Assembly: GCA_030704615.1 (NCBI GenBank)
Contig: CM060732.1
Coordinates: forward strand, 30,938,001 to 31,002,000
Direction of reading: 5' to 3'
DNA from: Takakia lepidozioides
Taxonomy: Eukaryota; Plantae; Bryophyta
Length of the DNA stretch: 64,000 nucleotides
The translations under genes and the position numbers were made by a program. Positions 1 to 64,000 of this stretch are shown one piece after another. A model generated the notes under the pieces. It was not told the origin of the DNA. It did no database searches and was given only the letters and a program-made list of their open reading frames with translations. Positions within the stretch are counted from its first letter, which is position 1, and each line of letters starts with the position of its first letter.

Positions 1-190
1 GCCGTCTCCGCTCACGACGATCATCCATCACCGACTCGACGAATGTCCAGAGCCGTCTCCGTCGACGACGATCATCCATCACCGTCGCGACGATTGTTCA
101 GATCCGTCTCCGTCGACGACGATCATCCATCACCGTCCCGACGAATGTTCAGAGCCGACTCCGTCCACGACGATCATCCGTCACCGTCCA
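1..190. repeat. 51-nt GC-rich tandem repeat, ~3.7 copies, probably continuing beyond the left edge
   Basis: The unit gccgtctccgtcgacgacgatcatccatcaccgtcgcgacgaatgttcaga recurs at 1, 52, 103 and 154. Confidence 0.9.
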
Positions 191-830
191 CGGTGACGGG
201 CTCCGTGACCCATCGCCGTGGAGGAAAGACTGTGCGTCCCTGCCCGTCCAAAATGTATTCCGTAGTTCGAACAGAGAGTGCGGTTATGGGGAGTGCCAAG
301 GAAGGGAGCGACAGGGACCCTCGTTTGGAGCGCGCACCCGCTCTTGCAAGCACCTCGTGCAGCGGGGCTGCACGCACGCGGACCACGACGGCTATGTCCT
401 TGTGCCATCTCTCTCACTCGCACCCCCCCATGGCGCCGTCTTCCGGCCTTCTCATGACCGCGCACGCCGACCCCATGCCCAAGCCCCTGCCCTCTCGCTT
501 CAGTCATGCGGGAAGCGTCGCGTCGTGCAGAGGCTGTGCTGTGGAGCTGAAAGCGGCATCCCCCTTGGCAATGCGCAGGGGACGAAATCCCCTGCATGTA
601 GTTGCTACGCCGCCTCGCCAACCTTCAGAGATGCCATTCAAATTAGGTGCTAACACGAAACTGTTTGCGCTTTCCCTTCTTGAGTTCGCTGTGTTGTGTG
701 CGTCGTAGGATCCAGGCTTGGAATTGTCTGTTGAGAAATTCAGCAGCAACAAATTTACTCTGGGCAAAGAAGCAAGAAAGCACAAGGGATGGTTAGACAA
801 GGTCGATAATTGGGTATATCTCGCACGTAG

Positions 831-3800
831 GTCAACGTGGAAGCATGGAACAGCGCTGGCAGGATTTCTATAAGGATCCTTCACAAAGTTCACAATGGTG
901 GGACAACTGCAATAGCAAGGTGTGGCTTTCTTGATATACCATGCGAAGAAGTTTGTCCGTTCTGCAAAAGTGGTCAGTATCATGATTTGTTCTTGTTCCT
1001 GGTGTTTACAAGGTACTCAGGAGGCAGCTTGGTCTTCTAAATCCATTCAGCTGCACTGTGGTGGTTCTCACAGACCAATCCAGGACGACCTGGCTACACA
1101 CACAAGCTATGCAAACAAGAGGTCCTTTGGGTTGATGGTCGGTTGAATCCTCCTTGGGTGAAGAAAGAGCCAGGTGATCTCTTGACACAAGGTCAAGGAC
1201 AATGTGGTGAGGGCACCGTGTTCTTCAACACACTCCGGCCTGTTTTTCTCATCAGCGTCGGTCGTAATTTTTCATGTTGAGTTGTGCAAGTTAGTTCGTT
1301 GGGTGGATCTATGGCGCTTTGGAGTGATTTTAACATGTTACTGCCAATGTGGCAACATGCAATTATCGGAAAGCAGAAAATAAAGACGAGGAGAAGCTTT
1401 GGAAGGAATATTTTTCAGACCCCAGTCAATGGTGGGACAATCGAGGCAAAAAGGTGAATGCCTGTAAAATACAGGGAACGGGCAACAGGATGCATCCCAA
1501 AACTTGGAAATTGTCATCCTCTCTCTCTCTTTCTCTCTCTCTCTCTGCCGGTAGTATGACTTACCTTGAAACAGATAATATATCCGAGTTTTCCAGATAT
1601 CCTCTAGAAATCCCTTCACACAAGCATCAATCTGCTGAGTGTGGTTTGCCCAATAACTAGGCCCCAAAAGGGCCTGGGCTTTTGGCTCAGCCTCGAGACT
1701 TTCAAAGTTGGTAAACATCAGCCCTGACAAAGGTAGTTTCTGTCCCTTTGTGTTCCTCTCAAACTGAGCACGGGGTCAATGGCCACAAGGCTACGGCAAA
1801 CAACGTCTTATGAGTGCATTCTCTCTTTCTTCCCAGGAAAATCAAGAACATTGTCTCGCACCTCTGTTGACCAACTTTCATAATCTTGAGGCCGAGCCTA
1901 ATGCCCTGGCCCTGTTGGGGTCTAACTTTTGGGCTGCTCACAGACAGAAGATTGATGCTTGTGTGAAGGGCTTTACTAGAGGATATCTGGAAAGCCCGAA
2001 CTAATTGTTTATATCAAGGTAAGTCACACTACCGGAGGGAGCCCCTCACAAAGGTAGTTTCTGGTCCCTTTTGTTCCGCCCAAACTGGAATTGGGGTCTA
2101 TGGCCACAAGGCTATGGCAAACAACGTCTTATGAGTACATTCTCTCTTCCCAGCACATTTTGAAATTCTTGGGAGTAATTCAGCATAGAAACTAGTCTGT
2201 GATAAGTAGTGATGGGTGTAACATTTTAGGTTGTCATTGTCAGCAGCAAGGGGAGGATCTATGCATTATTGGTGCTGAGGCAGGGATAGCTGAAGGAGCA
2301 GGGATGGACTGTTGGGTCCAGATTCATCTGAGAGGGCCAGACTTCAAGCACAAGATTACCTGTGAATCCCTGTGGATTGATAGCTACAAGAAACCTGCTT
2401 GGGTACACGGTCAACTGGAAGCAGCAGTGGCGGCACAGTTAATAAAATCAGTCACCTCCACCGTGGCCACAGTTTCCAAAAGAGGACCAAGAGAGGGAAT
2501 CTATAATACCTCTTCTGGCACTTCTGGGCATATGAGGAGGCTATGCGAGGCAGGGCAACTGAAAGCGGCTCTACAAATTTTAAACCAAGGAGGCATTTCA
2601 GTAGATTCAGATACTTACGTCTGTCTCTTGCATACGTGCATCAAGATGAAAAACCTGGAAGCCGGAAAGCAGGTGCACGCTCACATTGTTGAAAGCGGAT
2701 TAAAGCCAAACGTATTTCTACACAATACCCTCGTTAACATGTATGTTAAGTGTGGGAGTATTGTGGATGCACACAAAGTGTTCAACCAAATGCCTGAACG
2801 CGGTTTGATCCCGTGGAATATTATGATAGCAGGGTTTAACAAACATGGGTGTGGTACGAATGCCTTGGAGACATATGGGCAAATGATAGGGGAGGGTGTG
2901 AAGCCCAACCACATTACGTTCGTTTGCGTTTGCAATGCATGTGCGAGCCTGGCAGCCCTGGAAAAGGGCAAAGAGGTCCATGGTGACATCATCAAAGCGG
3001 GAATTGTACCCGATGTCATTCTGAACACTGCCCTGGTGGACATGTATGCCAAATGCGGCAGCATCGAGGATGCAAAAGAAGTGTTCGATGATATGGCTGA
3101 ACGAAATGTGGTATCCTGGAACGCTATGATCACAGGATATGCCCAACATGGGTGTGGGATGGAGGCTTTGGAGACCTATGAGCAAATGAAGCGGGAAGGG
3201 GTGAAGCCAGACCGGGTCACATTCATTTGCGTTAGCAATGCGTGCGCAAGCCTAGCAGCCCTGGAAAAGGGCAAAGAGGTCCATGGTGACATCATCAAAG
3301 TGGGAATCGTACCGGATGTCATTCTGAACACTGCCCTGATGAAAATGTATGCGAAATGTGGGCACATCGAGGATGCAAAGGCTGTGTTTGACAATATGGC
3401 CGAACGAGATGTGGTGTCCTGGAATGCAATGATCACAGGATATGCCCAGCAAGGGTGTGGGGTGGAGGCTTTGGAGATGTATGACCTAATGATGCGAGAA
3501 GGGGTGAAGCCCAACCGAGTTACGTTCGTTTGTGTTGGCAATGCGTGCGCTAGTCTGGCAGCCCTGGAAAAGGGCAAAGAGGTTCATAGTGACATCATCA
3601 AGGCGGGAATTGTACCAGATGTCATTCTGAACACTGCCCTGGTGGACATGTATGCCAAATGCGGCAGCATTGACGATGCAAAGGGAGTGTTTGACAATAT
3701 GGCTGAACGCAATGTTGTGTCCTGGAACGCGATGATAGCAGGATATGCCCAGCAGGGTTGCGGGATGGAGGCTCTGGAGACATATGAGCAAATGATGCGG

Positions 3801-4631
3801 GAAGGGGTGAAGCCGGACCAGGTCACGTTTGTTTGCATTAGCAATGCGTGCGCAAGCCTGGCGGCCCTGGAAATGGGCAAAGAGGTCCATGGTGACATCA
3901 TCAAAGCAGGAATTGTACCAAATGTCATTCTGAATACCGCCCTGGTGAACATGTATGCCAAGTGCGGTAGCATCCAAGATGCAAAGGGACTGTTTGACAA
4001 TATGGCTGAACGAGATGTGCTGTCATGGAGCGCGATGATCGCAGGATATGCCCAGCATGGTTGTCATAGAGAGGCCCTGCAACTATTTGAAGGAATGCAA
4101 AAGGAAGGCTTGAAGCCGAACAGTATCACCTTTATTTGTGTTCTCTCTGCATGCAGCCATGTTGGCCTACTGGATGAAGGAAGACGCTACTTTGATTCCC
4201 TGAGTCGAGATCACGGTGTCACTCCAACAGTAAAGCACTTTGGCTGCATGGTGGACCTTCTTGGACGTGCAGGGCGATTGGATGAGGCAGAGGACCTCAT
4301 TAATAAAATGCCAATCAAACCAGATGCTGTGGTGTGGAAGGCCTTGCTGGGTGCCTGCATAATCCATGGCAATGTGGAGATGGCTGAACGTGCGGCAACA
4401 TCTATTCTCAAGTCGGATGAACAGGATGTTGCGACTTATGTGTTGCTATCAAACATCTATGCGACAGCTGGCAGGTGGGACGATACTGCAAAAGTGAGAA
4501 GAATGATGAAGGCCAGAGGGATTAGAAAGGAGCCAGGTCGCTGCTGCATTGAGGTTGGCAACAGGGTGCACACCTTTGTTGTAGATGACAAATTGCATCC
4601 CAAAATTGAGGAAATCCATGCTGAGCTGTGA
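831..4631 (+). CDS. Spliced PLS-class PPR protein (organellar RNA-editing factor type) with two N-terminal OSB-type PDF motifs; ends as an E+ protein at TGA 4629-4631; true start lies upstream and is unresolved
   Basis: Phase-consistent GT-AG exons: ~831-919 (MEQRWQDFYKDPSQSSQWWDNCNSK), 1074-1206 (TNPGRPGYTHKLCKQEVLWVDGRLNPPWVK), 1377-1453 (KLWKEYFSDPSQWWDNRGKK) and 2322-4631 (IHLRGPDFKHKITCESLWIDSYKKPAWV, then 17 L/S/P motifs, E1, E2 and the PG box EPGRCCIEV). Confidence 0.88.
1545..2150. mobile_element. Truncated LINE family B 3' fragments in both orientations inside intron 1454-2321
   Basis: Matches the 3' end of the LINE at 26285-26700 (FTNFESLEAEPKAQALL..QIDACVKGFLEDIWK and ggccacaaggctacggcaaacaacgtcttatgagtacattctc). 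About 1547-1718 is minus; about 1719-1825 and 1845-2150 are plus. Confidence 0.85.
2930..4140 (+). repeat. Four 303-nt (101 aa) L-S-P triplet duplications inside the PPR array
   Basis: NACASLAALEKGKEVHGDIIKAGIVPDVILNTAL recurs with a 303-nt period (~2933, 3236, 3539, 3842). Confidence 0.9.
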
Positions 4632-4940
4632 AGATTGTCAGGGCAGATGAAGAAGGCAGGGTATGTGCCTGAGACACGCTTTGTATTGCATGATGTCGGG
4701 GAGGAGCAAAAGGAATTTTCTCTTTGCCACCACAGTGAGAAGCTGGCCATTGGTTTTGGGCTGATCAGCACAGCCCCTGGGACACCTCTCCGTGTCATCA
4801 AGAATCTTCGGGTGTGTGGTGACTGCCACACCGCCACCAAGTTCATCTCAAAGATAGTCAGCCGAGCAATTGTGGTACGGGACGCAAACCGCTTTCACCA
4901 CTTTGAAGATGGGGTTTGTTCGTGTGGGGATTACTGGTGA
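4632..4940 (+). pseudogene. Otherwise intact DYW cytidine-deaminase domain, in frame with the PPR ORF but separated from it by one TGA
   Basis: [19 protein letters not shown]...[13 protein letters not shown]...[10 protein letters not shown]...[16 protein letters not shown]; the HxE, CxxC and terminal DYW motifs are all present. Confidence 0.85.
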
Positions 4941-6010
4941 AAAGATGTTCTCCCGGAAAGGTACAAGTGTCTTGCTTATGATCTGCGTAGCTGCTTTGTT
5001 CATCCACTGTTGATCATGAGAGTATTGGCTCCTTTTGATGTAAAGAGGCCCTGACTTTCAAAACTATACCCTGGAGGAGTAAGAGTACTGGGCCTAGTGC
5101 TTGCAGATTTTTAAAATGGTTCACCATTGAAATATATAATGCAGATCACAAGTAAACACGGGGAACCTCCCGAACCAGACCCTCAAAACCTGATAAACTG
5201 TTCACCTGGAAGTTGAATTTGAACTCATGCAACAGCTGGTTGGCAAAATAAGACTAGATATTACTAGATCACCTCTGTAGATAACAACTTTGTAGATTCT
5301 GCTATCTTGCAGATAACTTTAATGCGCTAAGGTCAAGTGCAGATGTAGCCCTTCAATGCACCCAAGAAACTCAATGTTGCAGAAACCAATCAGGTACATG
5401 TGGACAATATGCATGAAGGTATGACAAAGGTTTGAGCTGACTGTATGGTGTTCCTAAAGCTAAAGACTGGTGTTTCCAGCCCATGAAATCCAATCAGTTG
5501 TTTGATAGCATTGAGAGTCAACATACATCTGAGAAACAGGGATACTGACCTACAATAGATTTACACTTTCAAGGTGTTTCATGAAGAAGATTCTCAAGTG
5601 AAGCAAGTTGTATACTTGTCAATCCAGGGTCCTAGTGGTGTTTGTAGTTTTCATGATCACACTTTGTTTTCACAATAATGGGAATATATTGCTTTAGTCC
5701 AAGCATGTCACCTGTAAGTGTATTAGACATCATCCTCTCTTGTTCCATGCACTTTCTGAAATCCACAGTGTCCATACAGCTTGTGGAAAATCATTGCTAC
5801 ATGCAGCCAGGACATAATACTAGTCCCATAATGAGGTTTGAACACCTCCTTTGGACAATAGAACAAGGGATCCATTGATTCCCTCCTTTCACGACAAGTC
5901 CGTGTAAATTAATGAATCCCGATGTCTGTGTCTAGCCCAGCTTTTCTTTCCACCCTCGATTCCCCCCGAACTGCTCCCTTATATCTCACCTCAGCCACCT
6001 GCCAAGACAA

Positions 6011-6385
6011 CTTCAGTAAACCTGAGCTAAGGATCCTCTTAGGGGATGATTTTTATCTTGGCAATGTCAAGAAAGTTGAAAGACCTCAAGCTCCTCACTA
6101 GTACACTTCAGCAAACCTGAGCTAAGGATCCTCTTAGGGGATGATTTTTATCTTGGCAATGTCAAGAAAGTTGAAAGACCTCAAGCTCCTCACTAGTACA
6201 CTTCAGCAAACCTGAGCTAAGGATCCTCTTAGGGGATGATTTTTATCTTGGCAATGTCAAGAAAGTTGAAAGACCTCAAGCTCCTCACTAGTAAACTTCA
6301 GCAAACCTGAGCTACTGAGCCTCCTAGGAGATGATTTTTATCGTGGCAGAGTGTCAAGAAACTTGAAAGATCTCAAGAATTACTA
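6011..6385. repeat. 95-nt tandem repeat, ~4 copies
   Basis: The unit cttcagcaaacctgagctaaggatcctcttaggggatg...ctcctcactagtaca starts at 6011, 6106, 6201 and 6296; the first three are nearly identical. Confidence 0.93.
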
Positions 6386-6521
6386 ATTAGCGAATATCCA
6401 ACTCAATTTGATCCAGGGGATTGACAGTTGAGGATGGAGACTAAAGAACCTTCTACTGATCACCAATTGACAGATACAGAATAAAATCAATAGCATCACT
6501 GAAGAGAAAAATATTATGAGG

Positions 6522-9208
6522 CTAGAAACATACCACACTTGCACTGTACAGCCGTGGCTGGCAAACACTTTGGTACATATGAAAACCTGCACCAAATTTA
6601 CACCAACAGATATTGATTGCAGAGTAGGGAAATGAAAATTGTAAGCATATGATATTCCTTTGTATTCCTTTGTTTGCAGGTACAACCAAGTTGTAGCCCA
6701 GTCTTAATGGGCACATACCACCTCGGAAGTGGTTGTGGGTTCAATCCACTGGTTAGTGTCACAAAGGTTATTTCTGCTCAAACTGGGCGCGTGGTCAATG
6801 ACCACAAGGCTACAGCAAACAATGTGTTATGAGTACACTCTTTAAGTCAATTGGAAGACCTCTGTACAAGAAAACCCACCTGTGTGAAGACTTTGAATTC
6901 ACCTTCGGAATGATACCAGTAAGGCAGTTACTACTAACATCGCTGCATTGACCACCACAAGGAGAAACCATTAAGGTTACCTCATTTCAGTAATCATGGT
7001 AGAAGATACTTGCTAGAAGAATCCACTGTTACCCATTTCGCGACAGCACCACAGGAAGAGACAAGACAACACCTTTCTGAGATGGATTCAAATAGCATGA
7101 GAAGACACTCGGTTTTGTGAAGTCACAGTGGGGTTGTTAGAAACTCACAGAAGGTCAAAATGTGAGAGATTGGTGGCCGCTGGCAATCTTCCACTCAAGA
7201 AATTGTTTGATAAGTTTCTGGATCAATCAGATGAATTTGCATCAGAACAAAGGCCCCTATAGAGTCTGTCTTGTCTCTCTTATCCAGTCCACTATGGAGT
7301 CAGGCATCACTGATGGTACTCACATGGATGTGAATTTCGTGCTATTGAGAAGAGATGATGGGATCCTGCCAGATAGTATGTTGTCACTCAAATCCCTGCA
7401 TCACGCAAGCTTCATATAATACACTTAAGGGAATGTCCAAAGAAATGCATTTCAGTATCTATCTTCCAAGTGGTTCAAAATACTTTGCTACAATCAAACA
7501 GATCCAATGCCTTAAGGAAGACATGCATTTGTCTCTGGTTTGTTATGCACTTAATGGCCCAATGACAGATTGTGGGTAGACAAGATATTATCATCCCAAT
7601 ATTGTTGTAAAAGACCACTTACACGCTCTTGAGGTTCGGTAACTGCTGAAGGTCATCAGGAATCTCTCCTGTGAATGCATTATTTGACAGATCTCTGCCA
7701 GCCAGAGCAATACGAGTTAGGGTTGTGCCAGCTGCTATCTTGATATTGTAATCTATATGTATTTTGGGAGAAGGCAGTTGGAAAAAGGAAATACTCTATA
7801 GATGAAGCTGCAAAAAGGTTGGGAAGGAAGGGAGGAAGACAGGTGAAAGGGAGTCAAACAGGATGGGAAAGTGGCAATTCTCGTAGTAAACATTAGCCCT
7901 GACATGTTCATCTAACGCCCCTACGACGACAGGGAAGGATAAATAAAGACAGAGAAAAAGGGAAATTGGTAAAATTGTCCACTGAATCCTAGAAGGGGCC
8001 TGTGGAATCAAAAGAAAGTTCACCACGAAATTTCAAAATTCACAACCCAATCGGCGAAATACTTAAGCTCTGTCACAAGTTCATCTTAGTGACCTCATGA
8101 GGGAAGGTTGCTAAGCACTTTGCCCTTCATAACCGAAGGACGCAGACATGCTGAGCATGGGAGGCCCAGAGTACGAATGGAAGGGATCCCAAGCGAGAAG
8201 CTTCTGAGGCTTTGCCTTCTGTTGGGCCTTTTCGTTTTTCTTGGAAGTTGGTTAGCTTGACAAGTCACCTGGCTCGGCTGCACTCAGACTGGTGCTCTGA
8301 ATTTAGATCCTTTCTGGGTCAATTTCTTACCTTCCCAAGGTTATGATTTTGAGGTTTGGTTTAAACTTTTTTCCATGGGTGTTGCTGACCTTTTAAGAAC
8401 AAAAAGAAATAGAGGCTCTCTTTATTTAGGCCATTGCTTTCCTCCCTTCTTGCAAACGGAGAAGTAAACAATCCAGGTTAATATGGATCTGAGTGCATAA
8501 GAACGTGATCAAAAGCCTAAGATTCAGACACTCATTCACATACTTCTTGTGTTCCTCTCAAATGGGGAAGAATTAAACTTAGCTGATGTATCCAGATTAT
8601 GAAGGTCTGACTGCAATATACAAGAGCAAACACCATAAGGATACCCAGGCATGAAGTTTGGTAGCATCATATCAGTCAGGAAAAATGGAAATATTATACT
8701 CACAAGTTCTGTAAGTTGGGAAGGTATGTGAAGCTTGGCGAGACATCCCTGCGTCAAGGCCCTTGTTAGAATTGGACTACAAGCTGAAAGAAAGAACGAC
8801 ACTTTGCAATGTCCACAGGGGCCCACAAGGGCGTACGAGACAGGGTAGAACAAACAAATGACAACTTCAGAATACGTCGAGTGATGCCCTAAGACGACGA
8901 AGGGCCTCAAGCAGGTAGGGTGCGAGGAACTTTGGATCTTCGAGGCTGAAGGCCTTCAAAGGGAAAAGAGGAACAAGCCAAATACAAAGTGAAAATGGTA
9001 AGGAGAGTCATAGTCCATAGGACCCGCTTGAAAGACAAGAGAATGATAATGTGTCCCTAAACTACATTGCTCTTGCCTGATGTAGGTAAGCACTTTGGAA
9101 GTTGATAAACCTACTCACCTAGAGACAACCATTGGAGGGGAAGTTTCACTTTTCCCTCCATTCTCTTGAGGAATTTTGTTGCCACCATCACAGGGAGGGG
9201 TGCCAGGA
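6522..9208 (-). CDS. Downstream exons of the LRR gene: linker, second LRR block and Cys-containing segment
   Basis: 9119-9208 PGTPPCDGG..SETSPPMVVSR; 8704-8748 DVSPSFTYLPNLQNL (CTAAC branch point upstream); tentative 8544-8610 and 8331-8389; 7623-7694 DLSNNAFTGEIPDDLQQLPNLKSV; 7324-7395 DLSDNILSGRIPSSLLNSTKFTS; 6880-6942 DVSSNCLTGIIPKVNSKSSH; tentative terminal exon 6522-6702. Confidence 0.65.
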
Positions 9209-12200
9209 CTGCATGCCAAGAACCACATCAGATTTACTTAACCTGAGTGGAAACCATTTGTTGCCTAAACTGTGACATTGCCGACTAGGTCTAACTCTTT
9301 CAAAGATACATGAGATACAAAGCTACTTCAAGCCAAAAGTGGCACTATTGACTGTATATCCATTTCTATGAAGTAGATAATTCACAGGGGAGAATGTCTA
9401 CTGGAGAGTACGAGAATGTACTCATAAGACATTGTTTGCCATAGCCTTGTGGCCATTGACCCCGCGCCCAGTTTGAGCCGAACACAAACAGACAGAAACT
9501 ACCTTTGTCAGGGGCTGACGCCGGTAGTACAAGAGAATGTCTACTGGAGAACAAGAACAAGAGATAAAGAAGGAAATTTCTGCTCAGGGATGCCCAGAGG
9601 AACCCATGGAGGGAGAAAAGAAGTTTGATATGAGCATATTCCCCTCTCCTCCCCTCCCCTCCCCTCATAGTAGGGAGGAAGAAGATGCGAAATATTTAGC
9701 AAAAACAGGGGCTGGAAGGGAATATGCCCTTACACCTAGGTACGTATGTAGTTTGCAGGGAACAGTCAACAAGATCCATGTTCCTCAAGGGAAAACTGCC
9801 CAAACCTGGTGTTACATATGGGTATAACTTACGCAGATGTTGAGGATTGCTTACATGTGGGGTGGTGAACTCGGCAATGGAGGAAGCCCTGGGTTGGCAA
9901 CAACAGGTGGTGGCAAACTTGGCAGAGGTGGAAGCCCTGGGAATGTAAAATTGGGTGGTGTAAAAGTAGGTAGTGGTGGGAGTCCTGGGATTGTAACATT
10001 GGGTGGTGTGAGACTTGGCAGGGGAGTAAGCCCTGGAAGAGTAAAATTGGATGGTGTAAAACTAGGAAGAGGGGGAACACCTGGCAAGGGAGGAAGCCCA
10101 GGGTTCGTTACAACAGGTGGGCCTGTGACAATAGATGGTGGCAAACTAGGTAAAGGTGGAAGCCCTGGGAATGTAAAATTGGGTGGTGTAAAAGTAGGTA
10201 GTGGTGGGAGCCCTGGGATTGTAACATTGGGTGGTGTGAGACTTGGCAGGGGAGTAAGCCCTGGGAGAGTAAAATTAGGTGGTGTAAAACTAGGAAGAGG
10301 GGGAACACCTGGCAAGGGAGGAAGCCCAGGGTTCGTTACAACAGGTGGGCCTGTGACAATAGATGGTGGCAAACTAGGTAAAGGTGGAAGCCCTGGGAAT
10401 GTAAAATTGGGTGGTGTAAAAGTAGGTAGTGGTGGGAGCCCTGGGATTGTAACATTGGGTGGTGTAAGACTTGGCAGGGGAGTAAGCCCTGGGAGAGTAA
10501 AATTAGGTGGTGTAAAACTAGGAAGAGGGGGAACACCTGGCAAGGGAGGAAGCCCAGGGTTTGTTACAACAGGTGGGCCTGTTACAATAGATGGTGGCAA
10601 ACTAGGCAGAGGTGGAAGCCCCGGGAATGTGAAATTTGGCGGTGCAAAACCTGACAAAGGTGGAACTCCTGGACTTGTCACATTGGGTGCTGTGGATGTT
10701 GGCAATGGAGGCAGCCCTGGAAGAGTGGAATTGGGCAAGGTACAATGCGGTAGAGGCGGAACACCTGGCAAAGGAAGAAGCCCCGGGTTTGTGACAACGG
10801 GTGGTGGAAAACTCGGTAGAGGTGGAAAGCTTGTCACAATAGGTGGTGGCAAGCCAGGCAAAGGTGGAAGTCCTGGGACTGTTAAATTAGGCAGACTAAA
10901 ACCTGGAATTCCTGGGCCTGTCACGTTGGGTGGTGTGAAGATGGGCAATGGAGGAAGGCCAGGGAGCGTGAAATTGGGTGGAGAAAAACTAGGCGGCAGG
11001 GGGGGAAGCCCTGGAAGACTGAAATTGGGTGGTGTAAAACTGGGAAGAGGTGGAACACCTGGCAGAGGAGGAAGCCCTGGGCTTTCGACAACAGGTGGTG
11101 ACAAATTTGGCAGAGGTGGAACCCCTGGGAGTGTCACATTGGGAGGTGTGAAGGTTGGCAATGGAGGAAGCCCTGGAAAGGTGAAATTGGGTGGAGTAAA
11201 ACTAGGCAGGGGAGCAAGCCCTGGAAGAGTGAAATTGGGTGGTGTAAAACTAGGAAGAGGAGGAACACCTGACAGAGGAGGAACCCCTGGGTTTATGACA
11301 ATAGGTGTGGGCAAACTCGGAAGAGGTGGAAGCCCTGGGTTCGTCACAATAGGCGGTGGCCAACTAGGCAGAGGTGGAAGCCCTGGGAGTGTCAAATTGG
11401 GTGGGGTAAAACCTGACACCGGTGGAATCCCTGGGCTTGTCACATTGGGTGGTGTGAAAGTTGGCAATGGAGGAAGCCCTGGAAGCGTGAAATTGGGTGG
11501 AGTAAAACTTGGCAGAGGTGGAAGCCCTGGGAGTGTGAAATTAGTCACGTTGGGTGGAATGAGACTTGGTAGAGGTGGAACCCCTGGGAGTGTCACATTG
11601 GGAGGTGTGAAGGTTGGCAATGGAGGAAGCCCTGGAAAGGTGAAATTGGGTGGAGTAAAACTAGGCAGGGGAGCGAGCCCTGGAAGAGTGAAATTGGGTG
11701 GTGTAAAACTAGGAAGAGGAGGAACACCTGACAGAGGAGGAACCCCTGGGTTTATGACAATAGGTGTGGGCAAACTCGGAAGAGGTGGAAGCCCTGGGCT
11801 CGTCACAATAGGCGGTGGCCAACTAGGCAGAGGTGGAAGCCCTGGGAGTGTCAAATTGGGTGGGGTAAAACCTGACAACGGTGGAATCCCTGGGCTTGTC
11901 ACATTGGGTGGTGTGAAAGTTGGCAATGGAGGAAGCCCTGGAAGCGTGAAATTGGGTGGAGTAAAACTTGGCAGAGGTGGAAGCCCTGGGAGTGTGAAAT
12001 TAGTCACATTGGGTGGAATGAGACTTGGTAGAGGGGGAAGCCCTGGTAGTGTGAAATTTGGTGGAGTAAGATTAGGCAGAGGTGGAAGCCCTGGTAGTGT
12101 GAAATTGGGTGGAGGTGGAAACCCTGGGGTTGTGACATTGGGGGGGGTGAAAACTGGTATAGGTGGAAGCCCTGGGTTTATGAGAACTGATGGTGGCAGT

Positions 12201-15200
12201 GCTGGGAGAGGAGGAAGTCCTGGGTTTGTGACAACGGGTGGTGGTAAACTTGATAGAGGAGGAACCCCTGGTATTGTGACGTTGGGAATAGTTATTGTAA
12301 GATTCCTGCAGAGACACACTCCATGTGTTAGACACATGATTATTATGCCAATCTATCTTAACTGTGCTGGCATGGACAAACATTGTCTGACAATGGAATA
12401 TGTTTGGCTTCCCCTGCAACTGGGAATCCAGTGAAAAACCTTAGGTAGGGAAAAGCAGATGGACAGACTCATAAGGAGTAACAATGCAATTGCAACTCTT
12501 TTGATGGAATTCCAGTTTAAAGCATGCATTTCGACTCAGGAGCACAGTAATTGACCACATTCTCTATGAACACTTCCTAAACACAATTCAGAATAAAATT
12601 CCTGCATTCAAGTGCCTTTTAGATCATTTGAAAGACATGCTATTCATCCTCATAGACCTTACCTTGCAACGGTTAGCGCATGTGGTTGCAAAATCACTAC
12701 TTTCGATTCAGTCAGTCACACTTTCTGAGGCACAGAAATAGAGGAAATTGCAGGTGACTTACAATGGTGGCAGAGGCGGGAACATCCACGAGGGAATGGT
12801 AGGCGTTAAATTCCTGCATACATTACATAAAAATGGCATTAATCTAAAACATGTAGAAGAGAAGTGTAATCTTATTAGTATACAGTGGGGAGTGAAATTG
12901 GAAACCTATATAGAAAATGACAAAAAGAGATGGAATACAGTGGCAGTTGAAGTACTCCATGACATTAGTTACCATGGTTCTCTTTAGTCTATAGTTTGTG
13001 TAGAATAGAGAAACACTAGGGAGTCAGCAGCATATAGAGAACCTATTATACTGGTGGTAGGGAGAGGAAAGTGAGCATGCAATGGTAAGTGTTATGGTAC
13101 GCAGCGATAGGTCAGGGGTTTTGCTTACAAAGGTGGCAGAGGTGGAAAAGTCCAGTTTGTAGGGATGGGTGTGATATTCCTGGAGTAACCATAGACAAGC
13201 ATATGTAAGTTTCAAAAAGTTCCCACCCTGCAGGAGAGACACAAACATATAAACCAAAAACCGGGAGACACTGTATTCTTTTGTTTTGTGGTGAAGTAAA
13301 AATAAGATGATGATTCGCTATTGTTTGAGGGATGTTTTCTTTAGACTTGACTTGTCAAAGAGGTGTCGCCTGTAGACCCCGGCTTTGCTTTGTTTGGAGA
13401 AATGAAATGAAATGAAATGGTACTTCATAACATCAGCGGAAAGCTAGAAAGAAAGAGAGTCAAGGGGGCAGGGTGACCAGAGGTGAGTAAAACTGGGCCA
13501 TCATTCAGGAAAGATTAATAGTATTCTCATAGTGGAGATAGATACCATGAAGCTTATGAGACAAAACCACATAACAAACAAAGAAAACAGTAGACCAGGC
13601 CTAAACCCTTGCACAGACTGGAGTGAAGGTAAGATGTCAAGCTTTGTCTGAAATTTTAAACCCTCGAGCAGTAGTGGTTTTTTTTCGCTGTGGTTTTGTT
13701 TTCTCTCTCATGTTGTGAATTCCATTTTGTCCCATAAGCTCTTTGAGCTTTCCGCGGACGTTATATAGTACCATTTCATTTCATTTCTGAACAAAGTGGA
13801 GGTGGAAAAGTTGGAAGTGTGATAGGTGGTAGTGGGGTTATTTTCCTGTGTGCAGGCAAATTGACCAATGTCATGGACTGCCATATGAAGATTAAGGAAA
13901 TCTTTGGGAGGAAAGGGCTTATGATATTGAGCGGTAAAGCACAAGAAATGAAATGAAATGGCGCTTTATAACGTCCGCGGAAAGCTCATAGAGCTTATGG
14001 GACAAAATGGAAGAAAACATGAGAGAGGAAACAAAACCAGAGCCAAGAATAAAAACTATTGCTCGAGTGATTGTCCTAGGGTGAAGGCCTTGTGCAGGTA
14101 AGCTGCCAAGCATTTCTGATCCTCGTAGAAATGATACTTTCTCCCGCAGAAACCTCAAAGAGCTTGTGGGACAAGAGAAAGCATGAAACAAGAAAGAGAG
14201 GAGAGTGGGGCCCTCAACAAGCAGCCAAAAACAACCATGGATCCAAGGAAGGGTTGTCTAAGAGTAAACGCCTCGTGTAGGTATGCTGCCAAGAATTCTG
14301 ATCCTAGTAATGTAAGACATCTGTGACAGATTGGATATCTGGGAATAGACACTAGTATCTGCCCCCGACCCTGGACTGAAAGAAAGAAGAACAAAAGAAA
14401 CCTCTCAACATCCTGGGGGCAGCCAAGGGCAAAGAATGAAAGGACTTCAGAGCAAAGATACGGAGAGAGTGCACCTGCAAGCCAGCTGGAAGGGTGGCTT
14501 ACACTAGTGGTACAGGTGGCAATGTCCAGTTTGTAGTAATGGGTGTTAAATTCCTGAGAATATGAGAATGCAGCTAATTATCTCAAGTGTTGGTTCTATC
14601 AAGTATTGTGATAGCCCCTGAGATCCTAATTTTTGCAAATGACCCAATGAGAAATACTTATGCAACTGACATGGAGTTGCACATAACAAGTGGAGATATT
14701 GCAACGGAGAGAGAACAGAAAGTGAAGAGGAGGAGAACCAGGAAGACTGATGGGTGGCAGGGGTGTTATGTTCCTGTGGAAAATGTATCGTGGCCCTAGG
14801 AGTAAACTTAATGTCGCTGCGATAGAAGTAGATTTAGTAATGTGAAAAATGATATGAAGGAACTTGAGACAAAGAAATGAAATGACATGAAATGGCACTT
14901 TATAACGTCCGTGGAAAGTTCAAAGAGCTTATAGGACAAAATGGGAAAAACAAGAGAGACGAAACAAAACCAGAGCCAAAAAACAACTACTGCTCAAGGG
15001 ATTGTCTAAGGTCAAGGCCTCGTGCACCCACGGATCTCATAATATAGAGGGCAATAAAAGAAGAAGTTGTTCTTCAGTTTCAATTTCCCGGTTGCGCCCT
15101 GTCCAAGCTGGACACAGGCGGTCCTCCCGTTGCAGGTTTTCCCATCTGCCAGTCTCTATCCATAGGTTGTGGGAGCCCACCCTGAGCCGCCCCAATGCCC

Positions 15201-18200
15201 TCAGGAGGGAAGGAGATAAAGATGCCGAAAGGTATTGGGCCTCAAGATTCTATCATCTCGGAGAACCAAGAATGTCTCTCGATAGAAATGGAGCATTGTC
15301 GTGAGATTGGGTAGCTTCCAAGTTCTCCTGACGTGTAGTTCCATAAGCTCCCTTCTAATGAGTCTGTTGCGATCCTATTTGGATGTGATGTCTATCCCTT
15401 CTGGATTCACTGGTAATAGTGAAGCAATAGAGAGTCCATTGCGCTAAAAAAAACTGTCCAGTCGAGCATACCAGGAGTGCTTGAAACCTGCAGTTTTGAG
15501 CCTAATAGATGTTGCGAGGGCTCTTGCCACGAGCCCCTTGGGTGGAAGGGCTTGTAACCTATGAAAGAAAAATTGTAAGCCGGAAGAGGGCCCGGTTTGC
15601 AGTGGCACGGATGCGAACTCTGCACCTAGGATGTGAGATGGAGTTGTGCCACTGGCGCCAAGCATTGTTTGGAGAAAAGACGACTGCAATGGTTCCAGAT
15701 TCTTTTCCCACCAGGAAGTGGGACACCAGGTGCCCAGAATTCACAACCATAAGTGGCAGCCGGGGTGACAACGCTGTCAAATAGCCACTTTTTGGTTGGG
15801 GGTGGGCGCAGATGTATCTGTTTGCATTTGGCCTGAAGGCGAAGCCAGTGTCATAGTGGCACAAGATATGAAAGTGGCCAGCTGTGATTGTCATGTTTGG
15901 CATGACGCCTAAGTGCCATATGGAATTAGTCCAAGGTAGATTATATCATTACAACTGGGTACAAGGATGAGTCAGTAAGAGAATGTACTCTTAAGACATT
16001 GTTTACGCTGTAGCCTAATTGGTGAGTAAGAGAGAACTGCAAGCAAATTAAACAAGGAAGAGGCAGCTTACAATGATGGTAGAGGTGAAAATGCCAGTTT
16101 GTAGGTATTGGGATTAGATTCCTGACAATGTCAGAAACGAAGACAATCATCTCACAAGTTGATATTTCCAGTCCTGCGAAAAGATAAGAATGTACTCATA
16201 AGACGTTGTTTGCCATAGCCTTGTGGCCATAGACCCCATGCCCAGTTGGTGCGGAACAAGAGGGAACAAACTACCTTTGTGAGGGACTCACTCCAGTAGT
16301 GGGACTTACCTCGGTATAAACAATTCGATCGGGCTTTCTAGATAGCCCTTAGCACAAGCATCAATCTGCTGTGTGAGCTGCCCAGCAATTAGACCCCAAC
16401 AAGGCCAGGAGTTTAGGCTTAGCCTCAAGCTTTTGAAAGTTGGTGAACAGAGGTGCAGGGTGTTCTTGATGGGAGGGTCGCTCTCTGATTAAAATAACCC
16501 AGTATCAGAAAATGGATATAGTCTTCAGGGCATCCATTCCTCTCTGCACCTGCTCCTGTTCAAAGGAAGACTCCCTGCTCAGTCTAGTGCCAAGGGTAGG
16601 TAGGCCCTTCAGATCATCCTTAAGGTCTTCACCAATAACACAAACTGGAAACAAGTTCAGGGAAGTTTTATGCCTAACTTTGTTGTGTTAAGACATTCTT
16701 CATGCGTCTGACATGGCTTAGACACTAGAGCCCTCACTGTGCTGTGAAGTACCCATGCACTCCATGGTTGTTTTTCTCTCACTGTGATAGGGCGTCAGCT
16801 TCATCTAGCAGGGTCATTTCTAATTGCTTAATATCCAGGTACTTGATAATCTCCTCTATCCTTCTCTGCCTGAACTCTCTCGACGTGATGAGTTCAAGGT
16901 CAGATGGCGGGGTCAGTTGAATTGGCTCTATCAAGACCGTCCTCTGAAACAGTACAGGTGGTGCGCCAATGCCACGTTAGCTGTTCTAGCGAGAACAATA
17001 GAACTTATAAGTCCACAAGGGGCCCATGCAGGACAAGTACAGGTACAAACCACTCCAGAAAACATCGAATGACGCCCGAAGCCCGAAGTGTCTTATGCAG
17101 GTAGGCTGTCAGACGCACTTCGGGTTCTCAAAGCTGAAACTTCTGCCAGAGAGTGGGTTTCCTTGAAGAGACAGTAGGATTGTCTTTCTTACAGGAGAAG
17201 CTTCTGCCAGGAAAAAGGAAAGAGGAGAGGAGAACAGAGCAGAAGAAATGAAATGAAATGAAATGAAATGGTGCTTTATAACGTCCACGGAAAGCTCATA
17301 GAGCTTATGGGACAAAATGGAAGAAAACATGAGAGAGGAACAAATCCAGAAACCAAGAATAACAATTAATGTTCTAGCGATTGTCTAAGGGTGAAGGCAT
17401 CATGCAGGTAGGCTGCCAAGCATTTAGTGTGCAGGAAGCCCAAAAGGTGCAAGGAATAACTAGTAGATCAATTCAGAACCACAGACAAATGAAGGATAGA
17501 AAATAGGACAAGAATAGAATAGAAATGTACGAAGTCAATGAGAAGCACCAAGGGATTTAGAAAGGGGGAGGTGGCTTACAACGGTGGATGTCCAGTTTGT
17601 AGTTATAGGTGTCAAGGCCATAGCCCTTGCACGACACTCTGAGAACAGAACGGGACGGGTAGCTGAGTGGTAGAGCACCCCACCGGAATGGGGGAGGTCC
17701 TAGGTTCAATCCCTAGCCCGACCACATGCCAGTGGTTTTCCAACATGGTATCAGAGCCAAGGTTGGGGCGGTGGTCAGAATGGGTGGGCATTAGCATAAG
17801 GGCTATGCCTTGAGGGGGAGTGTTGGAGGTGTCAAGGCTATAGCCCTTGCTCGACACTCTGAGAACAGAACGGGACGGGTAGCTGAGGGGTAGAGCACCC
17901 CACCGGAATGGGGGAGGTCCTAGGTTCAATCCCTAGCCCGACCACATGCCAGTGGTTTTCCAACAGTGTCAAGTTCCTGAGAATATCACAACCAAGTACA
18001 ATTATCTCAGAGAGACTGAAGTACATCCTGGTGTAGCAATGACCTGAAGAAAAAAACTTTATGAAGTCCATAAGTGTGGGAGGCCAGAGGTTTAGAAAGG
18101 GGCGGTTGCTTACAACGGTGGTAAACGTGGGAATGTCCAGTTCGTAGTGATGGGTGTCAAGTTCCTGGGAACATCACAATCAAGCAGAATTGTCTGAGAG

Positions 18201-21200
18201 AAACTTTTAAGCAATATCAGTCGATCCTAGTGTTGCAAAATGACCTGAGGAGAAAAGCTTTATAAAGTCCGGCAGGGGGAGGCTCCAGAAATTTAGAGAG
18301 GGGGAAGTTGCTCACAACAGTGGTATAGGTGGGAGGGTCCAGTTCGTAGTGATGGGTGTCAAGTTCCTGAGAACATCACAGTCAAGCAGAATTATCTCAG
18401 AGAAATGAAATGGTACTTATAACATCCGCGGAAAGCTCATAGAGCTTATGGGACAAAATGGAAGAAAACATGAGAGAGGAAACAAAACCAGAGCCAAAAA
18501 TAAAACTATTGCGCGAGTGATTGTCTAAGGGTGAAGGCCTCGTGCAGGTAAGCTGCCAAGCATTTCTGATCCTCATAGTGGAAGACTTCAGTGACAGATT
18601 GGGTGAGAGATTGAGAGATTGAGAAATGAAATGAAATGAAATGGTGCTTTATAACGTCCGCGGAAAGCTCATAGAGCTTATGGGACAAAATTGAGAGAAA
18701 GTCAATCGATATCCTTAGATCTTTGCGTTGCAAATGACCGGAGGAGAAAAGATTTCTAAAGTCCTGCAGGGTAGGGTGGTGGACAGAGATTTAGAAAGGA
18801 GGAGGTTTCTTACAATGGTGGTAGAGGTGGGAATGTCCAGTTCATAGTGATGGGTGTCAAGTTCCTGAGAACATCACAGTCAGGCAAGATTATGTCAGAG
18901 AGAGTTTCCAGCGTTATCAATAGATCCTTGTGTTGCAAATGACCTGAGGAAAAAGCTTTCTAAAGTCCTCCAGAGATTTAGAAAGGAGGAGGTTGCTTAC
19001 AACGGTGGTATAGGTGGGAATGTCCAGTTCGTAGTGATGGGTGTCAAGTTCCTGACAACATCACAGTCAAGCAGAATTATGTCAGAGAGACTGTCAAGCG
19101 ATATCAGTAGATCCCTGTGTTGCAATTGCCTGAAGAGAAAAGCTTTAGTGAGTCTGCTGGGGGTGGAAAGAGTGGGGCAAGGGATTTAGAAAGGGGGATG
19201 TTCATTAAGTCCATGGGAAAGTGGGGTGGGGAAGCAAGGGTTTTAGAAAGGGGGAGGTTTCTTACAATGGTGGTAGAGGTGGGAATGTCCAGTTCGTAGT
19301 GATGGGTGTCAAGTTCCTGACAACATCACAGACAAGCACAATCATGTCAGAGAGACTGTTAAGCGATATCAGTAGATCCCTGTGTTGCAATTGCCTGAGA
19401 GAAAAGCTTTAGTGAGTCTGCCGGGGGTGGAAAGAGTGGGGCAAGGGATTTAGAAAGGGGGACGTTCATTGAGTCCATGGGAAAGTGGGATGGGGAAGTA
19501 AGGGTTTTAGAAAGGGGGAGGTTTCTTACAATGGTGGTAGAGGTGGGAATGTCCAGTTCGTAGTGATGGGTGTCAAGTTCCTGACAACATCACAGTCAGG
19601 AAATATATGTCAGAGAGAGTTTCCAGCGTTATCAATAGATCCTCGTGTTGCAGATGACTGGGGAAAAAGCTTTCTAAAGTCCTGTTGGGGTGGGGGGCAT
19701 GCAGAGATTTAGAAAGGGGACAATGGTGGTCTATAAAGCTTCCACGGGGAGGCGCACCAGAGATTTAGAAAGGAGGAGGTTGCTTACAACAGTGGTATAG
19801 GTGGGAATGTCCAGTTCGTAGTGATAGGTGTCAAGTTCCTGACAACATCACAGTCAAGCACAATTATGTCACAGAGACTGTCAAAGGGATATCAGAGATC
19901 CCCGTGTTGCAATTGCCTGAAGAGAAAAGCTTTAGTGAGTCTGCCGGGCGGGAAAGTGTGGGGCAAGGGATTTAGAAAGGGGGATGTTGCTTATAATGGG
20001 GATATAGGTGGGAATGCCCAGTTGGTAGTTATGGGTGTCAAGTCCCTGACAACATCACAGTCAAGCACAATCATCTCAGACACATGTGAAGCGGTATCAG
20101 TAGATTCGTGGTGTTGCAAATGAAATGAAGTCCATGGGAAAGTGCGGTGGGGAAACAAGGGTTTTAGAAAGGGGGAGGTTTCTTACAATGTTGGTAGAGG
20201 TGGGAATGTCCAGTTGGTAGTGATGGGAGTCAAGTTCCTGAGAACATCACAGTCAGGCAAGATTATGTCAGAGAGAGTTTCCAGCATCATCAATAGATCC
20301 TTGTGTTGCAGATGTCCTGAGGAAAAAGCTTTCTAAAGTCCCTGGGGGGTGACGGCTCGCATAGATTTAGAAAGGGGACAATGGTGGTCTATAAAGCTTC
20401 ACGGGAAGGCGCCCCAGAGATTTAGAAAGGAGGAGGTTGCTTACAACGGTGGTATAGGTGGGAATGTCCAGTTCGTAGTGATGGGTGTCAAGTTCCTGAC
20501 AACATCACAGTCAAGCACAGTTATGTCAGAGAGACTGTCAAGCGATATCAGAGATCCCCGTGTTGCAATTGCCTGAAGAGAAAAGCATTAGTGAGTCTGC
20601 AGGGGGGGAAAGAGTGGGGTAAGGGATTGAGAAAGGGGGAGGCTGCTTATAATGGGGATATAGGTGGGAATGTCCAGTTGGTAGTTATGGGTGTCAAGTT
20701 CCTGACAACATCACAGTGAAGCACAATCATCTCAGACACATGTGAAGCAGTATCAGTAGATCCCTGGTGTTGAAAATGACCTGAGAGAAACGCTTTATTA
20801 ACATGGGAAGGTGGGGTGGGGAAGCAAGGGTTTTGAAAGGGGGAGGTTTCTTACAATGGTGGTAGAGGTGGGAATGTCCAGTTGGTAGCTACGGGCGTTA
20901 AGTTCCTGAGAACATAAAGAAGAGAGAAGACTTATACTGAAAGAACGTCCATGGGAGGTCCCAAGGGCCCATGGGACACAAAAAGAGAAAGAAAAGAGAG
21001 AGGACCCCAGGACCCAGGAAACTACGGCACCAGGTGCCCAGAATCACAGCCACAAGTGGCGGCAGGGGCGACGACCTAGTTAAAGAGCCACTTTTGGTCG
21101 GGGGATGGAGCTGGTGTATCTCTCTCTAAGTTTGAGAGCCTCATGCAGATACGCCACCAGGCGTCTCTGGATGAAATGAAATGACACTCTAAAAATGTCT

Positions 21201-24200
21201 GCAGGAGGCCCAAAGAGTTTATGGGACAAAAGAAACGAAATTAAATGGCTTACCGTCTCGCTATTTTCAAAGCAGGCCAATGAGAGAAGGGGAAGACAAG
21301 GTAAGTAACTTAGAATGGTGAGAAACATAGGTGGAACATTAGGACTTCTACAATGGGTGATAAGGCTGCTATGTTTGTACATGTAGGCATGCATGGTTTC
21401 TTGAGCCAAGGTCATCATGGGAATTCCAACATACAAAACTGCCCAGCCATATTTAAGTAACCATCAAACATATGCATACTAAGAGTACTATGCACAAAGA
21501 AAGTGCGGAAAGAATGAGCCAGCAAGAAAGCTTACAATGGTGGTAGAGGTGGGAACGTCCAGTTTGTTGCTACAGGTGTTAAATTCCTGGGAACATCAAG
21601 AATGATAGAAGCTTGAGCCAATGTCATCGTAGACAATCAGCATATAAAATGCCTAGCCATACTGATGTAGAACGTCAAAGCAGATGTGTATGAAGAGAAT
21701 AGGATAGAACAAAAAGTGAGAGACAGAATGAACCGCAAGAAAGCTTTAAAGAATGGTAGAGGTGGGAATGTCCAGTTTGTTGCTATAGGGGTTATATTCC
21801 TGGGAAGATGGACCATGAACAACACTATCTCAGGATCTCTTGACCCAGTGTCATGTTGGAAACACAAAATTGGCTAGCTATAGAACATCAAAGCACAACT
21901 GGGTGCAACAAAAGTGAGAAGGACAACAAATAACCTGCAAGAATGCTTACAATGGTGGTAGAGGTGGAAATGTCCAGTTTGTTGCAACAGGTGTCCTGGG
22001 AACATCAATAAGGAACAAAATTATATCAGAAAGCTAGAGGAACTCTTGTGGTGAAATGGCAAAAGACTTTAGACAACAGGTACAGACACAGAGAAGGTAC
22101 TTTTAAGAACAAGAAAATGTTTGTTAAGTCCCAGAGAGAAAAAGAGAAAGAATCGTCATAACAGCTGTAAGAGGCTTGAAGAAAAAAACGTTAAAAAGGG
22201 AAAAAAGAAACCACAACCAGACCACAATGACTATGAAATGGAACTTTATAATGTCCGCAGAAAGCTCAAAGAGATTATGGTACAAAGGGGAAGCAAGAAA
22301 CAAGAATAATAGACAGAGAGAAGCCAGAAGCAGCCCAAAAGTAACTACTGCTCAAGGGATTGTCTAAGGGTCAAAGCTTCATGCAGAAAAGCTGCCAAGC
22401 ATTTCTGATCCTCATAATGGAAAACTTCAGTGAGAGATTGGGTGTCACGGAACAGACAGTGGAAAAACTGCCACGGGTCTCATAGTAAAGTGGACAGCAA
22501 AAGAAGAAGTGCTCTTCAGTTTCGATGCAAGTTCTTCAAAGTGAGGGTAGGGAAAGATATGAAAAGCAACCACGGTGGTGGGTGGAAAGAAGGAAGCGGG
22601 AGGGGCCATAGGGGTTACACAGATCTAGGTTTTATAGAGCCCACAGGAAGATCAATGAGTTTATTGGAAAAAAGAAAGCAGGATATAAGAAAGAAAATGG
22701 GGCCCTCAACAAGCAGTCAAAAGATCACTATTCATTAAAGATTCTCTAAGATGGAGGGCCTCATGCAGATTGCTGCCAAATTCTGATCCTCATCATGGAC
22801 AACCCCAGCAAAGGATTGACTGCCCAGGAGTAGGCAATACTACCAACCCCGGATCTCATAGTGGAGAGAGCATTGAAAGAAGAAATGTTCTTCAGTCTGA
22901 ATCTCCCCTGTCATCTCGAGGCACCAGCGGCCAGCACACTCCAGGTTGTCCCATCTATCAATCTCTATCAGTGGAAGAAATGAAATGACACTTAATAACA
23001 TTAAAGAGCTTACGGGACAGAAATGTAATGAAATGAAATGGTACTTTGTAACGTCCACGGAAAGCTCAAATAGCTTATGGGACAAAAGGGAGAAACCAGA
23101 AAGAAGAGATGAAACCACAGCCAAAAGCAGCCAGAAGCAACTACTGCTGAAGAGTTTGTCTAAGGGCCAAGGCCTCATGCAGATAAGCTGCCAAACATTT
23201 CTGATCCTCATAATGGAAGACCTCAGTGAGAGATGGGGTTCCTCGGAATAGACAGTTGAATGTCCCACGGATCTCATAGTATAGAGGGCAATAAAAGAAG
23301 AGGTGTTCTTCAGTTTCAATTTCCTGGTTGCGCAACAAACAAGAAAGAGAAGTGACATGAAATGAAATGGTACTTTATAAGTCCGCGGAAAGCTCAAAGA
23401 GCTTATGGGACAAAATAAGAGAAAACATGAGAGGAAACAAAATCGGAGCCAAAAATAAACTTATTGATCACGGGATTGTCTAAGGGTGAAGGCCTCATGC
23501 AGGCTGCCAAGCATTTCTGATCCTCATAGTGGAAGACTTCAGTGAAAGATTGAGTTCCGTGGAATAGACAGTGGAATCTCCCACGGATCTCGTAATATAG
23601 AGGGCAATAAAAGAAGAAGTGTTCTTCAGTTTCAATTTCCCAGTTGCGCCCAGTGCAAGAGCCTCTCCCCCGGATCGCACAGTAGAGAGGAATGTGAAAG
23701 AAGAAATGTTCTTCCTTGTTTCCAGGTCTGCCTAACATGGAGTTCCATCTCCTGACTGACGAGCCTGTTGCGGTCGTGTTTGGTAGAAATTCCCAACACT
23801 CGATATTTTGTGGTAGTAGGGAAGCAACGGACAGACTGTGTTCAAAGAAGCTGGAGACCCAAGCATACGAAGAGGTCTTGCGACCGTTTTGAGTCTCACA
23901 ACTGTTACGAGGGCCTGGACTGGCCGCTATTTGGGTGGTAGAGCTCACAACCTTGTCAGAAGATAGTAAAACAGAACATGGCCTCAATCTCAAGAGGTAC
24001 ACAAGCAAATTTACTGTGATGATGTTGTACCTCTAGCCAAGCAATCCATGGAGGAAAGATGATTGCAGGGGTTCCAGATTATTCTCCCACCAGTAAACCG
24101 GAACCCAGGGGCCCAAAACTGGCAGCCATAAGTGGCAGCACGGTGACAGCTGAGTCCAAGAGCCAAGAGCTATAAGAGCTGGAAATTGGGGGTTGGATTA

Positions 24201-27200
24201 CAATGGTGGTAGAGGTGGGAATGCCCAATTTGTACCTATAACTGCCAGGTTGCTGGTACTATGGCAAACAAGCACAAATCAACTCACAGACTTCATTATA
24301 TACTCACTAAAAACTGGTATGAGAGAAGGGGAAAGTGGCACAGGCATGAAGTAGGCCAGGGAGGGTTCAGGGATTCAGAAGGTCGGCATTGTACTTGTAG
24401 AGGTGAGGAGTGTTAGTTAACTGAGAAAGTTAAGTGAACCAGAGGTTCAATTGACCAATGGGTGTCGCATCTCTGAAAGCATCACACACTGTATTCCATT
24501 GACAAAACTGCAAAATGTTGAAACCAATATGGGATGAGTATAGAGGCAAACTGTGAAATACATTTTCGGAGATGTGCTCACAAACCCGCAGAAATTCTCG
24601 GAAAGACCCCAAAACCAAAGTATCAAAAGGGAAACACAGGTTGCTTATGATGGTGGGATTGTCCAATTGAATGGAGAGTTGGGTGTGAAGTTCCTGAATA
24701 CATCACACCCAAAGCATTATCTTAATCTAAGTTGTACTAAGACTAAAAGGGGTGGAGAGACCTAATAACGGGAGTTTGTCACTCGAAAGTGAAGGAAGGG
24801 AGTATAACGTACAATGGCGGGAGAGGTGGAAACGTCCATATCAGAGGAGTGGGTGTCAGATTCCTGCCAAACCTCCCTCAAACATTAAAAAGAGAACTAT
24901 GGGGAGAGAATCATTTAAGAAGAAGACTCAAACTCTTTCATTACAGAGAGGACCATGGAGACATCGATTTCGTATGACACAAAGGAATCCAACATCAAGA
25001 AGCCTACCGGAGATTTTCAACTCAGATATGCTGCCAAGCAGTTCTGACCCTCATAGAGGAACACCTCTGCATGGGATTGGGTATCTCAGAGTAATAATAT
25101 CCCCCCCGGATCTTACAGTAGAGAGGACAATGAAAGAAGGAACGATCTTCAGTTTCAATTTCCCTCCTGTCATTTCAAGTGCAAGCGGGGCACAAGAGTC
25201 AGCACGATGCAGGTTGTCCTACCTACCAATCTATATCTGCAGACCGCGGGAGCCCACCCTAAGCCTTCCCAATGCCCTTAGAAGAGAGGGAGACATAGTT
25301 GCAGATGAGTATTTGGGCTGATGAGCGCAGAGAACCAAGATTGTCTCCCCATAGAACTGCAGCTTTGCTGTAAGATTGACTGGTTTCCAGATCCGCCTAA
25401 CATGAAGTTCCAATAGCTCCCGCCCGATGAGTCTGTTTCAGTCGTACTCGGACGATATTTCCAAGCCCTCCGTACTTTGTGGCAGTACCAGACTTTCTGT
25501 GTCGTTCAAAGAAGTTCCAGGTGCTCAAAGAGCTTATGGGACAAAAGATGCAGGATGCAAGAAAGAATGAAATGAAATGAAATGAAATGGTGCTTTATAA
25601 CGTCCGCGGAAAGCTCATAGAGCTTATGGGACAAAATGGAAGATAACATGAGAGAAGATGAAAGAAACTTTACAAATCCAAGGGGGCCCAAGGAGACATA
25701 TAGGAAGACATACATTCAACCAAAAACTTTCAAAAACAACTTACAGTGGCGGTAGAGTGGGGAATTTTGGTAGTGTGATATTTGGTAAAACAGGTGGTAA
25801 TGGTGTCGTGTACCTGAGTGCAGCCATCAATGGAATTGTTAGCAACCTGCTAGAGTATTCACACATTACATCTTGAATAGCAAGTTCTAAAAGCGACGAA
25901 GCACTGGACGGAGAAAGACATGGGAAAAGAGGAGAGGAAAAATAAACAAAGCACAGAAAGGGAGGAAAGGACTTGTGAAAAACAACTTACGGTGGTGGTA
26001 AATGGGATACGCTGGGTGTTGTAGTGTTTGGTAAAACCAGTGGTAAGGTTATATTCCTGATACCATCATGAACGGAGATGTTAGCCAATCTTATCCAGTA
26101 CGATATGAGAGGGTCAGAGATGACATCTTGCTTAGTGACCACAAAATGATTAAAGTACCAGAACATAGGGTATGAACAGATGCAACCTGAGAAAGAGAAA
26201 TGTGTCTATGAGAGCTTCTGGAACAAACAAACAAAGAAACCACTAATAAGACAGTGGAAGAAATGGAGGTTTTTTGAAAGAGAAAGATTGTACTCATAAG
26301 ACGTTGTTTGCCGTAGCCTTGTGGCCATTGACCCCGCGCCCAGTTTGAGCGGGAACAAAAGGGACAGAACCTACCTCTGTCAGGGGCTGACGTTGGTAGT
26401 AAGACTTACCTCCATATAAAGAATTAATCCGGGTTTTCCAGATATCCTCTAGAAATCCCTTCACACAAGCATCAATCTGCTGTGTGTGATTTGCCCAAAA
26501 ACTAGGCCTCAGGAGGGCCTGGGCTTTTGGCTCAGCCTCGAGACTTTCAAAGTTGGTAAACAGGGGTACAGGCACAATTCCCTTAATAGATTTGAAGAGA
26601 GCGTCTCTTTGGTGAGAGAACCCCGGACAGTGTATCAGAAAATGAATACTGTCTTCAGATTGCCCACACAACGGGCAATTTCACTCTCCCTTTCCTCTCT
26701 GCTTCTGTTTGCTGTTCAAAGGTAGGCTTCCTGCCCAGAGTTTAAATTTCAGTCTAGTGCCGAGAGTGGGTAGACCCTTGAGGTCATCCAAGATGTCCTC
26801 CCCCATGTCACAGACTGGAAACAAGTTCAGGGAAGTTTTCTGCCTAACTTCATTTTCATCAGACAATCTCATGGCAACAGACATGGCTGAGGACACTACA
26901 GACTCTAAGTCAGATTTATCCAGCAGGGTCAAGACTTGCGGATCCAGGTCCAGGTCCTTGAGGATCTCTTCTACTCTCTTCTGCCAGGACTTAGCCTGTT
27001 TGACAGGGCAGTCCTGTTTCCAAGATATAGAGTCGATTAATTTAGGATATCTGGTGTTGGGCATATGTTGCAGCTGACCCCACCATCTGATCTTGAATTC
27101 ATCTCGTCGGGAGCTTAAGGACGGAATGCCAAACTCACCCCGAACAGCCACATTGGCTGTTTTGGAGCATGCTGACATACACTCCTTAAGCACCCCCAGA

Positions 27201-30200
27201 AATGAAGTCGAAAGAGCAGTGGACTCTTGGGAGAGTTTCGTTTCCTCCGTGGCTGACAAGATCATTGGGAGGAAACTAATTGTCTGCGGTAGAGCAGTTA
27301 ATTGGTGGACTAATGAGATTAAACTCAAGATAGCTGAGAGACGAGCCCTCTATAAAGAGTGCTGCAATTTGGAAACCAACAGAGAATTGTGGGCGAGGTA
27401 CTACCAGCTCCGTAAAGATATCAATCAGCTTGTTAGGTCTCAGAAGAAATTATACTGGGACAAGTTATACAGTGAAATAAACTCAAACCACCATGGTGGT
27501 AATGACAAGAAATTCTGGTTGGCCCTTCAACGTTTGTACAAACCGAAAAACGGTCAGCAAGTACAAGCGCTGAAGACTACTAAAGGTGCAGTGGTGACTT
27601 CATCGGTTGACATTGTCAAAACCTTTGAAACTCACTACAGTATCCTTGGCAGAACTTCTAGGTCTAACAGCGAGGGGCATTAACAGAGCGTGACTGAAGT
27701 TCTTGGAGCGATTGGACAAAATGAGGGAGAGCCTCTTGCAAGGCCTGGACGTACTCAGCCTTGACCTCCTCATTGTGGAATTTTTCTATGCGCCACTTCC
27801 GAATCGAACGTTTCACAGATCTCTTGGTGGTGGGAAAACACCTTTTGATCTCAGTCCAAACCAGGAAGTGGTCAGAGGTACCAATATCAGTTCTGTCGAT
27901 CAACACATTGGCACACTGGGGGAACAAAATTTTGTCCATTATGATATAGTCCACAATGGAACGTTCCCCAGTTTGGGGTTTCTAACGAGTCCACTGCACT
28001 TGGTCACCTCTTGTCCTGTTATTCAAGGTCAAAAGCTGAAGCTCTTCTAGACAGTTAATTAACCGTCTGCCATTAGAATTCAGTTCATCCTCACCAAAAG
28101 GTCCAATGATATCGTCCTGATGGATCCCTTTGCCCACCCGGGCATTGAAGTCCCCCAATAGTACCACCTGACCTTTGGCAAGGAACGAAGCACAGTCCAG
28201 CTTTACATCTTCGAAGGCCTTGTCTGCATCAGCACTAAGGGTCCCCTCTGTGGGCATGTAAACACAACCAACAAAGAGGTCCTTTGTACTCATGCCGCCC
28301 TTCAAATTCAGTTTTAGCCAGATACTATGCTCGTACCTCAAACCCTTGTTGATAATTTCACAATTGAAAGAGAAAGAAAGAAATTAGGAGATGGAGAGAG
28401 GGATGGAGGCCAGAGGAGCTTATGGAACCCAATAGACAACTAAAGAAAGCCAGTGTACGGAAAAACCCAACCCTCGCTGGGGAACAAACAGAAAGAAAGA
28501 AGGAAACTATGTCCTTGGGGGAAAGGAATGGAAAAAAAACAAACCAAAACAAAAAACGTTTTAATAGCTGCACAGTTCTAGGGGACAAAATAGATTAAGG
28601 AAAATCCACATCAAAGTACTCCAAATTTTACAGTTGCTCCTGTCCTCCCCAGAAAAGAATGTACTCATGCTGTTCCCTGCAAACGTTGTCTTTGTCTAGA
28701 AAACAGAAAGGGCCTTTGGAAAAAGGGCTGGCTTACAACTGTGGCATAGGTGAGAACAGCCATGCTGGATTACTAGCAGTTATATTCCTGAAAGAATCAA
28801 ACACAAAAAGCCTTCATTGTAAAGACTTGATTGTATCCAGAAACTTAGCATAGTGAGAGTGTTACACACCCCGAAACATAAACTAGATTGTTAGTAACAG
28901 ATATTGATCAGAAACCTGACAGCATTTGCTCCAAAGACTACTGACTGCATTAGATCAGAAGATAGAGGCTTTCATGATTTCCCAGCTGGATAAATCATGG
29001 ATGAAGCAAAACACCTCCTAGTTTTGACATGAGAGCAGTGCTTAACCTAAAGTGTCTTCAGATATCCTAGAGTTCATCAAGATTGAGGATTACAAGCTCA
29101 GAGTCAACTCAAGATGTGTTGAGCTGCGGACCATTTCTTCTTGGCCTTACTTGTAACCTCCACATTACGAGCTATCCAAACTCCGCTAGAAGGTGTGTTT
29201 AAATTCCTACTCCTCACAACTTGGAGATGGAGAAAGATCCTTCCAAGAAAGATTTTCAAAATCCAAACCCAGAAAAACTACAGATTTGACAAATTTGGTA
29301 AGAAAACAATTTACAACATCTGTGGGCCAAGAGAGTGAGAAATGAAATGAACTTTATAATGTCCACAGAAAGCTCAAAGAGCTTATGGGACAAAAGGAAA
29401 CAAAAACAAGAAAGAGAAGAAAAGACAGAGAATGAGCCCAAAAGCAACTACTGTGCGAGAGAGAGAAACATATAGACATTCTTGCAAGGGAGCAAACTTA
29501 CTGGAGTACAGGAGCTAACGGGCATCCTGGAAGAAGTCCTGTCAGATTGTTCCCTGCCAAAATTCTGCACATAACATTTGCAGTCGTTAGAGGGCCAAGA
29601 AGACACAGGTGCGCTGATATGAGGGATAAAGGACAAAATGAAGGATGTCCATTGAAGAAAGGAGAAACGGGCATTTGTTCGCTGGATTGCAGAACTCTTC
29701 TAGAAGAGAATACAACAGTGTCAGCCAACAGACACCCAAACTGGACTTCACATTGCATTTTTATCCAGCAAGGTTCTAAAAACTTTTCTAAAGAGAAGAA
29801 AACCCTGGCCTTCGAGCAAAGCAAACTAGACAATCATCCGGAAGATATCTGATATGCATATGAGCTGTTTTCTTTTTTCTGCAGATTGCCCAAAAAAGCT
29901 GTTGCTACCAGCTACTGTCTAGCCAAGCTCAAGATGTCCCTATGCCCCTGCCTCTTCCAGTGCTGGCATCTTCTGGGATCCATCAACCCCTGTCCTGATG
30001 TATTGAGGGTTTTTCAAGGATATTTGGGGGACAATTCAAGCTTTCATGATGCCACCATGGACTTCTTTGACCTTCTCCAGGGCTGCCAGGCTGGCACACC
30101 CATGCTGAGCATATCCGGACATCATGGCATTCCATGAGACTACATTTCATTCAGCTAATTGCCAACCCTTGGATTGCATCCCTCATGCCCCTGTTGTTTT

Positions 30201-32524
30201 CAGTCATTTCATTACTGCAATGAGTGCCCCTCCCCTGCTCCCAAATTAAACAGAATGAAGAGATTCCATAATGAGCAACACACAGACTCTATCTGGAGAG
30301 GCAGAAGAAACTACTGTATTCATTGGTAGCAAACCCAATCCTAAACGAGTTCCCACACGAAGGCTTGCAACAGATCAAAGCATTGTCTTACAAGTTCGTG
30401 AGGTTTGAAAGTTGAAGGATGCCCGTTGGAAAAGATCCCGCAAGCATTCGGTTGTCGGAAATAATCCTGGAACGTATCAATATAAAGTGCCCACTACTTA
30501 GATACATGGACAGAAAATGGTGAACTGGTACACTCGACTTCCTCAGGTGCTGGTGCGTTCGTTTCTATTTAGTTCAGATGTTCCTTCCTACTTCTTTGCT
30601 TCACTTTCCTGTATCATGTATCGTTCCCCATAAGCTTGTTGAGCTCCCCATGGACACCATTATCCTTCACCCCTAGAACGTCCCCTTCTACTGCGCGGAA
30701 CACACCGATCAGAAAGCGCCAGCAGTCTAGCTTGCTCATTTATGAAGCATAACATACTGTAATGGCACTCACAAATTCTTCAAGTTTTTCAGATTCGCAA
30801 TAGCTTCTGGGATGCCGCCGGTGAAGGCAGTTCGGTTGATGACAAGGCTTTCCAGAAACTCGAGTTCCCTGACTGTGTACTGCGCAAGTCAGCCCTAACT
30901 CCTTCAGTCAGTGCACGGTGAGAACAGAGCACCATGAGAAAACACTGAAGAAACCCAGCTCAGACTGATGAAAGATACAGGGAAAGAAAGTAGATGAGGT
31001 GCAAAAAGAGGCTTATTTCCACCACTGTCAGAAATTAGTAGAGGAAAAAAGAGGGCAACCATTTGGAAAGATAAAGTCTATGATCGTATACAGTCATCTA
31101 AGGTCACTAGTGCACAAGGGAGTCCAAAAACAAGCACCCTGTGTCAGTCATCTTCGTCATGGCCCCGAAGGCTGGAGGTACTCCGACTCCATCACACTGT
31201 AGCCCGCTTTCAAGTTTCTTCCCTGCTGGAAATTAGGCAAAGTTCAATCCAGATTACTTCGACTTCAATTCAATAACTAGGGCTCAGGAGGTGACAAGAC
31301 ACTCACAGGGATATGACCTTTGAAGTCAGCGCCTTGCAGAGACCTGCGAGTCACCTCACCCAGGCCCGGACCAATGCATATTATGCCACATGCAATATAG
31401 TTTCCTCTCAGACTGTGGGGCTTCCTCAAGTCCATTCCATGACCCATTTCGGCAAATTGGAGACCCCAATTGACAGTACGTACTTCATGAATTCAAACCC
31501 TTCCTAATGTTATCACGTAACTTCACTCAATAACGGTCACAGTTAGATCCATGACATTAGAGTCATGTGCAATGAACTGGATAACTCCTACAACTACTGC
31601 AATGCACAGCTACTGATTGTATGCAGGTACGATTCCCTTCCAGCAGTGCCACGAGACTATATCAATAGCAACTTTATATAAACTACAATATGGACAGTTC
31701 TAAGCTTTCCCAAAGATGCATCTCTGATGCAGAGCCAAATGCTCGCAAGGTTCCCTAAGATGGAAAATCTTCACATCAGAGAGTCTTGTACAACCTAGCG
31801 AAATTGCACTAGACACTGAGGAGTTTGCTGCATATAGACACAGCATTAAGAAATCATGCACTCATACTCCCGGTATATAAAGTTGTACACGTTATATTCG
31901 GCAAGTTTTTTTCCTCTCTCTCAAGGTCGAGCACTCGAGACACAAGCGCAAGTACTGAATCTTTTACAGAACTCAGCAATTTGATGTTCCAACTTACAGC
32001 CCAGTAATCGCCGTCTGGTTTTCGTTGCAGGTAACACCCTGCCACTCTGAGCATATAAGGGTCTTGTGAGAGTCCCATGAACGCAAGGCTTCGGGTTTCT
32101 CCAATGCAGTCTTGAAAATCAAAAGCGTGTTCGCTGTGCAAAGAAGAGTTCAAAGAGAGATCAGTTATCTAGAAGAATATTTCAAATGTTGGATCTACAA
32201 TTCTGTCTGCCACAATCCCCTGCAACGGCTGACATTGATAGAGATATCATGTGCAGGCAGGCTTTGACATAAAAAAAAATTCTTGCAATCAAATATAGGC
32301 ATTCAGGTTGAAACATATATGCTCGAGATCAGAATATTACATTCGAGGAAAGTATTTATCACGTCGTGCAGATCTCATTAATGAGCTAAGAGCTCCAGAA
32401 GCTAAACTATCTAGTTACCTTGCGATTTGAGGTCGGCTGAAGCGCAGCTCAGATGCAATGCCAACAGTAAAGGTATATACAATAACATCGCCACCATCAC
32501 TCTTGGTGGCCTCTTCGCTCCCAT
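6522..32524 (-). CDS. Giant multi-exon secreted/cell-surface LRR protein: signal peptide, LRRNT, ~4 LRRs, Pro/Thr-rich microexon array, 817-aa Pro-rich exon, second LRR block; 3' end uncertain
   Basis: A chain of more than 30 exons with canonical yAG|...|GT sites and compatible phases, read on the minus strand (see sub-features). Confidence 0.75.
6760..6842 (+). mobile_element. Short LINE family B 3' fragment
   Basis: gctcaaactgggcgcgtggtcaatgaccacaaggctacagcaaacaatgtgttatgagtacactc matches the family B 3' end. Confidence 0.8.
9390..9550 (-). mobile_element. 5'-truncated LINE family B insertion with an 18-bp target-site duplication
   Basis: gagaatgtctactggaga at 9390-9407 and 9533-9550 flanks ~120 nt of family B 3' end. 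Confidence 0.85.
9855..12305 (-). CDS. 2451-nt Pro-rich repetitive exon (817 codons; ~16-aa unit TPPNFTLPGLPPLPSF) with many N-x-T sequons
   Basis: Acceptor tctctgcag|G AAT CTT ACA at 12305/12306, open frame to the donor CAC AT|gtaag at 9855/9854; internal 228-nt (x3) and 459-nt (x2) duplications. Confidence 0.9.
12763..28787 (-). CDS. Array of symmetric phase 2-2 microexons (20 intact, ~7 defective), consensus cag|G-NLTPITTNWTFPPLPP-TT|gtaag
   Basis: Intact copies, 51 nt unless noted: 28737-28787, 25991-26056 (66), 25745-25813 (69), 24813-24863, 24202-24252, 21951-21995 (45), 21536-21586, 20855-20905, 20445-20495, 20187-20237, 19788-19838, 19530-19580, 19266-19316, 19001-19051, 18814-18864, 18316-18366, 18114-18164, 14503-14553, 13129-13179, 12763-12813. 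Confidence 0.85.
16187..16920 (-). mobile_element. Degenerate LINE family B copy with an inverted 5' part
   Basis: Homologous to 26285-26900 on the minus strand, whereas 16860-16920 (SRRDEFKVRWRGQL) lies on the plus strand. Confidence 0.8.
17653..17724 (+). ncRNA. 72-nt tRNA-like sequence (Pol III A and B boxes) in LTR1; not a functional tRNA gene
   Basis: GGACGGG-TA-GCTGAGTGGTAGAGC-A-CCCCACCGGAATGGGGG-AGGTC-CTAGGTTCAATCCCTAG-CCCGACC-A folds as a cloverleaf with a perfect T arm and 6/7 acceptor-stem pairs. Confidence 0.8.
17873..17944 (+). ncRNA. Second tRNA-like copy, in LTR2
   Basis: Identical to 17653-17724 except one D-loop substitution. Confidence 0.78.
18060..20910. repeat. Recent tandem amplification of exon+intron units (~190-265 nt) with a ~657-nt higher-order trimer duplication
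   Basis: Donor sites at 19525/20182, 19783/20440 and 19990/20646 are 656-657 nt apart and share diagnostic variants. Confidence 0.9.
26285..28360 (-). mobile_element. LINE family B (APE endonuclease type), lacking RT and carrying an internal inversion
   Basis: Minus 28341-27664 is the APE domain (VLLGDFNARVG, DYII, SDHFLV); plus ~27200-27665 is the inverted post-endonuclease linker (WWTNEIK..KFW); minus 27200-26290 is the post-RT region and knuckle (CGQSEDSIHFLIHCP). No RT motifs were seen. Confidence 0.88.
29502..32524 (-). CDS. N-terminal exons of the LRR gene: signal peptide, LRRNT_2 cap and LRRs
   Basis: 32419-32524 MGAKRPPRVMVAMLLYIPLLLALHLSCASADLKSQ; 31998-32133 ANTLLIFKTALEKPEALRSWDSHKTLICSEWQGVTCNENQTAITGL; 31307-31343 SLQGADFKGHIP; 30773-30879 YTVRELEFLESLVINRTAFTGGIPEAIANLKNLKNL; 30392-30466 IISDNRMLAGSFPTGILQLSNLTNL; 29502-29564 ILAGNNLTGLLPGCPLAPVLQ. 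All join in frame. Confidence 0.88.
30030..30155 (-). pseudogene. PLS-PPR fragment within an intron of the LRR gene
   Basis: Reverse complement reads VVSWNAMMSGYAQHG/CASLAALEKVKEVHGGIMKA*IVP, matching the PPR at 2322-4631 with an internal deletion and a stop. Confidence 0.8.
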
Positions 32525-34079
32525 GGTTAAAGTCCTTTTTTTATCTGCTCGGCCAGGCATGATGTGCAGTATCTTAAAGGTTTTTCCCATACAAAGTAGA
32601 AGTTGGCTCAAAAGACCGTCGAAGTCCTTGACTTTTCTGTCACTGAGCACTGTTTGACATCATAGAGGTCATGTTCTACCACCATGCTCAAGTCTAGTAC
32701 ATAACACAATCAAATTCTCAAAAATGCATAAGGGCTTAATTCCTGAAAGTTGTGACTCCTTATTCTACAGCTACAACTCCACTGTGATGCAGCATAGATC
32801 TTGTAGACCGTGCAGATAACTCTGATTCAGAGTTCGTTTGCGAGTAACATATCCTCTTACTATCATCGAAGCGATCTTTACTTTACACAGAGTGTGTCGG
32901 GAGTGAGCTTAGGTGGAAATTCGGCTGACGATCAACGGGGTAACGTACCGTGAAAGACGGCGTCCGAAGCTCAGAAGTCTTGAATATCGCGTAAGCTTAC
33001 ATTCATAAAATCTAATAGAGTGTAATTCCCTGCTTGCAGTACTGAAACGGAGAGGAGGAGGACAGCTCGGGGATATGGTCGAATACGCCTCTCGAAGGGA
33101 TATAACTGATCCGTCCCTGAAGTGATTGCCCCAATCCACACCGATCACTGTACATTCTCGAATCCTCCAGCACCTGAGAAGCTAGAGACAGCCAGAGAGT
33201 TTCTCAGACTCGATTAAGGTCCAAAGACACAGAAATTGCGAAGGCGCTGCGTTTGGAACAGGTAGAATTCAAATGTGAGCATTCCGTTCTAGCTGATCCA
33301 TTAGATCGAGCGGCCGCCTACTTAGTCTAGATAAGCCCCAAGTTTATAAGAAGGTGGAGATAGACCGAAGCTGCAGGCAGCTACCAAGGACGAGGGAGCA
33401 TTGCGAGCCCGGGAGACATAGTGAAGGGGCGTGATGAGAGTGGAAGAGAGAGAGGCAGGAGGGAGAGGGAGAGAAAGGGTGGTTAGTGACTGGGACAAGA
33501 AGATCGGGGGCAGCCGCCACCCCAGCAGCTTCACCGTTAATACTCCAGTAACGGTCTTCTTCTTACTGATCATCCAGAACCGTCCACTCTTGCTACCACT
33601 CAGCTTTGAACCTTGCACCTCACGAATCAATCCTACGCACCGCAATTCATTCATCCAGTTTCTTTCCTTTTCTGCCCTCTCTAAAATGGATGAATGTTCA
33701 CGGCCCGACCGACTGCCGGTCAAGATCAGAAACTTATTAGGTTTAGGGTTTTGTGATGCTCGCAATTTGCCTAGGGCGTAGAGTCTCCTTCCTCTACCTG
33801 TTTTGGGGGACTGTAGCAGGCACGAGCAGGAGCTAAGCTAGGAAGATGGGATCTGCCCGTAGAGGACGTGTCGAGTTTTCCAATCGCAGAAACACTCTCT
33901 CTTGCACATCTCCGTAGGCACGTCGGTCTCTCACCTCTGTACAGAGGTGAGAGATGAATCTGAGTACAGAGGTGAGAGATGGATCTGAGTAGTAGACTTA
34001 AATGTACTACATAGATGTGGTTAAATGCTGGTTGCCCCTGGTGCGAAAAGCTTCTTCATGTTTTCCGCTTTGATCTTCT

Positions 34080-37000
34080 ATGTTGGGAGAGGCCATGCCC
34101 AAGGCGCTGTCTTCCCCTTGCGGAGGATGGGTGGGAGTTCTCAGATCATGCTGTAGGATAATGGTTCAAGCTGTGGGGCGGAAATGGGAGTCCACCTTTG
34201 CAGTGGCGGGCCCGAGACCCTTCCAAGTGAGGGTTGTCACACCTCCCCAGCGTCCAGAGGAACTGAAAAGAGGTATAGCATTTAACTATTTGCTTTATTT
34301 TCAGCGTTTTCAGTTGTGTTCGCGGCTCCAAATTCTGTACGAAGAAGTCCATGAGGTGAGGTTTGTCTGTTATTTCTATCCGGATACGCAGATGTGAGGA
34401 CAATAATTGATGTAAGGACTGGGGGTGATACCATGCTATAAACACAACACATCGCTTCCAGTAGTGCTCTGGTCTTCAATTTGACACATGTGGTGTGATT
34501 GGACTGCCAGTCACACCACTTGCTTGCGTGTCAGTGAGAGTGAAAGAGAGAAATTGAGTCCGCTGGGGCCCAAAAGACCCAAGGGACATAGGACAGAACC
34601 ATAGAAGTCTTTGGCACGCTGACAGAACAGAATCAGAGAGTGATGTAGGGGAAGCCTATACTAGCATTATCCAGTGCAAATCAATACGCCCAAAACAATT
34701 TTTGCAGCAGTCCATGTCAGATACTTTGCAGTGGTTGGACCACAGGTCTGATAAGGTGAGGCTGTTGACTGCTCTTTCTACCCAATTGTTGGTAAGGAAC
34801 GGCCCTTTACGGCGATGTATTTTTTGTTTTAAGTTTCTCTGATTAGTTACGTCTTCGTCACACCTGCTGAAGGGGTGAAATATATGTTATGCCACAATGG
34901 CATTGAAGTTGGTATTCTTAGAAAGTAGCATACTGCCGTTTGAAGCATTGCTCGTGCAGCTGTGTCGGTTGTATGCTGGTATATACAAGGCAGTATGATT
35001 TCTTAGCTGCAGATCCGCAGTGTTTACAGACGATTCCAAAATCAGCACACTTTAGCCATAAGCGGACAGAGATTGAGAACTCGTCAAATCCTCATAGGGT
35101 GATAGCAGACCTAGCTACCAGGACACAAAGTCATGCACAATGGAATGTTGGATGGATATCAGAGTACAGGTCTACCCCCGTTATGAAGGTTGGATCTCCC
35201 TCGTATTTTCAAGACTGGAGTCCAGATCATTGTGGGATTGTCCATTTTCATGGAATGACAGACTCTGGCGATATACATGCTGTGGAGGAATGTGAGTATC
35301 ATAGTCTGGCTTCCAGGGTGGGTTGGCCACCCGCTCCTCGGTATCTTCTGCAGCATCTGTCATGTCTGTGATGTTTGTAGATAATTGTGTGCATGAGCCA
35401 ACAGAGTGACATGCATAAATTGTTATCCAAAACCAATAGCAATGGTAGTTAGAGACTCTCACATAGCAGTTTTCATGATCTTGGAGTCCTTGAATGCAGT
35501 TAATACAGTGAGCGTAGAATCCCTCTGGCAGGAGTTCTTCTCAGATCCTTCACAGTGGTGGGACTACAGGTCCTTAAAGGTGAGGCTATCTTAACTGTAG
35601 CTTTTCAGGATGATGTTTTGTGGACTGTGATATTGTATCTCCACCCACGTAACTGATGAGATTTTTCTGTGCAAAGGTATCATAAGCGAAACTTCATGTA
35701 CATGTCAGCAGGTCTTCCCTTCTTGTTAGGAGGGGATGGAAGTAGGTTGTTCTAGGTTGTTTCCTGTTACTTGAGAATTGCTCGGAGCTCGGAGATTTGG
35801 CAGTCGTAGTATGGTCTGTGTGAGGTTGTGGTTGAAACTATGCCTGCTCAGCTGCAATTTTTATTTTATTTTCAGAAAAGTCCAGGATCACCAGACTTCA
35901 GAAATAAGCATACAAAGGAGATCCTTTGGATTGAGAGTTGGTCGACTCCTCCTTGGGTCAAAGCAAAACTCCGTGGCTGGACACAAGGTCAAGCACAATG
36001 CGATGGTGGACGGATAGCAGAGCATGGCTCCAATTCTGTTTTGAACACTGGAGCTCCATTTGTGTTTCAAGATGAGAATCCAGACTATGGTCGAAAAACA
36101 GACTCTGGTGAAACACGAGCTGTGCAGAAATGTGAGTATCACCCCCTATCAGTCAGGCCTGAAGGGTGGCCTTCGCCACCACAAGGTTCTTCAGTATTTT
36201 CTGCAACCTCTTTAATGTTTAGGTGTGTTTGTTTGCCGCTTGTGTGCATGAGGCAGAGAAAGAGCCCAAAGTAACTAGAGAATATCCAAAAGCGACAATT
36301 CGCCTCCTCAGTAGAAACAGGGGAATTGGCAGCTGGCGAAGTTCTCAAGGTTTTACATTTGTTGCACACAGGTCAATCAATGAGCATAAAACAGCTTTGG
36401 CAGGAGTTCTTCTTAGACCCTTCACTGTGGTGGGACAACAGGTTTGATAAGGTGAGGCTATCTTCCTTCAAGAACTAAAACGTTTGTCAAAGTTAGGGAC
36501 TGTCACTGGAATTAAGATGTTGGTTGACTTGACTAGTAATGATTTTCTCTTCCTCACGAGAAAGCAGCAAAAAGAAATGTTACTGATTCCTTGTCATCAT
36601 GTGCAGCGGGTTGTTTGAGTTTGTTCTTGGTACTGAAAGGATGCTTGAAACAGTTATAGCCTGCTCTATGGGAAGCTGTGATCACTACTCAGCTGCACTG
36701 ATGGTTTTCACAGAAAGGTCCAAGCTCACCAGACTTCAGGCATAAGCTCACAAAGGAAGTCCTGTGGATTGAGCATTGGTCAAACCCTCATTGGGTGAAA
36801 GCAGAGCTAGCTTCCATGATACGAGCACAATCTGATGATTGTTCTGATGTCGATGGACACGATGGAATTCTAGACAAAGATTATAGCGGGTATTCTCTTG
36901 ATAATATTGGAGTACTGGTACATTATTTGTATAGTAGATGACTGCCTATAACCCTATTGATATATATAGTTAGAGCCGGTCCTCCTGAGGAAACTTTTAT

Positions 37001-38674
37001 GTGAAGTATTATTCCAAGTAAATGACTGCAGTGGTTCCCTAACCTTGGTTATGCAAGAAACTGCTCGGCATGAGATGTTTATTTTAAGTATCGAAGAGCT
37101 TTGTGATATTAAGGTGAGAGGTTGAGTGTTAAGGGGTTGTAACTAAAGTTTGGATGAAGAGTTTTTGCTTTGAATCAGATATCAGATGTTATGTCAATAT
37201 GTTCTCACCCTTATCAGGTGTTTGATCATGCAGAATGGCAGGGTTGAATCATGCACATACATGCAGCAGAGGAAGCACTACAATCACCGAAAAAGCACCA
37301 AGAGCGGGAAACCCATCTGACACTTTTTGGGATGTGAGGCCACCATACAAGGCAGGCCGGCTCAAAGTGGCTCTGCATATTTTGAACCAGCGAGGCATTC
37401 AAGCAGACTCCAACACTTACGCCAGTGTGTTGCAAGAGTGCATCAACATGAAAGACCTAGCAGAAGGGAAACAGGTGCATGCCCACATCATCCAAAGTGG
37501 ATTCAATGCAAACACTTTTCTACTCAACACTGTTGTAAACATGTATGCCAAGTGCGGGAGTGTAGGGGATGCACGCCAAGTGTTTGACAAAATGCCTGAA
37601 CGAGATATGATGACCTGGAATATAATGATAGCAGGATATGCCAAGCATGGGTATGGTAGGGAGGCTTTCAAGATCTACGAGCAAATGCAATGGGAAGGGA
37701 TAAAACCGAACAGGGTGACTTTCGTTTGCATTCTCAATGCTTGTGCCAGCCTAGGGGCCCTGGGAAAGGGCAAAGAGGTCCATGCTGACATCATGAAAGC
37801 TGGAATTGAGTCACATACTCATTTGGAAAATACCCTTGTTAACATGTATGCGAAATGTGGGGACTTTAGGGGTGCATGCCGTGTATTTGACAATATGGCT
37901 CAACGAGATGTGGTCTCATGGACTGCAATGATTGCAGGATATGCTCAACATGGTTGTGGTAGGGAGGCTTTTGAGATATATAAGCAAATGCAATGGGAAG
38001 GTGTGGCGTCAAACAAGGTCACATTCGCCTGCATTCTCAATGCGTGTGCCAGCCTAGGAGCTCTAGAGAAGGGCAAAGAGATCCATGCTGACATCATCAA
38101 AGCTGGAATTCCGTTAGATAGGAATTTGGAGACTACCCTTACTGACATGTATGCCAAATGTGGAAGCATGAAGGATGCACATCAAGTGTTTGACAACATG
38201 GCTAAACGCGATGTGGTCACATGGAGTGCCATGATCTCTGGATATGCCCAGCATGGGTGTAGTAGGGAGGTACTGCAACTGTTCGAACAGATGTGGCAGG
38301 AGGGTCTGAAGCCAGACAGTATCATCTTTCTATCTGTTCTCTCTGCATGTAGTCATGCAGGCCTAGTGGATGAAGGTCATCACTATTTTGCTTCTATGAG
38401 TCGACATCATGGCCTCAAACCAACAAAGGAGCATTTTGCCTGTGTGGTGGACCTTCTCAGCCGTGCAGGGCGATTGGATGAGGCAGAGGACTTAATTATC
38501 AATATGCCGATCAAACCAGATGCTTCAGTATGGGGTGCCTTGCTTGGGGCCTGCAGAATTCATGGTGGTGTGGAGGTGGCAGAACGGGCAGCGAATTACC
38601 TTCTCAAGTGTGATCTGCAGTGCGCTGTACCTTGTGTACTTCCATTGAACATCTATGTTCCGACTAGCAGGTAG
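34080..38674 (+). CDS. Spliced PLS-class PPR protein: putative transit peptide, three PDF motifs (first degenerate), 11 PPR motifs, E1 and truncated E2
   Basis: In-frame exons 34080-34355, 34675-34755 (QWLDHRSDK), 35030-35291 (TIPKSAHFSHKRT), 35500-35579 (SLWQEFFSDPSQWWDYRSLK), 35876-36131 (KSPGSPDFRNKHTKEILWIESWSTPPWV), 36372-36451 (QLWQEFFLDPSLWWDNRFDK), 36714-36889 (KGPSSPDFRHKLTKEVLWIEHWSNPHWV) and 37234-38674 (PPR array). Confidence 0.87.
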
Positions 38675-38800
38675 GACGAAGGATTTCCTCTTTGTCATCT
38701 GATTGAGAAGCTGGCGCTTGCATTTGGGCTCACTGGCTAAATCCACACATTGAGGAAGGTCAGAGATTGTCTGGGAAGTCATTGACGCTTCCATTCGATC
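38675..38800 (+). pseudogene. Decayed DYW remnant
   Basis: After SR* (the GRW position) the frame continues DEGFPLCHLIEKLALAFGLTG*, equivalent to [19 protein letters not shown]; the PG box is deleted. Confidence 0.75.
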
Positions 38801-39424
38801 TCACAAAAGCTACATAGGAAAGAAACACTCCAACAGTGGAAAAGTTCTCTATTCGCTAGTTGTTCACGGATTCCTTGCCTGTCTGTATCATAACAAGGCT
38901 AGGGTGTATTGTAATGTTGCATTGAATGTAATTAGAGTTATTAACAGATTGCAGTTGCCATCTCCATCTCCACAACAACACTCCATGAAACACATTTCAG
39001 AGCCCTCTTAGGGCATCCATTAGCCCGGAACTCGAACAGTTTAATTCCAGGTCCACGACCGGTCATACGCATGTTGAAAACTGTTCTATTTTATGGATTG
39101 GGGTGGCAGGTAGCATTCATATGGGTGAAACTCAGTGGATGTATTGTACAACCGCTATAGATAGACACGTTGAGCATCACCAACATCATCACCAACATCA
39201 TTGAACGATGGCTGTAAATCTGTCTGCCATCTGAGCACAAGATGGCTGTTTACAGCTTCATTTAAATCTTGGTTTCTGTAATGTGCTGGAGTATACAAGT
39301 ATAGGTCACCAATGCTTTTGGGAGTCTGATAGGAAGCATACACTCTACTAAATGTGGGAGGACTTAATAAGAAACAGCTCCAGTTACTTCATTTCTGAGG
39401 TACAGCCTGTGGCATGCTTTGGAC

Positions 39425-39600
39425 AAGTGGGGAAGTTTCAACGGCTTGTACAACATTCGTAGGTGGGTTTGTTGTTGCCTTTGCAAAGGGCTGGAGGCTG
39501 ACACTGGTGATGGTGGCAACAATGCCTCTCGCAGGTGGCACCATGTCAATGACGATGTCAAAATGTCAAGCAAAGGATAGCTTGCTTATGCTGAGGCAAA
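39425..39600 (+). pseudogene. ABCB (MDR/PGP) transporter TMD1 fragment
   Basis: With frameshifts it reads VGKFQRLV/TTFVGGFVVAFAKGWRLTLVMVATMPLAGGTMSMTMSK/MSSKG*LAYAEA, typical of plant ABCB proteins. Confidence 0.75.
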
Positions 39601-40359
39601 TCGCAAGGAATGCAGGGGTGAGAGTGTTTTACTCCCAACTTTGCATGCAGGGTAGCTTATTCAGATAATGTAAGTTGACAGAGCAGCTTGCTATACAATC
39701 TCATGGTTGGGAACATTTCAGTGCAGAAAAATGTACTAAGAAGTAGTGCACCCTCCAGTTTATACCATTTAGATGAATTGTATCAGTGTGCTAGTGGAAC
39801 ACCCAGTGTTTGTCTTTGGCAAGTATTCATCACATTTTGCTGTGATAATTGATTCTCTTCTCTCTCCTTCAATTTGAACTGCCTTGCATCCACAATGCTG
39901 GAGGCACTCCACCTTTGGGAAGAAATCACTTGGTTCTGTGGTTCAAAGATTTTTGCCATCGTGCCAGTAGTTCCATGTTCAATTTTTGTGTGTCCTTAGG
40001 CCTCCCACTGACGCGAACCCTTACTTCTTGCTCTCTTTGTTCAAATAGTGATGCTACAAATCATCCTCAGCAGAGATGAGTTGGAAGCAATAGTTTCATG
40101 CTTGGTTCACCATATATTATTTTGCAGAGTCAATCTCCTCTAGATATAGAAGTATAAGAAGAACAGAATGGAAAGCAGGAATCAGCGTGAGTAGAAGCTG
40201 AAATGGCAGCTATCTGTGACGAAGGAGAAGTAGGCATGTATGATTCCTGGCGGCATCGAGCAGTTGAGGACACAGCAGGTGTCTCTCTAGCACACCTCAA
40301 CGGTAAGTAGACAAAACCTCCCTGATACATGCGGAAGTGCCCCGCGGCCTGGAATTGTG

Positions 40360-41784
40360 TTAACGGTAGAGCTGAACGCGAGGCAGGTGAATGCCAGAAG
40401 CCTTGAGAAAATGTGGGATGGCGGACTTGGAGGTTTTGAGCAGATCATTATAAAACATGAACTCGCCCTCAACATCGTAACTGAGCTGGGATGCATTTAA
40501 CAAGTCTTGCTTAATCTTCCCAGGGTTTTTTGACCAGACATCATAAGTTTGCAATTCTTGAGTTGCCATTCCACTGAAGCCAAAGAGATCCACCCTGTTA
40601 CAGATGCTCAAGGCGAGGACCACTGCTTGCATGCCAATGGAGTGGGTAACAGACGTACGGTTCCAACTGTTGGCTGCTAATTTTGTGGTTGCAATGAAGT
40701 GCTTGAGAGAGTACCATCGTGCAAGTCTGGTGCACATCTTGTCGAATAGAACGTCCGTGATTATGACAGGGTATTGGTTTGCGAAGTTGCAGACAGCAAC
40801 ATCCATGTAATACTCGGGAGTCAAGACCGAAGCCACAATCGGCACTCGCGTCATGTAAGGTTGGCAACTGCATGTGAAACCCCTGCTTGCGCAATCATGT
40901 AGAAAATATTCATGTAAAAACAGCAAGCTACACTTCTGCCCCACAAACTTCTCGAAGCCTCGTGTTTCAGCGTAGTTCAGTCGTACTACCATCTCATGCG
41001 AATCAATGTAGCGACCGTAGGATTTATTGAACAGAATCCCACTGTTGCCAACCACAGCACATGAATTGTAAGGCCGGTTAGAATCAACACTTTGTTGCAG
41101 AGTCTTGGATGCATACTCGTCGATGCGTTTCTTCACACTTTTCAAGAGGTCTCGCACTGTGAAGGAGTGAAACCAATCGAACTGCTCATTGTTCGCCGTT
41201 GTCAACAGTCGGTGGAACTTGGTCCAGTAAGGGATATATCTCATATCGTCCAGAGGTCGTGGCAAGGCAGACAGCTTAGCCTTCTCTTCGTTGCAAGCTT
41301 TCACTCTGTTTGGAGCAGCTCCACGGCCACGGAACTGTATATGTTGTGCCGCCTCGCATATATCTGGCAGCTCGCTAGGCCTCGAACTTGCATCAAGAAG
41401 TCTCTTTACTTTTGCCTGTTCAAATGGAATTTTTGGAGAAACTGACAATGACGACAGCTGCCCGTGAAAGCTGCTACCACGAGGATGAGGATGACTACCC
41501 GGATTCCACCATAGCTGCAAGGGTCTAGGGAAATCTATTGCCAGGATTTGTTCTCCTTGCATGTAACAGGTTGCGGCATATACCGTGGCTGCGATTAAGA
41601 GTAGGCTGACAATTACAGCTATCGGCGAGCCAGGATGCAATTTCCAATGGTTAGAGGCGCTCCAGAAGCAACGTGAGTCAATAGATTTCTTCTTCCTCAT
41701 ACTACGACCGCAAAAGCAACGCCTTGTGGATCTCGGAGGTGATTTCTTTGCCGTCCCCGGCACGCTTGGCTGCTCCTTTCCCAT
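40360..41784 (-). CDS. GT29 sialyltransferase-like type II membrane glycosyltransferase (GALT29A-like)
   Basis: Uninterrupted 474-aa ORF with an N-terminal TM ([17 protein letters not shown]), sialylmotif [30 protein letters not shown] and motif [23 protein letters not shown]. Confidence 0.92.
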
Positions 41785-43157
41785 CTATCTTGAGGTAAGT
41801 CTTCAACTTATTGTACACTGCTCATAGTCCGAGAATATTATTACCAGCCATGATTCAATCCCTTCGTCCGGAAAGACCTTTAGCGGAATGTCTTGAATGA
41901 GATGGACTTGGATATTTCTTTGCATGATGCTACTGCACCATTAGATAACAGTCGCATGGAGATAAAGTCGAGCTTGATAGATACTCACGTTGACGAGATC
42001 AAGAGGCACAATATGTTGATAAATCCAAGTAAAGCTTGGTGTGCCCATTCAGAGGGCGCTCGAACATCCCTCATTCTACCACTTGAGCACAAAAGGAGTG
42101 ACAGAGTTGCATTCATTGCCTCAATGTTCAGAGCTTTAACGAGGTGCTCATCAATAGGTCAATTTTTCACTGAGCACCTGAAGGCTTTGGATTAGAGGTG
42201 CCACATAGAACGGCCCCATCAGATATGTGACTACATCTCTTGGTTTGATTGCTGAATTTGGGAAACATCGCATAATAAATGGCATTGTGTGTGGGATAGG
42301 GATGAAGGAACTTCGCAGTGCGATTGAAGGAACTTCGCAGTGCGATTGAAGGGACGTTAATGACACATTCTCAAGCTTCACAAAACTCTTGCCCAGCTCG
42401 GAACTTGATTGTTTCTGGCGTTCTCTGGTGTTGTGAGAGAAGTAGAGTGAGCAAAACAAGAGGAAGGGCAGCGCAGAGTTGGTTGTAAGTTTGTAACAAA
42501 CAAATCGAGTGAAGAACGCGGCCTCGTTGCCTCGCGAGTCGCATCCACGCACATGTTTTTCATCCCACTCTTCCTCGGCACATGTGGGCTGGGTAAGTTA
42601 CGTGGCAGGTGGATAGGCGGGCGAGCTGCGGGTCGCACACTGGGGCGCGTGAGCTTGTGGGTCCGGTCTTGGCACTGAGATTTTCTCTGGGCTTGCCTCG
42701 GTCGTGATCGAGGTTTCGGTTCGTGAAAGGGAGTCTTTCGTTTTCTCGCAACCAAGAACAAAGACAAGGAGAGCGGATGTAGTTGAAGCCGTGATATGAT
42801 GCTGTGAAGATACAGAGTGGAGACTGGAGAGAAAATCTATTTGGAGAGACGGACCTTAATTTGAACCGTAATGTTCGTGTTGTGAATGTAAGATAGATTC
42901 GAAAGTGCAATTAGTTGCATCGGTTGTGTGCTAGAATTGTCCGGAGGTAGGAAATCAAGAGTTGGGATATTATGCTGCAGAAGTTTTCGAGTCTGCGCTC
43001 AAAGGCCAGCTCCAATAAAGGTTTTTCCCAGGTACTTTGGTTCTTCGAAAGCCGGTGTGTCAGTGAGCAAACCATGTATGTTTTGTAATTTTTTGGGTTC
43101 CGCAAAAGTGAGCTGTTGTTTCCGAGCTCAAGTCATGTTGCCTGCTCCCATGGCTCG

Positions 43158-44515
43158 ATGGTAAGTTGCAGTGATCTGAGTGAGATCTCCGAGTGGGAAT
43201 GGTGTCATGATGTGCGTGTGTTTTGGGGTGGGGAGCGCTTTGAGGAGTCCCACAGATCAAAATTCTCTGCTATTATAGGCAGCATACCTTGTGTTGGAGA
43301 ATTGCTTTTGTGATTCCATGGTTGTATGATTTTGGACACACAGACAGATGTATATACATACTCTAGTATGTGATGCAAGAATGAGGGTGGTTGAGTGACA
43401 TGCTCTTTGTCCGTTGCCTACAGAGGGACCAAAGCCCCTATGGAAAATTCAATAGCGGCTATGAAAAACATCAGATCCCTCCAGCATCCGCAAATCAGCC
43501 CAATTTGTTGCCCGGTGGTCAACCCTCCCAAGAAGGGATTGTTGCTGCTTCTTCTGCATGGATAGACGAGAGTGAGGATATCGATTCTCATGTCTCCTTT
43601 GCGGAAAGCCTGTTTCCCGTGACAGTGAATGAACGCCCTACGAAGAGATCGAGTGCCAGCGACCATCGTGACCAGGACTCCCTCATCAATTCCGAGAGCA
43701 AAAGTAACCCGGTTCCCTACACGGAAAAAGAAAAAGGGAAAGAAAGCAAGAAAAACTGGGATACTTCCAGTCAACATAGTTCGGGCACCCCTGATGTGGA
43801 AAATCCAAAAAGCTGGGACTCCGACCTTGAAGATAGAAGGAAATGGGATGCTAGGAGTACAAAGAGCTGGGCATCCCAGGTTAGTGCAAACAGTGAAAAA
43901 AGTTTTGATGCGATAAGTAGAAAGAGTTGGGTTACTGAGCCTGGAGGAAAGAGCCGGAGCTTGACTTCATCATCAGTTCCGGAGGAAGAAATAAATATTG
44001 GCCCAGCAGTCTTGCTACCATATGAGGATGCAGAGGAAGAATTCCTGGAGGAATTCGAGGACTACTTCGAGAATCTGGCTGTGGACAATATTAGGAGAGA
44101 GCAGTACCCAAGGCTTGAGTTGCAAAGGCTCGTATACCTGGATTATGCCACTTTCGCCCTCTTCTCTCAGTTTCAGGTTAGCTCTCCTCTGCCAAACCAC
44201 GGCACGTTTCTTTTGCATTGTTCAACTGGAGCAGAGAATGGGAGGGAGAGAAAGAAAGAGACTTTTATAATGTCCACAGGAAGATCGGAACCCTATGGTA
44301 CAGAAAAAGAGAGAAGGAAAGGAAGATTTGAAGCCCAAACAACCAGGACCCATGGCAATTATAAACTCCACCCAGCATCACTGATTTGCATAATGGAAAC
44401 TTCAGTCAAGCATCCACAGAATCAAAAATACCCCAGTGACTGTCCGTTGCAAATGTTGACATAGCAGTAACCCTGCAGGATACTAATAATCCATGTGGTT
44501 GTGGTATTTCAGCCC

Positions 44516-44546
<31 letters not shown>

Positions 44547-46824
44547 TGAGACTCATTAACCATTCCAAGCAAATATTTGCTAGGAAAGGGCATGGTCCCA
44601 GTAGGGGTGAAGAGAAAGAAACAAAAGAAAATTGGTACTGCAACCTCAGAGGAGGCCACTGAGGGCTCATGGGACAAAATAGACCAAACCGAGAACTAAA
44701 GAGCTTTATAGACCGGGGATGGTTCCTGCTTCCCAAAGTCTTTGTGGGGCAATGGACACATATCAGGTATGGGCTCTATGGACAAGGCTATAGCAGTTGC
44801 ACTCAATGCGGTACACCTCTCTTCTGGGGGTCTGCTGCAATGATGCTATGGCCCTAGTCTCAAGCAAGCACCTCCTTTCTCCCAGCAGGATCTTCACAAA
44901 GCAAAACAGGTCAATGATATGGGGGAAGGTGATACATTGTGCACCTTTTGGTTTCAATTGACCTGGCACAGATAAGACAGTCACCACGCACATATCAATT
45001 GGCATCTTGAAGATGCCGCAATCTCATGATTCCAGAAATTATGTTAACAAAGACCCTGTAGGGGCTTAGAAAATCCACCAGGTCAAATGTCACTAAGCGC
45101 ATGTCGACTCTCAATATATTTCTGTGGATTAGGCTCTCTCCTCCGTCTGATTCCCTTTATTGGACCATGTTTTTGCATTTTCTCTGAATTGAATATATGC
45201 AAGGATTACCTCTGTGACATGATGTCTGACCCAGTCCTCTCTCAGGTGGAGGAACACATGAGAATCTTGTTGGAGGAGGGGCCGTGTCTGGGTTCCGTGT
45301 CACTCTCAAGGTCTTCAACCAGTGACCTATCTGCCCATGTATCTAATGCACAAGAACGTGTGCTACGAATGCTCAATACAAGCAGTGCCGAGTATTCAGT
45401 GATTTTCACGAGCGGGATTACTGCAAGCTATCGTTTGGTGGCTCAGTCATATCCATTCCCAAGGGGTTGTCCACTGCTGGTGTGCCAAGACAATCATGAG
45501 GCTGTTTGTCATGTAAATTTCAGTCTTCATATGCCCTATTCTGTGGGGTTTTGACTGTGTGTGTGCTTGTTCTGGTGTCTATCTTACAATGGCCCACCCT
45601 CCTTTCCTCATTCTCTTCTCCTACCTACACTCCCTGGGTCTATTCTAGACTAATTGAAGTGAAAGTACCCCGCTTTACGAAGTCAAACTAAATTTTGCTC
45701 AAGCTTCAGAGGCCAACTATTTGGAACTTTGTTTGCAATGATTGAGTTGAGATGTTCTGTAATGAAAATTCCACAATGCTCCCTCTTCCGCAATGCTCCC
45801 TTTGCACGTATTTGTAACGGAGCTTCTCGTATTCCTACAGGTGGTTGCTGCAGCAGCTAAGAATGGTGGAAGATCAATACTTGCGCAAGTTGGGGAGAAT
45901 GACCTCTGTTTTCATGGATCAGAGCTTCGGCAGTTACTAAAGCGGCAAGGCAGGCAAATCAACAATGGGGGTCTTTTCATCTACCCTGCTCAGTCATGCC
46001 TATCAGGGATTAGGCACTCTCTCAACTGGATAGCTGAAGCCCAGCAAAATGGGTGGCATGTACTGGTTGATGTCTCCACACATTTACCCACAGGGAGCCT
46101 GGATCTGATGATTTATCAACCTGAGTTTGTGATAGGCTCCTTCAATCATATTGTTGGTTACCCGTCAGGCATGGGATTCTTTCTTGTCAGGAGAGGGGCA
46201 TTTTGTGTGGAGACCTCAACAAACACAAATACAGTGAAGTTAATCCCACATTTGCCGCCGACCCATGGTAGAGACTGCCATGTTGTCTGCGAAGATGATA
46301 GTCTCAATCTTCTCTCATTTGCAGCTCTGAGTCTTGGCCTCGAGCATTTAGAAGCTGTAGGTTTCAGCCCTATAAGAAACCGCATGCGGGCACTGGCAGC
46401 ATGGTTGATCCAAAGGTTAAAGTCTCTGAGGCACAAGGATGAGTTGGAATCTCCATTGGTCAAGATCTATGGTTCACTTTCAACAAATAACAGAGGGAGC
46501 ATCATCTCTTTCAATGTGCTAGACTCAACTGGACACTTTTTTCCAGCCACCATGGTTCAAAAGCTAGCAGAGAAATGCAACATTGTAGTTACCGCGGGCA
46601 ACTTCGGGAACCCAGGATTGGCCAATCTGTTGGGGATGCCATCTGAAAGAGTGATGGATGTCAGTGTTTTTGACCAGCCTGGGAGCTTCATGGCTGTAAG
46701 AGTGTCGCTTGGCCCAGTTTCTAACTTTCAGGATGTCTACAGGCTGGTGCAGTTTCTCTCTCGTTTCCGAGATGAACATTACCTTTCCACAGAAGCGATG
46801 GGGTTCATAGAGGAGGGTAATTAA
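43158..46824 (+). CDS. Molybdenum cofactor sulfurase-like / class V PLP-dependent transferase-fold protein with a long low-complexity N-terminus
   Basis: Exons 43158-43160 (ATG only, tentative), 43424-44176 (..EQYPRL..VYLDYATFALFSQFQ), 45246-45512 (EYSVIFTSG..DNHEAV) and 45841-46824 (YPAQSCLSG, WHVLVD, PEFVIGSF..GYPSGMG, AVRVSLG..SNFQDVYRL); all junctions are phase 0. Confidence 0.88.
44250..44720 (-). mobile_element. Diverged LINE family A fragments and a (GA)n microsatellite (44516-44542) in an intron
   Basis: acttttataatgtccacaggaag and gggctcatgggacaaaa resemble the family A 3' end. Confidence 0.55.
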
Positions 46825-49800
46825 CCAATCTCCATGTAATGTGGCTGAGGATGTGGGGAATACAAATGCCTGTTAGTCAGAAGTGTATTGTATGCAAAAC
46901 TTTGTACATGTGCTGACTATATTGTACTGTCTTTGTAAAATAAGAATCAGTTGTGCCACTAGCTTTGTGGCAAGACCTGCCACTGCCACCTTCTGCTCTC
47001 AGTATCTCCTCCCTTTTGGAGGTTTCCATGTGTTGCAACACTGATGTCTGATGAGCCTGCCAGGTTTCATTTGTGCTTCTTGTTGTCTTGATTTTTAGCA
47101 GAAGAAAGACCATTGCATGTCCCTCCAATGTTTTACTTGTGGTTGCTCTATAAGTTACATGAGAAGTATATAAGTATAACCGGATTAGGTATCCATCCTG
47201 GGGTTGGGATTATCTCTACTCTTTAGGAAGCCTTAAAATGGCTTAACATTTTGACTTCACATCTGAGCAGCCCATTCAAATTGTGAATTCTGCGCACGCA
47301 AAATGCCACACACAGTGAGGCCAATGATTATGAATGCATTCCTGTTTGAGAGACTGTCTGCGGATACAAGAACCCATCCTGTTTCCATCTTGTTTCCATA
47401 GGGTGCTAGGTTTTGACATTTGGTCATGAGCTTCTAATTTGAGGGCTCACTTTACCTTCAAATCAATTCAGGAGTTCAGACCCTGTGTCCATTTCTCTGA
47501 TTCACAGAGCAGCTGACTTTGGCTGAGCAGTACTCCATGGGCAGCTTTACCTATGGAATGCAACAGCTGGAATCTTACATGCACAAGTCCAGTACCTGAT
47601 TTGTTGCCATTCACTATGCAATTTTCCATCTCAAGGGTCACAGCAGCTCCACTTGATTCACAAGTGCATAGACTCCACTCAGTGGAACACCAACACAAAT
47701 CAACCATATTGATGAAATGGAGAGAGTCAACAGCACAATTTAGGTGCAACTGAAACCTGAAAACATTCCCAAAAATGAATCTGAAAAGGCCAGGACACTC
47801 CAGTATGATCGCCCCATGAAGCTCTATCCCTTTCCCATGCAAAATTATCCGAGGCGACACACTCGTATATTTGCTAGCCATGCTCCTATAATTGCTCCGA
47901 GGAGCTGCATACCCCAAATTCCCAGGAAATTGTGTTAACCAGACATCCACATTTGCAGCCAGCCACTCAGAACTTCCCTTAAATGCTGAAGATCTTCCAG
48001 AGGGTTGCCTCCAGGGAGTTACCTTGGCTTTTCATGATCTCTATTCCCTATGGTTCATTGTTTCTAGGTTGACGCTTGACAGGTTTTTCAAACACATTAC
48101 AAAAGGGAAAGCACTTAGTCCATGTGCTCAGGCCAGTCACTAAGCAAGTCCTCATAATGAAAGGCCGCTTACAGGATTGTGAATGGTGCACATTAGAAAA
48201 GGCCCTGAATCTCTCATGGTATTTAGTCGCGGTAGAGGGAGAGAGAGAGAGACTGACCTTCATGAAATTGAGACCCTAGTTTGAATGTCCGACTGGGAAT
48301 CATGGAATTCAACAGCACCTCTTGATAGGCTCGCACCACCATGATATGCTATGTCAGGTACAACTAATACATACGAGTTATTTGTATTTTAGAGACATAC
48401 AAGTTAAATACATGGTATATACTTAGACCCTTGGTCAACTAGGGTTACTTAGGGTATATTAAACATGCGTCATGTTCTTCAACCAAACCACAGGCATGAG
48501 AGTCTTATCCCGAGCTTTTAGAATCTTAAGCCCGGGGTCAAGAATATTCCATATCCCGGGATAGTATACGAGTATGGCCTTTTTGGGCTTCCGTACAGCT
48601 TCTATGTATGCGATAGCAACAGAGTTGCGTGGATTGGTAGTGTACAGTTCGTGGAGCTTTGGTATGGGCTTGCCGCACTTTTGGGCCAGGTGCCGCACCT
48701 GCCCGGCACGTTCTGCAGCCCAAGGCCGTTCTGGATTCGTTGCTGCTGCCATAGTCAATATTCTGCCAGATACGCCTGCTCCCTTTTGGGCAGAAAAAGC
48801 AGTACCTTTTTGGTGTTTAATTATATCCCTCAAAAGCGAGGAGCAGACAAGCGACGGAAAGTGTCGTCAGGGGATGTCTCCACGCACTCAAGCAGCAGAT
48901 TTATCCTTCCAGTGAAAACGTTTTACCATTCACTTCCATCGGCCGCGCCTTGCCTATAAATTCACAAAATCAAAAAACAAAGACAATCCATCGAAAGAAA
49001 AAATAAAACATAAATACTATAAGCCCGGGAAGCCGCACCGAAAAATAGAATAAAAAAGAGCTTGCGATTATTTTTCCTTGTATTTTATTGGTTCTGGATT
49101 CTGTCCACCGAAAGATGTCGTGTGATGATGTGGCACCTTTCCAGAAAATAACTTTACGTCAGGGCAGGTGCCATTTCTGGGTCCTCCACGTGGCTTCGGT
49201 CACGTGGCCTCGGCACCCGTTTACCTCACCCCTGGGGAGGGCCGAGAAGTGGCACCTCCCCTGTCGCAGACTGCAGGTTATTTCCCGGTGGGTTAGCTGG
49301 GATGAAAGTGGGCCAGTCATCTAAAGGCGGGCAGAAGAGTCATCCAATGTGGCCGACGTGGCAGGGTGCAAGGTACTGGCTGGCGTGTGCTACTTTACGA
49401 TGAGGATATGGATGAAACACATTGAGATGAGGTTGACAGGGGATGGGATGTCATCCATTCTGAAAACAGGCAGGTCAGAATTGGGTCCTGGCACACTTTT
49501 GACAGAGTAGGAAATAAAACCGGTCAGTAGGGAATCTCCAAACATTGTTTTAGGGCAGGAAAATCATGTTGTTGGCACTGCCCCGAAACGCTGACCGTGC
49601 TGCGCGCGAAGGAGGTGTGTGGAGATGGGTCGGTGCTGATGGGCAGAATGTTAGGGCAAAATTCGGGCAGCATCTTCCTGCCCGCTTCGGGGCGGGTAGC
49701 TGTTAAGGGGGCCCCGCACTGCTGGTGGGGCTGACCCCATCCAGAGGGGTGGCCCATTGGATAAGCCCTGGGAAACAACGGGTCATGCAGAATTAGAGGT

Positions 49801-52689
49801 CTTGTAAGGGTCCGTCGATGGTTTTTTTAACTGGATGTCCTTGGCATGTTGTCAATCCGAAACTTTCCTAAATTATGTAAAGTTGGAACCCCATCAATTT
49901 TTCATTTTAGTATTTTTAGAATTTTTCCCAAACCCAAAAAGGTGGCAAAGTGTAGAAAATACAGAAGTTCTGGCAGCCCCTCCCGATCATTACAAAAGCG
50001 GTGTATCCGACCCAAAAACTCTCTTGTTTCAATTGGCTTAGATGGATTCCGCACAAGTTGCACTTAGGCCCCAAATAGCTAGGTGATAATGGAAATAGTG
50101 GCGCTACTTAGAAGTTAGGCTCAGTTTCAGTTAGGGCGCCTATCACTAACTGGTGTAGTGTATCTAGAAAAATGGAGACCAAATGCGATCATTTAACTAA
50201 TGAGTCAGCTTACATTTTCAAGGAACAAGAGAGGGGAGAGGAATTGGGCCCAAGGTGAAGAATGGCAAAGAACAATGAGTAGGAGAGGCAAGGAGGAGGT
50301 ATAAACAAGAGAGCTTCAAAGGAGTAGCAAGAAGTGCATAAGGGTTTAGGCTGGAGGAAGACATGGTTGAAATGATGTAGATGTGGCAAGAGCATCAAAC
50401 ATCTACTCACATATGTCTGGTAGGGAGGCTGGTTAGTGTTTGCAATTCATTCTTCATGCTAAAATGGACAACGCTAAAATCGCAAGACTGTAGAACAAGG
50501 AAAATGCAAAAAAAACTGAAATGCAAGATTTAAACTGTTAGGAAAACCACCCTTATACCGTAAATTTTCATTTAGGATATTAATGATTTACTATAAGTGG
50601 GGTCGCTGTCAACGTTAACCATTTCAAAATTTCAAACAATTTTCCTACCTTGCCGAGATGCAAAAACATTTAGGCTCACAAAATAGATATTATAAGATTT
50701 CATTCCAACAATGAAATTGTAGATGAATATAACGGTCGATGTAGTTATGATCATAATTCAATGGTTAAGTTTTGTAGATCCGAGCAAATTTTTAGATATG
50801 AATAAAAAGGTGGCCCAAAGGTGTAATCAAGGGTGACAAAATAATTTGTAGACCTTTAAGAATCAGGGTTAAATATGACTTTTGGATGAAATAATTCTAT
50901 AGTTTCTCTTGACTACACCACTCTTGAGTTTTTGGTAGTCACATCACAATGACTCTTTGTCCGACCTACAACACCCCTCTTAGAGTCCTAGTTCTGGTAG
51001 TGATAAGTATCTTTTACTACTCAAGCTACGATCTTTTGAGATAAGGTCATAGTTGTAACTAGTGTGTTTCAAGTCAATCTAAGCAGTTTATATGAAACAT
51101 GTTTGGTCATTTTTTATCGCATTAATACTCACTTTGTGATGTTTTGATTGTGTCACCATAACCTTTGCGAATCAATTGGATGTTGTAAAAACCTTGTAAA
51201 AACTATGGATTGTGTAGGCTGACTTGTCTTGCATAAACAAAGTAAATCGAGTAAATAAAAGAAAACCAGAAAACCATTATTAGTGTGATATTCTGTGTTA
51301 TTGTCGGTGTTTTTTTTTTTTTCCACATCTAATACAAGTAACTAGTTGCATAGTCATTTTCTCACACTAAAAATTTATTGCACAGTAAAATCAACCTATC
51401 TATCTACCACAATGCATTCAAGAAAGTGAATTGTGTACAATGAAGTGCATACGGCTTGATACACATGCACTCACCAAATTCAGCTAATTAAATTCACCGT
51501 TCAATTTCCATACATAGTGTCTTTAGTTATTATTGTTAGAAAAATCAAGTTTTTTTAATACCTCTGTACTCAGCATTGTACACTGATATTGACCCCCTGT
51601 ATGTATTTTAATTACCAATTTACCCATCCCTTGTGTATAAAAACTTGTACAAATTTTTATTTTTAAAAAAGCCCCTCCCCATACAAAAGGACAGAAAAAT
51701 TTAGGTCTTAGGGTCAATCCCATCAAAATATATATAACTTGTACTCTTATATGTATTTATAGATCTTTGTAAGGTTTATATAAATGCATTATCCCCTACG
51801 TATACTTCAATATTTTAACCAATCATACCCCTTCCCACATATATTTCATACAATTGTTTTTTTTTTCAAAACCCCTCTCTGGTAAAGTTTTGATCGCAGA
51901 TGGTGTTCTAGCCTAATGAAGAGTGAACCCCCCCACTAGCTTTTCTACTTGGTCCTCTCTAACTGGACTCGTAAGGCAAAGACGTTGATGGAACAATAAC
52001 ACATGGGCTTGTTGTACCATTTCTTATCTACTAGACCTTACTGCAAATTCCAATGCATAGTCTTTCAAATACTTAGCATGATTCATTGATAGTTCTCCAA
52101 ATGTGGATACCTACAGACAACCAATATTTCACCCCGTAGTAAAGGTAACATAAACCACTTCATTATAATTGGTTGTGGGTTCAAATCAAATGTTGGGTGT
52201 CATAAAGGCGTCCACCGTCCACCTAAAAGCAGTAGTTCTTCGGGGCCAAGTGATACCTTGGAGGGCCTGAAGCGGAGGGAAGCAGATGGAAGCGGAGAGT
52301 TGTGTAGGAAGCGAAGAGAGTTGTGGACTTAAACCCTCATGCCTCAACACTTCTCAACACCGTGCACGCACATTTTCGCATTAGATCCTTCTTAGTTGTT
52401 GTTTTTACTTAATAATAGTATTGAAAGTACAAAACTTGGTTACTTTGTAATATTACCCGAAAGTGCATGTTCAAATCATGTAAGAAGCTCATGAGATATT
52501 TTTTCCTTTCTCCAATTTAAAAGGATAATGTACATTTGACATCGCCGGCACTATCTCCTCAAGTGAACCCTCGCTTGACCACTTATACACATTGCACAAT
52601 CGTCCGATTGTTGATTTACTTCTTTGAAAAGAATTGCTAAAATCGACTAGACATGACGAAAGTTTTTGATAGACCACCATTTCAATGAA

Positions 52690-53075
52690 TGGTGGTTGCA
52701 GTAGTATTGGGTAGAGTGTTTTTGCTCAAAAAATACTTGGAGCTGGAGGAAAATCTCACACCTCTTGATTGGCTCTTTATGCAAATCTAATTTCAAATTT
52801 TTTATGTAGGTGACGTTTTTTGTTTCCTTACCATGGATCTGTTTGAACTGGTTATTGATGCACCTCTAAATGTTGGACATATCCTAGGATCGTTGGTGAA
52901 AGCGTATTATAGTCGTATGATTGAGAATTTTCAGGGAAAAGATTCGTGTAGTAGCAAGCTTTTGTTTGTAGTTGATGAAGCCCAAGCCCTTATCAACAAA
53001 CTCTGGAGAACAAGTTTGCATCCAATGCTGATGCCAGAAAACCAGGTTTTCTCTCTCCAATAATTGACACCCTAA
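52690..53075 (+). pseudogene. Crinkler-type NTPase-like relic
   Basis: AVVLGRVFLLKKYLELEENLTPLDWLFMQI*, DVFCFLTMDL, KLLFVVDEAQAL (Walker B-like) and FLSPII; contains stops and frameshifts. Family assignment is from recalled motif resemblance. Confidence 0.5.
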
Positions 53076-53319
53076 GATAGATCTCAGGTGTTTCGGCAGC
53101 TGCCTACATAATATCTGGAACAAGCATCTTCATGATTGTGAAGACACAAAGACATAAAATATTATGGATAATCAACAGTTCTATTCTGTCTTTGACAATT
53201 TCGGGGGGTTTGAGAACACGGAGGAGACATGTGGAGAAGTTTTTCAATTTTAAAGATACACAGTTCGATTCTGTGTGTGAGGTGTATAGGGGCAGGTATA
53301 GATCTTTGACAAGTGCTGT

Positions 53320-53583
53320 TGAAAAATGCACGAGGAAAAATGAGCGTCCATCCAATATAAGGACCATGCATCAACAAGGTCCGTAAGAACAGCGAAAAGG
53401 TCTGAACTCCTTTGCAAAAATATTAGCCATCACAAGACGAATCAGAATATGAACTTGCCCACGATCAACATGATCATTCTTCAACTCGAAGATGCACCTC
53501 AACCCACGGACTGGGGTTAGAGATGCTGCTTTCCGATGGATAAAAGTCACATCTGTGGTGCTTTTAACATTCCAACCACCCAA
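53320..53583 (-). pseudogene. Crinkler-type restriction-endonuclease-fold relic
   Basis: STTDVTFI..RGLRCIFELKND..LVMANIFAKEFRPF/VLTDLVDAWSLYWMD, matching the TD..ELK..LTDLxDxWxxxW pattern of CRN C-terminal domains. Confidence 0.55.
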
Positions 53584-53729
53584 AGAACCGGATAGAAGGA
53601 CTGGATACTTACCTTATTTGAACACGCATGTGATCTGGTTTCTAAGTCCGGTCTATAAATGGGTCTTATGTGTTAGAGAGTTTGTTCACTTCAGTGTAAC
53701 TGATGCTCCCTGAATAACAAGTTGGATAT

Positions 53730-55120
53730 TGTTAGATATTTTTACTATTCATGTCATGACAGACAGGAAAAGACAGAGGAGTGCAAATAGGAATAGCACT
53801 AGGACTTCAAATAGAAATATCTAAAGTTGAGGTTTGTGTATTTAAGTAGGCACTTCACGCCATTGAATAATCTCTTTCAATCTCTCTCTGGAATAAAGTG
53901 TGTCTCTCCATAAACCTGTCTTTGCCTCTGTTTCTATATAGTTAGCATAGTTGTATGCTAGAGTTCTCATCGTCTTTCTTCTTGTGAAAATCCTGAAGTT
54001 AAGTCATCATGAATTCTGGTGCAACCACCAGCTCTAAGAAGAATTCAGGTCAACAGGTTATGGGCCCACAGGGTTCAGTATGAGTTAGTGTCAAAGCTCC
54101 TACAGACGTCACTCCCAAAATTTGGTGGCGAGAACTTTCATCTATGGAAGTTCAAGATGTCCATGTTGCTGAAAGAGAGAAAGCTTTGGAACATAGTAAA
54201 GGGCACTGAGCGCAGACCTTCAGAAAGAGATGTTGTAAACAGGTTGCATTATGATGAGAGGGATCAGAGGGCACAGGTCTTAGTTGTTCTAAGTTTACAA
54301 GACTCTGAATTGATGCATGTGCGTACAGCTACAACTGCTAAAGAGACATGGGATAAGTTGGAGGCTCAATATGAGCAGAAGCCATTAGCAAACAAACTAT
54401 ACCTTCTAAGACAGTTGATGAACATACAGATGCAGTCAGGAGACACCATGACAAGTCACATCAATAAGCTTAGAGAATTGTCACTACAGCTAGATGCAGT
54501 GGGAGAGTCAGTGAGTGATGGCATGTTAGTAATGATAGTTTGCCAAAGAACTATCACAACCTCATTACTGCTCTAGAGACTAGGATAGATGCTCTGACGT
54601 TGGAACTTGTAAGTGGGAGGTTGTTGCATGAGGAGTTGGAGATGAAGATGAAGGCAGAAATGACATCTTCAAGTGATGAAAAAGCTTTTTATGTACAGAA
54701 GCTGAAGGGGAAACCCAAAGAGTCATATGGACAGAAAAAACAACAAGCGCAGAAAAAATTCAAGCGAAGAGGCAACTGTAACAATTACCATGAGCCTGGC
54801 CGCTGGGCATGAGAATGCACGCATCCAAAGAGGTCCGCAGAGAAGGGGCAAACACATACAGTTGAAAATGCTTTTGTTTTAGGTCCAGAAGTTTCAAAAT
54901 CAGGGAGCTGGTATGTTGACTCTGGGGTGTCACAACATATGTCTTTTCAGAAAGAATTATTCTCAGATTTGAAGGAGATTCCTAGGACTAGGATTTACTT
55001 GGGAGATTATTCGATACAAGAGGCTGTGGGAAAAAAATCTATGGTTATTGACATGTTAGTAAATAACAAGGTAGAAAAGGGTCGTCTGCATGATGTGCTA
55101 TTTGTGCCAGGTTTGGCCAA
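53730..55120 (+). mobile_element. Degenerate Ty1/Copia retrotransposon, 5' part (LTR, PBS, gag, protease), interrupted by a CACTA element
   Basis: LTR 53730-54055 (TGTTAG...TCAACA); PBS GGTTATGGGCCCA from 54056; gag KFGGENFHLWKFKM..AKETWDKL; decayed zinc knuckle; protease WYVDSGVSQHM; LHDVLFVPGLA at the break point. Confidence 0.9.
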
Positions 55121-58100
55121 CACTACAACAAATGGGGGGGGGGGGGGGTGTTTGCGACGCCAGCCGCGCCCCCACGCCCTGCGCGGCGCCGAGCATGTGA
55201 AGCCAACCCCGCGGAGCGTGTTTGCGACGCCAGGCCGTCGCAGCCAACCCCGCGGGTCGCCACCTGGCGCCGGGGCCAGGTGGCGACGTCTGGCCGTCGC
55301 ACGGGTTGATGAAGGGCAAAAGGCAACCCTTCCGTGCGACGCCCAAGCGTCGCCCCCCAATGAAAGGCAGAAGGCAGCCTTTTCTGGCGACGGCCGGTCG
55401 TCGCACGCCGAAAAAAAAACCTTGTCTTGCCCCTTCTTTCATCGCAGCCCTTTCTTGCGACGTCAGGCCGTCGCATGGTGGCATGAACGGAAAAAGGCCC
55501 CTGCGACGGCCGAGCGTCGCAAACTGCTCGGCTGCCCTATTCTTGCAAAAAAAAAAAAAACAGGTCACAGTTTACGACGGCTGGCCGTCGCCGTTTGTGA
55601 CCCCCGGCCTCATAAATCCATTCAAAAAAACAGGTCGCAGTTGGCGACTGTTGGCCGTCGCCGTTTGCGACCCCCGGCCTCATAAATCCTAAAAAACGCG
55701 TCGCAGGTGGCGACGCGTGGGGGTCGCAGGCAGCGACGACATGGCTTTCTAGGTTTAGGTTTAGGGCCTTTGGGGGTTCTTAGTTTTTTTTTTTTTTTTT
55801 TTCATATGGTATTGGGGTAGGGTGTTTGTTTTTCTTTATGGTTTAGCTTGTTGTTGTGGACCTTCTTGTAGATTGTGACATTCATTTTGATAATTCTCTT
55901 GATACCACATCTGTATGTGTTGCTCCAGCATATTTATTGTCTCTGCCTTCTTTCTTGAAAGACTACCAGCCACAGCCATATTTGATCAATCATAGAAATA
56001 AAGTACGATATGCATATACATGTACAATCAATCGAAGGGATGGGTCCAGTTCGGTGCGAGAATTGTTATGTAGCTTTGATTTTGTGTTTAATCAACTTGA
56101 ACATCATCATCCGGAGCTTCTTCATCCTCATCAAGCTGCAAGTCTTCTTAGTCAGCGGAGTCATCGTCATAATTGGCCCGGCCCTCAAAAGGCACCTCCG
56201 AATCATCCTCCACCTCGTTGTCAATGGCCGTGTCTTCGTCTCCTTCTCCAACATCCGTATTTTCTAGAGCTTCATTATATAGGGTCCAGGATGCATTGTC
56301 CGGGGCGTCATCATCCTCTTCTACCCCCTCTACCCAACCTCCATCATCAGCATCATTATGACCAGTCTCTCCGTCCACCGCAATTGCCTTACCCCATGGA
56401 GATCCGAGACCATGATAGATACGTCTTCCTCTTGGCTGAGCATGTACAACCACCTTCCAATTCCCCCCTCTTGTTTTGTCATCGGAGAAGAAAACTTGCT
56501 CCATGTCTGAAGGCCGTGAAAAAGGCTCATCGGAGGGAAGATGAGTAGGGTTGAGCCTATCTGCATTGACACGCATGAAACCACAATCATCTTGCACTAG
56601 TGTTGCGGAGGGCCCCACAAGATGTGGCTGGAACCACCTTCCTTTGAAGAGAAGAGGCCGGTACCTTGTATACTGAAGTTGGAGTATACTCTCAAGCTCT
56701 CCAATGTACTCAAGTTTGCTCATAGCAGGTCGTGTATCTCCCTTGCCCCACACGGAGACTTGCCAATATGTGGCACACAAGCCAGAATCAAAGGTTGTTT
56801 TGCGCTTCATGAGCACGAATGCGGAAATGAACGACCGTGAACCCAAACCGCCGTGTATGAGGTCGCGAATTGAGAGGGGCCCCTTGCAATGTCTTGCACC
56901 AAATCTGAAACCACCTCTCCTTGAGCAACGGTGTCATAAACTGAAGTCCGAAGCCACTGTTGGAATGAACTTAAAGGCTGCAATTCCATGGGCAATTTTG
57001 TGAAGGAACATTTCGATGGCCCGCTCCTCGTCGTGGGCGTCTAGTAACTGGTCTTGGATGGTTCTGCCTCCATGCAAGCGTCTCTTCCTCTCGTTGTTGA
57101 ACAAGATTATTGTATCTTGTCTCCCACTCATGTATGGATGGGGTGTTCTTCAGTATGAAGTCATGCGCTTGCTCAATCACCAAGGTCGGCAATTTTACCC
57201 TCTTTGATTTTTGGGCAAAACGATGTCCTTGGTTCGTGCATCCTCCTCTTCCTTCCACATCCGAGGGGCTTCCTCATCTACCCTTGTCATGTACTCCATG
57301 CAATAGAACATAGCTTCTTGCAACGTATACCCCTCCGCCATGCTCCCTCCGGGTGCGCCATTTGTCTTACAAATCCTTTCAAAATCTTCATATAACGCTC
57401 AAGGAAGTACATCCACCGAGAATGAACGGGGCCGGCAATCGAAGCCTCCTCCACTAAGTGCACTACCAAGTGCACTTGGATATCAAAGAAGGAGAGAGGA
57501 AGGTGCATCTCCAACATACACATTACCTCCGCCGCCTCCTTCTTCATGCGTGGAAAATCTGCTTCTTCCAACTCTTTGGAGCAAATCCACTGGAACAAGC
57601 CTCCCAATCTATAGATTGTCTCACGAATCTCGGGAGTCAATGTCCCACGTACTGCAATGGGCAAGATGTCTTGCAATAGATTGTGGTAGTCATGAGATTT
57701 CAAACCATGGACCCCGTCTTCTTCGCTGAACTTCGTACGGAGGGATGACCCATAACCAGTTGGTGTTCGGACAGCACTTATGGTGGCTATCACTTTCTTG
57801 TATTCCTCCTTTGTCCATTGCCAAGGTACGCGCATATACTTCCATCGTACAACACCCTTTGGGTCCACACCATTTTGTTCGGCCCATAGATGGCGCATGC
57901 GACCCTGCTCCTCGAGCTCCTTTTTAACACCGAGAGAATCTCTTTTGCAGCCACTCCCTTCTTTGCCGGTGTGCCATGAAAAACCCGAAAAAAATGACGA
58001 GCAGACATTATTCTCAATATGCATGGGATCTAGAAGATGACGAATCTTCAGGTCCTACATATATCCCCACCCACAAAGACTTACACAAATTTTTTTACGT

Positions 58101-59560
58101 GAAAGTGACAATGCAATGCATACCAAATGTGCAATATCACATGCATGCATAGGGATATTGACAATGTTTTTGTGGAATATGTACCGCCCAATATGTCAAC
58201 TCGTAGAAGATTGAAAGTCGTTTCATGTCGGGCACGTCCACTTCACCGTCCGTGCCCGCATGGGCCTCCTTCCATCGGTCCTCCCAAAACTGCCCGGACG
58301 GTGTCATAGGGGGGGGACGTACTTCCTCTTTGCCATCAAACAAGTGTTTCTCTCTTCTTCTCCATCGATGGCTCATAAGAAGAAATTTGCGGTAGTTGGG
58401 ATACATCATCTTGTGAAGATGACGGGAGCTATGTGCATCAAGATCATCGCCACAATGCAAGCATGCATGGTACCCTTGGGTGCTTAGCCCCGAGCAAACA
58501 GTTAGTCTTGTACTATACATCCCGCCACATTAGCAAAAACAAAAAGTTGTCATGTGCATGGCCCATAATGCCATCTACCCCACTACGGTGCACAAGACTG
58601 TCGCCGCTACTTCAATCAATCCCAATCCTCATCGATATTATCCGGCGTTGACAAGTGAATGTACGCGGGTTGTTCATGGGGAACATAATATACCTAGATA
58701 ATCATGCATTGTCCAAAGCAAGATGCCTCTCATCTGAAAAGATTGTCCGGCCATAGGGTCAAGTGAAGCATCCAATGCCGGGACCCCCCTCCATAGCTCC
58801 TTAAGTTCATCAACAAAGAGGTCGCAAGTACGTGTCCATGTTTGCCACTTGTTTTTTCCCTATGAGACATTCACATCATTGTTTCAATGCTCCACCAATA
58901 TGCAAATTATACTACAAAATGAATTACACGTCTTACTCCATGATTATGTCACTCATCAATCTTGCATCCGAATTGCGTCAGAGATCAGAAGTTTAATGTA
59001 AAGTCTAAGGCAATAATAAACATGAAATGAGTACACTCACCTGGCACAATGGCAGCCAATATGATATGGCCTTTTTTAATTGAAATATACGGAGGGATGT
59101 TGTAATTCACCATGGTCACCGGCCAAGTGGAATGACTACATGACTGGACAGAGAATGGGTTGACCCCACACCCTTATGTCTTTCCCTTTATGCAGCCTCT
59201 CCCTCATTTGGGTGTGAATGGTCAAAACCGAACGTCGCTCCTTCCACTCCTCACTCACTCCTTCCAGAACCATAATCAGATCTTGCATGAGTACTACTCT
59301 CGAAACCCTAAACTTTGTGGAATACACTTTACATACATTGAGAAGATTAAAGAAAGTAATCTCCATGCGAGGGGGAATGATGCTTATACCTTGCGTGGTA
59401 CTTTTTTCCCTTGGACATCATCCCGATGTCGGTCTTTCTTGCACTTTGGGCACTTGGTGAGATGCGAATCTTCTCTGTAGTATAGGGTTTTATCACATGG
59501 ACATGCATAAAAAATCTTATAGCCCATCCCCACGGAGTGCACCATCCATCAATCATCAAG
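55121..59560 (-). mobile_element. CACTA/EnSpm transposon: terminus, subterminal repeats and a degenerate spliced TnpD-type transposase; the other end was not found in the window
   Basis: TIR CACTACAACAAA at 55121, preceded by CAA; many GCGACG/CGTCGC subterminal repeats at 55150-55740; minus-strand motifs ACPCDKTLYY..CPKC, STWPVTMVNYNIPP, GLKSHDYHNLLQ, FFDIQVHLVVHL..GPVHSRWMYFLERYM and DEPF..QVFF, with frameshifts and stops. Confidence 0.92.
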
Positions 59561-60619
59561 CTTAGAAAATCCAGAATTACATCCATGCACAATATTGTGT
59601 TCATGTCAGTATTATTCATAACCCAAAGAGTATGCCACTGATGTTGATTGACCACCAGTCGGGATCATGATACACATTCAGATATTTTGGCCTTGATGTG
59701 TTGCAGGTCAAATGGTCATACAGATTTACTGTCCGCAAGCTATAATCCAAGCATACTTATTCAAACCCCATGGGTGTCATGGAGGGTTTTTTTCAAAACA
59801 AAAAGAACGAGAAGAACACTTGGACATCACAGATTTAAATATCTTGCCCTGCCAATATTTGCTTAGACTGGTCTGCATCACAGCTTGCCCCCACAGGGGA
59901 GGTGGATATGTCTGGTAAGTTTTACATAATACCCCTATACCGTTATTTCTTGCTACAGCTGAAAATCAAAGTTCGTGACCCAGCAAGGTAAAGATAAAAT
60001 ACTACATACACATCATGTGACAGTATATAATACTGTCAGTACATCCTATTCACATCATTCCACATTTGACCATGTCATTACACCATGTCCAGGGGGTATT
60101 TCCACTTGACCACCCTGGCTACCTCAAAAACCAGTTACCAGTTATATATTGCTGCCATATTTCATTGTCAGCCGAATATCCACAGGCAGAATCTTCACCA
60201 TACCCTGGCCTAAGCATCTAGCTAACAAAGCCATCCGGGTTGGAACATAACAGGGGCCAACATGGGTACCCGAATAGCTGCAACAAACAGTTCCTTGTAG
60301 CCTCTTAAATTGTTTCCAACTACCATAAGGTAAGCAAAGCAAACTAGGGCCTGGAAAACATATGTGTGTCTCTTACACAAGCCATCATAAACCCGGTCAA
60401 AAACAGCAGAGGTCTTCCATTGGCTGGGCCAAAAATAGCCCATCGTAGAAAGCATTACACTTGTTCTTCAAAAATAAAGGAAGGAAAGAGGTAGGATCAA
60501 GAAAAACCATAGAGTAGTTTAGTTTTTCAACATTTTAAGATGAGTCCCTGGCAAGCGATTCCTTCCCCTGCTCTGCAATCCCACTTGGCATCCAGCAGCA
60601 CCTAGACATCAGAATATTA

Positions 60620-62762
60620 AGTGGAAGCCCTCACCTGTGCCCGTCCCAAAAACAACCACAACGCATTGTGAGTTAGTGAGGATGCACGAGGTGAGTAGCA
60701 GGCTTCCACACTTGCTATCGAGGTCAAATACACTTCAATCTAAGCGCAGAGAATGCCAAAGAAAGCAGGGAAGCAAAACAAACAGAAAAAAAAACCTTTT
60801 TTACTGTTTGGGGGAGAGTCGTCATCTCTCCACAAGCCTAACCGTGCAGGGAGGACTCCGCCAGCACCACAACACTGCTACCTTAACCAAAGCAAAGTCT
60901 TGCCAAGCACAAGAAAAAAAAACTTGTTCTCAAAAGGTAGGGTTTATAAAGGGAGGGAGAAAGACTTCCTTGTTCTACCAAGGCGCCGCCATTTATCAAA
61001 GATCCAGAGGAGGGCTCCTAGGGAAACGTCATAAGCATGCAGGTGGTACCTCCGCCATCACTGCCGCGGTTCCCTTGTGCAGCAAAAAAACACACAACAG
61101 AGACAGTGAATCTTCCCTCATCTATAAGCCATCGCCATCGCCTTAAAGAGCCCGCCTAGGCGGCGCTCACAGGAGCCATGAAACACTCAAGGATTGGCAG
61201 CTCAAGGTATCTGCAGCACGAGCACCATCACTCCTCCCAAGCCGCCATCGCGCGCGCTCTCGCAGCGCAAAAAAAAAGACATTAGGGTTGCGCAGGGTTT
61301 TCCCCTGTCTGGCCCGTCATTCATCATTCTCAGGATGAAAAACATCCACGAGCCTGTACGTCCAACGGACGTTGTCCGTTTCTCATTCGCGGAAGATGAA
61401 AGACATCGTGCGTTCATCCTGTCTTGCACTCAACGGATGGAGTCCGTATTTCATCTAGGTTAGATGAAAAACATCGGGGGTTTATAACTGTCTTGCCCCG
61501 TATTTAGGTCCTGTCAGATGAAGTCCTTTTTTCATCCAGGTTGGATTGAAGAAGTAGAAACTGACGGGAGTTTTGCAACTCTTAGGTGTTTAGTGAAGAA
61601 ATATTTCACTAGGGAAAAAAATGTATTTTGGATGAAAAACATCCAAAATTCCCTGCAACCCAATTTTTCAATTTTTTTCAATTTCCTCAAAGATGGAAGT
61701 CGGGACAACAATTCCATAAGCCCAGTTTCCAGAGGGAGAGAGAGGGACTGTTGAGGGGGGGGCAGCTGCTCCAGTCACTTCCCCACCCCCCCACCGTTTT
61801 TTGTTTTTTTTTCCCCCTCAACAGTCCCTCTCTCTCCATATCCTGATGGGTGAGAGGGAAGATATACATGTCATGTCAAGACATGGACAAGACTGCTAAG
61901 GTCATTGTCATTGAAAGACAAAACAGCCCTTTACAGGGCACCATCTAACATTCTCTTTCATGTTTACAATCTCATTTGAATACCCAATTACATTTCAGGG
62001 TCTCTGAAAAAAACAGGGCGGGAGGGTGGGATTCCAGGTCAATCATATCATGAAAGCACCAAAGTACACATCATCGTCTCAAGAATCCATTATAAACTCA
62101 TTTCAAAAACCAGATTGCAGGTTTGGTTTGAAGATGATGTTTTAGAACCAAGATATAAGCAAGATTCTTAAAAAGGAAGAAGAAACATCAGTGTAGAGCC
62201 CCCTTAAGCATGTATAGGCCTAAAATGGTATTTTAAGGCCACATAAGGTAGTTCTGCCAAGGTGAAAGAGCAGCAGCTCAGAAACCCCAGTTTGTTATCA
62301 AGCCATGAAACCAAAATGATATGAGGGCCTTGAAGAATGTGTGTTATCTATCAAAGCCTATCCTTTTGATCCATCAGGTCATACCAAGAGTTCTCATTTG
62401 CCAAGTATCAAGGCAGTCATAGTAATAACTGCTTTTTGTATCCTTGTATCCTTCATAGCTAAACTCCTACACATGCAAATGTGGTTGTAAAAAACCATAA
62501 ACAGGGGTAAGGAGAGAAACAGATCCTCATTGGAGCAATCTTGGCGCAGGTCTGAAGTGGCATGGTGGTAGTTCGAAACAGCAGATGCATCAGCAGCTTA
62601 GGCAGCGGCAGTATCCACACTTGCAAGAACGGGAACTGCAAGCTTCAAGAAATCAAGACAAGTGAAGACCCTCACCTGTGCCCGTCCCAAAAACCACCAC
62701 ATAGCGATGTGTGTTAGTGAGGATGCAGCAGGTAAGTGGCAGGTCTTCACAGTTGCTATCCA
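60620..62762. repeat. Dispersed ~100-nt duplication (60620-60720 and 62663-62762)
   Basis: ccctcacctgtgcccgtcccaaaa...gttagtgaggatgca...ttgctatc occurs twice. Confidence 0.75.
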
Positions 62763-63990
62763 TGTCAGTGTTGAATTCTAAAGCAAGTACAGATCACAGT
62801 TCAAGCAATGGTAAACTAAAAAAAAACCTTGAGTGTTTGTGGTATGCCTTGCGCCATGGCTTCCAACAGATTGTCTCCAACAGAACGCAGTCAGAGTAGA
62901 AGCGTTCACAGCTAGAGAGTGGCTCATACACAAAGAGAGAGCAACAAGTAATCTGTAGATAAATAGGGATAGAGTACTTCCCAACAAGGAGTAAAAGCGC
63001 CGTTGCAAATAAAGAACCATGAGTTCCTGATCAGAGCAATCACGGCTTTGTCGTCTGCCATAGAAGAATCTGTTAACCACCTCTGCGTATCCAAGAGCCA
63101 GCAATCACGAGTACCATGTAGCAGCAGGGGAGCAGGTTTATACGGCGCATCATCAAAGTTCACTGAAGCACGATTTCAGTGCTTAAAGTGTGTCGGCCTG
63201 CTTAGGGCAAAACTGCCCGATTTTTCATCCAGGCTGGATGAAATATCACATTTTACCAAGATAGGCATTTTGTCACTGGATGACATCCCATAGAGATGTA
63301 TCTCTTAGGGTTATGGTATAGGTTTAGGTTTATAACTACCATCATTTATGATGGTAGTTTTATTATTCTCTTGGATTTTATAATAGGTAACCATTATTTA
63401 TGTAGATCATCCAGTTTAGATGAAAAAAATAGATGGTAACTCTAGCTTTCTGTATATTAAGTTTCATCATCCAATAATAAAATCATCCAGATTTGGATGA
63501 AAAAATTAGGGATGAAAAACTAAATAACCTCAAAAGTATAAGGCCAGATGCAATCCAAAGATTTATAGAGGGAGAGGGAGAGAGGGAGTGAGTGGGAGAG
63601 ATGAGGGAAGAAAAAATAAAAAGAAGGTTGGGGGGGGGGGGGGGGGGAGTGACTCAGCAGCTGCTGCTGCTCAGTCACTTCCCCCCCCAACCTTTTCGTT
63701 TTTGTGTTGTGGAATGGGGGGGGTGCTGAAAGCAGCTTGCTGCTGCTGGTCTTAGCCCCCCCCCGACCTTTCATTTTTTGGTTTTGGCAATGGTAGGGGG
63801 CGCTGAGAGCTGCTGCAGCAAGTACTTGCTGTTGCTGCTCTCAGTCATCCCCACCTTTTTTCTTTTCTTTTTGGAATGGTGGGGGGCTGACAGCAGCAGC
63901 AAGTGCTGGTGGCTCTCAGCACCCACCCCACCCCCCCCCTCTTTCATTTTTTTTCTTATCAGCAGAGAGAGAAAGGGGGAGACAAAGATA
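61310..63990. repeat. Clusters of short direct/inverted GGATGAAAA / TTTTCATCC motifs and G/C-run repeats, probably transposon internal or subterminal sequence
   Basis: Motifs cluster at 61310-61660 and 63215-63520; the cagctgct..cagtcacttcccc block is shared by 61760-61800 and 63655-63690. Confidence 0.5.
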
Positions 63991-64000
63991 TAGAGTCATA

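Follow-up and report, generated by a model that had tools for sequence, protein, structure and literature searches.

Among the programmable RNA editors of plants, PPR-DYW proteins are the best understood, and they are being engineered as tools. Accounts of them give a targeting peptide, a PPR array and an E/DYW part and no further component, and we know of no described PPR-DYW editing factor with a recognised domain ahead of the array. A locus at positions 831-4940 of the 64-kb stretch of DNA analysed here (the window) raises the question of whether some of these proteins carry more than that, as a first-pass annotation had read it as a fusion of PDF motifs with a PLS-PPR-DYW editing factor. 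The PDF motif is that of OSB1-OSB4, organellar proteins that bind single-stranded DNA (ssDNA) and were reportedly described by Zaegel et al. in 2006. The four proteins have since been reviewed (PMC6963530, PMC4166229, PMC13393729). Below, gene A denotes the focal PDF-PDF-PPR-E-DYW gene and gene B a second copy at 35.5-38.9 kb in the same window; all features lie on the plus strand.

The PPR array and DYW domain of gene A

Gene A belongs to the nuclear-encoded PLS-class PPR-E-DYW family of organellar RNA-editing factors. The open reading frame of its exon 4 (2322..4628) encodes a linker, a PLS-type PPR array, E1/E2 motifs and the start of E+. The array matched the Pfam models PPR_2 (6e-101) and PPR (1.3e-86) in 11-13 stretches, followed by E_motif (8.9e-21) and Eplus (2.8e-4), the last over profile positions 1-21 only because an in-frame TGA cuts E+. 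Within the array, an L-S-P repeat triplet of 303 bp is present in four tandem copies that are 85% alike (2844..4064). The remainder of E+ and a complete DYW deaminase follow at 4632..4940, in the frame of the upstream PPR reading frame, with HSEKLA, CGDCH, a CSCGDYW end and a stop codon at 4938-4940; the zinc motifs HxE and CxxCH and the terminal DYW are all present, and the match to DYW_deaminase (4e-45) spans profile positions 1-93 of 93. The nearest relatives of the exon 4 reading frame are Diphasiastrum PPR proteins, at 53-57% identity. The moss proteins PPR56, PPR65 and PPR78 (DYW:PG type) resemble gene A in having a PLS array, E1/E2/E+ motifs and a DYW deaminase with HxE and CxxCH, encoded essentially by a single large exon. 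Unlike such factors, members of the gene A family carry one to three additional PDF units encoded by small 5' exons, and in gene A itself a TGA intervenes before the DYW domain.

Exon structure of the PDF units

The two PDF units of gene A are encoded by exons at 845-919, 1074-1206 and 1377-1453, and by the beginning of the large exon, from 2322 onward. Exon 1 (845..919) holds the first half of unit 1; it has an ATG at 845, reads ..WQDFYKDPSQSSQWWDNCNSK|GT and ends ..WWDNCNSK|GT in phase 0. It is also matched by Diphasiastrum PDF units in tblastn searches. A possible acceptor at 830|831 would permit a further exon upstream; in positions 1-830, a tblastn search that took Diphasiastrum PDF-PPR N-termini as queries found no presequence exon. 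Exon 2 (1074..1206) supplies the second half of unit 1 (1074-1163, reading CAG|TNPGRPGYTHKLCKQEVLWVDGRLNPPWV), in which PGYTHK replaces PDFKHK, and a linker. Its preferred donor is G|GTGAGG at 1206|1207, with an alternative at 1173|1174, both in phase 1; DNA similarity between genes A and B extends to 1204, and a contig from run X1 breaks at 1207. The first-pass annotation had mentioned a second, diverged PDF copy ahead of the PPR array, and exons 1 and 2 (845-919 and 1074-1163) encode it.

Exon 3 (1377..1453) carries the first half of unit 2 (..EKLWKEYFSDPSQWWDNRGKK), which stops at 1453 as ..LWKEYFSDPSQWWDNRGKK|GTGAAT in phase 0; its acceptor at 1376|1377 is a prediction only. Intron 3 (1454..2321) is repeat-filled, with very high contig depth, a SINE-like unit present twice (about 1733-1830 and 2043-2150), inverted transposon-like pieces and an alternative in-frame acceptor at 2279|2280. 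The second half of unit 2 (IHLRGPDFKHKITCESLWIDSYKKPAWV), preceded by CAG, opens exon 4 (2322..2408), and the acceptor at 2322 leaves 8 residues between WWDNR and PDF, matching the OSB consensus. As the junctions at 1453 and 2322 are both phase 0, the two halves are predicted to join in frame with each other and with the PLS-PPR-E-DYW exon, as had been proposed from peptides that we found in the window where they were quoted. All splice sites and phases of gene A were intact on inspection. Sequencing runs X1 and X2, which may be of DNA or RNA, match gene A, where thousands of paralogue contigs swamp the signal. Breaks in X1 contigs coincide with the exon ends predicted at 1206/7 and 1453/4, and one X1 contig has a GT..AG joint from 1453 to 2280, an acceptor that differs from 2322 and may come from a paralogue.

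Homology to the OSB PDF motif

We built an HMM from 180 PDF units, taken from 80 OSB-type proteins that have no PPR array, and searched it against the 3062 stop-to-stop pieces from all six frames of the window. This OSB-only HMM matched eight pieces (E 1e-3 to 1e-9), four half-exons of gene A and four of gene B, with the next-best piece at E 0.05; a chance match of the motif was rejected on this selectivity. The gene A matches were at 842-919 (E 1.4e-3, HMM positions 3-25), 1071-1163 (E 3.7e-4, positions 25-53), 1382-1459 (E 1.5e-9, positions 2-27) and 2331-2408 (E 1.1e-8, positions 29-53). Over all eight half-exons, first halves align to HMM positions 2-27 and second halves to 25-53.

The reverse search, with a profile of 31 PPR-linked PDF units against 1.84 billion proteins, returned 1134 clusters, including proteins named OSB3 (2.7e-30) and OSB1 (1.4e-26). 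Among the best 150 of these 1134 matches, 140 were non-PPR proteins with a median length of 356 aa and C-terminal PDFs; a fern match (P0338) carries the Pfam SSB domain. Homology to the OSB proteins was recovered in both directions, at E 1e-26 to 1e-30 one way and about 1e-9 the other. OSB proteins and gene A have in common a tandem PDF of ~50 residues with the signature LW..F..P..WWDNR..K..PDFKHK..E.LW....P.WV, which PPR-linked units retain in full, including the conserved basic residues R22, K25, K34, H35 and K36. At the level of sequence, these comparisons confirm the N-terminal motifs of gene A as true homologues of the OSB PDF motif.

Gene A is nevertheless not an OSB gene. OSB proteins have a transit peptide, a central SSB-like OB fold and C-terminal PDFs, whereas no exon of gene A gave a Pfam match to the SSB (OB-fold) domain, its PDFs stand N-terminal to a PPR array, and its units are split by introns that poplar OSB1 does not have. 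A Pfam scan of the short exons gave no match because Pfam has no PDF model, and neither did a word-indexed search, for which the half-motif that opens exon 4 is too short a query. Searches took single exons of the gene or public proteins as queries. An AlphaFold model of one PDF unit was of moderate confidence (pLDDT 75) and resembled no solved fold (Foldseek best E 9; VIA-align best Z 2.3), so structure offers no mechanistic support.

PDF-PPR fusions in seed-free plants

The first-pass annotation had suggested counting PDF and PPR co-occurrence across plants. PDF units are carried by 32 of the 120 best PPR relatives, and at least 71 Diphasiastrum protein clusters have the fusion, which we also found in Sphagnum species, in the fern Adiantum and in the liverwort Calypogeia. 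The annotation's mention of similar N-termini in ferns was right as far as Adiantum goes, but the best relatives are lycophyte and not fern. The layout is one to three N-terminal PDF units and then a PLS-PPR array, to which gene A conforms, and a Sphagnum PDF-PPR model begins with an exon that resembles a presequence (MALQRLTPALARPLVVLSG), followed by the PDF. Elsewhere in seed-free plants the fusions are annotated or assembled as uninterrupted transcript-like contigs, among them a 4755-nt contig from SRR4210093 that encodes three PDFs and a PPR array. A gene-prediction artefact was rejected, given an exon structure common to three genomes and this uninterrupted contig.

A phase-0 intron follows the conserved Lys (AAG|GT) in all eight PDF units examined (two each from genes A and B, one from Sphagnum fallax locus L003 and three from Diphasiastrum locus L004), whereas both PDFs of poplar OSB1 lie within one exon, with no PDF intron. 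In a tree of PDF units, 49 of the 54 PPR-linked units fell in one clade (SH-aLRT 88), and 6 changes between PPR-linked and other labels were observed, against 34-44 with shuffled labels. The intron position common to Sphagnum, Diphasiastrum and the window, and absent in poplar OSB1, points to one old fusion; combined with the near-single clade, it suggests that the PDF module was captured once, early in land-plant evolution, and it appears to have multiplied with the PPR family thereafter. A literature search found no publication describing a PDF-PPR fusion, in keeping with the earlier remark that such N-termini had no functional description. The combination of PDF with PPR-DYW is real and ancient, and apparently undescribed.

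An in-frame stop and a dead neighbour

In the assembled sequence, the single reading frame from the PPR array to the DYW domain is broken by the TGA at 4629..4631, between E+ and an otherwise intact DYW domain, a codon already implied when the first-pass annotation spoke of a TGA-repaired clone. Glu occupies this position in 18 of 26 homologues, and paralogue contigs from X1 and X2 have A at 4629, giving AGA, a one-base difference from gene A. PDF unit 1 is also decayed, with scores of 16-18 bits for its half-exons, compared with 31-35 bits for the remaining six in genes A and B. The claim that gene A joins PDF to a PPR array and a deaminase stands for the architecture and is weakened for the gene as assembled, where the TGA cuts off the DYW domain and one PDF unit has decayed.

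Gene B (35511..38900) is clearly a dead paralogue neighbouring gene A. It has PDF half-exons at 35511-35579, 35876-35962, 36386-36451 and 36714-36800 and a PPR reading frame at 37235-38674; its E2/E+ is deleted, and a DYW remnant with stops remains at about 38654-38900. Genes A and B can be aligned at the DNA level in their exons only, which we count as a sign of constraint. With the TGA separating E+ from the DYW domain, the most likely status of gene A is that of a recently arisen pseudogene, or of a truncated allele, in a gene cluster that evolves by birth and death.

Two other readings of the locus seem unlikely. The TGA might be an assembly error, a heterozygous allele or tolerated, in which case gene A would be a working PDF-PDF-PPR-DYW editor, or a PPR-E+ protein with DYW supplied in trans. 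Coding sequence of about 3.4 kb contains this defect alone, the downstream DYW frame stays open for 101 codons and keeps every catalytic motif, and one base at 4629 separates the paralogue contigs from gene A; yet the window sequence has a clear T at 4629, dead copies such as gene B are frequent in the cluster, and to our knowledge E+ proteins that rely on DYW in trans are known from seed plants and not from seed-free plants. It is similarly improbable that the PDF exons are relics outside the transcript, with a gene that starts within exon 4 or a silent locus. The decay of PDF unit 1, the lack of a presequence exon in 1-830, the nonsense codon, the dead neighbour and the repeat-swollen intron 3 would fit such relics. 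Against this, PDF unit 2 scores like genuine OSB units, splice sites and phases are intact, and breaks in X1 contigs fall exactly at predicted exon ends.

What PDF units may do in editing factors

We assign a probability of roughly 0.6 to the account as a whole: an OSB-type PDF module that was captured one time, gene A as a probable pseudogene, and an RNA clamp in the intact members of the family. PPR proteins bind RNA in parallel orientation, with the N-terminus toward the RNA 5' end. For that reason the N-terminal PDF units of intact, organelle-imported members would hold single-stranded nucleic acid, without sequence specificity, immediately 5' of the RNA that the PPR array reads. Such a grip would strengthen binding and hold the target in an unfolded state for the C-terminal deaminase, making PDF a built-in helper in lineages that do not have the MORF helper proteins of seed plants.

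The MORF/RIP and ORRM proteins of seed plants possibly have the same role by analogy, as non-specific accessories that improve RNA binding by PLS-PPR proteins, although their fold is unrelated and they act mostly in trans, whereas PDF forms part of the editor itself, in cis. MORF occurs exclusively in seed plants (PMC13386178), whereas the PDF-PPR fusions that we encountered among the 150 best of 1134 matches are all from seed-free plants. PPR-RRM, PPR-MORF and PPR-RanBP2 Znf proteins likewise have an accessory nucleic-acid- or protein-binding domain fused to PPR motifs; the fusion catalogue that describes them does not list PDF (PMC13386178). Domain-based surveys cannot see PDF because it has no Pfam model.

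For the OSB proteins, the PDF of OSB1 is enough to bind ssDNA, and OSB1/2 show a preference for ssDNA over dsDNA or RNA (PMC6963530, PMC4166229). This preference suits a tether to DNA at least as well as a clamp on RNA. The PDF units might accordingly bind single-stranded organellar DNA and hold the editor at transcribing or replicating nucleoids or at R-loops, making editing co-transcriptional, which is close to what the first-pass annotation had in mind. The sole available biochemistry, which concerns OSBs, and the retention of the entire OSB signature in PPR-linked units speak for this. We still consider it rather improbable, as one to three 50-residue units outside the OB-fold and tetramer context of OSB proteins may bind weakly, and PDF-less editing factors, such as the moss proteins PPR56, PPR65 and PPR78, reportedly function in these same lineages as well as in E. 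coli assays. A role as a protein-protein or oligomerisation module, recruiting for example OSB, nucleoid or editosome partners or regulating the PPR array, is less probable again: OSB2 forms a tetramer (PMC6963530) and PDF is a small motif with many Trp and Pro residues and without a known nucleic-acid-binding fold, but the conserved basic residues suit contact with nucleic acid.

Returning to the clamp, it is conceivable, though we hold it only tentatively, that in liverworts, mosses, lycophytes and ferns a large proportion of editing factors rely on PDF as a built-in, sequence-nonspecific single-strand clamp in place of MORF, either on RNA 5' of the PPR footprint or on the displaced DNA strand at a transcription bubble, which would couple editing to transcription.

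Implications

The first-pass observation is confirmed and its interpretation partly supported. Gene A alone adds little, as it is probably a pseudogene, and its interest lies in illustrating the birth-and-death dynamics of its cluster and the conserved exon structure. In the family, a conserved putative nucleic-acid-binding module precedes the PPR array in dozens of genes per genome and in four major seed-free lineages, missed by annotation and by domain surveys because it has no Pfam model and an intron interrupts it. The known range of the PDF motif now extends beyond the OSB proteins, raising the question of how editing factors gain affinity for, or access to, their targets in plants that do not have MORF. 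If PDF does act as a clamp, a third component of the editing machinery of seed-free plants would have gone unrecognised, and designer PPR editors could be improved by an addition of 50 residues.

Structure of the PDF-PDF-PPR-E-DYW gene

The coding part of the gene at 845-4940 (+), here called gene A, ends in two frames of the same phase parted by a TGA at 4629-4631. In the first, a 2.4-kb open reading frame (2199-4631, +) that ends in this TGA, Pfam recognises PPR repeats (PPR_2, 6e-101) together with an E motif (9e-21) and the beginning of E+; in the second, of 306 bp (4635-4940, +), it recognises a full DYW deaminase (4e-45, match over all 93 profile positions) that retains HSEKLA, CGDCH and the terminal DYW. 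The first-pass annotation had proposed OSB-type PDF motifs fused to this editing factor, and the peptides it quoted are indeed present, in three short open stretches upstream of the PPR frame. The exon model comprises exon 1 (845-919, +), with its ATG at 845 and preceded, at 829-830, by an AG that is a possible acceptor for an additional upstream exon; exon 2 (1074-1206, +), with the donor G/GTGAGG or another at 1173/1174, phase 1 with either; exon 3 (1377-1453, +), a short open stretch; and exon 4 (from 2322, +), with another in-frame acceptor at 2279/2280. Exons 1 and 2 together reconstitute one PDF unit and exons 3 and 4 another, both cut at the identical site, AAG/GT, in phase 0 immediately 3' of a lysine codon. 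Use of acceptor 2280 would place 14 extra residues in the WWDNR-PDF loop, where insertions are also known for group III OSBs (PMC13393729). No presequence exon was found for gene A, whereas one precedes the PDF in a Sphagnum PDF-PPR model.

Upstream of the gene, window 1-189 contains a tandem repeat of 51 bp (3.7 copies, 90% alike) within a GC-rich (0.63) stretch (window 1-500); these could be the promoter or 5' region of gene A, or unrelated. Intron 3 (1454-2321) is crowded with dispersed repeats, including two copies of a SINE-like unit of ~100 bp (about 1733-1830 and 2043-2150), and a piece of a transposon-like ORF is present in inverted copies in its region (1338-1730, -; 1810-2004, +). 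Both public runs show very high contig depth over this intron.

Homology of the PDF units to OSB proteins

Pfam has no model for the PDF motif, and a gene A half-motif alone, too short a piece, had no match in a word-indexed search. The comparisons below used single exons or public proteins. The best matches of the exon 4 protein were PPR proteins of the lycophyte Diphasiastrum complanatum (53-57% identity), and 32 of its 120 best PPR matches carry one to three complete, contiguous N-terminal PDF units. A profile from 31 aligned PPR-linked units, searched against 1.84 billion representative proteins, retrieved 1134 clusters at E <= 0.001. Among the best 150 of these, 140 were non-PPR proteins (median length 356 residues), 130 of them with the final PDF no more than 80 residues from the C-terminus. 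The matches include proteins named "Protein OSB3, chloroplastic/mitochondrial" (2.7e-30) and "protein OSB1, mitochondrial-like" from Populus (1.4e-26), and one Ceratopteris match carries Pfam SSB.

In the reverse direction, of the 3062 stop-to-stop pieces in the window, exactly eight were matched by an HMM built only from OSB-type proteins (180 PDF units of 80 proteins): the four half-exons of gene A (E 1.4e-3, 3.7e-4, 1.5e-9 and 1.1e-8) and four of a paralogue, gene B; the next best piece scored 0.05. First halves covered HMM positions 2-27 and second halves 25-53. Because the PPR-linked profile retrieves OSBs and the OSB-only HMM retrieves only PDF half-exons, the homology that the annotation had proposed is established. 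Unit 2 of gene A matches as well as a genuine OSB unit, and the second, diverged copy noticed earlier is unit 1, which is decayed (PGYTHK instead of PDFKHK, WWDNC, two inserted residues).

Two angiosperm models, from Kingdonia uniflora (1160 aa, 13 PDF stretches and a weak SSB match) and Coptis chinensis (1526 aa, a kinesin model with three PDF stretches), could reflect genuine expansions or fusions, or else merged gene models.

State of the two copies

At the TGA site of gene A, 18 of 26 homologues have Glu, and paralogue contigs of two public runs have A at 4629, giving AGA. All sequence 3' of the TGA is intact, which points to a young mutation, or else to an error or an allele. Gene A is probably a dead member of the PDF-PPR family. 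Its PPR array contains four tandem 303-bp copies of an L-S-P triplet (2844-4064, +; 85% alike), which differ mainly at the Asn/Asp specificity (code) positions, suggesting that the array was internally duplicated not long ago and that its predicted target is of low complexity and rich in pyrimidines.

The public runs containing gene A sequence are of unspecified type and paralogue-dominated. In these runs contig breaks at 1206/7 and 1453/4 match predicted exon ends, as do the ends of a GT..AG joint (1453 to 2280) within a contig, and the near-exact contigs displayed map to exon 4 and to the 3' flank. The coincidence of breaks and joint with the exon model falls short of proof of transcription or splicing of gene A.

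Gene B (35511-38900, +) shares this layout, with two PDF units, each split, ahead of a PPR exon; as DNA, it is alignable with gene A in exons only. Its PDF half-exons are well kept (E 1e-7 to 1e-9, OSB-only HMM); E2/E+ is deleted and the C-terminus is a DYW remnant (..LCHLIEKLALAFGL..) with several stops. Gene B is dead. Nearby, an intronless 474-residue ORF (40360-41784, -) encodes a glycosyltransferase family 29 (sialyltransferase-like) domain (Pfam 8.9e-28); an identical protein was absent from the public collection.

Distribution and origin of the PDF-PPR family

Diphasiastrum has at least 71 PDF-PPR clusters at 90% identity, and the fusion was also found in several Sphagnum species, the fern Adiantum capillus-veneris, the liverwort Calypogeia fissa and Logan contigs. 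One of these contigs (SRR4210093, 4755 nt) carries three PDFs and a PPR array uninterrupted, as a spliced mRNA would look. Two Sphagnum models (P0004, P0087) start at residue 2-5 with the second PDF half only (HMM positions 24-54); here the intron conceals the first-half exon, which annotation missed.

All eight PPR-linked units examined as DNA (two each in genes A and B, one in Sphagnum fallax and three in Diphasiastrum) had the phase-0 intron 3' of the Lys codon, whereas Populus nigra OSB1 (locus L002, 3162-3650) lacks it and has both its PDF units in one terminal exon. Of the 54 PPR-linked units in a tree that also included 90 OSB-type units, 49 fell in one clade (SH-aLRT 88) together with two short fragments, and the PPR-linked versus OSB-type labels needed 6 changes, against 34-44 when shuffled. 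The alignment has only ~55 columns, so the tree lends support without being decisive. Published reports place PDF-bearing OSBs in lineages from streptophyte algae onward (PMC4166229, PMC13393729). Most likely, a PLS-PPR gene captured a PDF exon pair once, before the moss/liverwort/vascular plant split, after which units would have duplicated and the family expanded.

PDF-PPR proteins are present, unnamed, in public proteomes. PPR goes unmentioned in every paper found to discuss or name the PDF motif or domain, a 2026 survey of 182 OSB genes among them, and a kingdom-wide 2026 survey of domain fusions among editing factors does not include PDF (PMC13386178). A search for the PDF sequence signature found nothing in a literature of which many subscription papers lay outside its reach. 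In line with the first-pass annotation, the literature searched yielded no prior description of the architecture, functional or otherwise.

Possible function

PPR arrays bind RNA with the N-terminus toward the 5' end, so N-terminal PDFs would sit just upstream of the PPR-recognised sequence, where they might add non-specific single-strand affinity and hold the site unfolded. The OSB1 PDF is sufficient for ssDNA binding (PMC6963530, PMC4166229). The tethering to nucleoids or R-loops suggested in the first-pass annotation agrees equally well with the published preference of OSB1/2 for ssDNA over dsDNA or RNA (PMC6963530, PMC4166229). A protein-interaction module is also possible. An AlphaFold model of one PDF unit (pLDDT 75) has a helix at residues 2-13 followed by short strands and matched no solved structure in a structure comparison, so structure favours none of the three. 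Every PDF-PPR fusion encountered among the proteins and contigs examined comes from a seed-free plant, in contrast to the MORF helpers, which are found in seed plants only (PMC13386178).

What the first reader, a model, noticed from the sequence alone, without database searches (positions are those of the whole stretch)
12763..28787. Hidden array of ~27 duplicated symmetric microexons building a tunable Pro-rich glycostalk in an LRR protein
Seen: what looks like a dispersed repeat (cttacaatggtggtagaggtgggaatgtccagttcgtagtgatgggtgtcaagttcctg) is, on the minus strand, cag|G AAC TTG ACA CCC ATC ACT ACG AAC TGG ACA TTC CCA CCT CTA CCA CCA TT|gtaag. This is a 51-nt exon with both splice sites, encoding NLTPITTNWTFPPLPP(L). 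Twenty copies are intact. All are 3n in length (45/51/66/69), phase 2-2 and stop-free, and in the older copies similarity drops sharply outside the splice sites. They sit exactly between phase-compatible LRR exons and the large Pro-rich exon, and the ORF track misses them. Inference: any subset can be skipped in frame, so alternative splicing could vary stalk length by up to ~350 aa and change sequon number, as in schistosome micro-exon genes or Dscam-style cassettes. I know of no such plant LRR gene.
Basis: partly seen in the sequence, partly recalled or inferred. Interest (0 to 1): 0.93.

Follow-up and report, generated by a model that had tools for sequence, protein, structure and literature searches.

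The report
Duplicated microexon array in LRR gene
A secreted plant protein with two leucine-rich-repeat ends builds part of its long, sugar-coated, proline-rich middle from about twenty tandemly duplicated 51-base exons; the exons are real, and a moss shares the design, but splicing that tunes the length is not shown.

Summary
On the minus strand, 12754-28799, there are about 27 copies of a unit with a small exon of about 51 nt. Twenty copies keep AG/GT splice sites, a 3n length (51, 45, 66 or 69 nt), phase 2-2 and an open frame. Seven are broken or doubtful.

They lie between the last N-terminal LRR exon (29564-29502) and a 2451-nt Pro-rich exon full of N-glycosylation sites (12305-9855). That exon splices on to a second LRR block.

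Evidence that they are exons:
- In old copies, similarity is confined to the exon and its splice signals.
- pN/pS is 0.34-0.49, and third codon positions vary most.
- An RNA-like contig fits big exon + microexon 12763 + microexon 13129.
- Contigs of two runs hold 51-nt units head to tail.
- A Physcomitrium patens gene (XP_024377705.1) has the same architecture. Four of its LRR exons have identical lengths, and it has nine 27-60-nt phase-2 microexons in the same place.

The design is therefore ancestral and already annotated, though uncharacterised. This species expanded it by tandem duplication.

The tunable-splicing idea is untested here. The only hint is a moss isoform that skips exactly one microexon.

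The scan also noted a similar 19-microexon LRR gene on another piece of this genome (s1-472832, unchecked).

The parts
32419..32524 (-). Exon 1: start codon and signal peptide, phase-1 donor
   Evidence: Open frame with a hydrophobic leader and a G|gtaact donor. Same intron phase as P. patens exon 1.
31998..32133 (-). Exon 2: LRRNT_2 cap
   Evidence: Pfam PF08263, E 5.8e-8. 50% identical to P0003 residues 32-75. Splice sites.
31307..31343 (-). Exon 3: 37-nt LRR piece
   Evidence: Same length as P. patens exon 3, with cag| and |gtgagt.
30773..30879 (-). Exon 4: 107-nt LRR exon
   Evidence: 56% identical to P0003 residues 90-123. Same length as the moss exon.
30392..30466 (-). Exon 5: 75-nt LRR exon
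   Evidence: Same length and phase as the moss exon.
29502..29564 (-). Exon 6: 63-nt LRR exon, the last before the array, phase 2-2
   Evidence: Same length as P. patens exon 6.
24202..28787 (-). Old, divergent microexons: 28787-28737 (51 nt), 26056-25991 (66), 25813-25745 (69), 24863-24813 (51), 24252-24202 (51, both sequons lost); plus a broken copy near 24705-24652 (donor AT)
   Evidence: LINE fragments lie in the intron 26294-28341.
21536..21995 (-). Microexons 21995-21951 (45 nt) and 21586-21536 (51 nt); copy 21799-21749 has lost its donor
18114..20905 (-). Young tandem core. Ten intact 51-nt microexons start at 20855, 20445, 20187, 19788, 19530, 19266, 19001, 18814, 18316 and 18114. Two dead copies (20644, 19986) have an AT donor.
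   Evidence: A 657-bp block is duplicated at 90% identity. A 51-nt head-to-tail joint is seen in the X1 and X2 contigs at 18113-18163.
16065..17988 (-). Decayed copies: 17988-17966 and 17615-17571 are halves of one unit split by tRNA-like SINEs; 16132-16065 is 50 nt (frameshift)
12763..14553 (-). Old microexons 14553-14503, 13179-13129 and 12813-12763 (51 nt each); a doubtful 57-nt candidate at 14773-14717
   Evidence: By the depth arithmetic, 12763 and 13129 lie in the X1 contig that is joined to the big exon. Nothing was laid on 14503.
9855..12305 (-). Big stalk exon: 2451 nt, phase 2-2, 36% Pro, 39 N-x-S/T sequons with a 16-aa period, internal 48/228/459-nt tandem repeats
   Evidence: An X1 contig ends exactly at its acceptor.
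6880..9208 (-). C-terminal exons: 9208-9119 (PGTPPCD hinge), 7694-7623, 7217-7149 and 6942-6880 (second LRR block); further exons not mapped
   Evidence: tblastn with P0003. Phase-2 splice sites.

Best explanation
This is one gene of about 26 kb on the minus strand, from about 32524 to below 6880. It encodes a secreted protein with these parts in order:
- a signal peptide;
- an LRRNT cap plus about four LRRs;
- a Pro-rich, densely N-glycosylatable stalk of about 1,170 aa;
- a Cys hinge;
- a second LRR block.

The first roughly 350 aa of the stalk come from about 20 functional microexons. Each is a phase 2-2, 3n cassette that encodes one 15-23-aa unit, typically N-L-T-P-I-T-T-N-W-T-F-P-P-L-P-P-L. 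That unit carries two sequons and a PPLPP motif.

The array grew by unequal-crossover-type tandem duplication of exon-plus-short-intron units of 190-265 bp, and of higher-order blocks. Because the exons are symmetric, every gain or loss keeps the reading frame. Stalk length and sequon number can therefore change freely over evolutionary time.

Copies that lose a splice site simply drop out as silent intron sequence. The design (LRR exons, then phase-2 microexons, then a big Pro-rich exon, then a C-terminal LRR block) is inherited and is shared with a moss gene.

Shown: the structure, the selection on the exons, the splicing of some exons, and the conservation. Inferred: secretion, glycosylation, the spacer role, and that most intact copies are included constitutively.
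For: - Copies, splice sites, 3n lengths and open frames.
- Exon versus intron similarity in old copies: 0.69 versus 0.57-0.58, with a random baseline of 0.52. Ungapped intron identity falls to about 0.27 within 10-20 nt of the splice sites. In young copies it is 0.92 versus 0.75-0.78.
- pN/pS is 0.49 in old copies and 0.34 in young ones. Third codon positions are the most variable, and N1, W9 and P15 are invariant.
- RNA-like contigs: X1 record 1 is 415 nt with 0 mismatches. It ends at the big-exon acceptor with 88 letters left over. The depth bins equal exactly 51 nt at 12762-12812 plus 37 nt at 13128-13164, at that contig's depth of 17.8.
- A joint that 'goes back 51' at 18163>18113 is present in both X1 and X2. 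The shortest genomic spacing between units found here is about 187 nt.
- Introns have no depth except over TE-like segments.
- Moss homologue P0003: same domain order and LRR exon lengths of 37/107/75/63 nt identical to this gene. It has nine microexons of 27-60 nt, all 3n, cag|..|gt and phase 2-2, just before a 1329-nt Pro-rich exon.
- Block duplication of 657 bp at 90% identity, carrying a dead copy along with it.
Against: - RNA support is direct for only two old microexons and for unspecified near-identical young ones.
- Nothing was laid on exon 14503 (depth 0), and the 24-29 kb copies were not examined.
- The kind of runs X1 and X2 is a guess by the tool. I infer RNA from the coverage pattern.
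- The 51-nt back-joint could come from a paralogue with similar microexons. Note s1-472832 reports one.
- The placement of contig record 1 on the microexons is my arithmetic from depth bins. It is not a listed joint.
- No protein, glycosylation or localisation data exist.
Confidence: 0.85

Rival explanations
1. One reading: the array is a regulated cassette system. Cells include different subsets of the microexons and so set stalk length and sequon number by tissue or condition, like titin PEVK or the schistosome micro-exon genes.
For: Every intact copy is 3n and phase 2-2, so any subset keeps the frame. The P. patens UniProt isoform P0006 lacks exactly the 54-nt microexon encoding residues 343-360. 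Nothing was laid on exon 14503, while its neighbours 13129 and 12763 are covered.
Against: No isoform data exist for this species. Contigs cannot show skipping, and a hole in them proves nothing. The four RefSeq moss isoforms X1-X4 differ only at the C-terminus, not in the microexons. The depth of the collapsed 51-nt-unit contig is 118.6, against 17.8 for the unique contig. That fits several copies per transcript, which looks like mostly constitutive inclusion. This is a weak argument.
Confidence: 0.2
2. Only the few old, divergent microexons are used. The young core at 18-21 kb is a recently amplified intronic satellite of pseudo-exons that the spliceosome ignores.
For: Dead copies were co-amplified with live ones, so amplification itself needs no selection. 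Direct contig placement exists only for 12763 and 13129.
Against: Young copies keep perfect cag|..|gtaag sites. Their exon identity is 0.92 against 0.75-0.78 for the flanks, and pN/pS is 0.34. The head-to-tail 51-nt joint was laid on the young copy 18114 at 90% likeness or more, with about 6.7 times the depth of the unique contig.
Confidence: 0.12
3. The repeat is a non-coding dispersed or tandem repeat or a TE fragment. The splice-like ends and the open frame are chance.
For: It is embedded in TE-rich introns with LINE and SINE pieces.
Against: All copies are on one strand inside one gene. The codon-position pattern, the 3n-only indels, the conserved splice sites, the RNA contigs and the homologous moss exon structure all argue against it.
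Confidence: 0.02

Closest known systems
Physcomitrium patens XP_024377705.1-XP_024377708.1 / UniProt A0A7I4E1Y8 (auto-named 'leucine-rich repeat extensin-like protein 5', uncharacterised)
   Same: It has the same domain order: signal peptide, LRRNT, about 4 LRRs, a sequon-rich Pro-rich stalk, a PGTPPCD hinge and a C-terminal LRR block. Its LRR exon lengths are identical (37, 107, 75, 63 nt). It has phase-2 symmetric 3n microexons just before one big Pro-rich exon, separated by short introns of 103-264 nt.
   Different: The moss has nine mutually divergent microexons of 27-60 nt and a stalk of about 650 aa. This gene has about 20 live and about 7 dead copies, mostly a uniform 51-nt unit, with a young tandem core and a stalk of about 1,170 aa. 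Sequence identity is only 39% in the stalk and 50-77% in the LRR exons.
LRX (leucine-rich repeat extensins) of angiosperms
   Same: Both are secreted chimeras of an N-terminal LRR domain and a Pro-rich, glycosylated wall-type domain. NCBI's automatic name for the moss homologue points to this family.
   Different: This gene has no Ser-Pro3-5 motif and no Tyr in 816 aa, so it lacks the extensin signature defined in PMC4769139. Its sugars would be N-linked (N-x-S/T) rather than Hyp-arabinosides. A second LRR block follows the stalk. The stalk is split into microexons.
Titin PEVK region (vertebrates)
   Same: Both have a Pro-rich, disordered spacer built from many small duplicated exons that keep the frame. 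The exons evolve by tandem duplication (PMC6469411). Exon skipping sets the spacer length (PMC3575840).
   Different: Titin is an animal intracellular spring and is unrelated in sequence. Regulated skipping is proven there and not here.
Schistosome micro-exon genes (MEGs)
   Same: Both are secreted proteins encoded largely by symmetric 3n microexons (10.1101/2023.06.21.545858).
   Different: In MEGs nearly the whole coding sequence is microexons of 3-81 bp with long introns, and the variation is thought to be antigenic. Here the microexons form one module of a large multidomain gene. They are tandem duplicates of one unit with short introns.

Membership tests
Moss/lycophyte-type LRR - glyco-Pro stalk - LRR gene (P. 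patens XP_024377705.1 family) | Signal peptide + LRRNT_2 + short N-terminal LRR block | tested here: met
   Pfam LRRNT_2, E 5.8e-8. tblastn gives 50-77% identity to P0003 exons.
Moss/lycophyte-type LRR - glyco-Pro stalk - LRR gene (P. patens XP_024377705.1 family) | Same intron positions and phases, and same exon lengths, in the LRR head | tested here: met
   Exons of 37, 107, 75 and 63 nt in both species.
Moss/lycophyte-type LRR - glyco-Pro stalk - LRR gene (P. patens XP_024377705.1 family) | Run of 3n phase 2-2 microexons followed by one large Pro/N-x-T exon | tested here: met
Moss/lycophyte-type LRR - glyco-Pro stalk - LRR gene (P. patens XP_024377705.1 family) | PGTPPCD hinge and C-terminal LRR block | tested here: met
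   7/7 identity at the hinge. C-terminal LRR exons are 54-68% identical.
LRX (LRR-extensin) | Extensin domain with repeated Ser-Pro3-5 | tested here: not met
   0 SPPP in the 816-aa big exon and 0 in the moss stalk. Definition from PMC4769139.
LRX (LRR-extensin) | Tyr cross-linking motifs (Y-x-Y) | tested here: not met
   0 Tyr in the big exon.
LRX (LRR-extensin) | Pro-rich domain is the C-terminal end of the protein | tested here: not met
   A hinge and a second LRR block follow the stalk.
Regulated cassette arrays (titin PEVK / MEG type) | Many symmetric 3n exons encoding repeat units | tested here: met
Regulated cassette arrays (titin PEVK / MEG type) | Several isoforms differing in which cassettes are included | tested here: inconclusive
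   Only contigs were available. One moss isoform skips one microexon.
Dscam-type mutually exclusive exon clusters | Exactly one exon of a cluster per mRNA, with docking/selector RNA pairing | tested here: not met
   The contigs hold two or more units joined head to tail, and 12763 joined to 13129. Selector elements were not searched for.

The most novel reading that the evidence does not exclude
The array is a true length-and-glycan rheostat. The plant regulates which of about 20 interchangeable microexons enter the mRNA, by tissue, stage or stress. This sets the distance between the two LRR heads and the N-glycan load of an apoplastic protein. It would be a plant counterpart of titin PEVK splicing. 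The array's copy number may also be polymorphic among individuals.
Probability: 0.2. Interest if true: 0.8.

Novelty: new variant of a known kind. Interest (0 to 1): 0.55.

Why it matters
- It documents an uncharacterised, apparently ancient family of secreted land-plant proteins, shared by a moss and a probable lycophyte. Two LRR modules are held apart by a very long, N-glycosylated, Pro-rich stalk.
- It shows a clean plant example of a protein spacer that grows by tandem duplication of symmetric microexons.
- Such genes are easily mis-annotated. ORF and gene finders miss 51-nt exons, and PMC8831610 reports that plant microexons are widely misannotated. Family members are therefore probably hidden in other non-seed plant genomes.
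- If inclusion is regulated, this would be a rare plant case of splicing-tuned protein length.

Tried and rejected
- Full-length P0003 against 1.84 billion representatives, and the word-indexed search with P0003. Both were swamped by generic LRR proteins, so no further family members could be recognised and the family's distribution stays unknown.
- ESM Atlas with the moss stalk: no usable feature hit, and only meaningless structural rows with TM below 0.3. The Atlas model has a mean pLDDT of 0.39, which fits a disordered stalk.
- Pfam on the big exon: no family.
- The look-up of encoding contigs with isoform X2 failed. Isoform X1 worked.
- Only two runs of the species were offered, both kept as contigs. 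Starts, strand, expression level and isoform ratios could therefore not be read.
- A first fuzzy-regex scan timed out and was replaced by blastn and nhmmer.
- I first gave copy 24198 wrong exon bounds, which put a false stop in frame. This was corrected to 24202-24252.
- Rejected: that the + strand ORF 9837-12434 (865 aa, Gly-rich) is a gene. It is the antisense reading of the Pro-rich exon.
- Rejected: LRX membership, because there is no SPPP and no Tyr.
Searches used single exons by reference or the stored moss protein.
Full report
**Observation**

- blastn with one unit finds 26 copies.
- An nhmmer profile of the intact exons finds 24 significant and about 4 weak copies. All are on the minus strand between 12754 and 28799, and there are none elsewhere in the 64 kb apart from weak echoes inside the big Pro-rich exon.
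- Tandem Repeats Finder sees the young core (18784-20915) as arrays with periods of 187-264 bp.

**Intact and broken copies**

I read every copy with its flanks. In that phase one base completes a codon and two bases start the next, so the exons are phase 2-2.

- Seventeen intact copies are 51 nt. The other three are 45, 66 and 69 nt.
- Seven copies are dead or doubtful:
  - Three have the donor GT changed to AT (24652, 20644, 19986).
  - One lost its donor through a deletion (21749).
  - One is 50 nt and would shift the frame (16065).
  - One is split by two tRNA-like SINE heads (17966/17571).
  - One has only a weak donor (14717).
- The intact set sums to 1047 nt, which is 349 aa with 33 sequons.

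**Are they exons?**

Four independent lines say yes.

1. Exon versus intron similarity.
   - In the seven oldest 51-nt copies, exon identity is 0.69.
   - The 60-nt intron flanks are 0.57-0.58 identical, close to the 0.52 of random 60-mers.
   - Without gaps, intron identity drops to about 0.27 within 10-20 nt of each splice site.
   - Even in the young copies the exons (0.92) are better kept than the flanks (0.75-0.78).
2. Coding constraint.
   - Third codon positions vary most. The minor-base fractions are 0.20, 0.13 and 0.30 by codon position, and the peak sits at the same bases when the exon is read in the other two frames.
   - Pooled pN/pS is 0.49 in old copies and 0.34 in young ones.
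   - N1, W9 and P15 are invariant.
   - All length changes among spliceable copies are multiples of three.
3. RNA. Only two runs of the species were offered, both as assembled contigs of unknown kind. They leave the introns empty except over TE-like stretches, so they behave as RNA.
   - X1 contig 1 (415 nt, depth 17.8, no mismatch) lies on 12200-12304. It stops exactly at the big-exon acceptor with 88 letters still to place.
   - The depth bins of 12600-12999 and 13000-13199 equal 51 nt (12762-12812) and 37 nt (13128-13164) at depth 17.8. These sum to exactly 88.
   - The contig is therefore big exon + microexon 12763 + part of microexon 13129.
   - This placement is my arithmetic, not a listed joint. 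The tool showed only the best 15 of 59 joints.
   - Both runs hold a joint that 'goes back 51' at 18163>18113. This means 51-nt units directly head to tail, whereas the closest unit spacing found in the genome is about 187 nt.
   - Nothing was laid on exon 14503, which proves nothing either way.
4. Homology.
   - The big exon finds one real relative, Physcomitrium patens XP_024377706.1. Its cluster holds four RefSeq isoforms and one UniProt isoform.
   - I fetched its locus and mapped the protein exactly.
   - The moss exon order is: signal peptide exon, LRRNT exon, LRR exons of 37, 107, 75 and 63 nt, one 180-nt exon, nine microexons, a 1329-nt Pro-rich sequon-rich exon, a hinge (PGTPPCD) and C-terminal LRR exons.
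   - The nine moss microexons are 33, 45, 48, 36, 45, 27, 45, 60 and 54 nt. All are cag|..|gt, 3n and phase 2-2.

**The gene in the window**

Guided by the moss protein, exon by exon, the gene reads as follows:

| Exon | Coordinates | Note |
|---|---|---|
| E1 | 32524-32419 | start codon, signal peptide |
| E2 | 32133-31998 | LRRNT_2, Pfam E 5.8e-8 |
| E3 | 31343-31307 | 37 nt |
| E4 | 30879-30773 | 107 nt |
| E5 | 30466-30392 | 75 nt |
| E6 | 29564-29502 | 63 nt |
| Microexon array | 28787-12763 | about 20 live copies |
| Big exon | 12305-9855 | 2451 nt |
| C-terminal exons | 9208-9119, 7694-7623, 7217-7149, 6942-6880 | hinge and second LRR block |

- Four LRR exon lengths are identical to those of the moss, so the intron positions are inherited.
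- The big exon is 36% Pro. It has 39 sequons at a 16-aa period, no SPPP, no Tyr and no Lys.
- The big exon is itself a nest of 48/228/459-nt tandem repeats.
- The stalk thus evolves in two ways: by repeats inside one exon, and by duplication of whole exons.
Frame continuity was checked junction by junction.

**How the array grew**

- The core at 18-21 kb consists of exon-plus-intron units of 190-265 bp.
- A 657-bp block of three to four units (19472-20247 versus 20129-20915) is duplicated at 90% identity. It carried a dead AT-donor copy along with it.
- Duplication is therefore mechanical, of the unequal-exchange type. Selection then keeps the spliceable copies clean, and dead copies persist harmlessly as intron.
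- Older copies at both ends of the array are separated by introns swollen with LINE and SINE pieces.

**Organism**

It is not named. A neighbouring PPR ORF (2199-4631) is most similar by identity (54-58%) to proteins of the lycophyte Diphasiastrum complanatum, and less similar to those of gymnosperms, mosses and ferns. The genome is probably a lycophyte's. If so, the family predates the split of mosses and vascular plants.

**What it most likely does (inferred)**

- It is probably an apoplastic or wall protein, because no transmembrane segment appears in the moss homologue.
- Its two LRR heads are held apart by an extended, heavily N-glycosylated, Pro-rich spacer.
- The Atlas model of the moss protein is of low confidence (pLDDT 0.39), as expected for such a stalk.

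**Comparison with known systems**

- It is not an LRX in the strict sense (PMC4769139). It has no Ser-Pro3-5 and no Tyr, and a second LRR block follows the stalk.
- It works like other exon-built spacers. In titin PEVK, small duplicated exons are skipped to set spring length (PMC6469411, PMC3575840). Schistosome micro-exon genes are another parallel (10.1101/2023.06.21.545858).
- Exon-phase symmetry in disordered regions is a known route to modular growth (PMC3632108).
- Plant microexons are known to be widely missed by annotation (PMC8831610).

**Alternative splicing**

- This is not shown.
- For it: the exons are fully symmetric, and one moss isoform (UniProt A0A7I4E1F9, P0006) lacks exactly the 54-nt microexon encoding residues 343-360.
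- Against it: the four RefSeq moss isoforms do not differ in the microexons. The collapsed 51-nt-unit contig is about 6.7 times deeper than the unique contig, which fits several copies per transcript. This is weak evidence.
- I put regulated cassette choice at about 0.2.

**Verdict**

The exon reading is well supported. The architecture is conserved and already annotated in a moss, but it is uncharacterised and undescribed in the papers I could search. The expansion to about 20 live copies is lineage-specific, and the tunable-splicing idea is open.

Earlier notes of this scan describe the same gene (s1-470442) and a second gene with 19 microexons elsewhere in this genome (s1-472832, not checked).

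Noticed in passing
window 831-4940 (ORF 2199-4631, + strand): A PPR protein ORF of 810 aa. Its nearest named relatives by identity (54-58%) are from the lycophyte Diphasiastrum complanatum, and no 100% match is in the protein collection. A first-reader note (s1-470123) calls it a PLS-PPR-DYW factor with OSB-type motifs, which I did not check.
   Followed up: partly
window 17653-17725 and 17873-17945 (+ strand): Two tRNA-like elements with an undetermined anticodon (ARAGORN). They are probably heads of a tRNA-derived SINE, inserted twice about 220 bp apart inside a destroyed microexon unit. Both runs have RNA-like contigs over 17690-17828.
   Followed up: partly
window 26294-28341 (- strand) and 22840-24008: Non-LTR retrotransposon fragments lie inside introns of the array. 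There is an endonuclease/RT hit (PF14529, E 5e-4), and 'HFFFxCPLY' motifs of the kind I recall from the C-terminal part of non-LTR reverse-transcriptase ORFs (not tested).
   Followed up: partly
window 13600-14200, 15000-15800, 16000-17400: Intron stretches with very high summed contig depth in both runs (up to 27,782 at 16200-16399), at 90-95% likeness and with many rearranged joints. These look like expressed, high-copy repeats of the genome rather than this locus.
   Followed up: no
window 9837-12434 (+ strand): An 865-aa Gly-rich ORF with GGSPG-type repeats. It is simply the antisense reading of the Pro-rich exon and is not a gene.
   Followed up: yes
window 37235-38674 (+), 40360-41784 (-), 45793-46824 (+): Other long ORFs in the window: a second PPR protein, a family-29 (sialyltransferase-like) glycosyltransferase (PF00777, E 9e-28), and a class-V aminotransferase fragment.
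   Followed up: no
L001 (P. patens CM009321.2:18821578-18832846), exon 5223-5276: UniProt isoform A0A7I4E1F9 (800 aa) skips exactly this 54-nt microexon and also ends early with a different C-terminus. The RefSeq isoforms X1-X4 differ only by a few residues near the C-terminus.
   Followed up: partly
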